The translations under genes and the position numbers were made by a program. Shown here piece after piece: positions 1 to 64,000 of a stretch of DNA of 64,000 nucleotides. Under the pieces are notes generated by a model that saw nothing but the letters and a program-made list of their open reading frames with translations, had not been told where the DNA came from and did no database searches. This stretch comes from an uncultured virus (IMG/VR IMGVR_UViG_3300042987_002221). Lineage: Duplodnaviria; Heunggongvirae; Uroviricota; Caudoviricetes. The stretch lies in the IMG/VR virus record IMGVR_UViG_3300042987_002221, positions 1-64,000 of that record; one strand, written 5' to 3'. Positions within the stretch are counted from its first letter, which is position 1, and every line of letters starts with the position of its first letter.

Positions 1-3000
1 CAATAGTTGGAACAAGATTCTCAAGCACTACTTTTGATTTTACTGACGATGAAAATCAGGATAATGACACTATTTTTGATAACAATGCAACACAATTTAT
101 AGATCAATATCCAAATGCAGGTGCAGTCTACATGTTTGATTATGTAAGTAATTACAATGAAAACATAAATGATCCTGGAAAATACATTTATGCACAAAGT
201 GTTAATTCAAATGATCAAACATATGGAAGTCAGCCTAAATATGGAACTGCACTTGACTTCAACAACTTTAACGTATTGATCGGAACACCAGATCAAGATG
301 ATGGTATCGTAACCGTCTATACTAATAGCACACGTTTATCAGATTGGCAAGTTTACAGACAGTCAAGCAAAGTTGTTGATATTGAAAAGATTGCAAACAT
401 CCAATTGTTTAGTGCTGAAACCAATAACACATTAGTTAATATGGATTATATTGATCCATTACAAGGAAAAATTCTTGGTGCGGCTAGACAAAATATCGAC
501 TTTATTAGTAACGCTGATCCAGCTGGATACAACTCTGGATCTAATGTTAATGGTAAGTTAGTTTGGGGTGCAACTCAAGTCGGACAAATATGGTTCAACA
601 CTTCAAATGTAAGATTCGTAAACTATCATCAAAACAATGATATTGCATACAATAGTGAATATTGGGCCACTTTATTCCCAGGTAGTGATGTAGCAGTTTA
701 TTCATGGATATCAAGTGATGTGTTGCCTATAAACTACACAGGTCCTGGAACAGTTTATGATTTTGATAGTTATTCAACTCAGTTCATAATAAATGATCAA
801 GGAACACTTACCCCAGTATATTTCTATTGGGTAAGAAATTCTAACATTATCTTCATAAATCAAGGTAAAACATTAGCAGATAGTATTATTGAACGTTATA
901 TAGCTTCCCCTAAGTTTTCTGGTATAAGCTATTTTGCTCCATTGTTACCTGATGTGTTTGCACTTTACAATTCAGGACCATATATCAATGCATCTGATAC
1001 TTTATTGAATATAGGATTTGCAACTGGAAATAGTGATGATTTGACTCACAATCAATATGATTTGATAAGATCAAATTATGCTGATGACTTTTTACCAGGC
1101 GTACCAGACACAGTAGATGGTGTTCCTATCTCATTGTATGACAGATTGTTAGATAGTTTTGCAGGTTTGGATGAAGAAGGAGAAAATGTACCTGATATTA
1201 ATTTACCTAAACTAGTTCAAACTGGTATACTTGTAAGACCCAGACAAAGCTTTTTCTACAATAGGTTATTGGCATTAAAAAATTATATTCAGTATACCAA
1301 CACAGTTTTATTACAGTTCCCAATAACTGAACTTAAGCAGTTTAGTTTATTGTTCACTGAGGGTGCGATCAATCCTTCAACAGTAGATAATCCAGAATGG
1401 CAAGGTGGTCCTTTACCATTCTATCGTACACAAGATTACTGGGAATATGCAAATTGGTGGGCAACTGGATACAGTAATAATACTAAAGCTGCATATCAGG
1501 TAACTTACTATGCTGATTTGTCAACATTAACTGTTCCTTTTGGCACAATCGTAAATGTCACACAAAACAATACAGTAGGTGTAGAGACATATATCTACAC
1601 AGAAGTAGGTTGGATAAGAATTGGATTGCAGAATGGAACTATACAATTTAGTTCTTTACTGTATGATTACAGTGCAGGAAAGATTGGATTCGGTGATAAT
1701 TTCTTTGATGCAACACCATTTGATTCTTTCCCATCACAAGAAACAAGAAATATCATTCGTGCGATCAACGAACAAATTTTCACTGATGAATTTTCTATCT
1801 TTAGAAACAAGAGTTTGATTTTACTTTTTGAGTATATTCAAAGTGAAACATTAGAAAATCAAAATTACTTGCCTTGGTTAAATAAAACTTCTCTTGTTGA
1901 TGTTTTCCATACAATCAGAGAACTTAGACCTATACAAAATTTACAAAATGACAATGATCAATTTTTGGAAGGATATATCAGAGAAGCTAAACCTTATCAC
2001 GTAGTTATTAAAGAATTCACATTTAGATACACAGGTACAGATGTATATGAAGGTAACATAACTGATTTTGATTTACCTGCACAATATAATACCTCTGTTG
2101 ATAACTTTGTTTCACCACAATTAGTTTACTCAAATCCTGATAATGTTTATACATATTCTACTACCAGTGATATTTGGAATGATCAAAACTATAATCAATG
2201 GTTTAGTAACAGAGGATTAAGTCTGTCTAGATATGAAAATGTTCCAATAACATATCTTAGTTCATATCTTGCACTGAATACAACTTCAATGTCGGTTAAA
2301 AACATTAACAGTTTTCCTGTAACGGGAACTGTAGTTATTGGTAACGAAATTATTCAGTACAATAATATTGACAGAGAATTGGGACTACTAACTGAACTAG
2401 TGAGAGGAGTAGATGGTACAGCTATTGAAACTCACATTCCAGGGGATCAAATTTATATTAACTTACCTGAAGTATTAGTAATGGAATCAGGTAGAAATTA
2501 TGTTGAAGTTCCTGATGTTTATGCATTGATAGACACTACTGTATTTCCTCCCCCAATAAAACCAGCGTTATTGCAAGCAATAATGAATAATGGTAGGGTA
2601 ATAGGTGTAGAAGTAATAGATCCTGGAAAAGGATATATGACTATTCCAGAAATAATAATTGAACCTTCAGTTACTTTAGGGTTTTCAACTACAAATGTGT
2701 CATTTGCTAATGATGATATTGCCTTCACAAGCTCAATTGATCTGGAAATTAATACATTACAGACAGGTGATTTGGTACAATATAAAGTTGTTTCTGGAAC
2801 AAATATTGGCAATTTGATAGATGGTCAATGGTATTACGTTAATGTTTTACAAATTACCCCAAATCTGAAAATAGGTTTATACAACAACATACATGATTGC
2901 TATAACAATTTCAACAGAATAGATTTGTTGAATTTAGGTACAGGTGAATATCAGTTATGTATGGGTGCGAAGGCTATTTCAGTTGTTACCTCTAGACCAA

Positions 3001-6000
3001 CAAGAGAAAACAAAACTACTATCAAGTTTGACAGAACAAGTTATACAAGTCAAGTTACTAATTGGGAACCGGGTGGTTTCTACAGCGCACCCTTTGCGGA
3101 AACATTCCTATCAAGTTCAACGATTCAATTAGAAAGTGTTGATCCTCCGATTTCTAATATACTTGCAAGTTTCAATGGTTCAGTTTTTTCTATTAATAGT
3201 GTTGAAAATAATGAACAAATTACGTATAGTTCATTTTTACGTAGTGCATTGAGTACCTCATCATCTACCGACAGTATTATATTAGATGTAAGTTCTACTT
3301 TTGAGAATGGTTCTGGTTCAACAGTTGGCTTTTTCATTGGAATGCCTATACAATTCAGCGGTGCAATGATAGGTGGGTTAAGTTCAACTACTACCTACTA
3401 TGTACATAGTATTTTAGGATTAGATGAATTTACTGTTTCTACAATTGCAGGCGGTGATCCTTTAGGTAGTCCATTAGCACTTACTACTGCAACTGCTTCT
3501 TCGCCTTTGTATGTAAGTACCGGGCAGATCATAAATACTGCGGTTGTCTCAGTTAATTTTCCAAATATCAGAAATATTAATGCAACTACTGCTTTAACTA
3601 ATACCATAACAGTTCCTTATACTTTAGTTGGTACTGCTGGTACAAATGGTTTTTACACAAACTTACCAATATTCTTTACTGGAACTGAGTTTGGTGGAAT
3701 CAAATCAAATCAAACCTATTATGTTACTACTGTAATTGATGGTGAAAACTTTACAATGTCAGAAACAAAGGACCCAAATATATTTACCTTAGTTTCAACT
3801 GATGGTGCAAGTGACACAGTGACACTTGAAGAAACTACTGACACATTAGAAATTAATGAACCTATTATATTTACAGAATTGCAAATTGCAGGTTCATTAG
3901 TAACTAATTTTGGTGGAATCGTTGCAGGAACAACATACTATGTAATAGAGATAGTAAACACAACTCAGATTAAACTTGCAACTTCAGTTAATGGATCAGT
4001 TGTAAATTTAACTACTGTTGCAAGTGCAACAAACACAACTGGAAAAATGACCAGCCAAATTAACACTGTTGAGCTTACCTCTGCTTCAGGTAGTATGTTA
4101 TTGAACATGGATTCCCCAGTGAGTTCCGGACAACTGAACGGTCAAAGAGTTACATTCTATACAACTTCTAGTCAATATGTTGGAATAAATCCAACGAGTG
4201 AAACTTTAATTGAAGCAAGTATTAGATTAGTAAAAAATGTCACCACACTTACTGGTGGCATCGTTGTTTTGAATCCTACCAATCAATATTTTGACGATGC
4301 TACTGATAATTTTTATGTAAATATGCCAGTTGAATTTTCAGTTAACATAGGAAGTTTGACCGCTGCAACACAATATTATGTTGTTACAATAGACACCATT
4401 GAAATCACAGTTACTCAAACAATAGCAGTTACTAATATATTAGTATGCGATACCACTGATTTAATGTATGTAAATATGCCAATAAAATTTTCAGGATTTT
4501 CTGGAATTGGTGGAGTAGATTTAAATGAGATTTATTTTGTAAAAACAATTGTTAATGGGACACAATTTACTATATCAACCACTGAAGGGGGATCAACTTT
4601 GGTTGTCGCTAATGGCACAGGAACTATGGTAGGAACTGGAACTTCCTACGTTCAGGTTTCAACAACTAAAAGCGGAACACCTGCAACTACTGGAAATGAT
4701 AGTGTAACAGTTAGTGAATTAATTCAAACACCTACAACAGCACCAGAATTCAGTGTTAGCTATATTGCAGGTGGTTATAGAGTTGTAATTACTAATCCAG
4801 GTGAAGGATATGCAAATAATAACACATTGGTTATTACAGGCAATTTGATTGGTGGAACTACTCCTACTAATGACTTAACACTTACCGTTATTGATATAGA
4901 TACTGACGGAGAAATATTAAAGGTAATATGCCAAGGAAATCCTAACGATACAACAAATAGCTACTATTTAAAAGCTATAAATCAAACTGAATTTATGTTA
5001 TATGAAGATAACATGTTTACGATTCCGGTGAGTGGATTGACCTTACCGTATTCTGGAATAGTTTCTACAACAGTCGCTTCAATTTCAAGTCCAAACATAA
5101 CACTTACATCAGGAACTAATTTTTCAGTAAATGACATGGTAGTATTTACCGGTGATATAACTGGCGGTAACATTACTATTGGTGAAACATATTACATTTT
5201 AACCAAAGCAACTAATACTATAACAATAAGTACAGTACCGGGCGGGACAACATTTGCCGTAGGTTCTCCGTCAAATCAATCATTATCAATGGCTAAGATA
5301 GGATCAGTATTTGTTATAACTTCACCTTATGAATTCAAACAAAGTATAGTCAAATTTAATAACAGACTTTATGTTTGTATTGTAGGTAACAATGATGATG
5401 AATTTATTTCTTCAAAATGGCAACTTATACAATCTGATGATGTAAGATTAAATGCATTAGACAGAATAATGGGTTATTACTCACCAACTGCAAATATGCC
5501 TGGTTTGAATTTAACACAGTTGGTAAATGGAATAGCTTTCCCATACTTAACTTTATTGAATAATGCGTTTGAACCCTCACAACAGTTTGCATTAGATAGT
5601 GAAATAAGTGACAGAACGTTCACTAGTACCACTCCTACCGTATATGATTTTCAGGGCGCGACTTTTGCGTATGGTTATGGACCAGAAGAATTAGTTCCTG
5701 GCAATATTACTGATAGTTTAATGTTGCAAGTAAATACAACTCCTGGAACAGTATGGTCAGCAACAGAATATCAACATGTTGGGTACAATGTTGTATCTGT
5801 CGAACTTTCACCGGAATCAGGAACTCAAGTTGAATATTCTTTTAATAATGTTGTGCAGGTTCCTGCACAAATTAGTGTTTATTTAGTAAATGGATCAACT
5901 AATTTAGCAGAAAGGTATTTCGATTCAAACTACACTGTTGATTGGGTAAACAAAAAAATTATTCTAAATTCTCCATTGACTTATTTACCAATAGCAGATA

Positions 6001-8255
6001 GATTAATTGTTAATGTGTATGAAGTCGGAAACGGAAATCAGGTTGTAAAATCCTGCACTGACATTAACCCTATCATTACTAATGAAGATTCTGGTGATAG
6101 TGAAATTTATTTGGATTACTTATATTACAGTATAATTGATTTTACACTACAAACAGTTTACACTGATCCGATAGTTTATCATAACGGATCACAATTGGTT
6201 TATGGAGTTGATTATACCATTGAACAAATAGTTCCAGGAGACCTAAACAATTTAGCAAAACTAGTTTTTACAAATTCTTATGATGTAGATACAGACTTTA
6301 TAAGTTATACAATTTTTGGTAGCTCGGGTGATGCAAGTGAATATGGATATACAGTTCCTGAATATCAAGAATTTACTGCTGATGGTATAGTTTCTACCTT
6401 TAGTTTAACTAATTTTGTTGGACAAGATAATCCAGACAATGCAATTGTTGAATTAAACGGTTTAAGATTACCAGACACAGACTATACCATTAATAGTATT
6501 ACTAATCAATTAACTGTATCAGCGACACTAAACAATGGGGATATTGTTGGAGTAACTTCGTACAACAACACAGAACGTCAATATTTGAATACAGAGTACA
6601 ACATTACAGGTAATTATGTTTACCAAATTCAAACTATTAACAATTCAATTACGCCATATACTGCTCAACAAAGTCCAACCGCGTCATCAGCAGTAACAAA
6701 TAAAATTTCATTTGGTAGTACAGCTGGAATGGCTGTAAATCAAACAATACAATTTTTGGGAACAGCATTTGGAAACGTATTGACTGATGGAACTGTTTAT
6801 TTCATATTAACAGTTGTAGGTAATGACATAACTATTTCTACATCTTTAGGTGGAAGTACTTTTGATCCAGGAACAGCGACACCTAGTGCTGTTGTTGCTG
6901 TTGTGGGAGGACAACCTGCGGTAAGAGTTACGTTTGCGACTGCTACTACATTTGCGGAAAATGATAGAATTAGAATTGACGGAGTCGTTGGATCAGTTCA
7001 ACTTAACAATAACTTGTATTATGTAAAGAAGATAACATCTTCTATCTTTGATTTGTACAATACTGCATACAATTCAGGAATCAATGCAATAAATGATCCA
7101 GTACTTTCAGTGTCAACTTATATAAGTGGTGGCTTTGGATGGTTAAGAGATAATTTCTTGTTACCATCAGCGGCAAACGCAACAGCTACTACTGCAAGTA
7201 CAAACATAATAACTGTTAATGATACTAGTAAACTAGTGGTAGATACTCCGGTGTATTTTACTCAAATGATAATTTCTAGTAATCCAGTAACAACATTTGG
7301 AAACATCTCTGATGGACAGGAATATTATGTAAGAGAAATAGTAAGCGGAACTCAATTTACAATTTCAACAACAAGAGGCGGAGACGAACTAAGTCTTAGT
7401 AATGCAACCGGAACCATGAATGTCACGCAATGGGAGCAAACTAATACTGATAGATTATGGGTAACATTGAATGGTTATAAAGTTTCTACTAATTTATTAA
7501 AAATAAACAATGTAAATGAGTTAAGTATTTTAACTTCAATAACTAACACCGATACTGTAATCATCACAAGTATGATGCCATCAGCAACCCCAAATCAAGA
7601 AAAATTCTTCATCAATGTAAATGCTTTAAATCAACCTTTAGTTTATAGACAAAACCCTTCAACTGTAACTTGGTTAACTGAAGATTTTAAATTTACTGAT
7701 GAAACTATATATGTAAACGACGTTTTAAAGTTAGTAACTATAACAACTCAAGTTGAAACTAATATTTCCGCAGTTTCAGGGGAATATTTTATTGGATTAA
7801 CTGCTGATAAAAACATAATAAATAGTGTAACTGTTTATAACGAAAATACAAGTTCATATATAAGTTCTTCTTATTACACTATTGAAGTTATTGATTTAGT
7901 TCCAACGTTAATAATTGAAGCTGACCCACTGGTAATAAATGATGGACAAACATTGACAATAACAATTACAGAAGGTGATACTATCTTTATTAATGGGGAA
8001 CAAATAGGATTTACCACTATTAATGTTGCGGCAAATACTATAACAGGTCTATCAAGAGGAATAAACACAACCGGTACTCAAAATTTGATACCTAAATATA
8101 CCAAAGTTTATGGCTTGTTAAATACTAATAAAATGCCAGAAAATTATTACGATTTAGAATGGAACTCTTATTTTTATAACAGCACAGAAGGTGATCCGTT
8201 GCAAATTAGTACAACAGATAGTGCTATTTTCTTAAGGATCGATTCAAATGAATGA
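1..8255 (+). CDS. Giant virion structural protein (baseplate wedge/tail-associated), 5'-truncated, >2750 aa
   Basis: The frame of the 132..8255 ORF is open back to nt 3, so the true start lies upstream of the window. T/S/N/G-rich, with about 9 copies of a G(G/N)xxxxxxY(Y/F)(V/I) beta-domain repeat; heads a structural gene block. Confidence 0.7.
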   Translation, partial: IVGTRFSSTTFDFTDDENQDNDTIFDNNATQFIDQYPNAGAVYMFDYVSNYNENINDPGKYIYAQSVNSNDQTYGSQPKYGTALDFNNFNVLIGTPDQDDGIVTVYTNSTRLSDWQVYRQSSKVVDIEKIANIQLFSAETNNTLVNMDYIDPLQGKILGAARQNIDFISNADPAGYNSGSNVNGKLVWGATQVGQIWFNTSNVRFVNYHQNNDIAYNSEYWATLFPGSDVAVYSWISSDVLPINYTGPGTVYDFDSYSTQFIINDQGTLTPVYFYWVRNSNIIFINQGKTLADSIIERYIASPKFSGISYFAPLLPDVFALYNSGPYINASDTLLNIGFATGNSDDLTHNQYDLIRSNYADDFLPGVPDTVDGVPISLYDRLLDSFAGLDEEGENVPDINLPKLVQTGILVRPRQSFFYNRLLALKNYIQYTNTVLLQFPITELKQFSLLFTEGAINPSTVDNPEWQGGPLPFYRTQDYWEYANWWATGYSNNTKAAYQVTYYADLSTLTVPFGTIVNVTQNNTVGVETYIYTEVGWIRIGLQNGTIQFSSLLYDYSAGKIGFGDNFFDATPFDSFPSQETRNIIRAINEQIFTDEFSIFRNKSLILLFEYIQSETLENQNYLPWLNKTSLVDVFHTIRELRPIQNLQNDNDQFLEGYIREAKPYHVVIKEFTFRYTGTDVYEGNITDFDLPAQYNTSVDNFVSPQLVYSNPDNVYTYSTTSDIWNDQNYNQWFSNRGLSLSRYENVPITYLSSYLALNTTSMSVKNINSFPVTGTVVIGNEIIQYNNIDRELGLLTELVRGVDGTAIETHIPGDQIYINLPEVLVMESGRNYVEVPDVYALIDTTVFPPPIKPALLQAIMNNGRVIGVEVIDPGKGYMTIPEIIIEPSVTLGFSTTNVSFANDDIAFTSSIDLEINTLQTGDLVQYKVVSGTNIGNLIDGQWYYVNVLQITPNLKIGLYNNIHDCYNNFNRIDLLNLGTGEYQLCMGAKAISVVTSRPTRENKTTIKFDRTSYTSQVTNWEPGGFYSAPFAETFLSSSTIQLESVDPPISNILASFNGSVFSINSVENNEQITYSSFLRSALSTSSSTDSIILDVSSTFENGSGSTVGFFIGMPIQFSGAMIGGLSSTTTYYVHSILGLDEFTVSTIAGGDPLGSPLALTTATASSPLYVSTGQIINTAVVSVNFPNIRNINATTALTNTITVPYTLVGTAGTNGFYTNLPIFFTGTEFGGIKSNQTYYVTTVIDGENFTMSETKDPNIFTLVSTDGASDTVTLEETTDTLEINEPIIFTELQIAGSLVTNFGGIVAGTTYYVIEIVNTTQIKLATSVNGSVVNLTTVASATNTTGKMTSQINTVELTSASGSMLLNMDSPVSSGQLNGQRVTFYTTSSQYVGINPTSETLIEASIRLVKNVTTLTGGIVVLNPTNQYFDDATDNFYVNMPVEFSVNIGSLTAATQYYVVTIDTIEITVTQTIAVTNILVCDTTDLMYVNMPIKFSGFSGIGGVDLNEIYFVKTIVNGTQFTISTTEGGSTLVVANGTGTMVGTGTSYVQVSTTKSGTPATTGNDSVTVSELIQTPTTAPEFSVSYIAGGYRVVITNPGEGYANNNTLVITGNLIGGTTPTNDLTLTVIDIDTDGEILKVICQGNPNDTTNSYYLKAINQTEFMLYEDNMFTIPVSGLTLPYSGIVSTTVASISSPNITLTSGTNFSVNDMVVFTGDITGGNITIGETYYILTKATNTITISTVPGGTTFAVGSPSNQSLSMAKIGSVFVITSPYEFKQSIVKFNNRLYVCIVGNNDDEFISSKWQLIQSDDVRLNALDRIMGYYSPTANMPGLNLTQLVNGIAFPYLTLLNNAFEPSQQFALDSEISDRTFTSTTPTVYDFQGATFAYGYGPEELVPGNITDSLMLQVNTTPGTVWSATEYQHVGYNVVSVELSPESGTQVEYSFNNVVQVPAQISVYLVNGSTNLAERYFDSNYTVDWVNKKIILNSPLTYLPIADRLIVNVYEVGNGNQVVKSCTDINPIITNEDSGDSEIYLDYLYYSIIDFTLQTVYTDPIVYHNGSQLVYGVDYTIEQIVPGDLNNLAKLVFTNSYDVDTDFISYTIFGSSGDASEYGYTVPEYQEFTADGIVSTFSLTNFVGQDNPDNAIVELNGLRLPDTDYTINSITNQLTVSATLNNGDIVGVTSYNNTERQYLNTEYNITGNYVYQIQTINNSITPYTAQQSPTASSAVTNKISFGSTAGMAVNQTIQFLGTAFGNVLTDGTVYFILTVVGNDITISTSLGGSTFDPGTATPSAVVAVVGGQPAVRVTFATATTFAENDRIRIDGVVGSVQLNNNLYYVKKITSSIFDLYNTAYNSGINAINDPVLSVSTYISGGFGWLRDNFLLPSAANATATTASTNIITVNDTSKLVVDTPVYFTQMIISSNPVTTFGNISDGQEYYVREIVSGTQFTISTTRGGDELSLSNATGTMNVTQWEQTNTDRLWVTLNGYKVSTNLLKINNVNELSILTSITNTDTVIITSMMPSATPNQEKFFINVNALNQPLVYRQNPSTVTWLTEDFKFTDETIYVNDVLKLVTITTQVETNISAVSGEYFIGLTADKNIINSVTVYNENTSSYISSSYYTIEVIDLVPTLIIEADPLVINDGQTLTITITEGDTIFINGEQIGFTTINVAANTITGLSRGINTTGTQNLIPKYTKVYGLLNTNKMPENYYDLEWNSYFYNSTEGDPLQISTTDSAIFLRIDSNE

Positions 8256-8261
8256 TAAATA
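8254..8261 (+). promoter_or_regulatory. T4-like late promoter motif (GATAAATA)
   Basis: NATAAATA 4 nt upstream of the ATG at 8266; the motif recurs before many genes in the window. Confidence 0.6.
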
Positions 8262-8265
8262 CATT

Positions 8266-8406
8266 ATGGAACAAAATAAAGTATTAAATACCAAACAGGA
8301 AAAAAACAAACCAAATGAGCAGGCGGGTTTTTATTTTTCTACTCATTTGAAGATTTTTGATCCTAAAACTCAAAAAGTATTAGTACAAAAAAGAGGCGAT
8401 AACTGA
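8266..8406 (+). CDS. Small 46-aa hypothetical protein, not in ORF track (MEQNKVLNTK...HLKIFDPKTQKVLVQKRGDN)
   Basis: Translated by hand. Fills the gap between genes, follows a late-promoter motif, and its TGA overlaps the next ATG (TGATG). Confidence 0.7.
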   Translation: MEQNKVLNTKQEKNKPNEQAGFYFSTHLKIFDPKTQKVLVQKRGDN

Positions 8407-9026
8407 TGTCAACAATTAATGTGTCATATAAAATTCAAGGATCAATAAAGATATTTGACCCCAACACCAGTGAAGTATTTGTTGAAAAAAACAATCAAAT
8501 AAACTATGAGAATATGTCTATTGCTATAGCAGATTCTTTGAGTAACAGAGGATATGGAACTATTTATCAAATGGCGTTTGGAAATGGTGGAGCATCCGTT
8601 GATAGCACTGGCGTCATAACCTATTTGCCACCTAATACTACTGGGCAGAATTCTGCTTTGTATAATCAAACATATCAAAAAGTAGTTGATGATACGAGTG
8701 TATTCAATTTAGACCCATCTAGAAACAAAATGATTGTTACACATACCGCAGGAAACTACTATACTGATATTTTAGTTCAGTGTTTACTAGATTACGGCGA
8801 ACCATTTGGTCAAGATGCATTTGATAATGGCACTTTGTATGATGGGCAATTTGTTTTTGATGAATTGGGGTTACAAGCTAGATATGGTACCGATGAAAAC
8901 GGACAAGTAATTACAAAATTGTTGACCCATGTGATTTTTCACCCGGTGCAGAAAAGTTTAAACAGACAAATTCAAATAGATTATACGGTTAGAATTCAAT
9001 CACTAACCAACATGATAACTATATAA
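8406..9026 (+). CDS. Putative baseplate/tail structural protein
   Basis: 206 aa in the structural operon; MAFGNGG and FDELGL motifs resemble baseplate-associated proteins. Confidence 0.5.
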   Translation: MSTINVSYKIQGSIKIFDPNTSEVFVEKNNQINYENMSIAIADSLSNRGYGTIYQMAFGNGGASVDSTGVITYLPPNTTGQNSALYNQTYQKVVDDTSVFNLDPSRNKMIVTHTAGNYYTDILVQCLLDYGEPFGQDAFDNGTLYDGQFVFDELGLQARYGTDENGQVITKLLTHVIFHPVQKSLNRQIQIDYTVRIQSLTNMITI

Positions 9027-9038
9027 TAGGATAGGAAA

Positions 9039-10277
9039 ATGGCATACACAATTGTTAAAAGTGACGGTACAGTATTAACAACTGTTCCAGATGGCACAAT
9101 TAATACTACAAGTACATCGTTAGGTTTACCTGGAAGAAATTATGCTGGGTATGGGCAATCAGTTGATACTAATTTTGTTAGAACATTAGAAAACTTTGCA
9201 GATACTGTTCCACCTGACAATCCAATACGAGGTCAGTTATGGTTTAATATCAACAATAATATAATGTATGTTTGTCCTAGTGATGGTGAAACTGATCCCA
9301 ATAATTGGCTTCAATTGACATCATCAATAGGAACGGGAACAACAACATTCGGTTCAGTTACTATAACTACTACTGCTGAGATTAATAGTTTGAGTGTTAT
9401 TAATGATATAAACTGTAGTGGAAATATGTTTGCATTAAATGCAACACTAACTGGAAATATAACTGCTTCAAATGCTATTATTACTACTGCAAATTTAAGT
9501 ACTGTGAATACTACCGTTATTGATGCAGGATCTTCAACTACCGGCGGAGTACTTACTGGAACTTGGACAGTAGTAGGAAATGGTACTGCAAATAGTATTT
9601 CAGGTACTGCATTCTATTCTAACATAGGTAATATTGTTGTTAAGGGTCCAGGGTCTATTGGCATAGTTTCCGATTACTTCTATTATAGCAATGGTTCACC
9701 GATAAGTTTTGCAGGTTCTTATGGAAATAGCAACGTTTCAGCATATTTACCAACATATGCAGGAACAATAGGTGACGGATCAGCAACAGCGACTTTTAAT
9801 GGAAGAGTAATTAATACTGGTGCAAATACGACAGCAGGTAATATAACTGGTAATTGGACTTTAACAGCAGGTAGTAGATTACAAGCAACTTATGCTGACC
9901 TTGCTGAAAGATTTGAAGCTGACGAAATTTATGAGCCCGGAACCGTTGTAGAATTGGGCGGATTAAAAGAAATTACTATGGTTAAATCCGAATTAAGTGA
10001 AGATGTTTTCGGCGTAGTAAGTAATACTGCTGCTTATCTAATGAATGCAGGTGCCGGAGACGACAATACACATCCCCCAATTGCTGTTAGCGGAAGAGTA
10101 CATGTTAAGGTAAAGGGAACAGTTAAAAAAGGTGACCGACTTGTCAGCGCTGGCAATGGATTGGCTAGATCAGCTAAACAGGGTGAAGCAACAGCATTTA
10201 ATACTTTAGGAAGGTCATTGGCTGACAAAGGCTCAATTGATGTGGGTATGGTCGAAGCCATAGTTGTAATTAAGTAA
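9039..10277 (+). CDS. Tail fibre/spike-like protein with C-terminal intramolecular chaperone (Peptidase_G2/IMC-like) domain
   Basis: T/N/G-rich body; C-terminal YADLAERFEAD..YEPGTVV...GVVS...A(V)SGRV.VKV.G.VKKGD.LVS motif. Confidence 0.65.
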   Translation: MAYTIVKSDGTVLTTVPDGTINTTSTSLGLPGRNYAGYGQSVDTNFVRTLENFADTVPPDNPIRGQLWFNINNNIMYVCPSDGETDPNNWLQLTSSIGTGTTTFGSVTITTTAEINSLSVINDINCSGNMFALNATLTGNITASNAIITTANLSTVNTTVIDAGSSTTGGVLTGTWTVVGNGTANSISGTAFYSNIGNIVVKGPGSIGIVSDYFYYSNGSPISFAGSYGNSNVSAYLPTYAGTIGDGSATATFNGRVINTGANTTAGNITGNWTLTAGSRLQATYADLAERFEADEIYEPGTVVELGGLKEITMVKSELSEDVFGVVSNTAAYLMNAGAGDDNTHPPIAVSGRVHVKVKGTVKKGDRLVSAGNGLARSAKQGEATAFNTLGRSLADKGSIDVGMVEAIVVIK

Positions 10278-10286
10278 AGGTTTAAG

Positions 10287-11237
10287 ATGAGCTACGCACA
10301 ATTTGGATTAGTAGAAGCTAGCGACTTCAATAATTTAGCTGGTGGAAATCCAGTTACCAGTAGTGGTAAAATCAATACTGTATGGGCTACAGGAGGTGGT
10401 TCAGCGGGATATGGTCAAACTCCAGTGGGTAATGTTACAGTTGGAACCAGTGTTGCAGCAAGCAATTGGGCTTCAATTGTAAACAATACTACAAATGCAG
10501 CAGCACATCAAGGCTCTAGTATTACAAGTGTCACCGCTCCTTCTGCGGGAAATGTCATTACTTTTAATTCTGCTATTTCATCTAATTTAACTACTATCTA
10601 TAATAATCGATTAAATGCTATTTCACAGGGTTCAATTACGGTAAACACTGCAACATATGGTTCAACTTGGTCATCTGCACTAACGTTTACACATACTGTA
10701 ACTTTTGCTTCAGGAGATGCAGCAAGATACTTTTTTAATGCCGGAGGACAACTTTCTCTCCAATGCCAACATCCTTCTGGATCAGGAATCGACTTAACAT
10801 TAACTGGGTTAGCAGCTAATATAGGTACAATTTATTTAAGCGCGCCCTCATCAGGTACGGTAACTATTGCATCAACACCTTATGATGGAATAACTAAAAT
10901 AGGAGGAGGACTTCCTGCGCCTACTATTAGTAGCAATAATGGGTATTATGCATTGACTTCTGCAAATGCAAACGTGTTCACGCAAACCGCGGCACAAGGA
11001 CCAAGTCCATATTTAGGAACATTTATTCGTGTAATAGTAAAAAGTAATGGAACACAAGGATCAAACGGTGATGCTGGTAATATAATTACAATTTATACTG
11101 TTTGGGATGAAGTTCCTGATGGATTTACTGCAAGTGCAGGTTCAACTACTACATTGGCTATAAGACCACCGTCAACTACATACATTGCTAACACCTGGGG
11201 AGCTATAACGCTTTCAGGCACCGTATCAGGGTCATAA
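10287..11237 (+). CDS. Virion structural protein (fibre-like)
   Basis: 316 aa, G/S/T/A-rich, few charged residues, in the structural operon. Confidence 0.55.
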   Translation: MSYAQFGLVEASDFNNLAGGNPVTSSGKINTVWATGGGSAGYGQTPVGNVTVGTSVAASNWASIVNNTTNAAAHQGSSITSVTAPSAGNVITFNSAISSNLTTIYNNRLNAISQGSITVNTATYGSTWSSALTFTHTVTFASGDAARYFFNAGGQLSLQCQHPSGSGIDLTLTGLAANIGTIYLSAPSSGTVTIASTPYDGITKIGGGLPAPTISSNNGYYALTSANANVFTQTAAQGPSPYLGTFIRVIVKSNGTQGSNGDAGNIITIYTVWDEVPDGFTASAGSTTTLAIRPPSTTYIANTWGAITLSGTVSGS

Positions 11238-11286
11238 TTTTTTCTATTTCGAGAAGACATCTAAATATTTCAAAGGAAGTATTTAG

Positions 11287-11592
11287 ATGAATACCGAACA
11301 ACTTATTATTGAAGCTAAAGCAAGATTTAATCTAAATTCAGCTAAACAATACTTAAAAGAAAAATACGAATCAAAACTTCAAGTGGCTGAACAAGATGGT
11401 CTATGGAAGGCAGATATTCAAACTATTAGTTTTTTATCTAGTTTTGATACTACAACTCTAGTTGTTGTAGACATATTTGGTAATCCAGTATTAGTAAATA
11501 GAAAAGAACTTCTCGATAAATTATCTTTAGTGTACCAATCAGTTACCAGTGAATGGTACAATGAATTTTCTTCTTTGGAAAATAGAAGATGA
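11287..11592 (+). CDS. Hypothetical protein
   Basis: 101-aa ORF; ATGA overlap with the next gene. Confidence 0.6.
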   Translation: MNTEQLIIEAKARFNLNSAKQYLKEKYESKLQVAEQDGLWKADIQTISFLSSFDTTTLVVVDIFGNPVLVNRKELLDKLSLVYQSVTSEWYNEFSSLENRR

Positions 11593-12395
11593 AAAGAGGA
11601 GCATTACTATTCGCATTCAATTCAGAAAATTGTGATTACTATCATATGGCTGAATTCACAGCAAAAAGAATCAATCATTTTTTAAATTTGCCAGTAACAC
11701 TTGTAACTAACGAAGAAAGCTTACCAGAATACCCAAAATTTAATTTTGACTCTATCATTCTAGAAGAACCTAATACATCTAACAAACGAGACAAAAAAGT
11801 TTGGCAAAATAAAGATAGATATAAAGCATATCATTTTTCTCCGTACGATGAAACACTTTTATTAGATGTTGATTTTTTGATTAACTCAAATAAACTCACA
11901 CAAGTATTTTCAATATACGATGATTTCATGTGTCATGGATCTACTAGTTTTTTCATGTTCCCTAATTTAAACCAAGAATATTTAAGTAAAAATAGTTTTC
12001 AACTATTGTGGGCAACTGCTATGGTGTTTAAAAAAACAACGAAAACAAAACATATCTTTGAATGTATTGAAATGATACAAAATAATTTTGAACATTATGC
12101 TAATATACATGGTTTTTTGGGAGGAGTATATAGAAATGACTATGCACTTACACTAGCACTAAGAATTGCCAATGGTCATAAAATTTCAAACAAAGAATTA
12201 ATACCCTGGAATCTTTGGCATGTATCTAAAGATGTAATAGTTTATCCAAACACAAATAATGAATTCAATACCGAATATACAATGATGGTGGATGAAACAA
12301 AGAATGGTAGGACAAGAAAAAACTATATTGTCATTAAAGACTTTGATTTTCATATGATGTCAAAAGATAATTTTGCCGAGATTGTAAATGGATAA
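11589..12395 (+). CDS. GT-A fold glycosyltransferase-like protein
   Basis: SPYDETLLLDVD (DxD) motif. Confidence 0.55.
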   Translation: MKRGALLFAFNSENCDYYHMAEFTAKRINHFLNLPVTLVTNEESLPEYPKFNFDSIILEEPNTSNKRDKKVWQNKDRYKAYHFSPYDETLLLDVDFLINSNKLTQVFSIYDDFMCHGSTSFFMFPNLNQEYLSKNSFQLLWATAMVFKKTTKTKHIFECIEMIQNNFEHYANIHGFLGGVYRNDYALTLALRIANGHKISNKELIPWNLWHVSKDVIVYPNTNNEFNTEYTMMVDETKNGRTRKNYIVIKDFDFHMMSKDNFAEIVNG

Positions 12396-13182
12396 AGGTT
12401 TCGCAATTATTGCTCAGAATACTAGTGATACTAATTACATCAATTGTGCTCTGGCTTTAGCAAAAAGTATAAAAAAGGTAATGCCTAACAGTAGAATTGC
12501 ACTAATAACAAATGAAACCATCAATGACGATGAAGTGAAAAATTTTGATGTGATCAGTAAATTACCTTACGGAGACTTAGATCATAATGGCAAATGGAAA
12601 CTTTCAAATGATTGGCAAATCTATGAAGCTAGTCCATTTGAACATACAATCAAACTTGAAGCAGATTTGTTGATATCTAAACCAATTGATTATTGGTTTG
12701 ATATTCTTAATCAAAAAGATGTAGTAATATGTACAACGATACGAAATTTCAAACAAGAAATTTCTAATTGTAGGGTATATAGAAAATTCATAGATGAAAA
12801 CAATTTACCAGATTGTTACAATGCAATTACCTATTTTAAGAAATCAAAACTAGCTGAAGATTTTTTCAAGATAGTGAAAGATGTTTTTGAAAACTGGGAA
12901 CAATACAAAAAGTTTCTTAAATGTAACTTAGATGAACCAGTAACAACTGATTGGGCATATGCATTAGCTTCGCATATTTTAGGAAAAGAAAACACCACAA
13001 TGCCAAGCTTCACTGGCATGTCAATGGTACATATGAAACAGTTTGTAAATAACTTACCTTCAGAAAATTGGACAGATGCATTGCTGTATGAAATAAATAA
13101 AGATTCAATAAGAATTAACACTATTCCTCAAGAATATCCATTGCATTACCATATTAAAGATTTTGCAAATAAACTTTTATGA
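12388..13182 (+). CDS. GT-A fold glycosyltransferase-like protein (paralog of the preceding gene)
   Basis: SPFEHTIKLEAD at the position equivalent to the DxD of the upstream gene; ALALAKSIK N-terminal helix. Confidence 0.5.
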   Translation: MDKGFAIIAQNTSDTNYINCALALAKSIKKVMPNSRIALITNETINDDEVKNFDVISKLPYGDLDHNGKWKLSNDWQIYEASPFEHTIKLEADLLISKPIDYWFDILNQKDVVICTTIRNFKQEISNCRVYRKFIDENNLPDCYNAITYFKKSKLAEDFFKIVKDVFENWEQYKKFLKCNLDEPVTTDWAYALASHILGKENTTMPSFTGMSMVHMKQFVNNLPSENWTDALLYEINKDSIRINTIPQEYPLHYHIKDFANKLL

Positions 13183-13475
13183 AACCTGAATTTAGATTGT
13201 ATTATGATGACGATGGTAATGTAGTTAGTTACTCTGGTGAAAAAACTGATTTACCTTACAATTTTATGATAATAGATGCAGCAATTTATGCAGCATGTAG
13301 ATTTGATATAAAAATCAAAAATGGCAAAATTATAAGTGCAACACAGTTGGTATGGTCAAAATATGTACTAGACGACAATGATGGAATTAAATGTGCAATA
13401 GAAGACATTAGTGTTATTGTGTCTGAAAATGAGCCACATCAAAAATGGAGATTAGTTGTTAATGAAATTAACTGA
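13179..13475 (+). CDS. Hypothetical protein
   Basis: 98-aa ORF overlapping both neighbours. Confidence 0.55.
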   Translation: MKPEFRLYYDDDGNVVSYSGEKTDLPYNFMIIDAAIYAACRFDIKIKNGKIISATQLVWSKYVLDDNDGIKCAIEDISVIVSENEPHQKWRLVVNEIN

Positions 13476-14397
13476 TGATTTAGTTGATATTGCAGATTTA
13501 TCTGTGATTTATTTAACCTATGACGAGCCACAAAAAGAAGAATTTTGGCTAAAAATAAAAAACATGTGTCCTTGGGCAAAACGTGTTGATGGGATAAAGG
13601 GAATAGATGCAGCACATAAAGCAGCAGGGTTAGTAAGTGATACTGATAGATTCATTGTAATTGATGGGGACAATTTACCTAATAAACAATTTTTTGATTT
13701 GCAGTTAAATTTCTCCAACAAAGATCCTATATACAAAAAGGCTCAATTTAGATGGAAAGCAATTAATCATATCAATGGATTAAGATATGGCAATGGCGGA
13801 ATAAGTTGTTGGACAAAAGAATATGTAGCCAACATGAAAACTCATGAGGCTCAGACTGACGGTGATGTTGCACGTATTGCTGATTTTTGTTTAGATAGGT
13901 CTGACAATTTATATTGGGCAATGAATGATTGTTATTCAACTACATACCCAAACTATACACCCTTTCAAGCATGGCGTGCTGGATTTCGAGAAGGTACTAA
14001 AATGTGTCTTGTGGGTGGAAAAGTGCCTACTATAAACGAATTTAAAGAACTAATTTCTATCCGTAACTTAAACAATCTAACTATTTGGCATAACGTAGGA
14101 GCTGATGTAGAAAACGGAATGTGGGCAATATACGGGGCACGTATGGGAACTTTCTACACATTTTTTATGGATAGTTGGGATTATAAAGATGTACAATGGT
14201 TTGATTATTTTTCAATGATGTTTGAACAAATAAAAGATTTGAATCCTAAAGAACAAGCTGAAGAAATAGGTCATAGGTTACATGACAAATTAGGTCTTCC
14301 TATTTGTACATTAAATGCAGAACAAAGTAAGTTTTTTAAGCGACACTACAACTACAGGAAAAACATTGATCCATTACAGAAAGAAACACATGAATAG
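13462..14397 (+). CDS. Glycosyltransferase-like protein
   Basis: FIVIDGDN (DxD) and AWRAGFRE motifs; ATG at 13462 preferred over TTG at 13456. Confidence 0.55.
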   Translation: MKLTDDLVDIADLSVIYLTYDEPQKEEFWLKIKNMCPWAKRVDGIKGIDAAHKAAGLVSDTDRFIVIDGDNLPNKQFFDLQLNFSNKDPIYKKAQFRWKAINHINGLRYGNGGISCWTKEYVANMKTHEAQTDGDVARIADFCLDRSDNLYWAMNDCYSTTYPNYTPFQAWRAGFREGTKMCLVGGKVPTINEFKELISIRNLNNLTIWHNVGADVENGMWAIYGARMGTFYTFFMDSWDYKDVQWFDYFSMMFEQIKDLNPKEQAEEIGHRLHDKLGLPICTLNAEQSKFFKRHYNYRKNIDPLQKETHE

Positions 14398-15391
14398 AGA
14401 TGTTTTTTATTTCGGGGAAAAACCAAACGTACATCCAAAAGAAAGATATGCTTATAACTTAACTGATGCTACCAAAAGGTCAAAGACAGAGCATTTTTGG
14501 ATAATAAACGAACACTGTAAGTATGAAAAATTTGATTGGAATTTTGACTTTGATTTTTTAGATGATGATTCTGAACAAAAGATTAATGTTTGGCCCAGCA
14601 TTTATCAAAAGAATAGCGGAACAATGTTATGTTCAAAACATGCAAAGTCTGATGTTATCTATCGGCATGATGTTACTCCATTATCAACTACTAAACAGTA
14701 TTCACCTGACATTATCTTTATGAGTAATGGTGAAGAATGCCGTGAAGAAAATTTTGAACAATTACTTAGAGTCACAAAAAATTTACCAAATAAAGTTAAA
14801 AAAATTGAAAACATAAATGGTAGAGTTAAAGCATTTCATGCAGCGGCTGAAGAAGCTGAATCATTTTGGTTTTATATTGTTTTTGCAAAATTGTTTATAA
14901 ACGATGATTTCAAATTTGATTATGTGTTTGATTATAATCATAAAGACCCAAAACATTATATTTTTTATGCATTAAACCCAGTCAACGGTCTGGTATATGG
15001 TCATCAGAGTTTGGTACTTTACAATAGAAGATTAGTGCTAGAAACATCAGGTAAAGAATTAGATTTTACTATGGAGGGTAAACATGCAGTTGTAGAACAA
15101 CTTGTTGGCACCGCTAAGTTTAACTGTAGTTCTTACACAACTTGGAAAACAGCGTTTAGAGAATGTATAAAACTTTGCAATCAAAAGGATGAAGCTAGCA
15201 AAGAAAGATTAAATGTTTGGCTAACAAAAGCAGAAGGTAATTTTGCTGAATATTGTTTATTGGGCAGTAAAGACGCAGTAGAGTATTACAATATAGTAAA
15301 TGGAAATTATGAGAAATTGATGTTAACATATGAATGGGATTGGTTAGAAAATTACTATAAGACAAAATACGAATCTAGTAATAAATACTAG
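14390..15391 (+). CDS. Glycosyltransferase-like protein (paralog of the preceding gene)
   Basis: Shares the AFHAAA, NPVNGLVYG and TWKTAFRE motifs with 13462-14397; ATG at 14390 overlaps the upstream gene end. Confidence 0.5.
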   Translation: MNRDVFYFGEKPNVHPKERYAYNLTDATKRSKTEHFWIINEHCKYEKFDWNFDFDFLDDDSEQKINVWPSIYQKNSGTMLCSKHAKSDVIYRHDVTPLSTTKQYSPDIIFMSNGEECREENFEQLLRVTKNLPNKVKKIENINGRVKAFHAAAEEAESFWFYIVFAKLFINDDFKFDYVFDYNHKDPKHYIFYALNPVNGLVYGHQSLVLYNRRLVLETSGKELDFTMEGKHAVVEQLVGTAKFNCSSYTTWKTAFRECIKLCNQKDEASKERLNVWLTKAEGNFAEYCLLGSKDAVEYYNIVNGNYEKLMLTYEWDWLENYYKTKYESSNKY

Positions 15392-16270
15392 ATGCAAATA
15401 AAAGAGTTAATCACTGAAAGTTTAAGCCCTATTGTTTTCCACTATACCAGACTATTATCTGCTATAAAGATTTTAGAGTCAGGTACATTTGAATTAAGTA
15501 GTGTATTGGGTAGCATAGAACAAAAATATTCTCCTAAAGGGTATTTTTATTTTTTAAGCACTACCAGAACAAAAGTAGGTGGATATCATCAAGGAATATC
15601 AAGTGATGCTGTAATGTTTGTTTTAGATGGTACTTGGTACAATCAAAGATATCCTGCAAAAAGCGTAGATTATTGGTTGAATAGAGACCCAGCAGTAGCA
15701 TTTCACAGGGCGCATGAAGCTGAAGATAGATTGTTCAGTAAAGAACCTACTATACCTATAACTGGCGTTATGGCTATGCACGTTTATGTAAGTCCGGAAG
15801 CCGAACCACGAACTAGGGCATGGGCAAGAAAGGCATTGATTTTAGCCAAAAAACGAAAAATAAAAACATATTTGTATAATGATAAAGAAGCCTGGAGATT
15901 ACAAGATATCAGAAAACAAACTGATGTTTCTATGCTTGAAAAGGGCGTAGATGATATTAAAGGCTATGTGAGTAGAAATCGTGGATATTTATTGCCATGG
16001 ATAGAGTTACTTTCTTCAAAAGATCCTTCAAAGATGAGTGATAAAGCTAAAAGTTTGGTATATAGTTTAAAATATTATGGCGGAATGTACAAGCAAGATA
16101 TGATTAATGGGTTTGAATCTGATTTATCAAATGCACGTAAACCAAATTCCGGACCTGATAGAAAACATGCAACTACCATTATAAATTTTATGAGAGCTAA
16201 TAGATTAAATGATGTCGGTGAATTGATTGAGTTTTTAAAGAAAAAATATTCTGCAAAAAAACAAGATTAA
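15392..16270 (+). CDS. Putative head-packaged protein, possible ADP-ribosyltransferase-like fold
   Basis: N-terminal MQIKELITE leader; FHYT, FLSTTR and EAE motifs; AATAAATA at 15380-15387. Confidence 0.4.
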   Translation: MQIKELITESLSPIVFHYTRLLSAIKILESGTFELSSVLGSIEQKYSPKGYFYFLSTTRTKVGGYHQGISSDAVMFVLDGTWYNQRYPAKSVDYWLNRDPAVAFHRAHEAEDRLFSKEPTIPITGVMAMHVYVSPEAEPRTRAWARKALILAKKRKIKTYLYNDKEAWRLQDIRKQTDVSMLEKGVDDIKGYVSRNRGYLLPWIELLSSKDPSKMSDKAKSLVYSLKYYGGMYKQDMINGFESDLSNARKPNSGPDRKHATTIINFMRANRLNDVGELIEFLKKKYSAKKQD

Positions 16271-16285
16271 CTTTAAGGTAAACAT

Positions 16286-17131
16286 ATGGCTAAAAATAAT
16301 AATCCAATTATTGATATAGAACAAGATCCAGCATTACATCGTAGACCTTTAATACAAAAGATCAAACAAGAAAAATTCAATCTTAAAATTCCAAAGTTTC
16401 ATTTAAATAAAGATAAACCAGATAACAGAGATTATAAGTATTTGGTTTCATCTAACGTACAAAAAGATGTAGTTGATTTAAGAAATTTTTGTTCTTTGAT
16501 AGAAAATCAAGGAAATTTGGGAAGTTGTACAGGACAGGCAATTGCAGGTGCAATTGAGCTTTTGAATAAAAGAAACAGAAAATCAACTGATGTTAGTAGA
16601 TTGTTTATCTATTATTATGAGAGACAACTTTTAGGAACAGTTAATTATGATAGTGGTGCTTATATACGTGATGGAATAAAGGTAACAAACAAGCAAGGTG
16701 CACCATTAGAAATATATTGGCCGTATGATATAAGAAAATTCAAAAATAGACCCAGTGATGTTTCAGTAAGAGATGCAGCAAAAAGAAAAGTAACATTATA
16801 TGAAAGAATTGAAAACCATAATGGTGTATTGGACGCATTGAATAATGGGTTTCCAGTGATAATTGGTTTTTGTGTATATTCAAGTTTTATGTCAACAACA
16901 GTTGCAAGAACAGGTATAATGCCGCACCCTAATACAGCAAGAGAAAGATTGTTAGGTGGCCATGCAGTTTTATTAGTTGGATATGATAAAACTAGACAAG
17001 TATATATTGCAAGAAACAGTTGGGGAAGTGGTTGGGGAGACAAAGGTTATTTTTATATGCCCTTTAGTGTTATACAAAATCAAAACTTAAGTTTTGATTT
17101 TTGGACAATTAAATCAGTAAACAACCCTTAA
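16286..17131 (+). CDS. Papain-family (C1A) cysteine peptidase
   Basis: QGNLGSCTG (catalytic Cys), GGHAVLLVGY (His), RNSWGSGWGDKGYFYM (Asn). Confidence 0.92.
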   Translation: MAKNNNPIIDIEQDPALHRRPLIQKIKQEKFNLKIPKFHLNKDKPDNRDYKYLVSSNVQKDVVDLRNFCSLIENQGNLGSCTGQAIAGAIELLNKRNRKSTDVSRLFIYYYERQLLGTVNYDSGAYIRDGIKVTNKQGAPLEIYWPYDIRKFKNRPSDVSVRDAAKRKVTLYERIENHNGVLDALNNGFPVIIGFCVYSSFMSTTVARTGIMPHPNTARERLLGGHAVLLVGYDKTRQVYIARNSWGSGWGDKGYFYMPFSVIQNQNLSFDFWTIKSVNNP

Positions 17132-17228
17132 TTGATTATTTGGGAAAATAAAAGCTTGATTTTGAAACATAAATAAGTTAATATTTAACAGTGATATTCA
17201 CAAATTTCTAAACTTTCGGAGGTATATT

Positions 17229-17525
17229 ATGAAATTTATTCTCGCACTAGTAGCATCACTATTCACAGTAGCTTCATTCGCTCAAACAGCAGCTCCCGCT
17301 GCTGCTCCTTCTGCGGCAACTGCGGCACCCGCTGCAGCGGCACCAGCTAAGGCTGATGAAAAGGCAAAGACTGAAATGAAGCTTCCTGCCAAGAAGAGTG
17401 AGCAAAAGGCTGAAAAGAAGGCCGATGAAAAGAAGCCAGCAGCAAAGGCTGATGAAAAGAAGGCCGATGAAAAGAAGCCAGCAGCAAAGGCTGAAGCAAA
17501 GAAAGAAGAAGCTGCAAAGAAGTAA
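17229..17525 (+). CDS. Exported low-complexity Ala/Lys/Glu-rich protein
   Basis: Sec signal peptide MKFILALVASLFTVASFA-Q; KADEKK/PAAK repeats; GGAGG ribosome-binding site. Confidence 0.75.
   Translation: MKFILALVASLFTVASFAQTAAPAAAPSAATAAPAAAAPAKADEKAKTEMKLPAKKSEQKAEKKADEKKPAAKADEKKADEKKPAAKAEAKKEEAAKK
17411..17494 (+). repeat. Exact 42-nt tandem duplication inside the exported low-complexity gene
   Basis: TGAAAAGAAGGCCGATGAAAAGAAGCCAGCAGCAAAGGCTGA occurs twice (17411-17452, 17453-17494). Confidence 0.85.
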
Positions 17526-17543
17526 TTTCTACTTTCTAAATAC

Positions 17544-17571
17544 AAAGGCTACAAATTTTGTAGCCTTTTTT
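17544..17571 (+). terminator. Rho-independent terminator
   Basis: AAAGGCTACAA-ATT-TTGTAGCCTTT hairpin running into a T tract. Confidence 0.8.
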
Positions 17572-17594
17572 ATTGGTGAGACATAAATACTAAC

Positions 17595-18263
17595 ATGAGA
17601 GCATATCAATTTGAAGCAGAAATAAGAACCAGTGCAAGTAAAAACATTAGAAATGCACTACGTAGTAAAGGGTATAAATTAATAGGTAGTGGTGCTGATG
17701 CAACAGTCTGGGCAAAAAATGAAAATGAAGTTATAAAAATCATAATGCCAGACCATGGACAAGGTGCAGGAAATGCAGCACAAACCTTTTTTAAGTTCTA
17801 TAAATTTTGCGAAGAACACTCTGACTTGCAGAACTTACCAAAATTTCAAATGATAGATAAAGAAGGTCAAGGTATCTTTACAGAAGATGGTAAAGATTAT
17901 GTAATGATCATTATGGAAAAACTTACACCTATACCAAATGGAAGTTTTCAAGAAGCAATGGTTTGGATATTAAGTGAATTAGCCACTCGTAAAATGAATT
18001 GGGAACAAGCTGAAGAAATAATCAACGATCCAAATACTTGGATTGGTTATGAAGGTGGACTTGACCCTGAAGATATTATCATGCACTTTCAAAGTTTAAA
18101 ATTAAAAGAAGTTGCCGAATATCAGGTATTGTTTTCATTGATGACATTATTGTTTCATACTGGAAGAATCAACAAACAAGATTGGGATCTTCACACTGAA
18201 AATGCAATGATGCGCGGTAATACCATAGTAATTACTGATCCTTGGATAAATTTAGAAACTTAA
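17595..18263 (+). CDS. Protein-kinase-like fold protein
   Basis: Gly loop LIGSGADATVW, VIKI lysine, catalytic loop DLHTEN, ITDP; CATAAATA at 17582-17589. Confidence 0.75.
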   Translation: MRAYQFEAEIRTSASKNIRNALRSKGYKLIGSGADATVWAKNENEVIKIIMPDHGQGAGNAAQTFFKFYKFCEEHSDLQNLPKFQMIDKEGQGIFTEDGKDYVMIIMEKLTPIPNGSFQEAMVWILSELATRKMNWEQAEEIINDPNTWIGYEGGLDPEDIIMHFQSLKLKEVAEYQVLFSLMTLLFHTGRINKQDWDLHTENAMMRGNTIVITDPWINLET

Positions 18264-18272
18264 CCTTTTTGT

Positions 18273-18301
18273 TTGCAAATCATTCTAATACAGAATACAA
18301 T
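18273..18301 (+). promoter_or_regulatory. Candidate sigma70-type promoter
   Basis: TTGCAA-17 nt-TACAAT upstream of the OMP gene. Confidence 0.4.
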
Positions 18302-18327
18302 ATACTTCTTTTAAAGAAGGAAATTTT

Positions 18328-18777
18328 ATGAAGAAAGTATTAGTAGGTTCAGCAATTGCTCTAGCAGCACTAAGTGTTTCAGCATTTGAACTTGGTGCAA
18401 ACGTTGCAAGAGATTTTGGCAATACACCACGTAACTCAGTAGGTTTGACGGTTGGTAAGACCTTTGGTCCAGTAAATGTAGGTCTTGGGTTTAATCGTAG
18501 CACCGATACACAAAACAATCAAAATCGTTTTAGTCTAGCTGGTGGTGTCAATCTAATGAAGCTTGGTCCAGTTCTAGTTACCCCTAACGTAAGTTTTGCT
18601 TATCTAAGCAATTCTCTAAGTGCTGATGGGTATGCAATGACTGCTGGTGTTGATTTTTCAATGCCTATTACAAAGCGTCTTGATGGTTATGTTGATTACT
18701 CACATCAATTTGGGCAAGATCGTGTAAGTAGGTTTGACGGCGGAGCATTGACTGCTGGTGTGCGATACAAGTTCTAA
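18328..18777 (+). CDS. Small outer-membrane beta-barrel protein (OmpA/Ail/Lom-like)
   Basis: Signal peptide, amphipathic beta strands, C-terminal GVRYKF BAM-type signal. Confidence 0.8.
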   Translation: MKKVLVGSAIALAALSVSAFELGANVARDFGNTPRNSVGLTVGKTFGPVNVGLGFNRSTDTQNNQNRFSLAGGVNLMKLGPVLVTPNVSFAYLSNSLSADGYAMTAGVDFSMPITKRLDGYVDYSHQFGQDRVSRFDGGALTAGVRYKF

Positions 18778-18786
18778 ACACTAAAT

Positions 18787-18815
18787 AAAAAACGGACTTT
18801 ATAGTCCGTTTTTTT
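18787..18815 (+). terminator. Rho-independent terminator
   Basis: AAAAACGGACT-TTAT-AGTCCGTTTTTTT. Confidence 0.8.
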
Positions 18816-18840
18816 ATAAATATCTTTTTAAGGAGCCATT

Positions 18841-19143
18841 ATGTTTAAAACAACAATGGCGTTAACATTCTGCCTTGTAAGCACCTTCGCTAACGCACAA
18901 AACAATGTAATAACATTACAAAAGAAAATAGTTTGCAGTTCTATTAATGATGTAGTTAGAGTTCTTATGAACGAACCTAGTAAAGAACTTCCAATTTGGA
19001 ATGGACTTGATAGTGACAAAAAAGCAAGATATTCACTATTTCACAATCAAAAAACAAATACCTTCACCATTATTGAATTTAATGATAAAGTAGCATGTAT
19101 ACTAGGAGAAGGTATAGAAAGCCAAATAGAGATTAGAAGATAA
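18841..19143 (+). CDS. Exported hypothetical protein
   Basis: Signal peptide ending ANA-Q; AGGAG ribosome-binding site; TATAAATA at 18815-18822. Confidence 0.65.
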   Translation: MFKTTMALTFCLVSTFANAQNNVITLQKKIVCSSINDVVRVLMNEPSKELPIWNGLDSDKKARYSLFHNQKTNTFTIIEFNDKVACILGEGIESQIEIRR

Positions 19144-19144
19144 T

Positions 19145-19170
19145 AAAAGGTGACATAAGTCACCTTTTTT
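19145..19170. terminator. Bidirectional terminator between convergent gene blocks
   Basis: AAAAGGTGAC-ATAA-GTCACCTTTTTT, with an A tract on one side and a T tract on the other. Confidence 0.8.
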
Positions 19171-19171
19171 C

Positions 19172-20026
19172 TTATACTAAGCCCATAGCTTTTCGTATTT
19201 TAGTTGCTGAGATATCATGTATCTCATCACTAAAAACTTCTTGTGTTATTTTATATCCAACATCTCTTCCATATACTATTTCAGTAATGTTGGGTACAAG
19301 TTGAATAGTATATTGACCTTGATATAAGGGATCAAGATCACGCTTGATGAAGTTTTGAACCTGTTCAAAATCGAATGGATTACTACTATTCCAACCTTGA
19401 CAATCACGTATCATGATGCATACTTGACCTGTTTTTCCTAATGCACGTTCAAATAATGCACGATGACCTTTATGCCATGGTTGATATCTACCTAATAACA
19501 TAGCAGTTTCTTTTTTCCAACTAAAAGTAGGTCTTCTACGATTTTGTAAAATATGATTACCTACAAACTCTACCCACTTCTCAGCATTTTGCTCTGTAAT
19601 TCTGAAGTCATATATTTCAGGTGATACGAAAACTTTGTTTGTATCTTCATATCTGCCAGCATCAATTGTATCTATCCATATAGTCCAATCTGCTTTAAAG
19701 TTATGACGCATTTCGGGAAGAGGTGCTACAAAATCACATATCACATAATCATCAGTAGTTTGTAACGCAAACTCTGCCATGCGTAGACTTTGGCGTATTC
19801 TTCCTTCTTTACTGAAATCCCAATCATTATACTTTTTTCTTACTTCATCAGCATTGAACCATTTTACAGTTGATTTGTAATATCTTGGTGGCAATTCATA
19901 TTGCCCCATTCTGTAAGCTGGCATAGAATCTATACTTGAATTTTCTTCAAGATAAGTTTTAAGACGTTCAGAGAAGTAGGTTTTGCCTGCACCAGGCAAT
20001 CCCATTACTAGAATTTTTATTGCCAT
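19172..20026 (-). CDS. Adenylyl-sulfate (APS) kinase-like domain fused to a HUP/cytidylyltransferase-like domain
   Basis: P-loop GLPGAGKT; NADEVR and FSKEGRIRQ motifs (CysC-like); C-terminal GRYQPWHKGH (HxGH) and ISATKIR. Confidence 0.75.
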   Translation of the reverse strand: MAIKILVMGLPGAGKTYFSERLKTYLEENSSIDSMPAYRMGQYELPPRYYKSTVKWFNADEVRKKYNDWDFSKEGRIRQSLRMAEFALQTTDDYVICDFVAPLPEMRHNFKADWTIWIDTIDAGRYEDTNKVFVSPEIYDFRITEQNAEKWVEFVGNHILQNRRRPTFSWKKETAMLLGRYQPWHKGHRALFERALGKTGQVCIMIRDCQGWNSSNPFDFEQVQNFIKRDLDPLYQGQYTIQLVPNITEIVYGRDVGYKITQEVFSDEIHDISATKIRKAMGLV

Positions 20027-20027
20027 T

Positions 20028-20288
20028 TTAATGATTTGCTAATTCTATTTTTCCTGCATTTATTGCAGCAGTAAGATCAGAAAGATCCAGTCCAGAGCCT
20101 GAAATTTCTGGATTTGACATTACTAGTTCAAGATGAACAACATTACGTTCAATATTGCCTTTTCTTTGTTCTGTCCAAGAACCACCGTTCGATAGTTTTT
20201 GCAATTCATCATTAACTACCCAAACACTATCTCTTGCTGCACGAACGGTTCCTTCTATTTGTTCCTGTGTCATTGGTTCTCTGCTCAT
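20028..20288 (-). CDS. Hypothetical protein
   Basis: 86-aa ORF within the operon. Confidence 0.55.
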   Translation of the reverse strand: MSREPMTQEQIEGTVRAARDSVWVVNDELQKLSNGGSWTEQRKGNIERNVVHLELVMSNPEISGSGLDLSDLTAAINAGKIELANH

Positions 20289-20298
20289 AGTTTTTCCT

Positions 20299-21264
20299 TT
20301 ATCCTATAATTGTTTCATTATTTGCTGCTACACTATTTTTAATTGAATCAAAGTCATCTAAATACTTAGTTTCTTCAGCGGTTTGTAATTCAGGATCAAA
20401 ATTAAGGTTTCTCCAAAACTCAGCACCTGAACATTTGGAAAGAATATTTCCTGATAAAATATTTTTTGGATCAATAGAAGTTTTGCCTAATGTTTTCCTC
20501 ACATTATGCATGTCCTTTAATCCATATACCATTTCATCATTTTCTCTATGTATGTTTTCAATGTTAGTAAAATCATGTTGGTAGTATTCTTCGCCTAAGA
20601 AATCATAAATCTTTTTCATGGTTTCATTTGGATTGTTAATCAAATCGTTATATTCAATCAAGTGAATTTGTTTTTCTTTGCCTTCAGCAAATACTTGTTT
20701 GATTCCGCTATAACTAGCTCCTACTATTCCTCCGGTGCTACATAGAACTTCACATCTATTATCATCACTAAGCGGGATGTTGCTTTTAATTAGCATTTCA
20801 TCCAAGAATGGAATGCGTCCTTGTCCTGAAAATGGATTTCTACGATACATACTTATAAAAGAGGCAAGTATTTCTGATATGTCACGTACTGGACATAAAA
20901 CTTTTGGTTGGATATTAAAATAACCTGGAATATAATGCAATCTATTTACCCATGACCTGTTTTTGTCAACAATTACAGGCTTTTCAACGTCGCTATACCA
21001 ATTTTCTAGAACTCCTGAAATTATCTTTGCTGCTTGTTGTTGTTTTGGATAAGCCAAATATAACTCATCATTGGACAATGATTGTTCTAACGTAATCATT
21101 GTTGATACAACTGGTGAACTTGGTCCAGAGTAAAATCTAGGATTTTGATTTAGTATCGCAGATAACAATGTACTACCTGATCTGGGAAGACCAGACATAA
21201 AGTAATATGTTTTTTTATTTCTAATCATCTCTTCTCTAATAATTTCTCTGATCACATCCTTCAT
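20299..21264 (-). CDS. Sulfotransferase family protein
   Basis: PAPS-binding GLPRSGSTLL; VRDISEILASF motif. Confidence 0.85.
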   Translation of the reverse strand: MKDVIREIIREEMIRNKKTYYFMSGLPRSGSTLLSAILNQNPRFYSGPSSPVVSTMITLEQSLSNDELYLAYPKQQQAAKIISGVLENWYSDVEKPVIVDKNRSWVNRLHYIPGYFNIQPKVLCPVRDISEILASFISMYRRNPFSGQGRIPFLDEMLIKSNIPLSDDNRCEVLCSTGGIVGASYSGIKQVFAEGKEKQIHLIEYNDLINNPNETMKKIYDFLGEEYYQHDFTNIENIHRENDEMVYGLKDMHNVRKTLGKTSIDPKNILSGNILSKCSGAEFWRNLNFDPELQTAEETKYLDDFDSIKNSVAANNETIIG

Positions 21265-21273
21265 ACTTTTTCC

Positions 21274-22173
21274 TTATTGTTTATTTATTGACTCTATTAT
21301 CCTATCAATATTAAATAATTTAGTGTCTTCGGTAAACGGATATTCAACCTCATTGCCATTAAAATCAAAATCAAATAGATAGCTTCCTGGTAATTTAAAA
21401 TCATATGGTATATCTGTGCATAAATTTTCATGCATATCATATCCAAATACATTTGGACTTGTTCCGTTCCATAATACGGTACTAGGTTTTTTCAACGCTG
21501 AGGCTGCATGTTGCATACAGCTATCAATAAATACTCTTTTTCTAGCATGAAGTAATATGCTAAACAATTCCATTAAATTCAACGAATGTTGCGGAGTCGC
21601 AAAAATGTGTTCAGCATTTCTTAACTTTGGTGAATTCATTTTTGTTATTTGATATACATGATATTCTTTGTGGAAATAATTCACAATTTCTTGTGCAATA
21701 TCTTCTGGCATATCTCTTGTCCATGCATATGGTTTTGCGTCAGTTGTCATCATGCCTCCATTTGTGTGCAAAACCATTATAGGTTTATTTTTTGTCCAAA
21801 ATTTCTTCGACATATCATATTGTAATTTGTTAAATTTCAATATTGGTGTTTCACCTGAATACTTTAAATCATACATTTCACACCAATTTTCAATCAGTTT
21901 TTTTCTTTTATGAATATGATTTGTGGTGTAATACGGTTCATGATGAAATAGTATTGAGTCTTTATCTTGTACGTAGTTTTGATAAAAATAACTGGTATTG
22001 CCTATTTGAAATACACGATGAACAAAATCTAAATTTATAAACAAGTCTGGATAAGCACATACCACTATTAATTTTCTGTCTGGATGATTGTTTTTAATTG
22101 TTTTTGCAACGGCAGTTGCAGCAATATGTTTTCCTATTCCACCTTGAAGATGAAAAATACTATACTTTGACAT
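21274..22173 (-). CDS. GT-B glycosyltransferase (GT9-like)
   Basis: GGIGKHI N-terminal motif; FIDSCMQHAASALKKPSTVLW resembles the GT9 C-terminus. Confidence 0.65.
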   Translation of the reverse strand: MSKYSIFHLQGGIGKHIAATAVAKTIKNNHPDRKLIVVCAYPDLFINLDFVHRVFQIGNTSYFYQNYVQDKDSILFHHEPYYTTNHIHKRKKLIENWCEMYDLKYSGETPILKFNKLQYDMSKKFWTKNKPIMVLHTNGGMMTTDAKPYAWTRDMPEDIAQEIVNYFHKEYHVYQITKMNSPKLRNAEHIFATPQHSLNLMELFSILLHARKRVFIDSCMQHAASALKKPSTVLWNGTSPNVFGYDMHENLCTDIPYDFKLPGSYLFDFDFNGNEVEYPFTEDTKLFNIDRIIESINKQ

Positions 22174-22176
22174 CAA

Positions 22177-22908
22177 TTATTCCTTTAGTCTATATTGATT
22201 AACTAGATCCCAATTTTTTGAATTTAAAAAATGGTTAAATTTGTATGCATTTTTTGAATCTAAATTGATTCTTTTTTGTACGTCACTGTCCTTATCAAAC
22301 GCAACAATGGTTTTGCTTATTTCACCCTTAATTTTACTAGTCTTCAATGTATATATGTTTTTACAACACTGTATCAAATAATCATCCCCGAACCATATTT
22401 GATATAAACTTGGAATAACTCTATAAGAACTTCTTTTGATAAACATGCAAACACCAAATGCATAACTTTGCCCACCAATTGGTTGCTTTTTGTTTACTTT
22501 TAATTTTATCAATTCATCTTGAAGGTCAGGATGCTCAACTATATGATAATTATCTACACTACCTTTAAGATGAACTCCTATTAAATCTATTTCAGTAAAG
22601 TCTAACTCAGACATGTAATAAAACAATGTATCATTAACATGAATATCATCATTTAATATACATAAAATATCACTCTTACTACGATAATATCCTTCATTCC
22701 AGGCTGGATTCACATATATGTTTCTTCCATATGAAACTAATTCTAGTTTTGGATGACGTAAAATGTCACTATTTGGTCTTTTTGATTGGTCGTTATCTAT
22801 CAAAATAATCTTATTGATATAGCTACTAGCGCAATATTCTGCTAAATATTCAGTAAATTTTTCATCACGCCACATTGTGGGAATAACAACATCAATTGCG
22901 TTCTTCAT
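22177..22908 (-). CDS. Glycosyltransferase family 2-like
   Basis: VVIPT, IILIDN, NPAWNEG and ILNDD motifs. Confidence 0.8.
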   Translation of the reverse strand: MKNAIDVVIPTMWRDEKFTEYLAEYCASSYINKIILIDNDQSKRPNSDILRHPKLELVSYGRNIYVNPAWNEGYYRSKSDILCILNDDIHVNDTLFYYMSELDFTEIDLIGVHLKGSVDNYHIVEHPDLQDELIKLKVNKKQPIGGQSYAFGVCMFIKRSSYRVIPSLYQIWFGDDYLIQCCKNIYTLKTSKIKGEISKTIVAFDKDSDVQKRINLDSKNAYKFNHFLNSKNWDLVNQYRLKE

Positions 22909-23713
22909 CTAACAATTCATCAATAATAGTGTATATATTATGTTTTGGTATGAAGCCTAAATTTCTCAACTTGTCACAGTTCATATAAAAAGATTTAGTT
23001 TGAACTATTTTATGAAAATCACTTTGTTCGACCACATTTACTGTACTATTTGATTTAGATGTTTTTACAATGTAGTTGATTGCATCTTTAAACAACACAG
23101 GGTTTCCAGTACCTACATTATAAATTTCGTTGGTATTTCCATTAGTTAAAATTAAATTGATTGCATTGCAAACATCATTGACATGTATGTAATCTCTGTA
23201 AAAATTACCATCATCATATAAATTTATTTCTTCGTTGTTTTTTAATTTGTTGAGCAAAAAGGTCAATGCATTTTTCTTGTTAGAAACATTTTTGTCACCT
23301 AACCCCAATACATTAGCAAATCGTAGTATCCTATATTTTATTCCATACGTTTCACAATAGGAAATTAAAAGTTGTTCTGCTGAACGTTTAGTTATTGAAT
23401 AAAATCCTTTTGGATTGCAATAACTATTTTCATCAGCATTTAAAGGTACATCACCATAAACAAACCAAGAACTTGCAAAGTTAAATACTACATCTTCAAA
23501 TTGTCTAGCATTTTCTAATACACGTATCAAAGTGGTTAAATTGGTTTCAATATCAATGTATGGATTAATTTTTACATTGTAGTTATCAGTGGTACTAATT
23601 AGGTAAAGTATATTATTTGTTTTTGGTACAAGATCATTTCTATGATTAGCTATACATGGATACACACTAGAATAGTGTGAACCTATAAATCCTTTACCAA
23701 ACAAGTTTACCAT
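22892..23713 (-). CDS. NAD-dependent nucleotide-sugar epimerase/dehydratase
   Basis: GxGFIG, ASSWFVYG, YSITK (YxxxK) and RDYIHVND motifs. Confidence 0.85.
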   Translation of the reverse strand: MVNLFGKGFIGSHYSSVYPCIANHRNDLVPKTNNILYLISTTDNYNVKINPYIDIETNLTTLIRVLENARQFEDVVFNFASSWFVYGDVPLNADENSYCNPKGFYSITKRSAEQLLISYCETYGIKYRILRFANVLGLGDKNVSNKKNALTFLLNKLKNNEEINLYDDGNFYRDYIHVNDVCNAINLILTNGNTNEIYNVGTGNPVLFKDAINYIVKTSKSNSTVNVVEQSDFHKIVQTKSFYMNCDKLRNLGFIPKHNIYTIIDELLDEERN

Positions 23714-24981
23714 GCCTTTATAACCTCATCAATGTATTGAAGTACTTTGTCGTTATAAGCAGGGCTGCAACCTAAAAAGAAAACCAAATCAAGTGTTTTG
23801 TTTGCATTTGGAAACTTTTTGTAGTCATCTAAATGTTTATATGCTGGATGAAATAGAATGTTCCCTCCAAAGTAATTTCTAGTTTGAATCTTGTTGCTTT
23901 CAAAGTAATCAACTAATAGTTCTTTTTGACCTTGTTCTTTGCAAAGAATAGGTACTCCAAACCAACATGGATCACTGTCCTGCAATATTTTTACCTTACG
24001 CACATCAAGATGTTTATGGCAAGATTCTTCTATGAAGTTTTTATGTGCTTTACGTTTTGTATCAATCTCTTCAAATTTGGTTAATTGTACAGAACCAACT
24101 GCACCCTGTAAGTCTAATGGCTTAAGATTATACCCTATGTTTCCGTAGATATACTTGTGATCAATTATACCATCATAGTTTTCTAACCAATAATCAAAAC
24201 GTTTACCACAAGTACCGCATGGTAGTGTATTGTTAACACCCACACAATAACAATCTCTACCCCACCAGCTAATACTACGTGTTAGGTCATATAGATGTTG
24301 GTCGTTGGTGCATACCATTCCACCCTCACCAGTGGATATATGATGTGCCGGATAAAAACTACAACTCCAACTGTAGTAGTATTCATGTATATATTTACCT
24401 TTATATTTTGATCCTAGACTGTCGCAATTGTCTCCGATTAAAAGAATATTATGTTTGTCACATATCTTCTTTATTTCATCAAGATCAGGTGGATTACCTA
24501 AAACTGGTGAAACAAAGATTGCTTTCGTTTTATTTGTAATCGCATCTTCAATCTGATTGATATCAAAGTTTAGTGTATTGAACTCAATGTCAATAAAAAC
24601 TGGTTTTAAGTTGTTTTGAATTATTGGTGCGATAGTAGTTGGAAAACCAACTGGTGAAACAATGATTTCATCAAAGTCTTTCCATCTGAATCTTTTCTTC
24701 AATGCAGTAATCATTGTAAGATTAGCCGAACTACCAGAGTTTACCATATGTGAAAATTTGACTTTAAACTTTTCACTGAATTCTGATTGAAATTTTTCTA
24801 CTAGTTCACCGCTTACTATCCAGTTACCCTTCAATACTGCATTTAAAATAGCATATAGTTCTTTGCTATCCCAGTATGGTCCTGAATAAAGAACCTTTGA
24901 TTCTTTTGGAACAAAATTGTCATAGTTTGGCATGTATGAAGGATGAAATTGTTCGCTTATTTGTTTTAAGATGTTGTCCAT
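23707..24981 (-). CDS. rfbH: CDP-4-keto-6-deoxyglucose 3-dehydratase-like (RfbH/DdhC, DegT family)
   Basis: VNSGSSANL; SFYPAHHISTGEGG with His at the usual PLP-lysine position; Cys cluster GRDCYC...CGTCGKRF; DHKY. Confidence 0.85.
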   Translation of the reverse strand: MDNILKQISEQFHPSYMPNYDNFVPKESKVLYSGPYWDSKELYAILNAVLKGNWIVSGELVEKFQSEFSEKFKVKFSHMVNSGSSANLTMITALKKRFRWKDFDEIIVSPVGFPTTIAPIIQNNLKPVFIDIEFNTLNFDINQIEDAITNKTKAIFVSPVLGNPPDLDEIKKICDKHNILLIGDNCDSLGSKYKGKYIHEYYYSWSCSFYPAHHISTGEGGMVCTNDQHLYDLTRSISWWGRDCYCVGVNNTLPCGTCGKRFDYWLENYDGIIDHKYIYGNIGYNLKPLDLQGAVGSVQLTKFEEIDTKRKAHKNFIEESCHKHLDVRKVKILQDSDPCWFGVPILCKEQGQKELLVDYFESNKIQTRNYFGGNILFHPAYKHLDDYKKFPNANKTLDLVFFLGCSPAYNDKVLQYIDEVIKAW

Positions 24982-24984
24982 AAT

Positions 24985-25716
24985 TTATATTGTATAGTAT
25001 TTGATTGGGACAATATTGTTTATGCCCAAAAAGTAATTAGAATTGAAATAGATGATATTCAAAATTCGTTCTGCTAAAAATGCTAGTAGACGTTTATCGT
25101 TGGGGTTCCTTCCAGTATGAATACCAAATTGTGTGAATTCTAATAGATATTTAGATCCTCTGTATAGCTCAAAAATTATATCAAACAATATTTGACAGAC
25201 TTTATCAAATAGGGTCTTATGAGCAAAAAAAGTATTACAGGTTGATAGTTTATTAGTATGAAAAAGACTGTTAAACATACGTTCATCTATTGAAACGTTA
25301 TTCAACGAGATAGCCTTTTTCAAAAGCTTCATGCCCAAATCACCGTGTGATGCAATATATTGATCCCAAACACTTATTCTAAAAGTTACAAAATCTGAAA
25401 CATATAACGTTTTTTTATCAAGGGGAAATAATGTTTTCAACTCATGATCGTCATAGAATCTTCTGTATTGGTTAGTGCCTACAAATTCTTCATTTGTATT
25501 TTTCCATATCCAATATAACCCGGTTAAATCACCCAGCAAATTATTTAAGTGTGAAACATTTTGAAAAGTATCATCTAAAATATAACCATTATTAATGCAA
25601 TCTTGTTTAATAGGATCAGACAAGTAATAAGAACCGCACATTAATGTTTTTTGATTGCATTGTGTATGCAATGGTTTTTTGCCTTCAAAACTATTACAAT
25701 ATAGAGTTAGATTCAT
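24985..25716 (-). CDS. DUF4422-like polysaccharide biosynthesis protein
   Basis: GDLTGLYWIWKN, VGTNQYRRF and FLAER motifs. Confidence 0.7.
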   Translation of the reverse strand: MNLTLYCNSFEGKKPLHTQCNQKTLMCGSYYLSDPIKQDCINNGYILDDTFQNVSHLNNLLGDLTGLYWIWKNTNEEFVGTNQYRRFYDDHELKTLFPLDKKTLYVSDFVTFRISVWDQYIASHGDLGMKLLKKAISLNNVSIDERMFNSLFHTNKLSTCNTFFAHKTLFDKVCQILFDIIFELYRGSKYLLEFTQFGIHTGRNPNDKRLLAFLAERILNIIYFNSNYFLGINNIVPIKYYTI

Positions 25717-26353
25717 TTTTGCTAATGCTATTTAAGAAATCACCCTTATACATTTTGTTACCAATATGATATGCGGTATATTTAGGATTAACCCAAATTT
25801 TGTAACCTAACTCTTTTATTTTTCTACACAACGTAATATCTTCACCTACAAACAATCCATTGATATACGTAAACTCGCAAATATTTCTTAATTTTTTATT
25901 TCTAAAAACTAACTCAGTATTTGATTCATACAAATCAACAACTACTTTTCTTGACATTTTCAAGAAACCAGTTCCTGTAGATTTTATTTCAAAATACCCA
26001 TCAACATCTTTTTTTATTTGGTCGTAGTAGATGTTGAATTCTATTTTTTTGTCTCCTTTGTTTACTACAGGCATAGCAACTACATCCTTTTCGGATAATA
26101 TAATTTCAATTAATCCAGCTGGTTCCCATGATTCATCATCATCTATGAAAACCATAGAGTCGTAATTTTCGTTGTATGCTAATTTGAATAATTCATTCCT
26201 CGCCATTGGCAAAATACTTTCGTTGGCTAAAAATATACATTTAATATCCAAACCGTGTCTTAACCCTAACTTAATACTTTCGCACAAACTATTCACAAAA
26301 TAAGCATCAACTTTTTGATCTAAACATGGTGTAGCTATAAGTATTTTTTTCAT
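25694..26353 (-). CDS. GT-A glycosyltransferase
   Basis: ILIATP, ARNEL, FIDDD, GTGF and GEDITLC motifs. Confidence 0.8.
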   Translation of the reverse strand: MKKILIATPCLDQKVDAYFVNSLCESIKLGLRHGLDIKCIFLANESILPMARNELFKLAYNENYDSMVFIDDDESWEPAGLIEIILSEKDVVAMPVVNKGDKKIEFNIYYDQIKKDVDGYFEIKSTGTGFLKMSRKVVVDLYESNTELVFRNKKLRNICEFTYINGLFVGEDITLCRKIKELGYKIWVNPKYTAYHIGNKMYKGDFLNSISKNESNSIL

Positions 26354-27165
26354 ATGATTATACTATCCCAAATTGGTTTCCAATCTATATATGGATCTTT
26401 TTCTGAATCAGTTTGCATATGAAAAGTTAATCCATTGATGGGAGTAACTCCTAACACACCTCTTTGTGTAAACATATAATTTAATGATTTGTTTTCTAAA
26501 TCAATGACGTTTCCATTTATAATTTTTTTTCTAATCAAGTCGTAAAAAACATCATATAAATCTAAATGTTGTACAAATTGATGTTGACTAGTTAAAAAAC
26601 TGCAACTAGTGTCATAAACCTGACACCAATAACTGTGCTTACCTAATTCAATTAATCTAGGTACAGACCTACCTTTGTAATTTCTCATAAAATCAGGATC
26701 TATGTATGGGCAGATAATTGGATGTGTATTGTAGTTTTGATATAATTGGTAAAACATATCAATTGAATGATAAAGTGCTGGCTCAGTAAAAATATAATCA
26801 TCTTGTACTTGATAAACTAAATTTGAACCATTGTCTTTTAACCATTCATAACAATATTGAATACTGTTAGCTATGCCTGCTTTGTTTAAATGTTCGACTT
26901 CAATACTTAATTGTTCTGATATGTTTTTTTCAACGCAATTATCAATATATGTTTTTAACTCGTCAGAACAATCGTCTGCAAAAATTTTAACCTCGTGAAA
27001 AGTTTTAGGCTCTTTGTTAATACAAAAATTAATAGAATTCAAAAAAGATACCAAAGATTTTTTTGATAGTTCAGTCCTGTTATCGGTGCAAAATCTTTTA
27101 TTACCTTGGTAACTTCTTACATCACACATCTGAAGAGCATAATTGATTTTGATTTTTTCGTTCAT
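26350..27165 (-). CDS. Glycosyltransferase-like protein
   Basis: VYQVQDDY DxD-like motif; operon context. Confidence 0.55.
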   Translation of the reverse strand: MNEKIKINYALQMCDVRSYQGNKRFCTDNRTELSKKSLVSFLNSINFCINKEPKTFHEVKIFADDCSDELKTYIDNCVEKNISEQLSIEVEHLNKAGIANSIQYCYEWLKDNGSNLVYQVQDDYIFTEPALYHSIDMFYQLYQNYNTHPIICPYIDPDFMRNYKGRSVPRLIELGKHSYWCQVYDTSCSFLTSQHQFVQHLDLYDVFYDLIRKKIINGNVIDLENKSLNYMFTQRGVLGVTPINGLTFHMQTDSEKDPYIDWKPIWDSIII

Positions 27166-27893
27166 TTGCTTATTCCTAAAATGTTATTGCCTATAATCTC
27201 TATACTGTAATTCAATTGATTAAAAATAGATTCTAATTCTTCTTTAATTGAACGATTATTATCAAAGTATTCTACGAAAATTACAGGTTTGAAACGTTCA
27301 ATAGTTGTTTTTGCACCTTGTAGTACATCAATATCCATTCCTTCAACATCAACTTTAATGAGATCAATATTTGTTATATTGAAACCATTTACAAATGCGT
27401 CTAATGTACAAAGATCAATGATGGATCGGTCAGATTTTTCATTTATAGTGTCGTTAACTAAACTGAAAGTTCCAAAATCATTTGGTTGATTGTAATTAGG
27501 TTCTAAGAATTCTATTCTAGAATTTTCTTTCCCCAATGCCATGTTATACGCATGTACATTGAATAAATTGTTGATTGCTAAATTACCACATAGCATTTGA
27601 AAAACTAATCGTTGTGGTTCAAAACTATAAATTTTACCATTTGGAAAGTAAGTTGACATCCAAGTAGTGAATGCACCTATGTTTGCTCCAATATCAAATA
27701 TGATTGGTTTTTCAATGTGACGAATAGCATTTATACATGCATTTGCTTCTACTGTGCAAATATTACCATGATCTAAAATGAATTGTCCATTACCAACCAT
27801 ATTTTGATTGTGGTCAAATCTATTAACAATCATTAATCCTTGATCAGAAGAAACTAAAACGTTTCTTCTGATTTTGTCAGAGACATGCCACAT
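27162..27893 (-). CDS. FkbM-family SAM methyltransferase
   Basis: FDIGANIG, SFEP, IKVDVEG and PVIFVE motifs. Confidence 0.9.
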   Translation of the reverse strand: MWHVSDKIRRNVLVSSDQGLMIVNRFDHNQNMVGNGQFILDHGNICTVEANACINAIRHIEKPIIFDIGANIGAFTTWMSTYFPNGKIYSFEPQRLVFQMLCGNLAINNLFNVHAYNMALGKENSRIEFLEPNYNQPNDFGTFSLVNDTINEKSDRSIIDLCTLDAFVNGFNITNIDLIKVDVEGMDIDVLQGAKTTIERFKPVIFVEYFDNNRSIKEELESIFNQLNYSIEIIGNNILGISK

Positions 27894-27894
27894 A

Positions 27895-28491
27895 TTAAAC
27901 TAAATGTTCAAATCTACCTGGTTTGTGAACACGTATAAAAATGTTCAATGTCTCGCATATGTTTGACATTGTGTTTAGTTTAATATCTAGTTCTTTGTTT
28001 CCCATCATACCTTGTTCTACTTGTGAACTCCAATAAGGAATAATGTTATATGTAGCATCATATACGTCTAAATCTACCGAATGATAAATTCCAAATGTAC
28101 TTTCACTTAGTCCACGTTGAATAGTGTCATAGTTAAACTTTTGATCAAACATTTTAAATGTTTTAGCAGAAAGAGGTCGTACATGAGTATAATCATCCCA
28201 AAACAAATCACAACGATGATGTGGTACACAAATATACCATTCTGCTTTATCTTGACTAACACGATACATTTCTTTGATTATATTGGTAAAAACTTTGGGA
28301 TTTTGACCTAAATGTTCTAAGATGTTATCACAAGTAATTTTTGTAAAAAAGTTGTCTTCAAATGGCCAGGGTGTTTGATCTAAATCAAGTACTTGATCTG
28401 GATTACATTTTGGTTCAATGTCAACATTCCAATGGTCAAATAACTTTTTAAAACCACAGCCCATGTTTAGTTTTGTCGATTCTGGTGTCAT
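27895..28491 (-). CDS. Class I SAM-dependent methyltransferase
   Basis: LNMGCG, ILEHL, EMYRV and DYTH motifs. Confidence 0.8.
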   Translation of the reverse strand: MTPESTKLNMGCGFKKLFDHWNVDIEPKCNPDQVLDLDQTPWPFEDNFFTKITCDNILEHLGQNPKVFTNIIKEMYRVSQDKAEWYICVPHHRCDLFWDDYTHVRPLSAKTFKMFDQKFNYDTIQRGLSESTFGIYHSVDLDVYDATYNIIPYWSSQVEQGMMGNKELDIKLNTMSNICETLNIFIRVHKPGRFEHLV

Positions 28492-28493
28492 AT

Positions 28494-29156
28494 TTATTTT
28501 TTCCTTACTTTAATAATTGTTTCGCCTGGTAAATCATATGCATAAAATCCAGTTTGGATAATTGCAACGTCATCTGCCTTAATCATTACATCTGCACTCT
28601 CGTATATACCCCTATCTAACACGTTGGTAAATAATTTTCTTGCTGATGCAGGATCTATAGAATATGCATGTGCCCTGTTAATAAAATTCCAATTTTGATT
28701 AATTGCACTGAAGCCAGGAATAATATTGTCATATTTTTTTGGATTTCTCAAATCATCTTGCGAACCCAAATAAACTATCCCGTTGTAAATTTCATGTCTT
28801 GTGTAGGGTTTTACCATTATTGCATCATGCTCTAAAATTACCAATGGTTGGTCTTGTTCCATACATTTGACCCACAATGAAATATGGCTTAAACTACAGG
28901 CAACCTCTGCTAAACTTTGATAATGATCAGTAATTTTTAACCACTTATACCAACTTTGATTTTTGATATGTTCCGGCACAATAATTTCTTTTCCTGTGCC
29001 ATCGAAACCTTCATACAATGAAGCATTGTAATTTATCTTTTTACAACTTTCTAAACATCTGTTTGCAAGTTCAACGGAAAGTTGGTTATTAGGCACATGA
29101 ATGATATATGCCTGAGAAACGTCTAGATTGTAACTGTGATAGAATAAATTTTTCAT
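28494..29156 (-). CDS. GT25-like glycosyltransferase
   Basis: ACSLSHISLW and ILEHDA motifs; ATG at 29156 overlaps the upstream stop (ATGA). Confidence 0.7.
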   Translation of the reverse strand: MKNLFYHSYNLDVSQAYIIHVPNNQLSVELANRCLESCKKINYNASLYEGFDGTGKEIIVPEHIKNQSWYKWLKITDHYQSLAEVACSLSHISLWVKCMEQDQPLVILEHDAIMVKPYTRHEIYNGIVYLGSQDDLRNPKKYDNIIPGFSAINQNWNFINRAHAYSIDPASARKLFTNVLDRGIYESADVMIKADDVAIIQTGFYAYDLPGETIIKVRKK

Positions 29157-30334
29157 AGTAAAGTTAAACATTTAGTTATTGCACCTGACCAATCACATGG
29201 ATAATCCTGATGTATGCAATATGCATTATCATACCATTCTGATTTGCCTAAATCTTGATTATGATTCCATGTAAAATATGCAGCAGCATGAATTAATACT
29301 ATTGTTTTTATGCCTAAAGCTGAGGCAGCATGACTAATACTGGTATCGCAAGTAACCACTACATCGCATGTACTTATTAAAGCTAATGTATCTTCCCAAG
29401 AATCAAAATTGATATATCTTATAGCATCATGAGTTTCATCAATTTCTTTTTGTAAATTAATTACTTCTCCATAATTTTGTAATTTACTTGCAAGTTCATG
29501 TAGTGGTAATTTTCTTAGATTTGTTTCAACATGAGTCTTTTCTCCCTGAACACATAATCCTATTCTTTTTTTAGTTTTGGGATATATGTTGTTGTACATT
29601 TCTATTAGACTAGAATCTGCGGTTAAGTAGGTAGATGATGTAGGCTGTTCAATACCCAACACATACGCCAAACTCATTATTGGTATCAGGTAAATATCGT
29701 TGTCAAATTTGTTCAATTCTGTCATTGGTTTGATGTCAAAATTTCTACAAAAAGTTTTAGTTAGTCCTGTGCCATCGTAATATAATTCATCGCATAGTTC
29801 TTTTAGCATGGGTATATATCTAGCAAAAATTATTTGATCTCCAAAACCAGATTCTTCTGCTATTACCAATGTTTTTACTTTAGAACCTTTCCAAAGTTTA
29901 TATCTATAGTTAGGTTCTCTTTTCCACCAATATGAATTAGTCCTAGCTTGTTCAGTAATTGCAAATGCTTCTTTGGTTTTACCTTCTTTATGTAAAAACC
30001 AACTAAGTGCCAAACATCTAGTTGGATCATCTGAAATTTCTTTTGCTGTGTTATATGCTTCTTCATGACGATTAAGATATCGTAAAAAATTAGCTTTGTC
30101 ACGTTTTAGTTCAAAACTATCGTTCACTTGAAGGTTTTCTTGTAGTTCTAATACTTTAAATGCATTTGGAACATCATTGGATAAAAAATAACACATTCTC
30201 ATGTTTGCGTAAATTTTATCCAAAATTATTGGATTTGAAATAAATTCAGAAGTCATTTTTAAAACTTGTGCTGAATCTTTATAGCGTTTGTTTTCAAACA
30301 AAAACTTAGCACCTTCAATTAAATTATCTAACAT
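29153..30334 (-). CDS. TPR-like domain plus GT9-like glycosyltransferase
   Basis: Helical N-terminus; EESGFGDQIIFARY and CDTSISHAASALG motifs. Confidence 0.75.
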   Translation of the reverse strand: MLDNLIEGAKFLFENKRYKDSAQVLKMTSEFISNPIILDKIYANMRMCYFLSNDVPNAFKVLELQENLQVNDSFELKRDKANFLRYLNRHEEAYNTAKEISDDPTRCLALSWFLHKEGKTKEAFAITEQARTNSYWWKREPNYRYKLWKGSKVKTLVIAEESGFGDQIIFARYIPMLKELCDELYYDGTGLTKTFCRNFDIKPMTELNKFDNDIYLIPIMSLAYVLGIEQPTSSTYLTADSSLIEMYNNIYPKTKKRIGLCVQGEKTHVETNLRKLPLHELASKLQNYGEVINLQKEIDETHDAIRYINFDSWEDTLALISTCDVVVTCDTSISHAASALGIKTIVLIHAAAYFTWNHNQDLGKSEWYDNAYCIHQDYPCDWSGAITKCLTLL

Positions 30335-30353
30335 AATATTTTTGGTATGTAAA

Positions 30354-30938
30354 TTACAATTTTTGTAAAACTATCTCTATTGCACTTTCTGAAAAAGTAT
30401 ATCTTGTTTGATCAACACCGTGTATAGATTTGTAATATAGATTATCTAGTAATTCTATTTTTTTAATTGATACTTGATTTTTGACTGTAGAAAGCAAATC
30501 AAAAATGTTAATGCTTTTTGGGCTCCAAGATTTGTCTTTGTTTATAGTAAATGAAAATTTATGATCGCCGTTAAAAGCAGAGGGCCACATTTGTTGTTCG
30601 TATAAATCTTCATCTGGAACAGTAATGATCAAATATCCTTTACTTTTAATAACTCTTAGCCAATTTTTCAATGCTATATGCGGGGCCAACATATGTTCTA
30701 AACAATGACTGCTAACAGCAAAATCAAATAAATTATCTGGAACATCAACCAAATATTGTGCATCACCGTGCTGTATATCCCATGAATCAATGTGTTGTAT
30801 TAATGGGAAAAACTCTTTATATTTTTCTAAGCTATCTTCACCTGCACCTATATCAATTCCCCTACCTACAAAATATTCTCTAGTAAAACGTGAATCGTTT
30901 AACCGTCTTATAACAGACTTTTGCATTTCATTAGCCAT
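30354..30938 (-). CDS. Class I SAM-dependent methyltransferase
   Basis: GIDIGAG, SSHCLEH and WLRVIKSKGYLIITVPD motifs. Confidence 0.85.
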   Translation of the reverse strand: MANEMQKSVIRRLNDSRFTREYFVGRGIDIGAGEDSLEKYKEFFPLIQHIDSWDIQHGDAQYLVDVPDNLFDFAVSSHCLEHMLAPHIALKNWLRVIKSKGYLIITVPDEDLYEQQMWPSAFNGDHKFSFTINKDKSWSPKSINIFDLLSTVKNQVSIKKIELLDNLYYKSIHGVDQTRYTFSESAIEIVLQKL

Positions 30939-30939
30939 A

Positions 30940-31524
30940 TTATTGTTTGAAGTTGTAAGATAGACTTATTCTAATGTCACTAGATTCATGCCTTTCTACT
31001 GCATGAAGAAGATAGCTAGGAAATACAAGCAATGTACCTGGAATACTTTTGCATATTATTTGATCTACGGTTTGTTGATTTTTGTTTGTTTTGTTAACAT
31101 AGTACATATTACTTATTGGACTATTAAAAAACACTCTTGCACCATCTTCACTGCAGGTCAAAATATAAATTGCTGATACTACACTTGTTGGATGAACATG
31201 ATTTTCTTGAAAGTCATTTCGTTCATAGATATTAAACCAAGAACCATTGTTAGATAAAGATGATGTATCAATGTCTGCTTTTGTGCAGTATTCAATGATT
31301 TGATCTTTTACCCAATTGTTTAAATTAGCAAACTTGTTATCACGAAAAATTTCATATTTGCCATTACTGGTGTTATATGTTTTATTTGATAACCAACCTT
31401 GCCCACCTGATTCAACAGTTTGTTTTAGTTTAATGCAATGACTAACTAACTCTTGTTGTATTTCAAGATGAGTAGGATTGGATGCAGATCCTACCAAAGT
31501 GGGAAAAAATAAATTTATATCCAT
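30940..31524 (-). CDS. 2OG-Fe(II) oxygenase (TIGR02466-like)
   Basis: LFFPT, HVHP, FPSYLLHAV and RISLSYN motifs. Confidence 0.8.
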   Translation of the reverse strand: MDINLFFPTLVGSASNPTHLEIQQELVSHCIKLKQTVESGGQGWLSNKTYNTSNGKYEIFRDNKFANLNNWVKDQIIEYCTKADIDTSSLSNNGSWFNIYERNDFQENHVHPTSVVSAIYILTCSEDGARVFFNSPISNMYYVNKTNKNQQTVDQIICKSIPGTLLVFPSYLLHAVERHESSDIRISLSYNFKQ

Positions 31525-32309
31525 GCATTCCAGAAGATTTCTCTGTTGTATTGCTCGTATAAATCTAACCCTAAATACTCAACACAATTTACAGTTGTCT
31601 TGTTAATTTCTGGTTTAATTCTGTGTAAGTTTGGTAGTCCCACTGCATGATCGTTATACATTTCATCTTGTTTTATGTTTTGAAAATCATGATCAAAATG
31701 AGGTATTTCAAAGAAATCATATATTCTTCTTGTTTGTGCTTTAGGGCTACTGCAATACCTATTGTAGTCTACAAACAAAAACCTATCTAAGTAACCCATT
31801 ATTATTGCATCTTTGATATGTCTATGTGCAATTCCCATAGCACCATCTGGACCTGCATAGTAATATGCTCTACCTGCGATACTTGAACCTTCTCTTAGAG
31901 AGAGGTCGGCCCTTGTAAAGAACAATGGATTTTCTTTCCGTAGACGTTCAAAGCTGGCTAATATTTCTGCAGGATTTCTGACACATACAATAATTTTAAC
32001 CTGACATTGCATTACTTCTTCAACTGCGGCTAGTATTGGAATCCAACCTCTGTCCTTGTCAAAAATTATAGGCTTATTGATATGTGAGTAATAACCCTGT
32101 AGTATACCTGTTAGTACGCCTTTTTTTGCATCATAGTTGGGGTATTCTTGATTAGATTCAATAGAACCCCAATTAGCGTTTACAGTCCCAAAAATAGATG
32201 CAAGTGAACTAACTGCTTCTCCATGAATATTGGGATTCTGTTTTAGAATATTTGTGATTAGTGTAGATCCTGAGCGTGGCAAGCCTGAAATAAAATGTAA
32301 AGTTTTCAT
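31515..32309 (-). CDS. Sulfotransferase family protein
   Basis: GLPRSGSTLI and VRNPAEILASF motifs; paralog of 20299-21264. Confidence 0.85.
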   Translation of the reverse strand: MKTLHFISGLPRSGSTLITNILKQNPNIHGEAVSSLASIFGTVNANWGSIESNQEYPNYDAKKGVLTGILQGYYSHINKPIIFDKDRGWIPILAAVEEVMQCQVKIIVCVRNPAEILASFERLRKENPLFFTRADLSLREGSSIAGRAYYYAGPDGAMGIAHRHIKDAIIMGYLDRFLFVDYNRYCSSPKAQTRRIYDFFEIPHFDHDFQNIKQDEMYNDHAVGLPNLHRIKPEINKTTVNCVEYLGLDLYEQYNREIFWNAWI

Positions 32310-32337
32310 TGATATCCTTCAAAAGTTACAAGTTTAT

Positions 32338-33390
32338 TTACTCTTGTTTAGGTTCTTGATTAATTTTTTGAGGATAAAGTTTGTGTAGTTCTTCCTTTAA
32401 TTCAGTAAATGTTTCTTCCCACTTGCTAAATTTTTTCTGTCTAAACACAACTGTATTTTCAGTATACCATGGACTATGTTTATCTCCGTATGCCCAAACA
32501 TGATATGGAAGAATAGGAACTATAACCCAAGTTGGCTTGCCCATTGCAGAAGCCAAATGAGCTATACTTGTGCATGATGATATTACTAAGTCTAGGTTCT
32601 CAATACATGCTGCTGTGTCTTCCCAACTTATCAATATATGATTTAAATCACTGATACCTTCTGGAAGTTCTCTTAGATCGCTATCACGTTGTAGTGAATA
32701 CCATTGACAATGTGGAAATTCTTTTTGAATTTTGATTAACATTTCTGGTGGAAATATTCTAAATTGTTGATGTTCAAATTTAGGATTGCCACTCCAACGA
32801 ATACCTATTTTTGGTTTGTCACCTTTGATTAGTTCTTTCCAAACTTGAACGCTTTCTGGTTTTGCAAAAATATATGGTTCGTTGGGTATAGTATCAACAG
32901 TATGACCAAACATCCAACTACAACTAAAACCAGGAACCCAAAAATCGTGATGTGTTGATTGTACTTCTTGCAATGTTATACAAGCTGTTACACCTGGAAT
33001 ACGCATGAAGATTGAATGTACAGTTTTATCACAACATAGTATACATTTTCCCCCACGCCGCCAGACTTCTGTTGCAAACCTAGCTTGTATGATGTTATCG
33101 CCGTATCCTGCTTCTAAGTTGATAATAACAGTTTTATCAGTTAAATCTGTTCCATCCCAAATTGGTTTAGTGGTATGAAGTTTTGGAGAACCATAAACGT
33201 TAAGTGATCTTCCGTATTCTAAGCATTGAAACCCTTCTTGCCATTTACCTTGATTGATGAGAAACCAACCACGGTTAAATTTAGCTCTACGATCAGTTGG
33301 ATCGATACGTTCAAGTTCTTCTGCAATTTTCCAACCATCTTCAAATCTACCACGAATCATTAAATTAAGTTCTTGGTCAATTAAATGCAT
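32338..33390 (-). CDS. TPR plus GT9-like glycosyltransferase
   Basis: TPR-like N-terminus; EAGYGDNIIQARF, IGIRWSGNP and LDLVISSCTSIAHLASAMGKPTW motifs. Confidence 0.8.
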   Translation of the reverse strand: MHLIDQELNLMIRGRFEDGWKIAEELERIDPTDRRAKFNRGWFLINQGKWQEGFQCLEYGRSLNVYGSPKLHTTKPIWDGTDLTDKTVIINLEAGYGDNIIQARFATEVWRRGGKCILCCDKTVHSIFMRIPGVTACITLQEVQSTHHDFWVPGFSCSWMFGHTVDTIPNEPYIFAKPESVQVWKELIKGDKPKIGIRWSGNPKFEHQQFRIFPPEMLIKIQKEFPHCQWYSLQRDSDLRELPEGISDLNHILISWEDTAACIENLDLVISSCTSIAHLASAMGKPTWVIVPILPYHVWAYGDKHSPWYTENTVVFRQKKFSKWEETFTELKEELHKLYPQKINQEPKQE

Positions 33391-33413
33391 TTAAAATCCT
33401 CATAAATAAATAC

Positions 33414-33421
33414 TATTTATA
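33414..33421 (-). promoter_or_regulatory. T4-like late promoter TATAAATA upstream of the glycan-modification operon
   Basis: Perfect T4 late consensus on the minus strand upstream of the ATG at 33390. Confidence 0.65.
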
Positions 33422-33432
33422 ATTCATATTAA

Positions 33433-36400
33433 TTATGAAAATATTCCAAAAGTTGTGTTTCCGCCTGTACTAACCATAGTCCAACTACTTGTTCCTATTT
33501 GTACTGGACTTGACCTATTGATTGTAGTGTTGTCACCTATTTGTCCGAAATTATTACGTCCCCATGTAAACAAAGCATTGTCACTACGAATTGCCGCGGT
33601 AAAAGAAAATCCAGCATTCACACTTGTCCAACTACTTGTTCCGATTTGTATTGGACTTGATCTATTAAACGTAGTGTTGTCTCCTACTTGACCGAAAACG
33701 TTTTCTCCCCATATAAATAGCAGTGAATCACTTCGTATAGCGGCAGTATGGTTCTCTCCTGCGGTTTCGGACACCCAACTGTTTGTACCTACCTGTGCTG
33801 GACTAGAAACACTTGATAAAATGTTTTCACCGACCTGTACTGGACTTGATATATTGTTACCACTAGTTCCGATTCCCAATTGACCATATCCCCTAGCTCC
33901 CCAGGTAAATAAAATATTATCGCTACGAATTGCTGCTGTATGAGTTCCTCCGGCACTTACCGTAGTCCAACTACTTGTTCCTATTTGTACTGGACTTGAC
34001 CTGTTGGCTGTTGCATTGTCACCTAATTGTCCCGAAATCCACAAACCCCAAGTAAATAATGCGCCGTCTGATCTAATTGCAGCGGTGTGAGTGCCACCTG
34101 CACTCACTGATGTCCAACTACTGGTTCCTATTTGTACTGGACTTGACCTGTCAATAGTAGAATCATTTCCTAATCTACCTGAACTACCTACTCCCCATGT
34201 AAATAAAATATTGTCGTTGCGAATTGCTGCTGTATGAGTTCCTCCAGCACTTACTGTAATCCAACTGCCGGTACCTATTTGTACTGGACTTGACCTGTCA
34301 ATAGTAGAATCATTTCCTAATCTACCTGAACTACCTACTCCCCATGTAAATAAAATATTGTCGCTGCGAATTGCTGCTGTATGAGTTCCTCCAGCACTTA
34401 CCGTAATCCAACTGTCGATACCTATTTGTACTGGACTTGACCTGTTGGCTGTTGCATTGTCACCTAGTTGCCCAAATCTATTATATCCCCAAGTAAATAA
34501 AGCACCATCAATTCTTAATGCAGTAGTGTGTGCTGCTCCTGCACTTATAGTAGTCCAACTACTTGCACCAATTTGAATTGGACTTGATCTATTGGTTGTG
34601 CCGTCACCTAATCTACCTAATGTTCCTAAACCCCAAGTAAATAATCTCCCATCAACTCTAATAGCACCAGTATGAAATACACCAGCACCTACTGATGTCC
34701 AACTACTTGTGCCTATTTGTATTGGACTGGATCTGTCGGTTGTTGTTCCGTCACCTAATCTACCTGAACTACCTGCTCCCCAAGTAAATAAAGCTCCGTC
34801 ACTTCGTATGGCAGCAGTATGGACATTACCTGCACTTACTGTGGTCCAACTATAAACATCAGTACATGTGCCTAATTGTCCTGATGTATTTAATCCCCAG
34901 GTAAATAAAATATTGTCACTACGAATTGCTGCTGTATGAGAACCACCTCCGCTCACGCTAATCCAACTGCTTGTTCCTATTTGTACTGGACTTGATTTGT
35001 CCACAGTAGTTTCATCACCTAATCTACCGTTAGCTCCCCAACCCCAAGTAAATAGTTTTCTATTGGCTGCTATTGCAGCAGTATGATACTGTCCGGCGCT
35101 AACACTAATCCAACAGCTTGTGCCAACCTGTACTGGACTTGACCTGTTAACATTAGAATTATCTCCCAATCTACCATTTGCTCCGAATCCCCAAGTAAAT
35201 AATCTTCCTCCTAATAATATACCAACAGTATGCGCTTGTCCTACACTTACATTTGCCCAACTATTTGTACCAATTTGTACTGGGCTTGATCTGTTAGTTG
35301 TAGTATCATCGCCTAATTGTCCGTCAAGATTTCTTCCCCATGTAAATAGTAATCTATCATTACGAATTGCTGCAACATGACTTGGTCCTGCACTTACTGA
35401 AACCCAACTGTTTGTTCCTATTTGCGAAGGGGTTGATCTATTAACAGTTGTAAAACCTATTAGTACCGGACTTGATCTGTTAACAGTGTTTAAATCACCT
35501 AATCTACCGGATGATCCTAATCCCCATGTGTATACCGTGTTATTGTTAAGTAAGGCTAACGTGTGAAATCCACCTGAACTTGTTACGGTCCAATTACTGG
35601 ATCCTATTACTACAGGACTTGATCTATCAATAGTGGAGTTATTTCCTAACCTACCGTTAGTTCCTGTTCCCCATGCAAATATTAAATTTGCTGTTGTAAT
35701 TGCTGTTGCAAAATTTACTCCAGCACTAACCTTACACCATGTATTTGCACCAACTTGCACAGGGCTACATCTATCCCCGCTGCTTAATCCAATACCTAAT
35801 TGACCAAATGAGCCTGCCCCCCATGTAAATAGTAAATTATCCTGTCTTATTCCTGTGCTAAAAAAACTACCAAGGCTTGCGCTTATATCTACCCAATTAT
35901 TAGATCCTATTTGTACTGGACTTGACCTATTTATTACAGTACCATCACCTAATTGCCCTGAACCACCGTTCCCCCAAGCCCAAAGTTTATTTGTATCACT
36001 AATAGCCAGTATATGGTCTCTTCCTGCACTTACTTTTGTCCAATTATTGGTGCCGACTTGCACTGGACTTGATCTATTTGTAGTGTCACCTAAGCCTAAT
36101 TGTCCACTATCATTAGATCCCCAAGTAAATAATTTATTAGAAAGTAATCCTGCTGCTACTGTTCTTCCTGCACTTACAGATGTCCAACTACTTGTACCTA
36201 TTTGAATTGGACTTGATTTATCTACAGTAGTTCCATCACCTAATTGTCCTGATGCATTTGCTCCCCAAACAAATAATGATCCATCATTACGAACGGCTAA
36301 ATTCCAATTTAAACCGGCACTTACACTTGTCCAGCTACTAGCGCCAATTTGAATTGGGCTAGATTCACTGACTGTACTGGCGTTACCTAATGCACCACTT

Positions 36401-36759
36401 GTACCTACTCCCCAAGTAAATAGTGAACCATCGCTGCGTATTGCTGCTGAATGACAGTATCCTGCACTTATAGTATTCCAACTTGTAGGAATGCTTCCTA
36501 ATTTTCCATAATTATTTTGTCCCCATGCATAAAGGAAAAATGCATCGACCGAAGTCAATGATGCAAATAATGTACCGATGTCAGACCCTGTTTTTTTATA
36601 ATTTGTGGTTCCATATGGTAGACCACATGAAGCAGGTAGGTATAAATTAGATATATCATTGCCTGAAATTCTATAGCCTACGTCGGCAATTTTATTGGTA
36701 GTGCCTATAGGTGCAAATAAATTATCTAAATCAGTGCCATTTACTTTAAATCCGGCCAT
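33433..36759 (-). CDS. RCC1-repeat protein, 1108 aa, 21 blades (3 nested 7-bladed propellers)
   Basis: About 49-aa repeat WTSVSAG..HTAAIRSDG.LFTWG....GQLGD.TT.NRSSPVQIGTSS; N-terminal ~75 aa homologous to the larger paralog. Confidence 0.9.
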   Translation of the reverse strand: MAGFKVNGTDLDNLFAPIGTTNKIADVGYRISGNDISNLYLPASCGLPYGTTNYKKTGSDIGTLFASLTSVDAFFLYAWGQNNYGKLGSIPTSWNTISAGYCHSAAIRSDGSLFTWGVGTSGALGNASTVSESSPIQIGASSWTSVSAGLNWNLAVRNDGSLFVWGANASGQLGDGTTVDKSSPIQIGTSSWTSVSAGRTVAAGLLSNKLFTWGSNDSGQLGLGDTTNRSSPVQVGTNNWTKVSAGRDHILAISDTNKLWAWGNGGSGQLGDGTVINRSSPVQIGSNNWVDISASLGSFFSTGIRQDNLLFTWGAGSFGQLGIGLSSGDRCSPVQVGANTWCKVSAGVNFATAITTANLIFAWGTGTNGRLGNNSTIDRSSPVVIGSSNWTVTSSGGFHTLALLNNNTVYTWGLGSSGRLGDLNTVNRSSPVLIGFTTVNRSTPSQIGTNSWVSVSAGPSHVAAIRNDRLLFTWGRNLDGQLGDDTTTNRSSPVQIGTNSWANVSVGQAHTVGILLGGRLFTWGFGANGRLGDNSNVNRSSPVQVGTSCWISVSAGQYHTAAIAANRKLFTWGWGANGRLGDETTVDKSSPVQIGTSSWISVSGGGSHTAAIRSDNILFTWGLNTSGQLGTCTDVYSWTTVSAGNVHTAAIRSDGALFTWGAGSSGRLGDGTTTDRSSPIQIGTSSWTSVGAGVFHTGAIRVDGRLFTWGLGTLGRLGDGTTNRSSPIQIGASSWTTISAGAAHTTALRIDGALFTWGYNRFGQLGDNATANRSSPVQIGIDSWITVSAGGTHTAAIRSDNILFTWGVGSSGRLGNDSTIDRSSPVQIGTGSWITVSAGGTHTAAIRNDNILFTWGVGSSGRLGNDSTIDRSSPVQIGTSSWTSVSAGGTHTAAIRSDGALFTWGLWISGQLGDNATANRSSPVQIGTSSWTTVSAGGTHTAAIRSDNILFTWGARGYGQLGIGTSGNNISSPVQVGENILSSVSSPAQVGTNSWVSETAGENHTAAIRSDSLLFIWGENVFGQVGDNTTFNRSSPIQIGTSSWTSVNAGFSFTAAIRSDNALFTWGRNNFGQIGDNTTINRSSPVQIGTSSWTMVSTGGNTTFGIFS
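34141..34410. repeat. Near-identical 147-nt tandem blade duplication within the RCC1 gene
   Basis: ACTTGACCTGTCAATAGTAGAATCATTTCCTAATCTACCTGAACTACCTACTCCCCATGTAAATAAAATATTGTCG... starts at both 34141 and 34288. Confidence 0.8.
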
Positions 36760-36844
36760 ATTTTAACCTTATGTATAATTTTTATATATTTATTGTATTT
36801 AGTTTTTTTGGGTCATTATAGTTTTGTACGAAGTTCAAATTTTG

Positions 36845-39800
36845 TTACGCCTTTAATAATCCTAAAGTAAATGTGTCACCTGCACCTATCGCAGACCAAC
36901 TATTACTACCTATTGATACTGGACTTGATCTATCTATGGTATTTTGGGTACCTAAACGTCCTGAACTACCTGCTCCCCAAGCAAACAAAAGACCGTCTGT
37001 TCTAATTGCAGCAGTATGTGCTGTGCCTGCACTAATTGCGGTCCAACTACTGGATCCAATTTGTACTGGACTTGATCTGTCAATTGTTGTTCCGTCACCT
37101 AATCTACCTGATGTACCTGCTCCCCATGTAAAAAGTGTATAGTCACTACGTATTGCAGCGGTGTGTGAAGCATTACTATTAACTTGACGCCAACTATTAA
37201 AATTAACAAGTATTGGTGATGATGATTGGCTTATTCCGCCTAAAACAGTGAGTGTTGAAGTAGTCTGTGTGACAGTTGAGTTATTTCCTATTTGTCCTGA
37301 CCCTCCTCCCCCCCACATATATAAAAGTGAATTTGATGTGATTCCGCCATTACTTTGAATTACAGTCCAACTTTGTGTACCTATTTGTACTGGACTTGAA
37401 CGGGTATTAGTTGTTCCATCTCCCCAATAATCGCTCCCCCATCCATATATCAAATTAGTGTTATTAATTGCCCAGGTACTACCTCCAAATGATATGTTTA
37501 CCGCTGTCCAACTATTTGTTCCTATCTGCACAGGACTAGAGTTTGTAGTTCTTGTATTATCTCCTATTTGTCCTGATGTATTTGATCCCCAGGTAAATAA
37601 TGCACCATCAGCGCGAATTGCACCGGAGTTATAACCTCCTGCACTAATTGCGGTCCAACTACTGGATCCAATTTGCACTGGACTGTTTTTGTTTATTGTT
37701 GTTCCGTCACCTAATTGTCCTGATGTATTTGATCCCCAGGTAAATAACGCCCCGTCACTTCGCAAAGCAATTGCATGTCTGCGTCCGGCTGAAACTTGAG
37801 TCCAACTGCTGGTTCCTATGTTCACTGGGCTAGTGTCAAATGCTACTCCTGAACCTTGACCTAATTGCCCTACACTATTATCACCCCAACTAAAAAGTCT
37901 CCCATCAACGCGAATAGCAAAACTTGTAAGTTCGGTTGCTGCTGCAATTGCAATCCAACTGCTGGTTCCTATTTGTACTGGACTAGAATAATCAATTTGG
38001 TTACCTTGTCCCAATGCTCCGTTAGTTCCTCTACCCCATGCAAATAATCGCCCGTCGATACGTATAGCTAAACTAACATTGGTTCCTTGACTAATAGCAG
38101 TCCAACTGCTTGTTCCGATTTGTACTGGACTCGACCTATTGATTTTGGTGTTGTCACCTACTTGTCCAAAATCATTAAGGCCCCAACTAAACAATAAATC
38201 GTCATTACGTATCGCTAATACTGTGTTAACGACAACAGATAAATTCTTCCAAGTTAGAGGTGCAGTATTTCCAAATTGTCCATATCTATTACTTCCCCAT
38301 GTATATAAATATCCATCACTTCGTATAGCATGTGCATTTATGTAACCTGCAGTTACAGCGGTCCAACTGCTTGAACCAATTTGTACTGGACTACTACGGT
38401 TAACCGTAGTTCCGTCTCCCAAACGTCCGCTACTGTTTAATCCCCATGTAAATAATGAGCCATTATTTTTGATTGCAGCAGTAAAGGGGCCATTTTTACC
38501 GGCACTGACACTAGTCCAACTGCTTGTTCCTAATTGAACTGGACTTGATCTGTTTATTGTAGTATCATCACCTATTTGCCCTGAACTGTTACTTCCCCAT
38601 ACAAATAATGCATTGTCACTTCTTATTGCCGCAGTATGTGATGCACCTGCACTTATACTAGTCCAACTACTTGATCCAATTTGTATAGGGCTTGATCTGG
38701 ACAATATTGTGCCGTCCCCAAGTTGACCAAGATTATTACTCCCCCATGCAAATAATAATTTATCACTTCTTATTGCCATAGAATGAGACGCACCTGCACT
38801 TACGGATGTCCAACTACTTGTGCCTATTTGATTAGGGGATGAAGTATCAATTGGTTGTCCTCCTACTTGTACTGGACTTGATCTATTGATTGTAGTGTTG
38901 TCACCTATTTGTCCTGATGCATTTGCTCCCCATGTAAATAATAAGCTATCTTGTTTTATTGCTGCTGTGTGAGTAATACCTGCACTTACACTAGTCCAAC
39001 TGCTTGTTCCAATTTGTACTGGACTTGATCTGGTTATAGTGGTATTGTCACCTATTTGTCCTGATGAATTGAATCCCCAGGTAAATAATGAACCATCAAT
39101 TCTTATTGCTGCTGTGTGAGTACCACCTGCATTTACGGTAGTCCAGCTACTTGTTCCAATTTGCACTGGACTTGATCTATTAATGGTGTCGTTTGTCCCT
39201 AATCTACCCGAACTGCCTGCACCCCAAACAAATAAACCATTATCTTGTCTTATTGCAGCAGTGTGCGTTGCACCTGCACTTACAGATGTCCAACTGCTAT
39301 TTCCAATTTGAACTGGATTAGAAAAAGAAGTTATTAGTATACCTCCTAATACAACTGGACTTGATCTAGCGATAGTTGTATTATCACCTAATTGTCCTGA
39401 AGTTCCTAATCCCCAAGCATATAATGTGTTATCAATTTCTAGTCCTAAAGTTGAATTACCACCACTACTAATTGTAGTCCAACTACTTGTTCCTATCTGT
39501 ACCGGACTTGATCTGTTAATAGTAGTATTATCACCCAATTGACCTGATGAATTTAATCCCCAGGTAAATAAAGCACCATCACTTCTTATTGCAGAGGTAT
39601 GAGTGAAGCCAGCACTTACAGATGTCCAACTGCTTGTTCCAATTTGTACTGGGCTTGATTTACTAATAGTTGTGCCATCTCCTAAACGTCCTGAACTACC
39701 TAAACCCCAAGTAAATAATGCACTGTCTGTTCTAATTGCTGCTGCAAAACAACATCCCGCACTTACTGATGTCCAACTGCTGGTTCCAACTTGAACTGGA

Positions 39801-42800
39801 GAAAAAACCTGTACTGGATTTATATTACCTAAAATTAATGGTGTTGAGTTGCTTATATTGGTGTTATTACCTATTCTTCCTGAACTTCCTTCACCCCAAA
39901 TATATGCTACAGCGGTACTATCAATTGCTGACATAAAATCTTGTCCTGCACTTACTGATGTCCAACTACTTGTTCCAATTTGCACTGGACTTGATCTGTT
40001 AATAGTAGTATTATCACCCAATTGACCTGATGAATTGAATCCCCAGGTAAATAAAGCACCATCACTTCTTATTGCAGCAGGATTTGATGAATTTTCACCT
40101 GCGCTTACAAATGTCCAGCTGCTTGATCCTATTTGGGCGGGGATTGATCTATCTATGGTATTTCCATCACCTAATCTACCGTTAGCTCCTAAACCCCAAG
40201 TAAAAAGTAAATTGTTTGAATTTATAGCTGCTGCAAAATTATATCCTGCACTTATTGCTATCCAACTACTAGTGCCTACTTGCACTGGAGAAGAAACTAG
40301 CAATGGGTTGATATTGCCTAATACTACTGGACTTGATCTAGTTATATTAGTGTTATCACCTATTCTACCTGAAGTACCATATCCCCAAAGATATGCAACA
40401 GAGCTGTTATCAATAGCCGACATAGATGCAGAACCTGCGCTTATACTAGTCCAACTTCCGGTACCTATTTGTACTGGACTTGATCTTCTAACTGTCGTAC
40501 CGTCTCCTAATGCTCCTAAACCATTACAGCCCCATGTAAATAGTAAACCATCATTACGAATTGCTGAAGTAAAATTAAGTACTCCTGCACTTACACTAGT
40601 CCAACTACAATTGCCAATTTGCACTGGAATGGATCGATTTATAGTTGAATTATCTCCTAGTTGACCGAAAAGATTATGTCCCCAGGTGAATAAGCCTCCA
40701 TCGTTACGGATAGCAGCAGTGAACAGATCCCCGCCTGCACTTACTGTTGTCCAACTACTTGATCCAACTTGCACAGGTGATGATCTTGGTTCTACAGCAA
40801 TACTGCCCACTAACACCAATGACGATCTACTTGTAGTTGAGTTGTTGCCTAATTGACCAGTATTTGCCGCACCTGTAATTTGTAAATCAGATGATAATAG
40901 TCCTATTACTCCTGTATTATTTCCCCCTGCGCTTACTTTAGTCCAAGTACTAGCACCGATTAGTACTGGACTTGATCTGTTAACTGAAGTGCCGTCTCCT
41001 AATTGTCCGTCAAGTCCTCTTCCCCATGTAAATAAAGTATTATTAATTGTTATTGCAGCAGTATGCGCTTCTCCTGCGCTTACTGCTGTCCAGCTATTTG
41101 TTCCTACTTGTACTGGGCTTGACCTAGCAATAATTGAATTATCACCTAATCTACCACTTGTTCCATATCCCCAAGTAAATAATGAACCACCTTGCCTTAT
41201 TGCTACTACATGTGCTTGTCCTGCGCTTACGGCTGTCCAACTACTCGTTCCAACTTGCACTGGACTGGATCTATTTAGTGTACCGCCATCACCCAATCTA
41301 CCATTTGAACCTGCTCCCCAAGTAAATAATCTACCGTCGTCATTTCTTATCGCAGCAGTCATTTGAAGTCCTGCACTTATAGTAGTCCAACTACTTGTGC
41401 CAATTTGCACTGGGCTTGATTTACTTGTTGTAGTACCGTCGCCCATTTGCCCGAAATTATTTAATCCCCAAGTAAATAACAAACTATCCGATTTGGTAGC
41501 TACTGTATGAGAACCACCTGCAGCTACGGCAGTCCAACTACTTGTGCCGATTTGTACTGGGCTTGATCTATTAATAGTTGTGCTATCACCTAATCTACCT
41601 GCACCACCTGCTCCCCAAGTAAATAAAGCACCGTCTGTTCTAATTGCGGCTGTGTGTGCAACTCCGGCACTTACACTGGTCCAACTGCTTGTTCCAATTT
41701 GCACTGGACTGGATCTATTTATTGTAGTACCATCACCCAATTGTCCATAGTTATTTAATCCCCAAGCATATAATATGTTAGTATTTGTTATAGCCGTAAC
41801 ATGAGAACGACCAAAAGAAACTGCATTCCAGCTTAATACTGCTGTTACTTCTCCTAATTGTCCTGATGCATTATCCCCCCATGTAAATAATGCACCATCC
41901 TGTCTTATTGCTGCGGTATTTCCATTTCCTGTACTAACAGTGGTCCAGCTACTTGTTCCAAGTTGTACTGGACTGGATCTATTTAGTGTACCGCCATCAC
42001 CCAATCTACCTGATGTTCCGAATCCCCAAATGAATAAAGAACCATCCTGTCTTATTGCTGCTGTGCTATAGGTTCCTGCACTGATACTAGTCCAACTGCT
42101 TGTTCCTACCTGTACTGGACTTGATCTGTTTACGGTTGTGTTGTCTCCTAATTGCCCTACACTATTAGAACCCCAAGTAAATAATCTTCCATCACTTCTT
42201 ATAGCTGTGCTATGTGAAAATCCTGCACTTACTGATGTCCAGCTGCTTACACCTACTTGTACTGGGCTTGACCTATCAAAAGTGTCTCCGCTTCCTAATC
42301 TACCTGCACCACCTGATCCCCACGTAAACAAAAGACCATCTGATCTAATAGCTAATACTTGTCCATTTCCTGATGCTATCGCGTTCCAACTTTGAACAGC
42401 AGTTAACCATCCTAATTGTCCGCAACCTCCAGTTCCCCATGTAAATAGTCTTCCGTCATTTCTAGTGGCTGCTGTAAAGTTATTTCCTGCGCTAACGGTA
42501 GTCCAACTACTTGTTCCAATTTGTACTGGACTAGACCTATTAACGGTATTACTGTCTCCTAATCTACCTGTTGCACCGCATCCCCAAGTGAATATTGAAC
42601 CATCTAATCTTACTGCCGCAGTATGAAAACATCCTGCACTTACTGTTGTCCAACTACTAGTTCCTATTTGTACCGGACTTGATCTATCAATTGTAGTATT
42701 GTTTCCCAAACGACCTGCACCACCTGCTCCCCAAGTAAATAATCTTCCGTCACTTCGTATTGCAGCAACGTGAGTGGCCCCTGCATCTACACTAGTCCAA

Positions 42801-45800
42801 CTACTTGTTCCTATTTGTACCGGACTTGATCTATCAATAATGTCATTTGTCCCTAATCTACCCGAACTACCTGCTCCCCAAGTAAACAAACCACCATCTG
42901 ATCTAATAGCGGCGACATTCCCTACTCCGGATGAAATTGTTGTCCAACTTTGAACAGTGGTTAGCCAACCTAAATTTCCTCCTCTTCCATATCCCCATGT
43001 AAACAATGCACCATCTAAACGTATTGCAGCGGTATTATAAAATCCTGCACTTACACTTGTCCAACTGCTTGTACCAATTTGTACTGGACTAAACTTATTA
43101 ATAGTAGTTCCATCACCTAATCCACCACATAGACCGCATCCCCAAGTAAATAATGAACTACCATTTCTGATTGCAGCAGTATGTGCAAAACCAGCACTCA
43201 CACTTGTCCAACTACTAGTTCCAATTTGCACGGGACTTGATCTATTAATGGAACCGTCATCACCTAATTGTCCATCAAGACCTCTTCCCCAAGTAAATAA
43301 TGATCCATCCTGTCTTATTGCTGCTGTGTGTGCATTTCCGGCACTTACACTAGTCCAACTGCTCGTTCCTATTTGTACTGGGCTTGATCTATCAATTGTA
43401 GTATTATCACCTAATCTACCACTTGTTCCTGCTCCCCAAGTAAACAAACCACCGTCTGTTCTAATTGCAGCAGAATGTGATGCACCTGATGCAATTGATG
43501 TCCAACTTTGAATAAATTCAGTTCTTCCTAATTGTCCAAAATTATTAAGGCCCCAACCAAATAAAGCTCCATCATTCCTTATGGCCATCATATATGGACC
43601 GCCATCACTTGAATTTACAGATGTCCAACTACTTGTTCCAATTTGGACTGGACTTGATCTGGTTATAGTGGCATTGTCACCCAATTGACCTGATGCATTT
43701 GCTCCCCATGTAAATAATGAGCCATTACTTCTGATTGCCGCAGTTTGACTATTTCCTGCACTTACTGATGTCCAACTACTAGTTCCTATTTGTACTGGAC
43801 TTGATCTATTAATGGAACCGTTATCACCTAATTGTCCAACATTATTAAGGCCCCATATAAATAATGCACCATCTTGTCTTATTCCTGCTGTATAGTAAGT
43901 TCCTGCACTAACGGCAGTCCAACTACTTATACCTACTTGAGTTGGCACAGATACGGACGTAGTTATAGCACCTATTTGTGCTGGTATTGATCTAGATATG
44001 GTATTTCCGTCACCTAATAAACCGTTAGCTCCTAAACCCCAAGTAAACAAAGTCTTATCAAGGTTAATTGCCAATGTTTGAAAACAAAATCCTGCATTTA
44101 CTGTTGTCCAACTAGCTGTACCTATTTGTACTGGACTTGATCTATTAGTTCTTGTACCATCACCCAATGAACCCCGAATATTATATCCCCAAGTAAATAA
44201 TATACCATCATTTCTAATTGCCGCTGTAACTACATTACCTGCACTTACAGTAGTCCAACTACTTGTTCCAATTTGAATTGGACTTGATTTATCTACAGTA
44301 GTTCCATCACCTAATTGTCCTGTTGCATTACTCCCCCAGGTAAATAATGAATCACCTTGTCTTATTGCAGCGGTATGAAAGCGTCCTGCACTTACTGTTG
44401 TCCAACTACTAGTTCCTATTTGTACCGGGCTTGATCTATCAATGGTGTCATTTGTCCCTAATCTACCCGAAGTACCTAAACCCCAAGTAAATAATGCACC
44501 ATCTTGTCTTATTGCTGTTGAATGTAAGTATCCTGCACTTATTGTTGTCCAGCTGCTTGTTCCAATTTGTACTGGGATTGAATTATTGCAAAGGTTGCAT
44601 CCTACTAAAGTTGGATTACTTCTATTTACAATTGAACTTGTTCCTAATCTACCACTTGTTCCTGCTCCCCATGTATATAAAAAATTATTCCCGTCAATAG
44701 CTCCGGCATGATTAGTTCCTCCTCCCAAAATAGTCCAACTACTTGTACCAATTTGCACCGGACTGGATCTATCAAGAGTGGTTCCGTCACCTAATCTACC
44801 TGCACTACCTGAACCCCAGCTAAATAAAAGTCCGTCATTTCTTTTTGCAATAGTGCTAACGTTTGCGCTAAATATCGCAGTCCAACTATTTGTTCCAATT
44901 TGCACTGGACTTGATCTGTTATCAGTGTCATTTAGCCCTAATTGTCCATAAATATTGCTCCCCCAGGTAAATAAAGCGCCATCACTTCGTATAGCAGCAC
45001 TATGAGACTGCCCTTCACTTATAACTGTCCAACTGCTTGTTCCTATTTGTACTGGACTAGATTGAAGGCCAATGGAATTGTTTCCTAATTGGCCAGTGGC
45101 GTTGAATCCCCAAGTAAACAATCCGCCATCATTTCTAATTGCCATTGTAGTTGCATTACCTGCACTTACACTTGTCCAACTGCTTGTACCGATTTGTACT
45201 GGACTTGATCTACTAGTTACAGTTCCGTCACCTAATTGCCCTACATTGTTTCGCCCCCATGTGAATAAAGTGTTATCACTGCGTATTGCTACTGCATGTG
45301 TGTTTCCTGAAGCAACAGTAGTCCAGCTACTTGTACCAATTTGAACTGGACTTGATCTGTCAATCGTTGATTGGTCTCCCACCTGTCCATGATTATTTCT
45401 ACCCCAAACAAAAAGTGAATTATCTTGTCTTATTGCTAATGTAGTATATGCACCTGAAGCAACAAAAATCCAACTACTTGTGCCAAGTTGAACCGGAATT
45501 GATCTGTTTATATTGTCATTTAGCCCTAATTGTCCAAAACTATTGCTCCCCCAGGTAAATAAAGCGCCATCACTTCTGATTGCAACGGAATGAGTTGAAC
45601 TTGAACCTGAGCCAATTGTACTCCAGCTATATAAAGGTGTCAGTTGTGTAGTTTGTCCTGATTCATTTCCTCCCCAAGTAAATAATGCACTATCAGTTCG
45701 TAATGCGATAGTATGAGAAAGACCCATGCTTACTGCTGTCCAACTGCTTGTTCCTATTTGAACTGGACTTGATCTATCAATTGTTGTTCCGTCCCCTAAT

Positions 45801-46432
45801 CTACCTGAACTACCTGCGCCCCAAGTAAACAATGCACCGTCATTTCTTATTGCAGCAGTTTGTTGTGGTCCTGCACTTACTGATGTCCAACTACTTGTGC
45901 CTATTTGCACAGGACTGGATTTGTCAATAGTCGAACCATCACCTAATGCTCCTTGAGTATTAACTCCCCATGTAAATAAAATACCATCACTTCTTATAGC
46001 AGCAGTATGAAAACCCGAGCTTATTGATGTCCAACTATTAATTAGTCCTAATTGACCTGATGCATTTCCTCCCCAAGTAAATAATCTACCATCACTTCTT
46101 ATAGCAGTTGAATGATTTGTTCCGGCACTAACTATATTCCAACTATATATAGGAGTTGTTATTGCGGTTTGCCCGTCAGAATTACCTCCCCATGCATATA
46201 AAAATAAGGTAGCTGGACCCAATGAACCATAAGCAGCAAATAATGTTCCTATATCACTGTTGTTTTTAAAAATATTGGTTGTGCCGTAAGGCGTTCCGAA
46301 CTCTGCACCTGCATATAAGTTAGATATATCTGACCCTGAAGATAAAAATCCAGTGTCTGCAATTTTGGTACAGGAACCTATTGGAGCAAATAAAGTGTCT
46401 AAATCTATACCATTAACTAAAAATCCTGACAT
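36845..46432 (-). CDS. Giant RCC1-repeat protein, 3195 aa, 63 blades (9 nested 7-bladed propellers)
   Basis: Same repeat as the paralog; AATAAATA on the minus strand at 46440-46447. Confidence 0.9.
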   Translation of the reverse strand: MSGFLVNGIDLDTLFAPIGSCTKIADTGFLSSGSDISNLYAGAEFGTPYGTTNIFKNNSDIGTLFAAYGSLGPATLFLYAWGGNSDGQTAITTPIYSWNIVSAGTNHSTAIRSDGRLFTWGGNASGQLGLINSWTSISSGFHTAAIRSDGILFTWGVNTQGALGDGSTIDKSSPVQIGTSSWTSVSAGPQQTAAIRNDGALFTWGAGSSGRLGDGTTIDRSSPVQIGTSSWTAVSMGLSHTIALRTDSALFTWGGNESGQTTQLTPLYSWSTIGSGSSSTHSVAIRSDGALFTWGSNSFGQLGLNDNINRSIPVQLGTSSWIFVASGAYTTLAIRQDNSLFVWGRNNHGQVGDQSTIDRSSPVQIGTSSWTTVASGNTHAVAIRSDNTLFTWGRNNVGQLGDGTVTSRSSPVQIGTSSWTSVSAGNATTMAIRNDGGLFTWGFNATGQLGNNSIGLQSSPVQIGTSSWTVISEGQSHSAAIRSDGALFTWGSNIYGQLGLNDTDNRSSPVQIGTNSWTAIFSANVSTIAKRNDGLLFSWGSGSAGRLGDGTTLDRSSPVQIGTSSWTILGGGTNHAGAIDGNNFLYTWGAGTSGRLGTSSIVNRSNPTLVGCNLCNNSIPVQIGTSSWTTISAGYLHSTAIRQDGALFTWGLGTSGRLGTNDTIDRSSPVQIGTSSWTTVSAGRFHTAAIRQGDSLFTWGSNATGQLGDGTTVDKSSPIQIGTSSWTTVSAGNVVTAAIRNDGILFTWGYNIRGSLGDGTRTNRSSPVQIGTASWTTVNAGFCFQTLAINLDKTLFTWGLGANGLLGDGNTISRSIPAQIGAITTSVSVPTQVGISSWTAVSAGTYYTAGIRQDGALFIWGLNNVGQLGDNGSINRSSPVQIGTSSWTSVSAGNSQTAAIRSNGSLFTWGANASGQLGDNATITRSSPVQIGTSSWTSVNSSDGGPYMMAIRNDGALFGWGLNNFGQLGRTEFIQSWTSIASGASHSAAIRTDGGLFTWGAGTSGRLGDNTTIDRSSPVQIGTSSWTSVSAGNAHTAAIRQDGSLFTWGRGLDGQLGDDGSINRSSPVQIGTSSWTSVSAGFAHTAAIRNGSSLFTWGCGLCGGLGDGTTINKFSPVQIGTSSWTSVSAGFYNTAAIRLDGALFTWGYGRGGNLGWLTTVQSWTTISSGVGNVAAIRSDGGLFTWGAGSSGRLGTNDIIDRSSPVQIGTSSWTSVDAGATHVAAIRSDGRLFTWGAGGAGRLGNNTTIDRSSPVQIGTSSWTTVSAGCFHTAAVRLDGSIFTWGCGATGRLGDSNTVNRSSPVQIGTSSWTTVSAGNNFTAATRNDGRLFTWGTGGCGQLGWLTAVQSWNAIASGNGQVLAIRSDGLLFTWGSGGAGRLGSGDTFDRSSPVQVGVSSWTSVSAGFSHSTAIRSDGRLFTWGSNSVGQLGDNTTVNRSSPVQVGTSSWTSISAGTYSTAAIRQDGSLFIWGFGTSGRLGDGGTLNRSSPVQLGTSSWTTVSTGNGNTAAIRQDGALFTWGDNASGQLGEVTAVLSWNAVSFGRSHVTAITNTNILYAWGLNNYGQLGDGTTINRSSPVQIGTSSWTSVSAGVAHTAAIRTDGALFTWGAGGAGRLGDSTTINRSSPVQIGTSSWTAVAAGGSHTVATKSDSLLFTWGLNNFGQMGDGTTTSKSSPVQIGTSSWTTISAGLQMTAAIRNDDGRLFTWGAGSNGRLGDGGTLNRSSPVQVGTSSWTAVSAGQAHVVAIRQGGSLFTWGYGTSGRLGDNSIIARSSPVQVGTNSWTAVSAGEAHTAAITINNTLFTWGRGLDGQLGDGTSVNRSSPVLIGASTWTKVSAGGNNTGVIGLLSSDLQITGAANTGQLGNNSTTSRSSLVLVGSIAVEPRSSPVQVGSSSWTTVSAGGDLFTAAIRNDGGLFTWGHNLFGQLGDNSTINRSIPVQIGNCSWTSVSAGVLNFTSAIRNDGLLFTWGCNGLGALGDGTTVRRSSPVQIGTGSWTSISAGSASMSAIDNSSVAYLWGYGTSGRIGDNTNITRSSPVVLGNINPLLVSSPVQVGTSSWIAISAGYNFAAAINSNNLLFTWGLGANGRLGDGNTIDRSIPAQIGSSSWTFVSAGENSSNPAAIRSDGALFTWGFNSSGQLGDNTTINRSSPVQIGTSSWTSVSAGQDFMSAIDSTAVAYIWGEGSSGRIGNNTNISNSTPLILGNINPVQVFSPVQVGTSSWTSVSAGCCFAAAIRTDSALFTWGLGSSGRLGDGTTISKSSPVQIGTSSWTSVSAGFTHTSAIRSDGALFTWGLNSSGQLGDNTTINRSSPVQIGTSSWTTISSGGNSTLGLEIDNTLYAWGLGTSGQLGDNTTIARSSPVVLGGILITSFSNPVQIGNSSWTSVSAGATHTAAIRQDNGLFVWGAGSSGRLGTNDTINRSSPVQIGTSSWTTVNAGGTHTAAIRIDGSLFTWGFNSSGQIGDNTTITRSSPVQIGTSSWTSVSAGITHTAAIKQDSLLFTWGANASGQIGDNTTINRSSPVQVGGQPIDTSSPNQIGTSSWTSVSAGASHSMAIRSDKLLFAWGSNNLGQLGDGTILSRSSPIQIGSSSWTSISAGASHTAAIRSDNALFVWGSNSSGQIGDDTTINRSSPVQLGTSSWTSVSAGKNGPFTAAIKNNGSLFTWGLNSSGRLGDGTTVNRSSPVQIGSSSWTAVTAGYINAHAIRSDGYLYTWGSNRYGQFGNTAPLTWKNLSVVVNTVLAIRNDDLLFSWGLNDFGQVGDNTKINRSSPVQIGTSSWTAISQGTNVSLAIRIDGRLFAWGRGTNGALGQGNQIDYSSPVQIGTSSWIAIAAATELTSFAIRVDGRLFSWGDNSVGQLGQGSGVAFDTSPVNIGTSSWTQVSAGRRHAIALRSDGALFTWGSNTSGQLGDGTTINKNSPVQIGSSSWTAISAGGYNSGAIRADGALFTWGSNTSGQIGDNTRTTNSSPVQIGTNSWTAVNISFGGSTWAINNTNLIYGWGSDYWGDGTTNTRSSPVQIGTQSWTVIQSNGGITSNSLLYMWGGGGSGQIGNNSTVTQTTSTLTVLGGISQSSSPILVNFNSWRQVNSNASHTAAIRSDYTLFTWGAGTSGRLGDGTTIDRSSPVQIGSSSWTAISAGTAHTAAIRTDGLLFAWGAGSSGRLGTQNTIDRSSPVSIGSNSWSAIGAGDTFTLGLLKA

Positions 46433-46481
46433 AATGTTCTATTTATTTCATTGAGGACTGATCTTAACCAATTGTTATCCT

Positions 46482-46516
46482 AAAAATATCACAACTAAAA
46501 CTGTTAGTGATATTTT
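46482..46516 (-). terminator. Possible terminator hairpin
   Basis: AAAATATCAC...GTGATATTTT inverted repeat downstream of the chaperone gene; AT-rich and weak. Confidence 0.35.
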
Positions 46517-46530
46517 GAAAAAACATTATG

Positions 46531-47013
46531 TTAGCCTTGAAAGGTTGGCCATACTAAATTACTTAAATCTTCCTGCAAAGTAATGTCTGCTAAAGCTTGC
46601 ATATAAGTATCTAAATTTTCTAAAGTGTCAGTTGGTGTCAAACCCATTCTGACTTGACGTTCATAACGTGTATACCGCCATTCAAAATCACTCATTAATT
46701 TATCTCTTTGAATACGAATGGGGACTAATAATTCTTCACGGGTTGGAGGTACATAATGAGGAATCAAAATTAATTCTCTATGTTCATAAACTTCACCATT
46801 TTGTACGCTATATGTAGGAAAATCACTCATTCTATATAATGAAGGATCAAAACTTGTGGTATCCCTAATAATTCTTACAAACCCGTTTTCACGCATAAAG
46901 GCTTCATCATTGCTACAACGTGTATTAAAATTATTGATACCATTCCAAAATTTTGGAATACTGTCATAAACACCTTTAACTTCATTATTAACCAAATTTG
47001 CATAAACTGTCAT
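46531..47013 (-). CDS. Phage tail/fibre assembly chaperone-like protein
   Basis: C-terminal IRIQRDKLM...YMQALADIT....NLVWPT motif; ATG at 47013 with GGAG ribosome-binding site. Confidence 0.7.
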   Translation of the reverse strand: MTVYANLVNNEVKGVYDSIPKFWNGINNFNTRCSNDEAFMRENGFVRIIRDTTSFDPSLYRMSDFPTYSVQNGEVYEHRELILIPHYVPPTREELLVPIRIQRDKLMSDFEWRYTRYERQVRMGLTPTDTLENLDTYMQALADITLQEDLSNLVWPTFQG

Positions 47014-47041
47014 TTTATTCTCCGAGTTGTAAAGTTTTAAG

Positions 47042-47061
47042 TATTTATGCATTAATAAATA
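47042..47061. promoter_or_regulatory. Back-to-back late promoter motifs
   Basis: CATAAATA on minus (47042-47049) and AATAAATA on plus (47054-47061) at the strand switch. Confidence 0.55.
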
Positions 47062-47069
47062 AAAAAGTT

Positions 47070-47321
47070 ATGATTACCAGTACAAATGAAGCACTAGAAA
47101 AACTTACCCAACTTAAAAACTATATGAAAACGGTTAGATATAACCATGATTTAAATAAATTGCTGAAAAATATTGAAGGCATGATAACTGAATTATCCAA
47201 AAAAGAGGTGTTAGCTAGACAAACCAAAAAAGTTTCTATACTAGAAATTCCATTAAAAAATCTTAATGAATCTGTTGACAATTTTGAGAAACTGCTTATA
47301 ATAGCCAAACTCCTCGACTAA
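47070..47321 (+). CDS. Hypothetical helical protein
   Basis: ATG at 47070 follows the late motif; the longer TTG start overlaps the divergent gene. Confidence 0.6.
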   Translation: MITSTNEALEKLTQLKNYMKTVRYNHDLNKLLKNIEGMITELSKKEVLARQTKKVSILEIPLKNLNESVDNFEKLLIIAKLLD

Positions 47322-47337
47322 AGATAAATAAATAGTT

Positions 47338-47520
47338 ATGAAAATCAATGAAGTAAGTCAACCCTCTGACAAAAAACTATTTGAGTCAATTGACCATGAT
47401 AATAAAACCGGCTTCGCAACCGAAGATTTGGTAAAAATTGTCAGAACAGAAAAGAACAATGAATGGTCAAAGCCAATGACTATGGAAGAATTGTTTGAAG
47501 AAATGGATTCATGGGAATAA
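47338..47520 (+). CDS. Small acidic protein, putative antitoxin
   Basis: Directly upstream of the YafQ-like gene; acidic C-terminus TMEELFEEMDSWE resembles DinJ/RelB C-termini. Confidence 0.45.
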   Translation: MKINEVSQPSDKKLFESIDHDNKTGFATEDLVKIVRTEKNNEWSKPMTMEELFEEMDSWE

Positions 47521-47523
47521 TCA

Positions 47524-47958
47524 GTGCCAGCTAATATTCAAAATCCACGAAACTTACCGGCAAACACGCAAGCTCAACAACCGGCAAATGTTAGATTCCG
47601 CCGTAGTCCAGAGTACAAAGAAACATATCTTGTGAAAGTAAACCCATACGAATCGGTAAGAAACAAATTTCGTGAGTTTATGGAATTAAAACGCAATGAT
47701 CCAAACCAAGCTTTTGGCAAAAGCGACAAACATTTTTTGGGAGACGGGTTTTTCACTCAGCAGGTGCCTGGGTTAAAACATGCTCATATAACCCAAGACC
47801 TTAGTATAGTCTATAAAATATCTGGGAAAAATCCAACTGAAATTTATCTTTATGGATTTTACACTCATGATGAATTGGGCACTGGGCAACCTCCCAATAT
47901 AAGAAGACAATCAAGCATTGCTAAAAGTTTTAGGTCATACACCTTTACAGAAGAATAA
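47524..47958 (+). CDS. RelE/YafQ-family mRNA interferase-like protein
   Basis: RRSPEYKE, KHAHITQDLSIVY and YGFYTHDEL follow the YafQ pattern (H(I)..D.L.IY ... G(S/T)H.EL). Confidence 0.65.
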   Translation: MPANIQNPRNLPANTQAQQPANVRFRRSPEYKETYLVKVNPYESVRNKFREFMELKRNDPNQAFGKSDKHFLGDGFFTQQVPGLKHAHITQDLSIVYKISGKNPTEIYLYGFYTHDELGTGQPPNIRRQSSIAKSFRSYTFTEE

Positions 47959-47959
47959 T

Positions 47960-47988
47960 TTGACAAATAATCCATAGTATCATATACT
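47960..47988 (+). promoter_or_regulatory. Sigma70-type early promoter
   Basis: TTGACA-17 nt-TATACT. Confidence 0.8.
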
Positions 47989-48004
47989 TCAAGCTTGAAG
48001 GGAA

Positions 48005-48430
48005 ATGATAATGGAAATCACGATTGACGGCAGCACACGAAACAAGAAGTTGGTAAACGCAGTTTTGCCTTCTATGATTCGCCAACTTAAGTTGGAAAAT
48101 TGCCGTAAGGGCCTTTTAATTCGCATCTATAATGAATGCGATCAAGAAGCACACGGGGTCACCCATGATTTCACTAATCTTACAAATTGTTATGTTGTGG
48201 TTGTAAAGCCCCAACGTAATGTTTTTCAACTTGGTATTACCTTGGCTCATGAGTTGGTCCATGTAAAGCAAATGGCAAAGGGCCAACTCAAGACCGACGT
48301 TTACGGTAATAACTATTGGATGGGCAAGAAGTACAAGGCCTCCACTAAGTACTATGACCGTCCTTGGGAAATTGCAGCATTTGCACAACAGGAACTACTG
48401 TTGCGGCGTGCTGTTGAAGAATGTGCTTGA
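48005..48430 (+). CDS. HExxH zinc metallopeptidase-like protein
   Basis: LAHELVHVKQ ... PWEIAAF. Confidence 0.75.
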   Translation: MIMEITIDGSTRNKKLVNAVLPSMIRQLKLENCRKGLLIRIYNECDQEAHGVTHDFTNLTNCYVVVVKPQRNVFQLGITLAHELVHVKQMAKGQLKTDVYGNNYWMGKKYKASTKYYDRPWEIAAFAQQELLLRRAVEECA

Positions 48431-48455
48431 CAAATAATCCAATCAAGCATATAGT
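48427..48455 (+). promoter_or_regulatory. Sigma70-type early promoter
   Basis: TTGACA-17 nt-TATAGT; shares TTGACAAATAATCCA with the promoter at 47960. Confidence 0.8.
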
Positions 48456-48491
48456 AGCATCTGTTTCAACAACTTTTTCAACGGAGAATAT

Positions 48492-49595
48492 ATGTCATCA
48501 AAGCAAGTTTCAGAAAACCTCACTATCACCAGCGTTCAAACACGTAAGGCGCTGTTGAAGGCATTTGACGCTAAACGTCCAGTATTTCTTTGGGGCCCGC
48601 CAGGAATCGGTAAGAGTGAAGTTGTCAACGAAGTAGCTGAGGAACTGGGAGGCTATGTAATTGATCTTCGTATGGCTCAAATGGAGCCAACTGATATCCG
48701 TGGTATTCCCTTCTACAATAAGGAAATCGGTAAGATGGATTGGGCTAGTCCAGTTGATCTGCCCGATGAGGAACTTGCCAGTAAGTATCCAATCGTAGTT
48801 CTGTTCCTTGATGAAATGAACTCCGCTCCCCCTGCTGTTCAGGCTGCAGGTTATCAACTGATTCTTAACGGTCGAGTCGGTAAGTACAAGCTTCCTGACA
48901 ATGTTCGTATCGTTGCTGCGGGTAACCGTGAAAGTGACAAGGGTGTGACATATCGTATGCCGCTTCCCCTCGCTAATCGTTTTATTCACGTTGAAATGCG
49001 AGCCGACTTTTCAAGCTGGCAACACTGGGCTGTTAACAAGGGCATTCACAAGGATGTGGTTGGTTATCTGAGTTTTGCAAAGCAAGACCTTTGCGATTTT
49101 GATAGCAAGGTTGCTAGCCGTGCATTCCCCACTCCTCGTAGCTGGGTGTTCGTTAGCGATCTTCTCAAGGATGAGTCAGTGGATACTGATACTCTGTTCA
49201 ACCTTGTTGCAGGTGCAGTCGGCGAAGGTCTGGCAGTGAAGTTTATGGCTCACCGTAAGGTATCAGGCAAGATGCCCGAACCTAGCGATATTCTTGCAGG
49301 TAAGGTCAAGGAACTTCAAGTCAAGGAAGTGTCCGCAATGTACTCACTAACGGTTTCTATGTGCTACGAATTGCGTGATGCATTGCAAACTAAGAAGGTT
49401 TCTCAGCAGGAATTCAACGGAATGGTTGATAACTTTCTTGGCTTCATCATGGATAACTTTGAACCTGAGTTGGTTATCATGGGTGCTAAGATTGCGATCA
49501 AGACTTACAAGCTACCCTTCCAATATCAAAAGCTTGCCAACTTTGAAACATTCAACAAGAAGTTTGGTAAGTATATTCTTGAAGCAGGCAACTAA
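48492..49595 (+). CDS. MoxR-like AAA+ ATPase
   Basis: Walker A GPPGIGKS, Walker B LFLDEMN, AAGNR, LANRF and TPRSW motifs. Confidence 0.88.
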   Translation: MSSKQVSENLTITSVQTRKALLKAFDAKRPVFLWGPPGIGKSEVVNEVAEELGGYVIDLRMAQMEPTDIRGIPFYNKEIGKMDWASPVDLPDEELASKYPIVVLFLDEMNSAPPAVQAAGYQLILNGRVGKYKLPDNVRIVAAGNRESDKGVTYRMPLPLANRFIHVEMRADFSSWQHWAVNKGIHKDVVGYLSFAKQDLCDFDSKVASRAFPTPRSWVFVSDLLKDESVDTDTLFNLVAGAVGEGLAVKFMAHRKVSGKMPEPSDILAGKVKELQVKEVSAMYSLTVSMCYELRDALQTKKVSQQEFNGMVDNFLGFIMDNFEPELVIMGAKIAIKTYKLPFQYQKLANFETFNKKFGKYILEAGN

Positions 49596-49629
49596 GGTTG
49601 CGATTGCTAGGGAGGTAAAACTCCCTTTC

Positions 49630-49657
49630 GAGGGCGGGTTCGCCCGCTCTCTTTTTT
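49630..49657 (+). terminator. Rho-independent terminator (TTCG loop), preceded by a second hairpin at 49609-49626
   Basis: GAGGGCGGG-TTCG-CCCGCTCTC-TTTTTT. Confidence 0.8.
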
Positions 49658-49678
49658 CTATAACTGTATGGAGCAAAT

Positions 49679-50968
49679 ATGAGTGAAGTAATTGGTAAAA
49701 CTAAAAAGAAGTCTCGTAACGCCAAGTTTGACAATCTCATTGGTCCTACTGATCCTAAGATTGATGCGCAGGCACGTGACCGTCTTATTACGGCGCGTGT
49801 TGGTCTTCTGCTCAATCACGCATTTTTCGGTAATCTAGCGACACGGCTAAAACTAATCAACAGTGATGATTGGTGTTCAACTGCCGCAACCGACGGTCGT
49901 AATTTCTATTACAACAGTAAGTTTATCATGATGCTTAAGACTAAGGAAGTTGAATTCCTGGTAGCTCATGAAATCTTGCATGTGGTATATGATCACATGG
50001 GCCGTCGTGAAAGTCGTGACCACCAACTCTTTAACATTGCCAATGACTATGCAGTAAATGCGGATCTTAAGAAGCATAAGATTGGTGAATTTATTAGTAC
50101 TGTACCCTGCCTTTATGATCAAAAGTATGAAGGCATGACCAGTGAGGAAATTTATGATGAGCTAATGAAGAATGCTAAACAAGTTTCACTTGACCAACTA
50201 GTGGATCAGATGATTGATGACCATTTGGAAGGTGAAGGTGAAGGTGATGGCGATGAGGACGGGGATGATGCAAAAAATAAAAGCAAGCGTCCTAAGATGT
50301 CGGAAGAAGAACGTGAACGGCTGCGTCAGGAAATCAAGCAGGCTGTTATCAATGCAGCATCTTCTTCTGAAGCAGGGAGTATTCCCAAGGGTGTAGAACG
50401 CCTTATTAAGGATATGACCAATCCAGTAATGCCCTGGCGTGATCTTATCCAAATCAATCTAACTAGTGCAATTCGTACTGATTTTAGTTGGATGCGTCCT
50501 AGTCGTCGTAGTTGGCATATGGATGCAATCATGCCAGGTATGACTCCTGGACAAGAAATTGATGTTGTGGTAGCGATTGATATGTCAGGCTCTATCTCAG
50601 ACAAGCAGGCTCAGGCTTTTCTTGCAGAGGTAGGTGGCATGATGGAATCGTTTGATGGGTATCGTGTCCATGTCTTCTGTTTTGATACTGAAATTTATAA
50701 CCCACAAAACTTCAATAGTGAAAACATGGAAACTATTGAAACCTATCAACCTCAAGGTGGTGGCGGTACTGACTTTACTGCTATCTTTAGGCATCTGGTC
50801 GAACAAGAAAATGTACCAAAGCGTTTGATTGTTTTTACTGATGGTCTTCCTTTTGGTTCATGGGGAACAGAAGACTATTGTGATACGTTGTGGATCATTC
50901 ATGGTAGTAAGGATATTGTTCCTCCCTGGGGTACATATGCTTATTATGATGAACATAAAAATAATTAA
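49679..50968 (+). CDS. DUF2201-like metallopeptidase plus vWA domain protein
   Basis: TAATDG and AHEILH (HExxH); MIDAS residues IDMSGS, GGGGTDF and VFTDG. Confidence 0.85.
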   Translation: MSEVIGKTKKKSRNAKFDNLIGPTDPKIDAQARDRLITARVGLLLNHAFFGNLATRLKLINSDDWCSTAATDGRNFYYNSKFIMMLKTKEVEFLVAHEILHVVYDHMGRRESRDHQLFNIANDYAVNADLKKHKIGEFISTVPCLYDQKYEGMTSEEIYDELMKNAKQVSLDQLVDQMIDDHLEGEGEGDGDEDGDDAKNKSKRPKMSEEERERLRQEIKQAVINAASSSEAGSIPKGVERLIKDMTNPVMPWRDLIQINLTSAIRTDFSWMRPSRRSWHMDAIMPGMTPGQEIDVVVAIDMSGSISDKQAQAFLAEVGGMMESFDGYRVHVFCFDTEIYNPQNFNSENMETIETYQPQGGGGTDFTAIFRHLVEQENVPKRLIVFTDGLPFGSWGTEDYCDTLWIIHGSKDIVPPWGTYAYYDEHKNN

Positions 50969-50984
50969 ATTCTAAAGTTTAGAG

Positions 50985-51016
50985 GGTAGTACACTAACCG
51001 TGTACTACCTTTTTTT
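50985..51016 (+). terminator. Rho-independent terminator
   Basis: GGTAGTACAC-TAACC-GTGTACTACC-TTTTTTT. Confidence 0.8.
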
Positions 51017-51027
51017 AAGGTAACATT

Positions 51028-51387
51028 ATGGCAAGAGTTAAACACTTTTTGGCTATGTGGTGTTGTGAAGGATTAGAATGCATATTTGACATTAACAAGG
51101 CTAAAAAAGTAATGGATAACTATGAAAAAGAAAAAGTTATCAATATCTTAAAAGAAGAACCTGCACCCAGAAAACCCAATCCTATCCCATTGCAATCAAT
51201 GGTGTTGAGGGCTAGGTATAATTCTCAGCGTCAGTATGAAATATATGAATTTCAAAGTACCATATCAGAAAAAGAAATAAAAAATATATTTAATGAAGAC
51301 CCGCAAATCATTGTTGATTGGATAAGAAAAAATGGGTATAAAATCTATAGTGATTATAGACCAATGAATAAAAATAAAATTATATAA
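51028..51387 (+). CDS. Hypothetical protein
   Basis: 119-aa ORF with AAGG ribosome-binding site. Confidence 0.6.
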   Translation: MARVKHFLAMWCCEGLECIFDINKAKKVMDNYEKEKVINILKEEPAPRKPNPIPLQSMVLRARYNSQRQYEIYEFQSTISEKEIKNIFNEDPQIIVDWIRKNGYKIYSDYRPMNKNKII

Positions 51388-51431
51388 CGCTATTACATAG
51401 CATTAAATAATGTTGTTGATAGGAGAATAAA

Positions 51432-52154
51432 ATGGCAAAATTTATACGTCATGTAGGTAAGCATGGTGATCGCAAAGTAGCAATAGTTTTTCGTGAAGTG
51501 CCCGGAGAACCACATATGTGTTTGGTGACTTACACTGAATTATTAAATCAAAATGTTCATGATCCAATGATCAAGTGCATTGAAAGTGACATTGGACAGT
51601 CAAGTGAAAACTTAGCCGATGCGCTTAACCGAACCTTCACAAATGATGGTAGGCCTATTTTGCAAGTGTTACATATGGAAGGTCAATTGAAAAAGGTCAA
51701 TACTGAATTGGTTGTAATGACACCTCAGCCAAATGTAAAGATCAAGTTAAGTGAACTGAATAAGATTCTTGATGAAATGAAGACTGGTGAAGAAGCGGTC
51801 AAGAAATTAGAAGAAATGGATAAAAGTTTAGGAATTCAAAGCCCACGAGAAGTAGTGAGGAAAATGAGGGGAGATAATTTGCCTCAACAATTACAAGAAA
51901 ATCATTCTCCAGTAACTCCTGTTTTTCCTAATATGGCGGCAGCTAGTGGTAATGCATTAGATGATACATCGTTGGCAACTAACCTACGTCAACAGGCTGT
52001 GAGGATGAGCAATGAAGCTAAGGGCCTACTAGCTGAAGCAGATAGGTTGTTGAAGGAAGCTGCTAACATTGATCCAACATCAGTTGCATCAGTCGAACCA
52101 GAAGTTAAAACAGTCACAAAGACAAGAAAATCAAGAGCTAAAGTAGCAGCATAA
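51432..52154 (+). CDS. Hypothetical phage protein
   Basis: 240-aa ORF with AGGAG ribosome-binding site; coiled-coil region and basic tail. Confidence 0.65.
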   Translation: MAKFIRHVGKHGDRKVAIVFREVPGEPHMCLVTYTELLNQNVHDPMIKCIESDIGQSSENLADALNRTFTNDGRPILQVLHMEGQLKKVNTELVVMTPQPNVKIKLSELNKILDEMKTGEEAVKKLEEMDKSLGIQSPREVVRKMRGDNLPQQLQENHSPVTPVFPNMAAASGNALDDTSLATNLRQQAVRMSNEAKGLLAEADRLLKEAANIDPTSVASVEPEVKTVTKTRKSRAKVAA

Positions 52155-52450
52155 TGTCTCCGGAATTTAGTGCAAAATGGGAACATATTCTACATGATGT
52201 AGATAAGCAAAAAATTCCCATTCAATTCATTAAAAAACTAGTTATTAAACTACAAGGAAAAAAACAACAATCATTGAACATTGAAAAATTATTCAACCAA
52301 GGACTAGATCCAGAACAAATAGAAGAAGTAATCAACAGAAAATTATATGAATTGGATGATGTTCTAGTTAGTGTAGAATTTATATTAAATGTTCAAAACA
52401 TTGCTGATGCGGTTCAACCGTCAACTGATGAATTGCTGAAAAACTTATGA
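52154..52450 (+). CDS. Hypothetical protein
   Basis: Coupled to both neighbours by TAATG and ATGA overlaps. Confidence 0.6.
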   Translation: MSPEFSAKWEHILHDVDKQKIPIQFIKKLVIKLQGKKQQSLNIEKLFNQGLDPEQIEEVINRKLYELDDVLVSVEFILNVQNIADAVQPSTDELLKNL

Positions 52451-52899
52451 AATTGATAATCGCATGTACACCCAATGGAGGCATTGGGTATCAAAATAAA
52501 TTGCCATGGGAAAAACTAGATGGTGATTTAGCTAGGTTCAAAAAGCTTACTACCGGTAAAGTTATAATGATGGGTAGAAATACTTATGAAAGTTTACCCG
52601 TAAAACCACTACCTAACAGAATTAACGTTGTAGTAACAACATCTTACATCAAAGGTGTTACAACACTAATGGGCTTACCTGAAGTTGATAAGATGGATTT
52701 AAGTGATGTTTGGTTGATAGGAGGTGCTAAAGTTGTAAATTCAAGTTGGCATCTAATACATGAAGTACATCTTACTGAGACTTTTGCCGATTACGTTGCT
52801 GATACATTCATTGACTTAGTAAAATTGAAGAAAGAATTTGTTCCTTCATATACAGAAACACATTCTGATCATACATATACAATTTACAAAAGAAAATGA
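52447..52899 (+). CDS. folA: Dihydrofolate reductase
   Basis: GIGYQNKLPW, DLARFK, MGRNTYES, PLPNRINVV and IGGA motifs. Confidence 0.95.
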   Translation: MKLIIACTPNGGIGYQNKLPWEKLDGDLARFKKLTTGKVIMMGRNTYESLPVKPLPNRINVVVTTSYIKGVTTLMGLPEVDKMDLSDVWLIGGAKVVNSSWHLIHEVHLTETFADYVADTFIDLVKLKKEFVPSYTETHSDHTYTIYKRK

Positions 52900-53807
52900 A
52901 GCAATATCACAATTTACTACAAGACATTTTAGATAACGGTGAAGAAAGAGAAGATCGTACAGGAGTGGGCACATTAAGTGTATTTTCTAGGCAAGTACGT
53001 TTTGACCTAAGACAAGGGTTTCCTGCAATTACTACTAAAAAGCTTGCATTTAAAGCAATGGTTGGTGAATTGTTGTGGTTTATTGAAGGTAGCGGAGATG
53101 AACGTCGTTTAGCTGAAATTACACATGGCACCAAAGAAGGTACTGTTACAATTTGGACACCAAATGCACTAGCTCCTTATTGGAAAAACAAAGTCAAATA
53201 TTCTGGTGATTTAGGCAGAGTATACGGTGTTCAGTGGCGTCATTGGCAAACTCCAGTTGTACATAAACAAGAAACATTTACAGATGACTTTGGCAGTAAG
53301 TACAATCGCGGTGGGTCAATTCATATCAAAGAAACCGACCAACTCAAAGAATTGATCAATGGACTACAAAAAGATCCATATAGCCGTAGACATGTTTTAA
53401 GTGCATGGAATCCAGGTGAACTAGATCAAATGGCATTACCACCGTGTCATGTTTTGAGTCAGTTTTATGTAAGTAAAAATAACGAACTGAGTTGCCACAT
53501 GTATCAAAGAAGTGTGGATGTTTTTCTTGGCTTGCCCTTCAATATTGCCAGTTATGCATTACTAACACATTTGTTAGCACATCATTGTGGATACAGTGTA
53601 GGTGAACTTGTTATTAGTACAGGTGATACACATATCTACAAAAATCATATTGAGCAAGTAAAAGAACAGTTGTCACGAACTGAATATCCATTACCAAAAT
53701 TATTATTAAATACATGTAAGACAAACATTTTTGAAATGACAATGAACGATATTTGTTTAGAAGGATACCAAAGTCATGGCGCTCTTAAAGCAACGATGGC
53801 CGTATGA
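52896..53807 (+). CDS. thyA: Thymidylate synthase
   Basis: DRTGVGT, ELLWFI, MALPPCH and YQRSVDVFLGLPFNIASY motifs. Confidence 0.97.
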   Translation: MKQYHNLLQDILDNGEEREDRTGVGTLSVFSRQVRFDLRQGFPAITTKKLAFKAMVGELLWFIEGSGDERRLAEITHGTKEGTVTIWTPNALAPYWKNKVKYSGDLGRVYGVQWRHWQTPVVHKQETFTDDFGSKYNRGGSIHIKETDQLKELINGLQKDPYSRRHVLSAWNPGELDQMALPPCHVLSQFYVSKNNELSCHMYQRSVDVFLGLPFNIASYALLTHLLAHHCGYSVGELVISTGDTHIYKNHIEQVKEQLSRTEYPLPKLLLNTCKTNIFEMTMNDICLEGYQSHGALKATMAV

Positions 53808-54066
53808 AAATACACCTCTCAGAGTTACCGACAATAAAAAAGTAAAAGTTGCAGAATTTAGACTTTTTTTCGGAGACTATGAAGAAATTAACGGTCATAT
53901 TCGTGAATGGGCCAAAAGTGATTTAGGTAAATTTGTTTTAGAAAATAGTAAACCAGACATTACAATTCATTCATTTCATGACGTTTCTTCTCTTTCTGTT
54001 AGGTTAAATATTGTTGCTTATTTTGATGAGCAAACAAACATATTTTACAATTTAAAGTATAAATAG
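53776..54066 (+). CDS. Hypothetical protein (start uncertain)
   Basis: Fills the gap after thyA, overlapping it by 32 nt. Confidence 0.45.
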   Translation: MALLKQRWPYENTPLRVTDNKKVKVAEFRLFFGDYEEINGHIREWAKSDLGKFVLENSKPDITIHSFHDVSSLSVRLNIVAYFDEQTNIFYNLKYK

Positions 54067-54071
54067 TGTTG

Positions 54072-54527
54072 ATGTTCACACTATTTAACCTTTCGCAAAT
54101 AATTTCTAACCTAATCGTTACTGCAGGGGTATTACTACTAATAGTTGGTTTGTTATTACGTTTTATCCCTTTTGTAAAAAAACGAATGTTGCCCATCATT
54201 GTGATGGGCGCCTTGTTTTTTAGCGTTGGGTTATACAATCAGGGAAAACTAAAAACTGAAAAAGAATACAAGCTAAAAATTGCAGAATTAGAAGTCAAAC
54301 TAAAAGAAGCTGAAGCAGAAGGACAAAAAGTAAACACCGAAGTAGTAACAAAATTTGTAACGAAACGCGAAATTATCAAAGAAAAAGGTGAAGATGTTAT
54401 CAAATATATTGACAGAGAAATCGTCAAAATTAATAACATATGTGAAATACCAAATAGTGTGATTCAGGTACATAACTTAGCAGCAAAGAATGTTGCTCCT
54501 GACAATCAAAAAGAAGAAAATAAATGA
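54072..54527 (+). CDS. Inner-membrane spanin (Rz-like)
   Basis: N-terminal hydrophobic segments, coiled coil and C-terminal Cys; followed by a lipoprotein gene; TATAAATA at 54058-54065. Confidence 0.75.
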   Translation: MFTLFNLSQIISNLIVTAGVLLLIVGLLLRFIPFVKKRMLPIIVMGALFFSVGLYNQGKLKTEKEYKLKIAELEVKLKEAEAEGQKVNTEVVTKFVTKREIIKEKGEDVIKYIDREIVKINNICEIPNSVIQVHNLAAKNVAPDNQKEENK

Positions 54528-54799
54528 AGTGGTCCATACTTATCATAGCAGTGTTACTTGTGGGTTGTTCAACTACTGTACCAGTCAAACAAAAGTTTCC
54601 TGATGTACCTCCATTATTAATGGAAAAATGTCCACAATTGGAAACAATTGACCAAGAAAAGGTAATATTAAGTGATTTCTTGAAAGTTATGACTAGAAAT
54701 TATACCAAATATTATAGTTGTAGTGAGTTAGTCAACTCTTGGCAAGAATGGTATATTCAGCAGAAAAAGATAATGGACAGCGTATCATCTAAAAAATGA
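54524..54799 (+). CDS. Outer-membrane spanin lipoprotein (Rz1-like)
   Basis: Lipobox LLVGC; Pro-rich PDVPPLLMEKCPQL; second Cys downstream. Confidence 0.8.
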   Translation: MKWSILIIAVLLVGCSTTVPVKQKFPDVPPLLMEKCPQLETIDQEKVILSDFLKVMTRNYTKYYSCSELVNSWQEWYIQQKKIMDSVSSKK

Positions 54800-54811
54800 T
54801 AAATACGCAAT

Positions 54812-55822
54812 ATGTCAGTTCAAGAATCAAATACCACATTGAGCATATACAATGCTCTTTCTAACTTTCCAAATGGATTAATCGCCGAATATATAAACAC
54901 AGGTGTGTCGGTCAACGATGGCACTGGTGATTCATTTAGATTAGCGTTCAATAAGATAAACAATAATTTTGTGTTATTGTTTAACTTTTTTAATTTATAT
55001 TTTGGTACTACAGAATTACAACCTGAACTAGTTAGTACAGGTGTTTTACCTAACGATGGTAAAGGTGACAGTTTTATGGTTGCTTTTACCAAAATAAATA
55101 ATAATTTTGCAAATGTACGTAATATTGTTTCTTCGATAGAGGGGTTGGGTAATGTAAATTTTCAACCAATAATATTAGGTAAAAAGTATGCGGATAACTG
55201 GCATCAAGCTTTTCTTAAGATCAACGATAATTTCCAACAAATTTTTGATCTATTGAATAGCAAAATAACAATTGAAGTATTAGACCCAGAACCATTAGTA
55301 AGCCAAACTGAAATCACAGTACAAACTTCAATGGTTGTATCAGATCCAGTCGTTTTTGATTTATTATCGACCCCGGCTACTAATGCACAAGAAATAATCA
55401 ATATTGGTGCATTGCCCAACGATGGTACAGGTGATCCACTAAGAACTGCTTTCGGTAAGATCAACAACAATTTTACAACGTTATTCAATACCGCTAGTGT
55501 ACCAGAAAGTGCTAATACTACAGGTAATACCCCTGGACAAATTATATTTGATACTGAAATATCTAACTTTAATAGTGCAATGTTTACAGTTAGAAGCAAA
55601 GATAACTTTGCTAATAGCCAAAACATTACTTTATCAGCACAGATAAGTAATGACAATAGTAGTGTTGTGTTTTCTGCGTATGGCACAACATTTATAGGAA
55701 CTCCAATATGTAGATATGATATGGCTATATCTGGTTCAAATTTACGAATATTATGTAATCCAATCACTTCTAATAATTTAACGCATACCATTTATTCACA
55801 ACTACTGGTTGAACCAACATGA
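54812..55822 (+). CDS. Structural protein with repeated T4 gp9/gp10-like N-terminal motif
   Basis: NDG(T/K)GD.(F/L)..AF.KINNNF occurs three times, plus one degenerate copy. Confidence 0.65.
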   Translation: MSVQESNTTLSIYNALSNFPNGLIAEYINTGVSVNDGTGDSFRLAFNKINNNFVLLFNFFNLYFGTTELQPELVSTGVLPNDGKGDSFMVAFTKINNNFANVRNIVSSIEGLGNVNFQPIILGKKYADNWHQAFLKINDNFQQIFDLLNSKITIEVLDPEPLVSQTEITVQTSMVVSDPVVFDLLSTPATNAQEIINIGALPNDGTGDPLRTAFGKINNNFTTLFNTASVPESANTTGNTPGQIIFDTEISNFNSAMFTVRSKDNFANSQNITLSAQISNDNSSVVFSAYGTTFIGTPICRYDMAISGSNLRILCNPITSNNLTHTIYSQLLVEPT

Positions 55823-56220
55823 GAGCAAAAGAATTTATTACTGAACAAACATCACTTGATGGCATCCACGACGGATTAGATGTTGCTGCTAAAACATTAC
55901 CCTACACTTATACTGTAGATCAATTGAAAAACCAAGATTTCTATGATTTGTATCGTTTTGGTGTTGCTATAGCTGATGTTAGAGGAACAAGCATAGATGA
56001 TGGTGTAAATAACTTCAAACCAAAATTTGAAGCTGAGACATTATGGAATGAAAAACAGGTTGTAAGTAGTTTTGATAAGGATGTAGGTAAGGTAATTGAT
56101 CAGGCTTTGAAAAAAATCGGCAAAAAAGGTAAAACTATGGTAAGTTCGCCAGGAAGTGAAGAATTAGATGATGTTGATAAAACCTCTCCGATAAAACCCT
56201 TCAAAGGATACAAAAAATGA
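55819..56220 (+). CDS. Putative head-packaged protein
   Basis: MRAKEFITE leader; C-terminal KPFKGYKK. Confidence 0.55.
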   Translation: MRAKEFITEQTSLDGIHDGLDVAAKTLPYTYTVDQLKNQDFYDLYRFGVAIADVRGTSIDDGVNNFKPKFEAETLWNEKQVVSSFDKDVGKVIDQALKKIGKKGKTMVSSPGSEELDDVDKTSPIKPFKGYKK

Positions 56221-56588
56221 GAGCCGATGAATTTGTATTTGAAGAAAAAAAGGGAAAACTTTCCAACAGACAACGTATGGCAACCAGAGGCATTCATACT
56301 TTTAGCGATACAAATTATGATCGTGGATATGATTTAAACCGAGTAATGATGGCAGTAGCATCAACAGATGGAACTACAATGCCAGATATGGATGGTGAAA
56401 GTTGGAATGCAAAATATAATACAGCACATCCATATTCAGAGGTAGAATCTGATATGCTCAAATTGGCATATAAAGCAGTGGGTATTCCACATAAAGATCA
56501 TAATCACGGTGACATGCGGAGCCAAGAGTTAAAATCAACTAATACACAAAGTGTTGTTAAGCCATTTAAGGGCTACAAGAAAAAATAA
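56217..56588 (+). CDS. Putative head-packaged protein, paralog of the preceding gene
   Basis: MRADEFVFEE leader; YDLxR..xAxA and KPFKGYKK motifs shared with 55819-56220. Confidence 0.55.
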   Translation: MRADEFVFEEKKGKLSNRQRMATRGIHTFSDTNYDRGYDLNRVMMAVASTDGTTMPDMDGESWNAKYNTAHPYSEVESDMLKLAYKAVGIPHKDHNHGDMRSQELKSTNTQSVVKPFKGYKKK

Positions 56589-56638
56589 TATAGACTTCAA
56601 CTTTTATAAGTACTTACATCAAATGATGTAGGATACAA

Positions 56639-57328
56639 ATGATCGATACAAATAACATAACAGATTTATTAAAGTTGAAATTATATCATGAGTGGATTTA
56701 TTCAACGCACATTTATTCAGAAGGTGAAAGTAGATACCATAAAGATTTAACTGAACAAATGGTAAAGACATATGTTGATCCACTTAACCTAGATAAAGAC
56801 TCAAAAATTTTAGATTTGGGTTGCGGAGCAGGATATTTCTTAGACATAATGCAATCACGTGGTTACACCAACTGCATAGGTATTACTTTAAGCGATCCTG
56901 ATGTCAAGCAGTGCCTATCAAAAGGTCACACTATAAAGAAATATGATTTCAGTTTCTTACCTAAAAAAGATGGGTTTAATGATGAAAGTGTTGATTTTAT
57001 TTTTGCACGTCATGTGTTAGAACATAGTCCATACCCTATTTTTTCATTGATAGAATTTAACAGAGTCTTGAAAAGCGGGGGTAAAATTTATATAGAAGTC
57101 CCTCAACCAAATTGCGAACGAAATCATGAATTCAATTTAAATCATTATAGTATTTTAGGTCATAATCAATTGAATGCATTGTTGAGACGAACCGGATTTC
57201 AAATTGATCACTTCAATAATCTAGATTTTGATTTAAAGTTAGAAGCTGAGATTGATGGTAAGAAAGAGTTTAAAGAAAAATACTATTGCATAGTAGCAAC
57301 TAAAAAGATGGCGTTGGATATCAAGTAG
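56639..57328 (+). CDS. Class I SAM-dependent methyltransferase
   Basis: ILDLGCGAG, ARHVLEHS and RVLKSGGKIYIEVP motifs. Confidence 0.85.
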   Translation: MIDTNNITDLLKLKLYHEWIYSTHIYSEGESRYHKDLTEQMVKTYVDPLNLDKDSKILDLGCGAGYFLDIMQSRGYTNCIGITLSDPDVKQCLSKGHTIKKYDFSFLPKKDGFNDESVDFIFARHVLEHSPYPIFSLIEFNRVLKSGGKIYIEVPQPNCERNHEFNLNHYSILGHNQLNALLRRTGFQIDHFNNLDFDLKLEAEIDGKKEFKEKYYCIVATKKMALDIK

Positions 57329-57379
57329 ACTTTTTATTTTCATAGAAGCATAAATATAAGTTGTGATCGGGAAAAAAAT

Positions 57380-57925
57380 ATGACAACATATGTTTATAAT
57401 TCATCAGGTACCGCCAATGTCTCAGCTAATATAGCAACAGACAAAGTAAGAATTGCAACGACAGCATATCCAATATTATTTGGAGTCGGGTTTCCGAATG
57501 TTTCAGGCAATGGTACTGTAGTATGTGCTACCAATAGTAAAACTGTAACTGGCACTAGTAGTGATTTTGTTAATCAATTAGGTGTTGGTTATTGGATAGG
57601 AAATTCAACTGGTGTTACAGTAGGAATAGTTGCTAGCATTGCAAATGCTACAAGTTTGACACTAACTGCAAATGCAAATGTTGCAATAAGTTCAGCAGCA
57701 TATAAATTTACACCTTATGGTGTTCCTTATGTTGATGATGTGTTAGATAGTAGTAATTGTCCAAGAGCAAGTGGCATCGTACCGAGTAATACTGTATTAA
57801 ATGACGTATATGTTGGTCAAGGCAATGTAATTAGTTTTATAAATGCCAGTGCAAGTAATGCAACTTTTAGTGTTTCTGAATTAGGTATGCCACATGCTAA
57901 TACAGGCACTTCAGGTTTTAATTAA
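57380..57925 (+). CDS. Virion structural protein (beta-rich)
   Basis: A/N/S/T/V-rich; CATAAATA at 57349-57356. Confidence 0.5.
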   Translation: MTTYVYNSSGTANVSANIATDKVRIATTAYPILFGVGFPNVSGNGTVVCATNSKTVTGTSSDFVNQLGVGYWIGNSTGVTVGIVASIANATSLTLTANANVAISSAAYKFTPYGVPYVDDVLDSSNCPRASGIVPSNTVLNDVYVGQGNVISFINASASNATFSVSELGMPHANTGTSGFN

Positions 57926-57935
57926 GGAGTAATTT

Positions 57936-59438
57936 ATGGCAGTTCCAGAACCAACTGAAGTAGCACCATGGTACTTGAGAAATATAAATCAAGCCCTAGA
58001 ATTAGATGAGGCTACTGGTAATGTATTTGTACGTACTAACGCATCTATAATAGGTAACGTCAGCGTAGGAAACGTTGCTATAGGGTCATTAGGTAATGTT
58101 GACATCTCAGGCACAACTCTTCCAGTAACCATTGATAGTGGTAACGTTACTGTATTTCAAGGAACAGATCCGTGGATTGTTTCTGGTAATGTCAATGCTA
58201 CACTTAATGGTGATGCTAACGTAATTATTTCAGGCTTTAGTGGGGCAACATCAGATGCATTTGGTAGATTAAGGGTATCAGAACCTTATACCTTGTTTGA
58301 TACTCAAGCTCGTTATTATGATCATGGACAGTTTGCTTCAAATATTTCTGGCACAGGTAATGTGGTTTATGTACAAAATCAAAGTAGTTATCAACTCAAT
58401 GTAGGTTCAGCATCAGGCGATAGTGTTATAAGAGAAACACTAAAACCATTCCCATATCAACCTGGAAAGAGTCAACTCACACTTAATACATTTTGTATGA
58501 GTACACCAAAGACAAATTTGCGTCAGCGTGTAGGATTGTTTGATAGCAATGATGGGGTATTCTTTGAAAATGATGGTACCTACAACTATTTTGTTATTCG
58601 TTCCGGATCAACTGGTGTAGAAGAACGTGTAAGACAAGATGCGTGGAACGGTGATAGATTGAATGGTGCAGGTGGCGCAAATAATCCTTCTGGCTATACA
58701 TTATATCCAGATCGCACACAGATTGTGTTTGCAGATGTTGAATGGCTTGGTGTAGGCAGTGTCCGTGTTGGATTTATTATTAATGGTGCTTATATTATTT
58801 GCCATCAATTTAATCACGCCAATCAAACCGGAAATACTAAAGTTTATATGACTACCGCGACATTGCCTATTCGGTATGAAATCACTAACACTGGTGCTAC
58901 TACAGGCACCAGTACGATGACGCAGATTTGTAGTTCAGTTATTAGCGAAGGTGGGTTTCAGTTAGCAGGATCGGGTAATCCTAGAGCGGCATCTCATTTG
59001 ATTGGATCTCCTGTAACATTACCCAACGATAATAGTTTTAAACCTGTAATCGCTATCAGATTAAAGAGTACAAACTTAAATGCGGTAGTAATACCTATGA
59101 ACTACTCTTTGGTTCCTACGGCAGCTAGCATATTCCAATATAGAATATATAAAAGAGCAATAACATCAGGTGGTTCTTGGGTAGATTCAGCCGCAGATAG
59201 TTCAGTGCAATACAATCTTGGTCCTACTGCACTAGTCTCCGGTGATATTGCAGAACAGTCATTCTTGAACTCTACTAATCAAAGCACAGCAGCACCCACA
59301 CAAGAAGGCTTCACTTTTGTATATCAACTTGAAAGACAGCCCTTTACTGGTGTAGCCTATGAGTATGTAATAACTATGGCAACTACTGGTCAAAATCAAA
59401 CTGTATATGCAAGTATTGAATGGCAAGAAATAACATAA
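57936..59438 (+). CDS. Virion structural protein
   Basis: 500 aa, beta-rich; DAFGRLRVSEP and YQPGKS motifs; AAGGAG ribosome-binding site. Confidence 0.55.
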   Translation: MAVPEPTEVAPWYLRNINQALELDEATGNVFVRTNASIIGNVSVGNVAIGSLGNVDISGTTLPVTIDSGNVTVFQGTDPWIVSGNVNATLNGDANVIISGFSGATSDAFGRLRVSEPYTLFDTQARYYDHGQFASNISGTGNVVYVQNQSSYQLNVGSASGDSVIRETLKPFPYQPGKSQLTLNTFCMSTPKTNLRQRVGLFDSNDGVFFENDGTYNYFVIRSGSTGVEERVRQDAWNGDRLNGAGGANNPSGYTLYPDRTQIVFADVEWLGVGSVRVGFIINGAYIICHQFNHANQTGNTKVYMTTATLPIRYEITNTGATTGTSTMTQICSSVISEGGFQLAGSGNPRAASHLIGSPVTLPNDNSFKPVIAIRLKSTNLNAVVIPMNYSLVPTAASIFQYRIYKRAITSGGSWVDSAADSSVQYNLGPTALVSGDIAEQSFLNSTNQSTAAPTQEGFTFVYQLERQPFTGVAYEYVITMATTGQNQTVYASIEWQEIT

Positions 59439-59716
59439 TGTTTGATCCATTTAAACAATCTAAACTTCAAAACGCATATCAATCTATGAAGGAGTACAAA
59501 CCTGCTCTTGAAAAAGATATGACATTAGATGAGTTAAAACGTTTGAGTGGTAATGGAAAAATTACGGGAGAAACAAGAAAAACTCCCGATTCTGCTCTAG
59601 CTACTAAAAAAGCAGAATATATGCGCGAACATAATATTCGTCCTGGTGATAAAGAATGGTTTAAACTTTGGTTTGCACAACCAGATATTACAGGCGAAAA
59701 TCCCTTCAGCAAATAA
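59438..59716 (+). CDS. Hypothetical protein upstream of terminase
   Basis: TAATG coupling places the ATG at 59438. Confidence 0.55.
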   Translation: MFDPFKQSKLQNAYQSMKEYKPALEKDMTLDELKRLSGNGKITGETRKTPDSALATKKAEYMREHNIRPGDKEWFKLWFAQPDITGENPFSK

Positions 59717-59735
59717 TTACTCAATAAATAAATTT

Positions 59736-61283
59736 ATGAGTGGAACATCTACTTTAGTAAAAACACCTTATACAAAAACAATATTCAAAACACAAAAAGA
59801 ATTGGATGATTTTGTAAAGTGTTGTGATCCAATAAATGGTTATCTATATTTTATGGATAACTTTTTCTATATACAACATCCTACACGAGGTAGCATGTTG
59901 TATCATCCGTGGCCTTACCAAGAGAGGCTTATAGAAACATATCACAAATATAGATTTAGCATTAGTTTGATGCCTCGTCAAAGCGGAAAGTCAACTAGTG
60001 CAGCTGGCTACTTACTGTGGTATGCAATGTTTGTGCCTGATTCAACAATATTAATTGCAGCACATAAGTATACTGGTGCTCAAGAAATAATGCAACGTAT
60101 CAGGTATGCATATGAAAATTGCCCTGATCATATCAAAGCAGGTGTTACCACTTATAACAAAGGGTCTCTTGATTTTGAGAATGGATCTCGTATAGTTTCA
60201 GCAACAACAACTGAAAATACAGGTCGTGGTATGGCTATTTCCTTATTATACTTGGACGAATTTGCATTCGTTAGACCTAGCATTGCTGAATTATTCTGGA
60301 CTTCTATTACACCTACTTTGGCAACAGGTGGTAAAGCAATAATCACAAGCACACCAAATAGTGATGAAGATCAATTTGCACTAATTTGGAAACAAGCAAA
60401 CAAATGTCAAGATGAATATGGTAACGAAACAGAATTAGGAATAAATGGTTTTAAAGCATATAAAGCACATTGGAGTGAACAACCAGGAAGAGATGATAAA
60501 TGGGCTAAAGAAATGGAAGCTCAACTTGGTACAGAACGCTTTAGACGAGAAATAGGATGTGAGTTCGTTATTGCAGAAGAAACATTGATATCACCAACTA
60601 CATTAGTTGATTTAAATGGTATAGAACCCGTCAGTAGAATGGGACAAGTTCGTTGGTATAAACGTCCAGAAAAGGGAAATATCTATACTGTGGCTTTAGA
60701 TCCTAGCTTAGGTACTGGATCAGACCCTGCAGCAATAGAAATCTATGAAGCAAACACCACTACACAAATTGGTGAATGGAAACATAATAAAACAGATATC
60801 CCAAATCAAATAAAATTACTAGCACAGATAAACAAATATATTGCAGAATGTACTAACGAACCAGACAGCATTTATTATTCAATTGAAAACAATAGTATAG
60901 GGGAAGCTGCGTTGATTTCATTAACCGAATACGGAGAATCAAACATTCCTGGTGTCTTTTTAAGTGAGCCGGGAAAAAAACGTAAGGGCTTCAATACAAC
61001 TCATAAAGTAAAATTAGCCGCTTGTGCTAAATTTAAAACATTAGTTGAAACAAAAAAACTAAAAATCAATAGTAAAAGTTTAATCAGTGAATGCAAAACT
61101 TTTGTGGCATTAGGTGGAAGTTATGAAGCAAAGACAGGTGAAACAGATGATTTAGTAATGGCATCACTATTATCAGTAAGAATGTTTCAGGTGTTGGGTG
61201 ATTATCATTACAATCTAGAAGAAAGAATTAGTGACCACGATGAGTTTATACAACCATTACCCTTCTTTGCAGTGCTAAATTGA
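59736..61283 (+). CDS. terL: Terminase large subunit (T4 gp17-like)
   Basis: YQERLI, Walker A PRQSGKST, Walker B LYLDEFAF, TSTPN, nuclease ALDPS and DDLVMA; ATG at 59736 follows AATAAATA (59723-59730). Confidence 0.93.
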   Translation: MSGTSTLVKTPYTKTIFKTQKELDDFVKCCDPINGYLYFMDNFFYIQHPTRGSMLYHPWPYQERLIETYHKYRFSISLMPRQSGKSTSAAGYLLWYAMFVPDSTILIAAHKYTGAQEIMQRIRYAYENCPDHIKAGVTTYNKGSLDFENGSRIVSATTTENTGRGMAISLLYLDEFAFVRPSIAELFWTSITPTLATGGKAIITSTPNSDEDQFALIWKQANKCQDEYGNETELGINGFKAYKAHWSEQPGRDDKWAKEMEAQLGTERFRREIGCEFVIAEETLISPTTLVDLNGIEPVSRMGQVRWYKRPEKGNIYTVALDPSLGTGSDPAAIEIYEANTTTQIGEWKHNKTDIPNQIKLLAQINKYIAECTNEPDSIYYSIENNSIGEAALISLTEYGESNIPGVFLSEPGKKRKGFNTTHKVKLAACAKFKTLVETKKLKINSKSLISECKTFVALGGSYEAKTGETDDLVMASLLSVRMFQVLGDYHYNLEERISDHDEFIQPLPFFAVLN

Positions 61284-61310
61284 TAAATAGATTTATTACT
61301 AAGAGATTTT

Positions 61311-64000
61311 ATGCCAAAAAACAATGAATCACTAAACAAAGAACTGTATAGTTTGCTAAAAACTAGAGGATTCGATCCTATTCCAAAAGATGCTACTGGA
61401 GAAACTAGTCCAGTGCCCGATGATGCAGATGTATTTAAATTCACCTTTAAACATGACAATCAAGTTAAAGGTACAGCATATGCAACTATTGACGGAAACA
61501 ACACATTAACAGTTTATTATGATGATGAGGTTGTTAGCGAAGAAGTAGGTGGAGTAGATGATGTAAATATGAGTTGGACCAACTTTTTAAAGTATCTAAA
61601 AATGTGGGCACAACGTAGACAAATGGGTTTTGATTTAGAAAACAAAGATCATTTACACAGTGATATGGCACAAAGAGATTATGTTAAGAAGCAAGAAGTT
61701 GCTGAAAGTAAAAAGAAATTGATGAACAAAGGAACAACCATGCCAAACATAAGTGAAGGCTATTATGCTATGGGGAAAAACAGTAGTTATAATGATAACA
61801 TTCCTACTGTAAAAATAATTTTACAACATTCAAGGCAAATCCAAGAAGGTGAACAACGTTATCGTAATGTTGCAAGAATTTATTTAGAGAATACCCAAGG
61901 TGAAAGATTTTTAGCACCCACTGTAAAGCCTGGCATTGCACAAGTATATGCTAGACATTTAGCAGAAGGCGGTAGTGTTAATGATGAACGTTGGAATCAC
62001 ATCAAATCATTATGTGAAGAATATAGCAAAATGGCAGGGTTTGTTCGTGCAGTTCGTGGAAATCAATTCAATGAATCAGCACAGAAGTTAGTAGAAGCAG
62101 GATTGAACCATTATGTTTCATTAAGAGAAACATTAGGTAAGATGCGTGGTAATCGTGGATACAATAGTTATTTTGAAAGTTGGACTCCTACATTAATGGA
62201 GACTGATGGTGATGAAACTTCCATCAATGAATTGTTTGTTCAAGAGACATTAGATCCAAGAATTGAAAGTGTAATGCCTATTCTTTCTAAATTGAGTAAA
62301 AATTTAAGTGAAGTAAAAGAAGTTAAAGAACTAGAAGAATGGGCTAATGGTTTACTTGAAGCACCAGGTGCAGAAACATTAGCACATAACCAATCTACAG
62401 CAAAGTCTAATTTAAAGTCATTTGATTTAGAAGAAGACAGTGTAAATGAAGGTTGGTTTGCTGACACATTAAAAAGTGTGGGGAAGGCTGTATTAGACAA
62501 GCTGGCCCCAAATGATAAACAATTATTACTAAAACTACAGAGAGATATGGGAGTTCCTACAACCGCTCAACATGGTAAACCATCAATGGCAAGAATGATG
62601 AGTGATGAAGAAGTTCAAAAATTAATTGCTGCGGCTAGAAAAGTCAATGCTGGCAGAAATTCTAGTTTATCTGAAGAAGAAGTTGAAGAAAGTGGACTGC
62701 AGGCGTATTTAGGAAACAAGAAATACGGCAAAGACGGCATGGATTCATTACGCAAAGCAGGTCGTGAAGGTGCGAGCAAAGAAAAGATGGCAAAGATTCG
62801 CGCCAAATATGATAAGTTAGATGAAGAAGGTTTGGGACCAGAACAAAAACGTGTTGGTCAACTTGGACCAACTGAAAAGGTTAAGAAAAATAGTGGTGCC
62901 AGAGGTAAACTAGTTGGTGCCAATGAAAGTGTAGAGCAAGGTGTGGCGGAAGGCTCGACTAATAAAACACTGTTTGTTATTTACTATAAAACAGGTAAGG
63001 GATTTGACGCTGGTACTGGAGATGTAGGAATACTTGCATCCAATGAACAAAAAGCAAAAGAAAAATTTGCAAAAAAATATCCTCACTTTATTGTGACTAA
63101 AATAGTAGAAGGTATGAAATATGTTCTTGTTGATTACCGTGGAAATTATTATAAAGGCATGGATAAGTTTGGTAGAAATCTTTCTACTAGAAATCCAGAA
63201 GAAGCCGAAATATTTAATTTAGAGCGTGACGCTAAAGATATAGCATTATGGACTAGAAATAGATTTAAGGCAATACCTTGGTCAGGTCAGCGAGGTGTGG
63301 CGGAAGGCTTGCCTGGTAGTCTAAGTGCTAGTGATTATATGCCGGGAGCAACTTTACCACACACTAACTGGAATTGTATTAAGTGTAGTGGTCATAAGTT
63401 TATGTACAGTTTAGATGGAAAATTAACTAAAGATAATAAAAAAGGTGCAATAAGAGTTAAATGCCCTGATTGTGGCGGTTCTGGGTTAAAGAAACCTGAC
63501 CCCGGTCACGATTATTTTGGTCGAAAGAAAGAGGAAGGTGTGGCGGAAGGCTCTGAGCAAGACCTAGTATATATTTCAAAAGACCGTGCCGAGGCTTTTG
63601 AAGAATGGATGAACAGTGAAGGTCTTGAAACTAATGTTCCTAAAAATGATTATGGAACATATATTGTTTATAATTATTCTAACGAAGATCCTACTTCAAA
63701 ATTATATGCCAGTGAATGGAATGAAAGAAGAGAAGGTGTGGCGGAAGGCACCGATGATCCTAACCCCTCAGCCGGTCCAGGATCTATATCACATTCAACA
63801 CCGGTAAGACGTAATGGCAAAGATGTTGGTGAATTATTTCAAACTAAATCAGGTAGTTGGGGATTCTTTATCAATACGTCAGCCAAAACTAAAGAAGGCT
63901 TTGAGAGCAAAGAAAAAGCACTGGAAGCGATGAAACAACATTTGGGGCAAGGTATGGCGGAAGGCATGGAACAAGAATGGGAAGTAAGTTTTGAACATGG
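61311..64000 (+). CDS. Large 3'-truncated putative head/internal polyprotein (>896 aa), absent from the ORF track
   Basis: Translated by hand from the ATG at 61311 (MPKNNESLNKELYSLL...) with no stop before the window end; GATAAATA at 61282-61289; many [ILVA]xE|(G/S) sites. Confidence 0.85.
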   Translation, partial: MPKNNESLNKELYSLLKTRGFDPIPKDATGETSPVPDDADVFKFTFKHDNQVKGTAYATIDGNNTLTVYYDDEVVSEEVGGVDDVNMSWTNFLKYLKMWAQRRQMGFDLENKDHLHSDMAQRDYVKKQEVAESKKKLMNKGTTMPNISEGYYAMGKNSSYNDNIPTVKIILQHSRQIQEGEQRYRNVARIYLENTQGERFLAPTVKPGIAQVYARHLAEGGSVNDERWNHIKSLCEEYSKMAGFVRAVRGNQFNESAQKLVEAGLNHYVSLRETLGKMRGNRGYNSYFESWTPTLMETDGDETSINELFVQETLDPRIESVMPILSKLSKNLSEVKEVKELEEWANGLLEAPGAETLAHNQSTAKSNLKSFDLEEDSVNEGWFADTLKSVGKAVLDKLAPNDKQLLLKLQRDMGVPTTAQHGKPSMARMMSDEEVQKLIAAARKVNAGRNSSLSEEEVEESGLQAYLGNKKYGKDGMDSLRKAGREGASKEKMAKIRAKYDKLDEEGLGPEQKRVGQLGPTEKVKKNSGARGKLVGANESVEQGVAEGSTNKTLFVIYYKTGKGFDAGTGDVGILASNEQKAKEKFAKKYPHFIVTKIVEGMKYVLVDYRGNYYKGMDKFGRNLSTRNPEEAEIFNLERDAKDIALWTRNRFKAIPWSGQRGVAEGLPGSLSASDYMPGATLPHTNWNCIKCSGHKFMYSLDGKLTKDNKKGAIRVKCPDCGGSGLKKPDPGHDYFGRKKEEGVAEGSEQDLVYISKDRAEAFEEWMNSEGLETNVPKNDYGTYIVYNYSNEDPTSKLYASEWNERREGVAEGTDDPNPSAGPGSISHSTPVRRNGKDVGELFQTKSGSWGFFINTSAKTKEGFESKEKALEAMKQHLGQGMAEGMEQEWEVSFEH
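62937..63965 (+). repeat. Five in-frame dispersed direct repeats AGGT(G/A)TGGCGGAAGGC encoding (Q/R/E)-G-(V/M)-A-E-G
   Basis: 18-nt codon-aligned copies start at 62937, 63291, 63534, 63732 and 63948; periods of 354, 243, 198 and 216 nt are all multiples of 3. Confidence 0.92.

Follow-up and report, generated by a model that had tools for sequence, protein, structure and literature searches.

How the 63 RCC1 blades encoded by one intact 9.6-kb open frame are divided into propellers is the question raised by this locus. The window, that is, the whole stretch of DNA analysed, comprises 64,000 nucleotides of a 121,204-base contig from an uncultured virus. A Pfam scan of the product, P0001, returned PF25390 (RLD) at 2041 bits (cut-off 150) and PF00415 (RCC1 repeat) at 1653 bits across 52 stretches. 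The explanation that best fits the data, and which we consider likely, is that a single chain builds nine RCC1 propellers by insertion of one into another and is a probable multivalent virion adhesin. The features are listed below, with propellers and blades as assigned by the parse that follows.

36845..46432, minus strand: whole gene P0001, a 3,195-aa RCC1-repeat protein read as 63 blades in nine nested propellers
46217..46432, minus strand: non-RCC1 N-terminal module of ~72 aa, matching positions 3–71 of the 219 of phrog_11610 (E 2.7e-5)
46163..46216, minus strand: N-terminal part-blade of root A (third head strand and turn; aa 73–90; head HMM positions 20–32), after which the first insertion opens
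38861..46162, minus strand: propeller B with all its contents (aa 91–2524; B's own blades at aa 91–129, 822–969 and 2364–2524)
43970..46045, minus strand: propeller C, enclosing D (arms aa 130–262 and 612–821)
44600..45646, minus strand: propeller D, seven contiguous blades (aa 263–611)
39344..43525, minus strand: propeller E, enclosing F (arms aa 970–1155 and 2203–2363)
39827..42967, minus strand: propeller F, enclosing G (arms aa 1156–1341 and 2040–2202)
40316..42409, minus strand: propeller G, enclosing H; the modelled sub-tree (arms aa 1342–1527 and 1877–2039)
40805..41851, minus strand: propeller H, innermost, seven contiguous blades, blade 7 without WG (aa 1528–1876)
38270..38860, minus strand: middle arm of root A, the spare strand after B closes and four blades (aa 2525–2721)
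37238..38269, minus strand: propeller I, seven contiguous blades, blade 6 degenerate (aa 2722–3065)
36848..37237, minus strand: C-terminal arm of root A, a spare strand, two blades and a part-blade predicted to pair with the N-terminal part-blade (aa 3066–3195)
33433..36759, minus strand: downstream paralog of 1,108 aa, with the same N-terminal module and 21 blades read as three propellers
46531..47052, minus strand: gene upstream of P0001, its C-terminus resembling tail-fibre assembly chaperones (PF16778, 30.8 bits, cut-off 26.6; phrog_4912, E 2.3e-5); its true start is likely the ATG near 47012, which is preceded by GGAG

In the proposed architecture, a blade unit would be made up of four strands: three form the 'head' and, past a GQLG-type turn, the fourth forms the 'tail'. 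On eight occasions the chain would leave a blade after the turn, build a full seven-bladed propeller whose ends meet, and return to complete the host blade with the fourth strand that it still lacked; root A would be closed by the N- and C-terminal part-blades. The sequence carries the marks of such a path. Blade units were counted by cutting P0001 at each 'WG', which gave 63 pieces, 35 of them exactly 49 aa long. Eight short pieces (35–41 aa) miss the stretch 'DGTTxxRSSPVQIGTS', and the tail is doubled at eight sites, seven in pieces of 62–63 aa and one within a 114-aa piece that also conceals one blade without WG. In terms of strands, eight units have no last strand and eight have a spare one. 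A 33-aa head HMM built from P0001 detected 64 heads, i.e. 63 and a C-terminal part-head, the last head matching HMM positions 1–13 only. The head-to-head gap is 3–6 aa after heads 1, 2, 5, 19, 23, 27, 31, and 54, and 29–30 aa after heads 12, 16, 38, 41, 44, 47, 50, and 61. The sole other outlier is head 60 (10 aa), a degenerate blade 'GWGSDYWG' that the gap-length parser called as a false open and that was reassigned by eye.

A stack parse of these joints balances, with each of the levels A to I holding exactly seven heads, and gives the tree A{B{C{D},E{F{G{H}}}},I} with six levels and two branch points. This confirmed the sequence-only reading, made without database searches, that the repeats are not a simple tandem array and that eight opens and eight closes balance around seven blades per level; the WG cuts and the head HMM reproduced its 63 blades, depth of six and tree shape, and all 16 of its end coordinates for B to I agree to the codon. 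The same reading had placed every insertion in the same loop. The place within the blade is indeed identical in all eight insertions, whereas by blade number only five of the eight come after blade 4.

Multiple propellers usually come as tandem arrays, which favours reading P0001 as a plain string, with one propeller per seven consecutive blades and with loop-length variation behind the short and long units. The blades of P0001 are moreover all ~55% alike, so any seven might pack. On that reading, the joints would divide the blades into groups of 1, 1, 3, 4, 3, 4, 4, 4, 3, 3, 3, 3, 4, and 2, and some blades would end up with three or five strands. The reading also leaves the sevens to chance. 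With eight opens and eight closes placed randomly on 62 boundaries, an exact count found 115,607,310 valid seven-per-level trees among 3.5e18 placements (3.3e-11), and a simulation of 2,000,000 random placements returned 222,810 balanced ones, with 0 holding seven blades at all levels. Under nested labels, same-position blades of different propellers were the more alike: in pairs of one contiguous and one interrupted propeller the identities were 0.550 vs 0.537, a small effect of 1.4 identity points that was reached in 0 of 2,000 shuffles, whereas running (consecutive) labels of the P0001 blades gave no positional signal (0.5388 vs 0.5386).

Structure prediction was carried out on one of the eight insertions, the sub-tree G{H}; the other seven follow from sequence logic, and depths 3 to 6 of the tree from the bracket logic. 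The AlphaFold2 model built with a 14-row alignment (A1) had a pLDDT averaging 90.1; the two arms ranged over 84–96, and low values (69–71) occurred only at the two joints. The rows of A1 were chosen for collinearity with the query at both joints, which may bias the model toward like joints. Without an alignment the pLDDT was 47.2 and the model was unusable. Full-length relatives aligned with MAFFT had been rejected as input, the query being spread over 926–1,245 residues in each and non-collinear, and sub-stretches were used; a viral-contig search for related loci yielded 14, none cleanly collinear with G{H}, and these were left out. The pTM is only 0.59, so the model leaves the relative placement of the propellers open.

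The closed propeller in this model is the bracketed insert, residues ~189–536, and not the first seven consecutive blades (1–350) that a plain string would call for. UVR8 (4dnv_A) superposes on residues 189..536 with Z 56.1 and an rmsd of 1.3 Å over 346/370 residues at 30% identity. All 11 UVR8 entries superpose with Z 54.0–56.1 over 341–353 residues (rmsd 1.2–1.8 Å), nine of them spanning from 189–192 to 535–540 and the other two 175..536 and 189..596. At the entry joint, the fourth strand is absent between strand 174–178 and the first strand of the insert (194–199), and at the exit two fourth strands, 528–533 and 542–547, follow each other. Taken with the groupings and counts above, these data make the plain string highly improbable.

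For the interrupted propeller G, its arms were predicted as separate chains. They gave closure scores of 0.89, 0.90, and 0.89, with 0.02 as the best of three controls, at least 96% of contacts in agreement between the runs and a partner pLDDT of at least 91. The two-chain mark was reached by 116/157 solved complexes and 2/215 mismatched pairs, figures that are approximate since an alignment of our own was used. The contacts lie on both seams (171–188 with 538–564; 5–18 with 655–698), the best pairs being 174–177 to 545–548. The two-chain pass may reflect likeness to solved propellers, in which case any 4+3 split might pass. UBR5 aligns with 1..669 of the model over 254 residues (Z 17.1, rmsd 3.9 Å), a match that may include part of H, and the VIA list for the model is dominated by matches to H and hardly tests G. 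From the pLDDT, the separate two-chain run and the UBR5 alignment, we infer that the G ring closes inside the full model. Seven-blade closure is supported for H by superposition of UVR8 on the model and for G by predicted arm closure, the other seven propellers being counted by sequence. The structural check thus agrees with the nested parse, the split arms G1–4 and G5–7 being predicted to close.

The grammar could also be real while some levels are completed between chains, by further copies of P0001 or by the paralog, the unit then being an oligomer. Phage fibres are usually oligomers, and the roots of P0001 and of the paralog start and end in like part-blades that could pair in trans. The brackets nevertheless balance within each of the two proteins, with seven per level and no leftovers, and the prediction has the two G arms closing on one another; we regard closure between chains as quite unlikely. 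The paralog parses as 1(7)4(7)2 and a part-blade, the same root layout as in P0001, and the chance of its sevens is 51/29,070 = 1.8e-3.

The bracket grammar can be followed further in metagenomic relatives. Among 7,996 proteins scored, 2,323 giant RCC1 relatives of 1,757–5,592 aa were found (E ≤ 0.001), none with a name beyond 'RCC1 family protein', together with many more at about 1,100, 1,450, and 1,800 aa. In 339 relatives, seven is the mode of bracket content, with 111/315 innermost levels and 29/82 parent levels. Another 91 of the 315 innermost levels hold one blade, most of which we take as parser errors of the head-60 kind. Without any correction, P0123 shows sevens throughout; the same is true of P0155, P0127, and P0299 once parser slips were fixed by eye. 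In P0002, all seven closed levels hold seven blades by its own joint motifs, with a root remainder of 34 unparsed heads. The bracketed sevens that the earlier reading expected in homologs thus recur in the paralog and in these five relatives.

The gap-length parser is crude and fails on relatives with other joint styles: it closes many brackets and opens few in P0002–P0007, and it finds none in P0203 and P0217. P0203 and P0218 show neither a missing nor a doubled strand under the gap rule, which is a further point for the plain string. The layout 2(3(7)4)5 would be compatible with the unusual tails that follow their heads 2, 5, 12, and 16. Tree shapes vary among the relatives, e.g. 1(4(7)3)6 and 1(7)2(3(7)4)5. 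Some use other joints, with a 'Q..YL' entry linker and a 'PVFIR' exit, and some carry inserts of ~230–260 aa, in proteins that have Laminin_G-type Pfam domains.

A gene made of repeats on an uncultured-virus contig might also have been misassembled from repetitive DNA. Against this, its frame is open across 9.6 kb, long stretches of the DNA copies match at just 64–75% identity, and exact repeats in 33433–46432 reach 90 bases at most. A scrambled array is unlikely to preserve seven per level, and independent relatives share the grammar; an artefact is close to negligible as an explanation.

'Nested' refers to the order along the chain. In space, the propellers would probably lie side by side in a branched cluster of nine rings, each about 4–5 nm across. 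Propellers E, F, and G are 64–66% alike overall (67–70% in the N-arms and 60–63% in the C-arms), and since they are mutual copies in both arms, growth by repeated self-insertion is probable. A propeller copy would have been inserted repeatedly into the same loop after blade 4.

What the protein does can be approached from its N-terminal module. The match of these 70 aa to phrog_11610 leaves the rest of P0001 unmatched, the paralog matches at E 1e-7, and no Pfam family was found for the module. It is common to P0001, the paralog and other phage proteins, with 181 cluster representatives. Among the 26 carriers scanned out of the best 150 of these 181, 19 match phrog_11610, and toward the C-terminus the 26 carry RCC1, other propellers, Laminin_G_3, a Gly-rich domain or a Hoc-like match. 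The pattern is that of a conserved N-terminal module with varying distal domains, and the module most likely fixes the protein to the virion.

For the upstream gene, two libraries give matches to families of tail-fibre assembly, in line with the sequence-only reading, which had called it a tail-assembly chaperone. That reading had also proposed a late promoter; a search for the T4 type gave only near-matches to TATAAATA ahead of P0001 and of the chaperone-like gene. From the module shared with other binding-domain phage proteins and from the tail-fibre-assembly-like gene upstream, we infer a virion adhesin; P0001 is probably a branched host-binding appendage, multivalent for the host surface. 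A megablast of 46400–58000 against phage records gave no match. The closest named relative comes from Synechococcus phage BUCT-ZZ01 and has an annotated tail fibre gene two genes upstream; the relatives in BUCT-ZZ01 and in S-SRM01 are smaller than P0001. Two module carriers, P0381 and P0375, match baseplate wedge subunit and tail-fibre assembly families.

These points weigh against a nested protein that is not a tail-borne receptor binder, i.e. one that decorates the capsid, acts as a particle adhesin or, as a non-virion protein, serves for instance as a decoy or modifies the host surface together with downstream sugar-modifying enzymes. Such a role is a possible though unlikely one. One module carrier, P0370, has a Hoc-like head-decoration match, and phrog_11610 has no known function. 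The chaperone-like gene is the sole directly adjoining tail or baseplate gene, a gp9/10-like gene lying 8 kb away on the opposite strand. The directly downstream genes are enzymes, and those in the same orientation encode a sulfotransferase, 2OG-Fe(II) oxygenases, methyltransferases, an aminotransferase and a nucleotide-sugar epimerase.

If the virion adhesin folds as predicted, it would be a natural branched single chain, useful to protein-folding and protein-design work, whose outer propellers close only after 300 to 2,400 insert residues have been made. Its growth rule would be self-insertion at a fixed loop, distinct from tandem repetition, and a candidate route for large phages to multivalent host-binding structures. 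More generally, phages may grow branched self-similar proteins by recursive propeller self-insertion into a fixed loop, giving a rigid tree of many binding faces whose shape is quickly reshuffled among relatives, retuning host binding; we see this wider proposal as evenly poised between holding and failing. Thousands of relatives with differing tree shapes offer comparison, and the bracket grammar would make the domain tree legible from sequence alone. Domain insertion is normally one level deep. If the nesting is true, it would be the deepest known in any protein; the deepest propeller nesting that we found in print has three propellers, in Trm734 (PMC6847430).

To place P0001 among known systems, we compared it with single RLDs (UVR8, HERC2 RLDs, RCC1, RPGR, and BLIP-II), which share its repeat family and fold. 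A sequence search of solved structures with the paralog listed 31 distinct sequences in chains of 370–536 residues, and every matched stretch among these 31 is about one propeller or less. The roles of single RLDs, such as Ran exchange factor, UV-B sensor, and lactamase inhibitor, have no evident bearing on P0001. As the protein of a phage of a bacterium, without Ran, P0001 would not be filed as RCC1 proper, the Ran exchange factor. A further likeness is found in human UBR5, which has a sequence-discontinuous, seven-bladed RCC1-like propeller with one three-stranded blade followed by a ~270-residue insertion, and an N-terminal first blade that is completed by C-terminal strands (bioRxiv 10.1101/2023.06.06.543850; PMC10830417). 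As in P0001, whole domains sit in the blade loops of a discontinuous propeller. In UBR5, however, the inserts are a UBA and a double small beta-barrel and not propellers, there is one level, and the protein is a eukaryotic ubiquitin ligase; neither a HECT nor a UBR domain was found by Pfam in P0001, which argues against whole-protein homology.

In the literature covered, which lies outside the subscription journals, no paper was found on propellers nested in propellers of this RCC1 family; in marine papers, 'RCC1' mostly denotes a culture-collection number. The earlier reading likewise knew of no description of the architecture; a shallower propeller-in-propeller chain is, however, in print. 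Yeast Trm734 has triple WD40 propellers nested in chain order, the path running from strand d7 of BPC through BPA to c7, all of BPB, d7 of BPA and the rest of BPC (PMC6847430). As proposed for P0001, the chain departs from a host blade once three strands are in place and adds the last strand after the insert, and the G{H} model has the same topology (strand 174–178, insert 194–533, spare strand 542–547). Pfam gives RCC1-type families only in P0001, with neither WD40 repeats nor homology to Trm734 or DDB1 found, and on this sequence evidence the two share a design and not an ancestry. Trm734 is a cellular scaffold of WD40 blades with three propellers in one unbranched nesting chain. In contrast, P0001 would combine nine propellers on six levels with two branch points, its inserts being copies of their hosts and the tree shape varying among relatives.

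Three features of the window, all on the minus strand, are considered here.

36845..46432, minus strand: gene of the giant RCC1 protein, an intact ORF of 3,195 aa
33433..36759, minus strand: small paralog, the next gene downstream, 1,108 aa, with the same 70-aa N-terminal module
19172-33390, minus strand: run of enzyme genes that follows the RCC1 pair immediately downstream, in the same orientation

Pfam searches of the 3,195-aa protein returned RCC1-type families only (PF25390 at 2041 bits; PF00415 in 52 stretches), and by sequence it is a member of the RCC1-like family. A sequence search of the solved structures with the small paralog gave 31 distinct sequences; these chains have 370-536 residues, and no match covers much more than one propeller. 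Cutting the protein at 'WG' gave 63 pieces with a standard length of 49 aa, exact in 35 of the 63; eight short pieces (35-41 aa) lack the stretch 'DGTTxxRSSPVQIGTS', and the same stretch is doubled at eight places. Two HMMs were built, a 33-aa 'head' (three strands and the GQLG turn) and a 16-aa 'tail' (the fourth strand). The head HMM identified 64 heads, i.e. 63 full heads and a C-terminal part-head. After correction, the head-to-head gap is 3-6 aa after heads 1, 2, 5, 19, 23, 27, 31, and 54, where a tail is missing and a bracket opens, and 29-30 aa after heads 12, 16, 38, 41, 44, 47, 50, and 61, where a spare tail closes one; the sole remaining outlier is head 60 (10 aa), at a degenerate blade, which the automatic parser misread as an open and which was set right by eye. 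A stack parse yielded nine levels with exactly seven heads in each, and the tree A{B{C{D},E{F{G{H}}}},I}, in which each letter is a propeller and A is the root. Random placement of eight opens and eight closes was balanced in 222,810 of 2,000,000 trials and gave seven at every level in 0 of 2,000,000, the exact probability of both together being 3.3e-11. The parse agrees with the sequence-only reading, which had described balanced brackets, seven blades per level, and nine propellers, and whose 16 end coordinates are all identical to those re-derived here, to the codon. The bracketed 63-blade observation is confirmed.

The sub-tree G{H} (aa 1342-2039, 14 blades, renumbered 1-698), which had been put forward for structure prediction, was modelled with AlphaFold2. 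Without an alignment the pLDDT was 47.2. With a 14-row alignment, consisting of the target, three collinear stretches from the window's two proteins, and ten from relatives picked for BLAST alignments across both joints with few gaps, it was 90.1 (pTM 0.59); both G arms scored 84-96, and pLDDT was low only at the two joints (71 and 69). The model has four strands per unit, except that the fourth strand is absent between 174-178 and the first strand of the insert (194-199), and that two fourth strands are consecutive at 528-533 and 542-547. Structural comparison returned 11 UVR8 entries (Z 54.0-56.1, 341-353 residues aligned). If the protein were a string of propellers, each run of seven consecutive blades would form a ring, and a full ring would be expected on model residues 1-350; instead, 9 of the 11 matches begin at 189-192 and end at 535-540, coinciding with the bracketed insert, and the others cover 175..536 and 189..596. 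The prediction is thus a confident model with its ring exactly on the bracketed H residues, not on the first seven blades. The match list is dominated by H and is a weak probe of G. UBR5 chains span 1..669 of the model (253-254 residues, Z 16.8-17.1, rmsd 3.9 Å), with more aligned residues than either G arm contains, although part of H might be included in this alignment.

For G itself, arms 1-188 and 536-698 were given as separate chains with their alignment rows. The two-chain runs scored 0.89, 0.90, and 0.89, whereas none of three controls exceeded 0.02. Of 157 solved complexes, 116 attain the mark set for this test, as do 2 of 215 mismatched pairs; these rates are only rough here, as our own alignment was used. 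Contact agreement between the runs was at least 96% and partner pLDDT at least 91, with contacts on both seams: the pre-insert strand 174-177 pairs with the spare post-insert strand 545-548, and the first G strands (5-18) touch the last blade and the final strand (655-698). On the question raised earlier of whether the split halves G1-4 and G5-7 close into one propeller, the models show that the predicted arms fit together on both seams, which does not by itself prove closure. The pass may reflect mere likeness to solved propellers, in which case any 4+3 split might score. Overall, support for nesting is good in the case of one insertion, that of H in G, and for the remaining ones nesting is strongly implied by the bracket pattern.

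Blades of the interrupted propellers, if these are genuine units, are expected to be similar to the same-position blades of contiguous ones. In contiguous-versus-interrupted pairs, blade identity under the nested labels was 0.550 for same-position blades and 0.537 for the others, a gap reached by 0 of 2,000 within-propeller shuffles, compared with 0.5388 and 0.5386 when running numbers modulo 7 were used. This positional signal lies in the right direction for the nested reading, though it is small. Propellers E, F, and G are mutually closest in both arms (N-arms 67-70%, C-arms 60-63%), and the DNA self-match offsets on their two sides are 561 and 486 bases, indicating that both arms of a propeller were copied together.

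The N-terminal module of the small paralog is 65% identical to that of the giant protein, and its blades parse as 1(7)4(7)2 plus a part-blade (blade counts, with inserts in brackets; chance 51 in 29,070), i.e. three propellers in a layout matching root A with its two inserts. Its propeller 'i' shares 65-67% identity with B, C, E, and F, whereas most propellers within the giant protein resemble one another less; between the C-arms of 'i' and B the identity is 75%. This closeness suggests that propellers may have been exchanged between the two RCC1 genes. The longest exact DNA repeat within 33433-46432, which holds both genes, is 90 bases; paralog blades 17-19 are nearly identical in protein and are its likely site.

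Relatives are abundant in three length classes: 2,323 proteins at E <= 0.001 among 7,996 scored (1,757-5,592 aa), 7,276 of 8,000 (609-1,939 aa), and 7,996 of 8,000 (383-1,222 aa), with lengths clustering near 1,100, 1,450, and 1,800 aa. A crude gap-length parser applied to 339 relatives gave 315 clean innermost levels, with seven blades in 111, one blade in 91, and no other value in more than 30; we think that the one-blade levels are mostly parser slips. Among levels with children, seven is the mode (29 of 82). Of relatives with the same N-terminal module, P0123 reads 1(7)2(3(7)4)5 as parsed, and P0155, P0127, and P0299 read 1(7)2(7)4, 1(4(4(7)3)3)6, and 1(7)6 once parser slips were corrected by eye. 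The 4,384-aa metagenome protein P0002 has joints of its own (an entry linker of ~20 aa with 'Q..YL' and the exit 'PVFIR'), by which seven of seven closed levels hold seven blades, while 34 root heads fall outside the parse. On the question of whether homologs also bracket sevens, seven is the commonest content and recurs in these five proteins. In P0203 and P0218 all tails are present, with odd tails after heads 2, 5, 12, and 16 that would fit 2(3(7)4)5. Many large relatives (P0015, P0020, P0022-P0039, and others) have gaps of ~230-260 aa at bracket positions, and since these relatives carry Laminin_G-type Pfam domains (PF13385, PF02210), the same loop seems to take not only propellers but also foreign binding domains. 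On three IMG/VR viral contigs (L005, L006, and L008), several adjacent ORFs of ~376-397 aa each hold about one RCC1 propeller; here the family takes a split form, with one propeller to a gene.

The source record is uncultured-virus DNA of 121,204 bases (35% complete by CheckV). The virus is probably a jumbo myovirus and not clearly a cyanophage, because its large terminase is nearest to those of PA5oct-like jumbo Pseudomonas phages (50% identity); among named relatives, those nearest to the RCC1 protein come from the freshwater Synechococcus phages BUCT-ZZ01 (47%) and S-SRM01 (38%). A second giant ORF (132-8255, plus strand, 2,707 aa, open at the window start) has no Pfam match; its hit among the PHROG families is phrog_10938, 'virion structural protein'. 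Next, at 9039-10277 (plus strand), is the gene of a 412-aa protein whose Peptidase_G2 autoproteolytic chaperone domain is of a type present at fibre or spike C-termini. At 48492-50968 (plus strand) an AAA ATPase (MoxR/CobS-like) adjoins a DUF2201 metallopeptidase-VWA protein, with thymidylate synthase and dihydrofolate reductase genes beyond.

The first 70 aa of the giant protein align with the beginning of phrog_11610, a family of phage proteins without known function. Among 1.84 billion cluster representatives this module is N-terminal in 181 proteins, mostly of ~200 aa. In the 26 carriers scanned from the best 150 of the 181, of which 19 match phrog_11610, it is followed by RCC1, SBBP, Rax2, or Kelch-type propellers, by Laminin_G_3 with a baseplate-wedge-like match, by a Gly-rich domain with a tail-fibre-assembly match, or by a Hoc-like match. 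Phage attachment proteins are usually built of a conserved head and exchangeable distal binding modules. The gene upstream of the giant RCC1 gene has hits to tail-fibre assembly chaperones in each of two family libraries, and in phage BUCT-ZZ01 a gene annotated as tail fibre protein lies two genes ahead of the relative. From the module with its varied distal domains and these two neighbourhoods, we propose that the giant protein is a virion-borne, multivalent adhesin. The chances that it is attached to the tail are about evenly balanced, and a capsid location or a non-virion role is less probable than that. The enzyme run at 19172-33390 encodes a sulfotransferase, at least two 2OG-Fe(II) oxygenases, several methyltransferases, an aminotransferase, a nucleotide-sugar epimerase, a kinase/cytidylyltransferase-like protein, and a weak GT9 match; this make-up suggests a cluster for the modification of glycans or small molecules, whose candidate targets are the host surface and the RCC1 proteins.

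The open (non-subscription) literature was searched and gave no description of such proteins. Two partial precedents are in print. Yeast Trm734 has three WD40 propellers in a single line of nesting, the chain running from strand d7 of BPC through BPA up to c7, all of BPB, and d7 of BPA, and then BPC (PMC6847430). In the interrupted RCC1-like domain of human UBR5, a blade of three strands precedes an insertion of ~270 residues, and C-terminal strands complete the first blade (10.1101/2023.06.06.543850). Trm734 shares propellers-as-inserts with the giant phage protein and is not a homologue, whereas UBR5 shares its RCC1 blades and resembles it in one domain only. The design of the giant protein is that of both precedents combined and then extended: it has nine propellers, six levels, two branch points, and copies of itself as inserts, and the shape of the tree differs between close relatives.

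Follow-up and report, generated by a model that had tools for sequence, protein, structure and literature searches.

CdiA and Rhs proteins have conserved peptide joints. Among phages, the head cargo of T4 (IPI, IPII, IPIII and Alt) consists of small, basic, variable proteins with a Glu-directed cut site, each encoded by its own gene with a propeptide and bearing a capsid-targeting sequence (accessible parts of PMC9026906 and PMC9391042), and the protease gp21 is described in the former as cleaving after L/I-X-E. The PeSLs of RB49 and phi1, as the accessible part of PMC2839356 presents them, are intergenic promoter and stem-loop repeats around whole ORFan genes that are gained, lost and swapped as cassettes; no recombinase was identified, excised mini-circles were demonstrated, and their authors likewise draw a comparison with integrons. 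Integrons insert, excise and reorder a large pool of mostly unknown cassettes at a short core, with an IntI-type enzyme and attC-type fold-back (PMC8876359, in part). Polyvalent proteins and polymorphic-toxin cassettes are variable and multi-module, are thought to be virion-delivered and processed, and have been proposed to exchange cassettes (PMC5512222, in part).

Here we describe a 15-nt coding sequence, AAGGTGTGGCGGAAG, hereafter the junction, which is the point where in-frame cassettes insert, delete, duplicate, reorder and move between unrelated genes and phages. Like the PeSLs, it bounds ORFan cassettes with no recombinase identified, but it consists of coding bases in frame, its cassettes lack a start, a stop and a promoter of their own, and the phages that carry it are known here from assembled contigs. 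It shares with integrons the large cassette pool and the short core. What sets it apart is the fusion of its cassettes within one ORF and their scatter across many unrelated genes, and neither an IntI-type enzyme, in five genomes, nor attC-type fold-back, at the junctions and in their flanks, was found. The resemblance to T4 internal proteins extends to a gp21-family protease in a relative (G002) and to targeting-like N-termini on many host genes; unlike T4, junction phages chain many putative cargoes per frame, the predicted cut site doubles as a DNA exchange point, and ORF 61311, the host gene of the array, has a large conserved N-terminal domain and no targeting sequence of about 10 residues by the pattern scored. 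Polyvalent proteins have recognisable effector or LPD domains, several per chain, while 137 of 150 junction cassettes had no Pfam match (13 had any), and the accessible text of PMC5512222 describes no shared DNA-and-protease junction. A literature search found no description of the junction system, most subscription papers and supplements lying outside its scope, and the words "polyprotein" and "cassette" are absent from the accessible parts of PMC12619734 and PMC7824862.

The window, that is, the whole stretch of 64,000 nucleotides analysed, is part of a freshwater giant phage genome (G000, 35% complete). Its relevant features are as follows.

59736..61283, + strand, terminase large subunit (context only)
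61311..64000, continuing to G000:64190, + strand, host gene, an ORF of 959 aa
61566..62294, + strand, conserved domain (aa 86-328), phrog_13484, ~27% identity to YP_010678936
62361..62937, + strand, older module region, short modules between degenerate hydrophobic-x-Glu sites
62938..62952, + strand, junction 1
62952..63293, + strand, cassette 1, 114 aa, pI 9.7
63292..63306, + strand, junction 2, first base of the 15-mer changed
63306..63536, + strand, cassette 2, 77 aa, zinc-ribbon-like with two CxxC pairs
63535..63549, + strand, junction 3
63549..63734, + strand, cassette 3, 62 aa, acidic, pI 4.3
63733..63747, + strand, junction 4
63747..63950, + strand, cassette 4, 68 aa
63949..63963, + strand, junction 5, GTG>ATG, reads GMAE
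63963..64000, ending at G000:64133, + strand, cassette 5, 57 aa, small beta-beta-alpha-beta fold
G000:64132-64146, beyond the window, junction 6, following cassette 5

The frame opened at 61311 stays open to the window end, as a reading of the sequence alone had indicated, and the genome places the stop at 64190. Over its full genomic length, the ORF holds six junctions and five cassettes, and its C-terminal tail, GQEDLDALKKLMGK, lies outside the window. The TerL gene lies on one side and an ssDNA-binding protein gene on the other, with a UvsX-like gene downstream at G000:65627. The window part of the ORF has no Pfam family. Its conserved N-terminal domain is homologous, over 27% of the ORF at ~27% identity, to YP_010678936, a virion structural protein of the jumbo phage PA5oct whose record carries an ESI-MS/MS note (Arenbergviridae; PMC7318152, in part). 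The PA5oct gene likewise has TerL upstream and UvsX downstream; it differs in being 1491 nt long without a cassette tail, in a genome without the junction. In the older module region, orthologues keep, lose or replace modules without a DNA junction.

The five repeats noted in the sequence-only reading are indeed present (GGT at 62940, 63294, 63537, 63735 and 63951), spaced by 354, 243, 198 and 216 nt, which corresponds to 118, 81, 66 and 72 codons, and junction 1 reads Q-GVAE/G, the slash marking the predicted cut. The single G>A change ascribed to the fifth copy was found; as it turns GTG into ATG (Val to Met), it is not silent. At up to one mismatch, the five matches compare with a shuffle mean of 0.02, and none of 100 shuffles reached five. 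A whole-genome scan located the sixth repeat near the window end (G000:64134), and a second G000 gene holds two further ones (G000:116570 and 116888). Among the GC-rich codons that this reading pointed out, GTG and GCG are rare: across the genome, GTG accounts for 9.6% of Val codons, GCG for 7.2% of Ala codons and GGC for 13.7% of Gly codons. That the array is an assembly chimera arising from repeat collapse has a practically negligible probability. The motif does form the contig end in some cases; against this, contigs from a separate study (X3) span junctions 2, 3, 5 and 6 with zero differences, an X8 contig spans junction 1, the 15-nt repeat is short relative to reads, and all five cassettes are in frame. 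Among the 4 of 20 runs compared, junction 4 is bridged in X1 only, possibly the source run of the window; joints with short sides were left out of this evidence.

Orthologues document the exchange. Alleles identical over residues 140-340 carry zero (P0004), one (P0005), two (P0006) or, in the window, five cassettes, and the switch falls exactly on the junction; the two cassettes of P0006 are different ones, and its tail is as in L132. L132 and the window share flanks with DNA identities of 95% and 99%, and the match breaks off at the first and last junction. Across related loci, 351 cassettes with a median length of 74 codons form 264 clusters (families), 202 of them singletons, and the sample is far from saturation. 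Among 32 cassette pairs with at least 90% DNA identity, both neighbours differ in 25, one in 5 and none in 2. Presence, absence and order of modules vary among orthologues with breakpoints at the junction, and the same modules occur in other junction-bearing genes, as cassette 2 does in L533 and L534. The proposal that cassettes are gained, lost and shuffled at the repeat is therefore borne out by the allelic series, the L132 breakpoints and the neighbour-swapped pairs. In L284, a tandem duplication (one case) was formed by a crossover that joined a two-mismatch copy with a consensus copy. The GVAE frame of the longest open frame contains 213 of 218 exact core matches. With regard to polar insertion at a single attI site, mutated cores in 88 arrays amount to 50% at first, 36% at middle and 40% at last positions, which gives no clear gradient.

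Several other accounts of the motif were rejected. Its restriction to cassette 3' ends is not supported, since the motif is missing from similar shares of the homologues of upstream flanks (728 of 1100) and of downstream flanks (736 of 1126). The idea that a core gene or tRNA harbours a master copy was rejected because all matches with at most one mismatch in G000-G002 and G006 lie in accessory or host ORFs; in the same genomes, no match with up to three mismatches lies outside ORFs. Bacterial origin was rejected, as a 20-mer gave six stretches in the GTDB collection, five being single ones in records of 55-68% GC and one a phage-like contig in a MAG. Nor do these ORFs have a second DNA-conserved linker, the top 12-mers overlapping the same junction.

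Within the window array, cassette 1 is composite, as an internal IVE/G site at 63110 splits two sub-modules; P0002 and P0003 have the second but not the first. Cassette 1 has no relatives in IMG/VR and three in the protein collection, and its top Atlas score of 0.81 is a lead only. Single-sequence AlphaFold gave a poor cassette model (mean pLDDT 43); the top PDB matches to the cassette model were ribosomal eL20/LX-like chains (Z 7.5, rmsd 1.7, 56 aligned), with T7 gp2, T4 Dmd and AcrIE2 at Z 4-5, and a function based on these was rejected because they share a common small fold. Cassette 2 is 99% identical in DNA within the different host gene of L533 and L534. Cassette 3 recurs in P0001 beside different neighbours, cassette 4 has weak relatives after the junction in L095, L102 and L105, and cassette 5 is the sole cassette of the P0005 allele. 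Window cassettes had at most weak matches to Pfam or PHROG, and PADLOC matched 0 of 9 sequences, the five window cassettes included.

The conservation had been suspected to act on DNA as well as peptide, and this holds without selecting on DNA: among 34 GVAE sites picked from orthologues by peptide, 31 use GTG, 31 use GCG and all 34 use GGT, against backgrounds of 7.8%, 5.1% and 58%. Most sites were found by exact-motif search, which inflates absolute conservation, and only this peptide-selected codon count and comparisons between positions are free of that bias. At 805 resident sites, G>A changes number 37 and 43 at two silent positions and 35 at the P4 Gly, compared with just 4 at the codon of the P1 Glu (p 1e-7, a value that overstates independence because sites and pairs are related). 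Glu is retained at 797 of the 805 sites, and P3 is V, M, L or I at 802.

Preservation of the P1 Glu and a hydrophobic P3 while silent bases decay fits the gp21 rule of T4, although the junction has Val at P3 where T4 has Leu or Ile. Because of this selection, the gp21-family protease in a relative (G002:192276-192869, phrog_207 head maturation protease, E 1e-59) and modules that start after targeting-like peptides, we strongly infer that the head protease cuts after VAE. In other genes, modules that elsewhere follow GVAE begin directly after peptides such as MKISELITE and MRAEEFITE, and 62 of 188 hosts, compared with 46 of 1034 control ORFs, have a targeting-like N-terminus by a pattern that is an approximation devised for the present analysis. 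The matches to this pattern in G000 do not include ORF 61311, and the ORFs found in G000, which is 35% complete, do not include the head module. A rival view takes GVAEG for no more than a flexible linker between the domains of a virion protein that stays uncut, and in its favour Val-Ala-Glu departs from the L/I-X-E reported for T4. We judge this improbable, given that Gly and Ala drift while Glu and the hydrophobic residue at P3 resist change, that modules begin in the same register after propeptide-like N-terminal sequences, and that buried Tat-like signals lie a few residues past junction-type sites.

The reading we favour, with moderate confidence, is that of a polyprotein of head cargo whose junction serves two purposes, in which general recombination exchanges the cassettes and the protease releases the cargo. 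General phage recombination, with a UvsX-like recombinase and an ssDNA-binding protein, would act on short perfect homology, and T4 recombination uses microhomologies of 6-10 bp (PMC9391042, in part). Mutated junctions would leave the exchanging pool, so that the commonest spelling renews itself, silent bases included. The junction bases very probably read as a gp21-type site, V-A-E/G. The protein would enter the prohead, in this case probably by means of the conserved domain or else the scaffold-like tail; many other hosts would use a targeting peptide at the N-terminus. The head protease would then release every cassette. By analogy with T4, the small, mostly basic products may leave the virion together with the DNA and form a variable load that acts early, part of which would probably counter host defences. 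Against general recombination, 15 bp is short for DNA movement between genomes, and PA5oct, which encodes UvsX, shows no junction at up to one mismatch.

The exchange zone is sharp-edged, being limited to the 15-mer: bases to -3 follow the upstream cassette and those from +13 the downstream cassette (in 105 and 120 pairs). Across divergent genomes of 36-47% GC the junction keeps one spelling, and core variants are almost never common to both members of exchanged pairs. The edges, the spelling and the absence of the junction from PA5oct despite its UvsX would also fit a dedicated factor, namely an unannotated phage or host recombinase or nicking enzyme that recognises the 15-mer with a fixed left-half crossover, possibly by way of circles, the polyprotein being the same. 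The missing shared variants point the same way, as do the differing cassette order of relatives L326 and L401 and a junction-cassette-junction unit found in one of two orthologue sets (L163/L158 or L151/L196/L199) where the other has the native site without a junction, essentially a single site. We regard such an enzyme as rather unlikely. PF00589, PF00239, PF00078, PF01797 and PF01548 were found in 0 of 5 genomes; tyrosine or serine recombinases, IS110, Y1 and RT thus had no Pfam match in G000-G003 and G006. The PF00589 search used E 0.1 on five genomes, three at least 97% complete, with 14 of 14 controls positive, and controls for the serine recombinase, IS110, IS200/Y1 and RT searches were also positive. 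Screening 121 G002 proteins (of 410 ORFs) shared with G001, G006 or G000 and missing from PA5oct, we found a Pfam family in 60, none a recombinase, the other 61 being without a family. The motif has no dyad symmetry, its consensus fades within a few bases on either side, and inverse 6- and 7-mers are not enriched in 1285 flank segments (135 vs 155 and 31 vs 34). With no Pfam tyrosine recombinase in the five genomes, no inverted repeat at junctions and no inverse-core enrichment in these flanks to suggest an attC-like hairpin, the initial comparison with integrons finds no support as regards mechanism.

In Neisseria, a G-quadruplex at pilE is reported to start recombination. The G-rich coding strand of the junction (GG-TGT-GG-C-GG-AA-GG) might likewise fold into a G-quadruplex of two tiers or give an R-loop: GG tracts 2 and 3 each depend on one of the two rare silent G bases, ViennaRNA predicts a two-tier quadruplex with RNA parameters, and GAG at +11 is commoner where +13 is not G (20/226 vs 8/389). 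This last effect also follows from downstream-travelling host Glu codons and the search patterns, tract bases decay like loop bases, and four GG tracts exist at just 126 of 190 mid-array sites and at neither end of the mobile cassette c114 in L312. We consider a quadruplex trigger very improbable, and as a requirement it was rejected because the set of four tracts is incomplete at the other mid-array sites and around c114. A broader, speculative and unlikely scheme, a family-wide system that generates diversity in aquatic jumbo phages, has an unknown enzyme, acting on a 15-bp site that doubles for the protease, capture mature-protein segments and plug them in frame into any head-targeted gene, which would equip each virion with a reshuffled injected set including anti-defence proteins and Tat-addressed proteins with an export signal that only the cut unmasks.

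Cassettes may also be cut in the head but act mostly as passengers or core filler, the latter being basic peptides that aid assembly or bind DNA. The junction would then spread like a selfish joint that is tolerated because an in-frame insert flanked by cut sites does no harm. This view agrees with the exchange, recombination and cleavage steps, and we think it possible, if not likely. Alleles without cassettes exist (P0004, L133), 34 of 55 distinct and complete orthologue tails are without G[VM]AE, and 61% of cassette families have a pI >8. In T4, the IP genes are dispensable, and IPIII influences head assembly (PMC9026906, in part). On the other side stand the large pool with its many singleton clusters, matches of some cassettes to GNAT, deaminase or Tat signals, and the cassette 5 model, which resembles stand-alone phage proteins of 53-55 aa (target TM 0.83-0.86, E >0.001).

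Under the favoured polyprotein reading, the same 15 bases would bring together two processes known from T4, the shuffling of cassettes through repeats and the freeing of head cargo by a protease. Since exchange point and cut site share bases, a swapped-in piece would remain in frame and ready for cutting. The junction thereby offers a search handle for hundreds of putatively pre-trimmed small proteins, candidates for injected host-takeover or anti-defence factors, and the role of variable T4-type internal proteins becomes testable at library scale.

The host gene opens at 61311 and its frame stays open to the end of the window, as the sequence-only reading had stated; it stops at 64190 in the genome (G000) and encodes 959 aa. 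The five repeat copies, or junctions, were confirmed at their reported periods (chance mean, 0.02), and a sixth lies directly beyond the window end. The features concerned are as follows:

55819-56220, 56217-56588, 15392-16270, and 17595-18263: small genes whose products begin with targeting-like peptides (MRAKEFITE, MRADEFVFE, MQIKELITE, and MRAYQFE)
33433-46432, minus strand: two very long ORFs, of 1108 and 3195 aa, that resemble each other at the N-terminus; repetitive antisense ORFs
61282-61290 and G000:64230-64240: GATAAATA, ahead of the host gene and of the next gene, which we take to resemble the T4 late promoter
62361-62937: older modules with degenerate Glu-site bounds, gained and lost among orthologues without a DNA junction
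G000:64200-64223: inverted repeat directly behind the stop codon, a probable terminator; further 24-nt inversions like it are found farther downstream
G000:115802-118207 (L131:4803-7208): gene with two further repeat copies bounding one 106-codon cassette, which also occurs at locus L085 with other neighbours; the C-terminus of its product resembles a presumed scaffold tail

Bridging of the array was checked on assembled contigs from four sequencing runs, of which X1 is a possible source: contigs from X3 span junctions 2, 3, 5, and 6 with zero differences, and one from X8 spans junction 1. These four belong to 20 runs from 13 studies, mostly of freshwater and some of wastewater, that each contain half or more of the words sampled. 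G000 is a 35%-complete record; three relatives measure 338-349 kb. Among 50,697 phage records, matches to residues 86-328 are confined to the PA5oct group (11 Pseudomonas phages, about 27% identity). The annotation of the PA5oct homologue names it a virion structural protein seen by ESI-MS/MS, and its gene neighbours are those of the window gene. Genes for an ssDNA-binding protein and a UvsX-like protein lie downstream of the host gene in G000. The related genome G002 encodes a head maturation protease (phrog_207) and a major head protein (phrog_138), and the gene between them, rich in hydrophobic-x-Glu sites, is by position the presumed scaffold.

Cassettes move, and they do so at the repeat. 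Three related proteins (P0004, P0005, and P0006) are identical to the window protein over residues 140-340 and share its left flank and tail, yet hold no cassette, cassette 5 alone, and two unrelated cassettes, respectively, against five in the window, which bears out the proposal that the repeat is a site of cassette gain, loss, and shuffling. Module content varies among orthologues, and the variation is bounded by the junctions. At locus L132, DNA identity to G000 is 95% as far as junction 1 and returns, at 99%, with junction 6. Cassettes of the window gene were also found in other settings: cassette 2 recurs as 99% identical DNA in a different host gene, adjoining one of the L132 cassettes, and P0001 holds cassettes 1 and 3 with a new one in between. 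Elsewhere, L326 and L401 have common cassettes in changed order. Among the matches listed, at least 721 distinct junction sites yield at least 351 cassettes (median 74 codons) in at least 264 clusters, at least 202 of them singletons, and 25 of 32 scoreable cassette pairs with at least 90% identity differ in both neighbours. Rough clustering sorts the 188 hosts whose 5' end is intact and whose GC is below 52% into 96 N-terminal families.

At L284 (around 2300-2720) and L119, a 67-codon cassette is tandemly duplicated, the first two joints being a two-mismatch junction. P0005 carries an insert behind a GLAEG variant; this insert and the older modules at 62361-62937 may mark junctions that have decayed or another, less strict way of exchange. 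A four-junction array on a 9-kb contig (L546, 38% GC) in a Bacteroidetes MAG is probably a mis-binned phage fragment and carries no weight as host evidence.

DNA conservation of the junction exceeds what the peptide needs, as had been suspected. Among 34 distinct GVAE peptides in orthologues chosen by N-terminal protein homology alone, GTG was used in 31, GCG in 31, and GGT in 34 (background 7.8%, 5.1%, and 58%), whereas VAE without a preceding Gly has ordinary codons (GTG in 4 of 31). When sites with only one flank in common are compared, bases through -3 track the cassette on the upstream side, and those from +13 onward track the one downstream, which delimits the exchange zone as AAGGTGTGGCGGAAG. 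Exchanged pairs rarely share core variants, so mutated junctions seldom join in exchange; variants just outside the core are common to about 77-88% of pairs. A junction can also arise at native Glu sites that have none in relatives (essentially one site, several pairs).

The sequence-only reading had proposed an integron-like array, which was not supported: no match to a tyrosine recombinase family, nor any match to serine recombinase, RT, Y1, or IS110 families, was found in five genomes (positive controls worked), and the junctions gave no inverse-core signal. A screen of 121 G002 proteins, of which 61 have no family assignment, likewise gave none of these. General recombination on short homology is therefore the favoured driver, also because T4 amplifications and deletions arise at 6-10 bp microhomologies (available part of PMC9391042), the intergenic PeSL cassettes of T4-type phages shuffle without an identified recombinase (available part of PMC2839356), and the crossover of one duplication lies inside seven bases common to mutated and consensus junction copies. 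The commonest junction spelling would then renew itself. A dedicated factor is unlikely, although the sharp edges of the exchange zone, the single junction spelling across genomes of 36-47% GC, and the lack of a junction in PA5oct would suit one. A G-quadruplex is compatible with the junction letters but fails as the agent of exchange, as some mobile cassettes lack a fourth tract.

As a peptide, GVAE is very likely selected as a predicted cut site. In 805 resident sites with no more than two mismatches, the two silent G bases have 37 and 43 G>A changes, against 35 at Gly, 33 as Val>Met, and 4 at Glu; T>C changes number 17 at a silent base and 3 as Val>Ala. The silent bases of resident junctions thus drift, while the P1 Glu and P3 hydrophobic residue are held. 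The T4 prohead protease gp21 cleaves after L/I-X-E, and internal protein (IP) propeptides have ten residues (available part of PMC9026906). Modules found behind GVAE also occur directly behind N-terminal peptides with a final Glu, and targeting-like N-termini begin 62 of 188 host genes versus 46 of 1034 controls, the window host gene not being one of them. The small window genes with such N-termini, of which 17595-18263 hits a PHROG of T7-type protein kinases at E 1e-10, are candidate stand-alone head cargo. The host-gene tail resembles C-termini of presumed scaffolds in G002, G006 (another relative), and PA5oct, a lead only, since the pattern was made after the sequences were seen.

Judged by eye, 13 of 22 RRxF matches in long ORFs look like Tat signals that include a hydrophobic stretch. 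Most of the 13 are internal to a longer protein, a few residues past GVAE or a Glu site like it; the window's gene has none. Cleavage could unmask such buried signals in polyproteins. Twin-arginine-type signals a few residues past predicted Glu cut sites were seen at L222:8830-9609, L269:2665-3087, L281:2197-2502, L310, L376, L299, and L016.

The array is real, and delivery and shuffling of these kinds are already known; for the junction, no account was found in the literature searched (main texts, few of them subscription papers). As far as the available parts of the sources go, the array resembles T4 internal proteins in its predicted delivery and PeSL cassettes in shuffling but differs from each on a defining test, and it departs from integrons (PMC8876359). 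Polyvalent proteins are set apart from it by their known effector domains (PMC5512222).

A Pfam scan covered 150 cassettes, namely window cassettes 3 and 5 and 148 of the cluster representatives, taken from the longest down. Thirteen had any match: to DUF6321, deaminase, GNAT, or Tat signal, or one of a few weak others. Among the matches listed, 61% of 264 cluster representatives have a pI above 8. A low-confidence model gives small beta-beta-alpha-beta domains for cassette 5 and for cassette 1 in its first half, and one of these matches stand-alone phage proteins of 53-55 aa. Cassettes may possibly be filler or passengers. For part of the pool, an anti-defence role is a reasonable guess by analogy, since T4 needs IPIII on one E. 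coli strain and has in IPI an inhibitor of a type IV restriction enzyme (available parts of PMC9026906 and PMC9391042).
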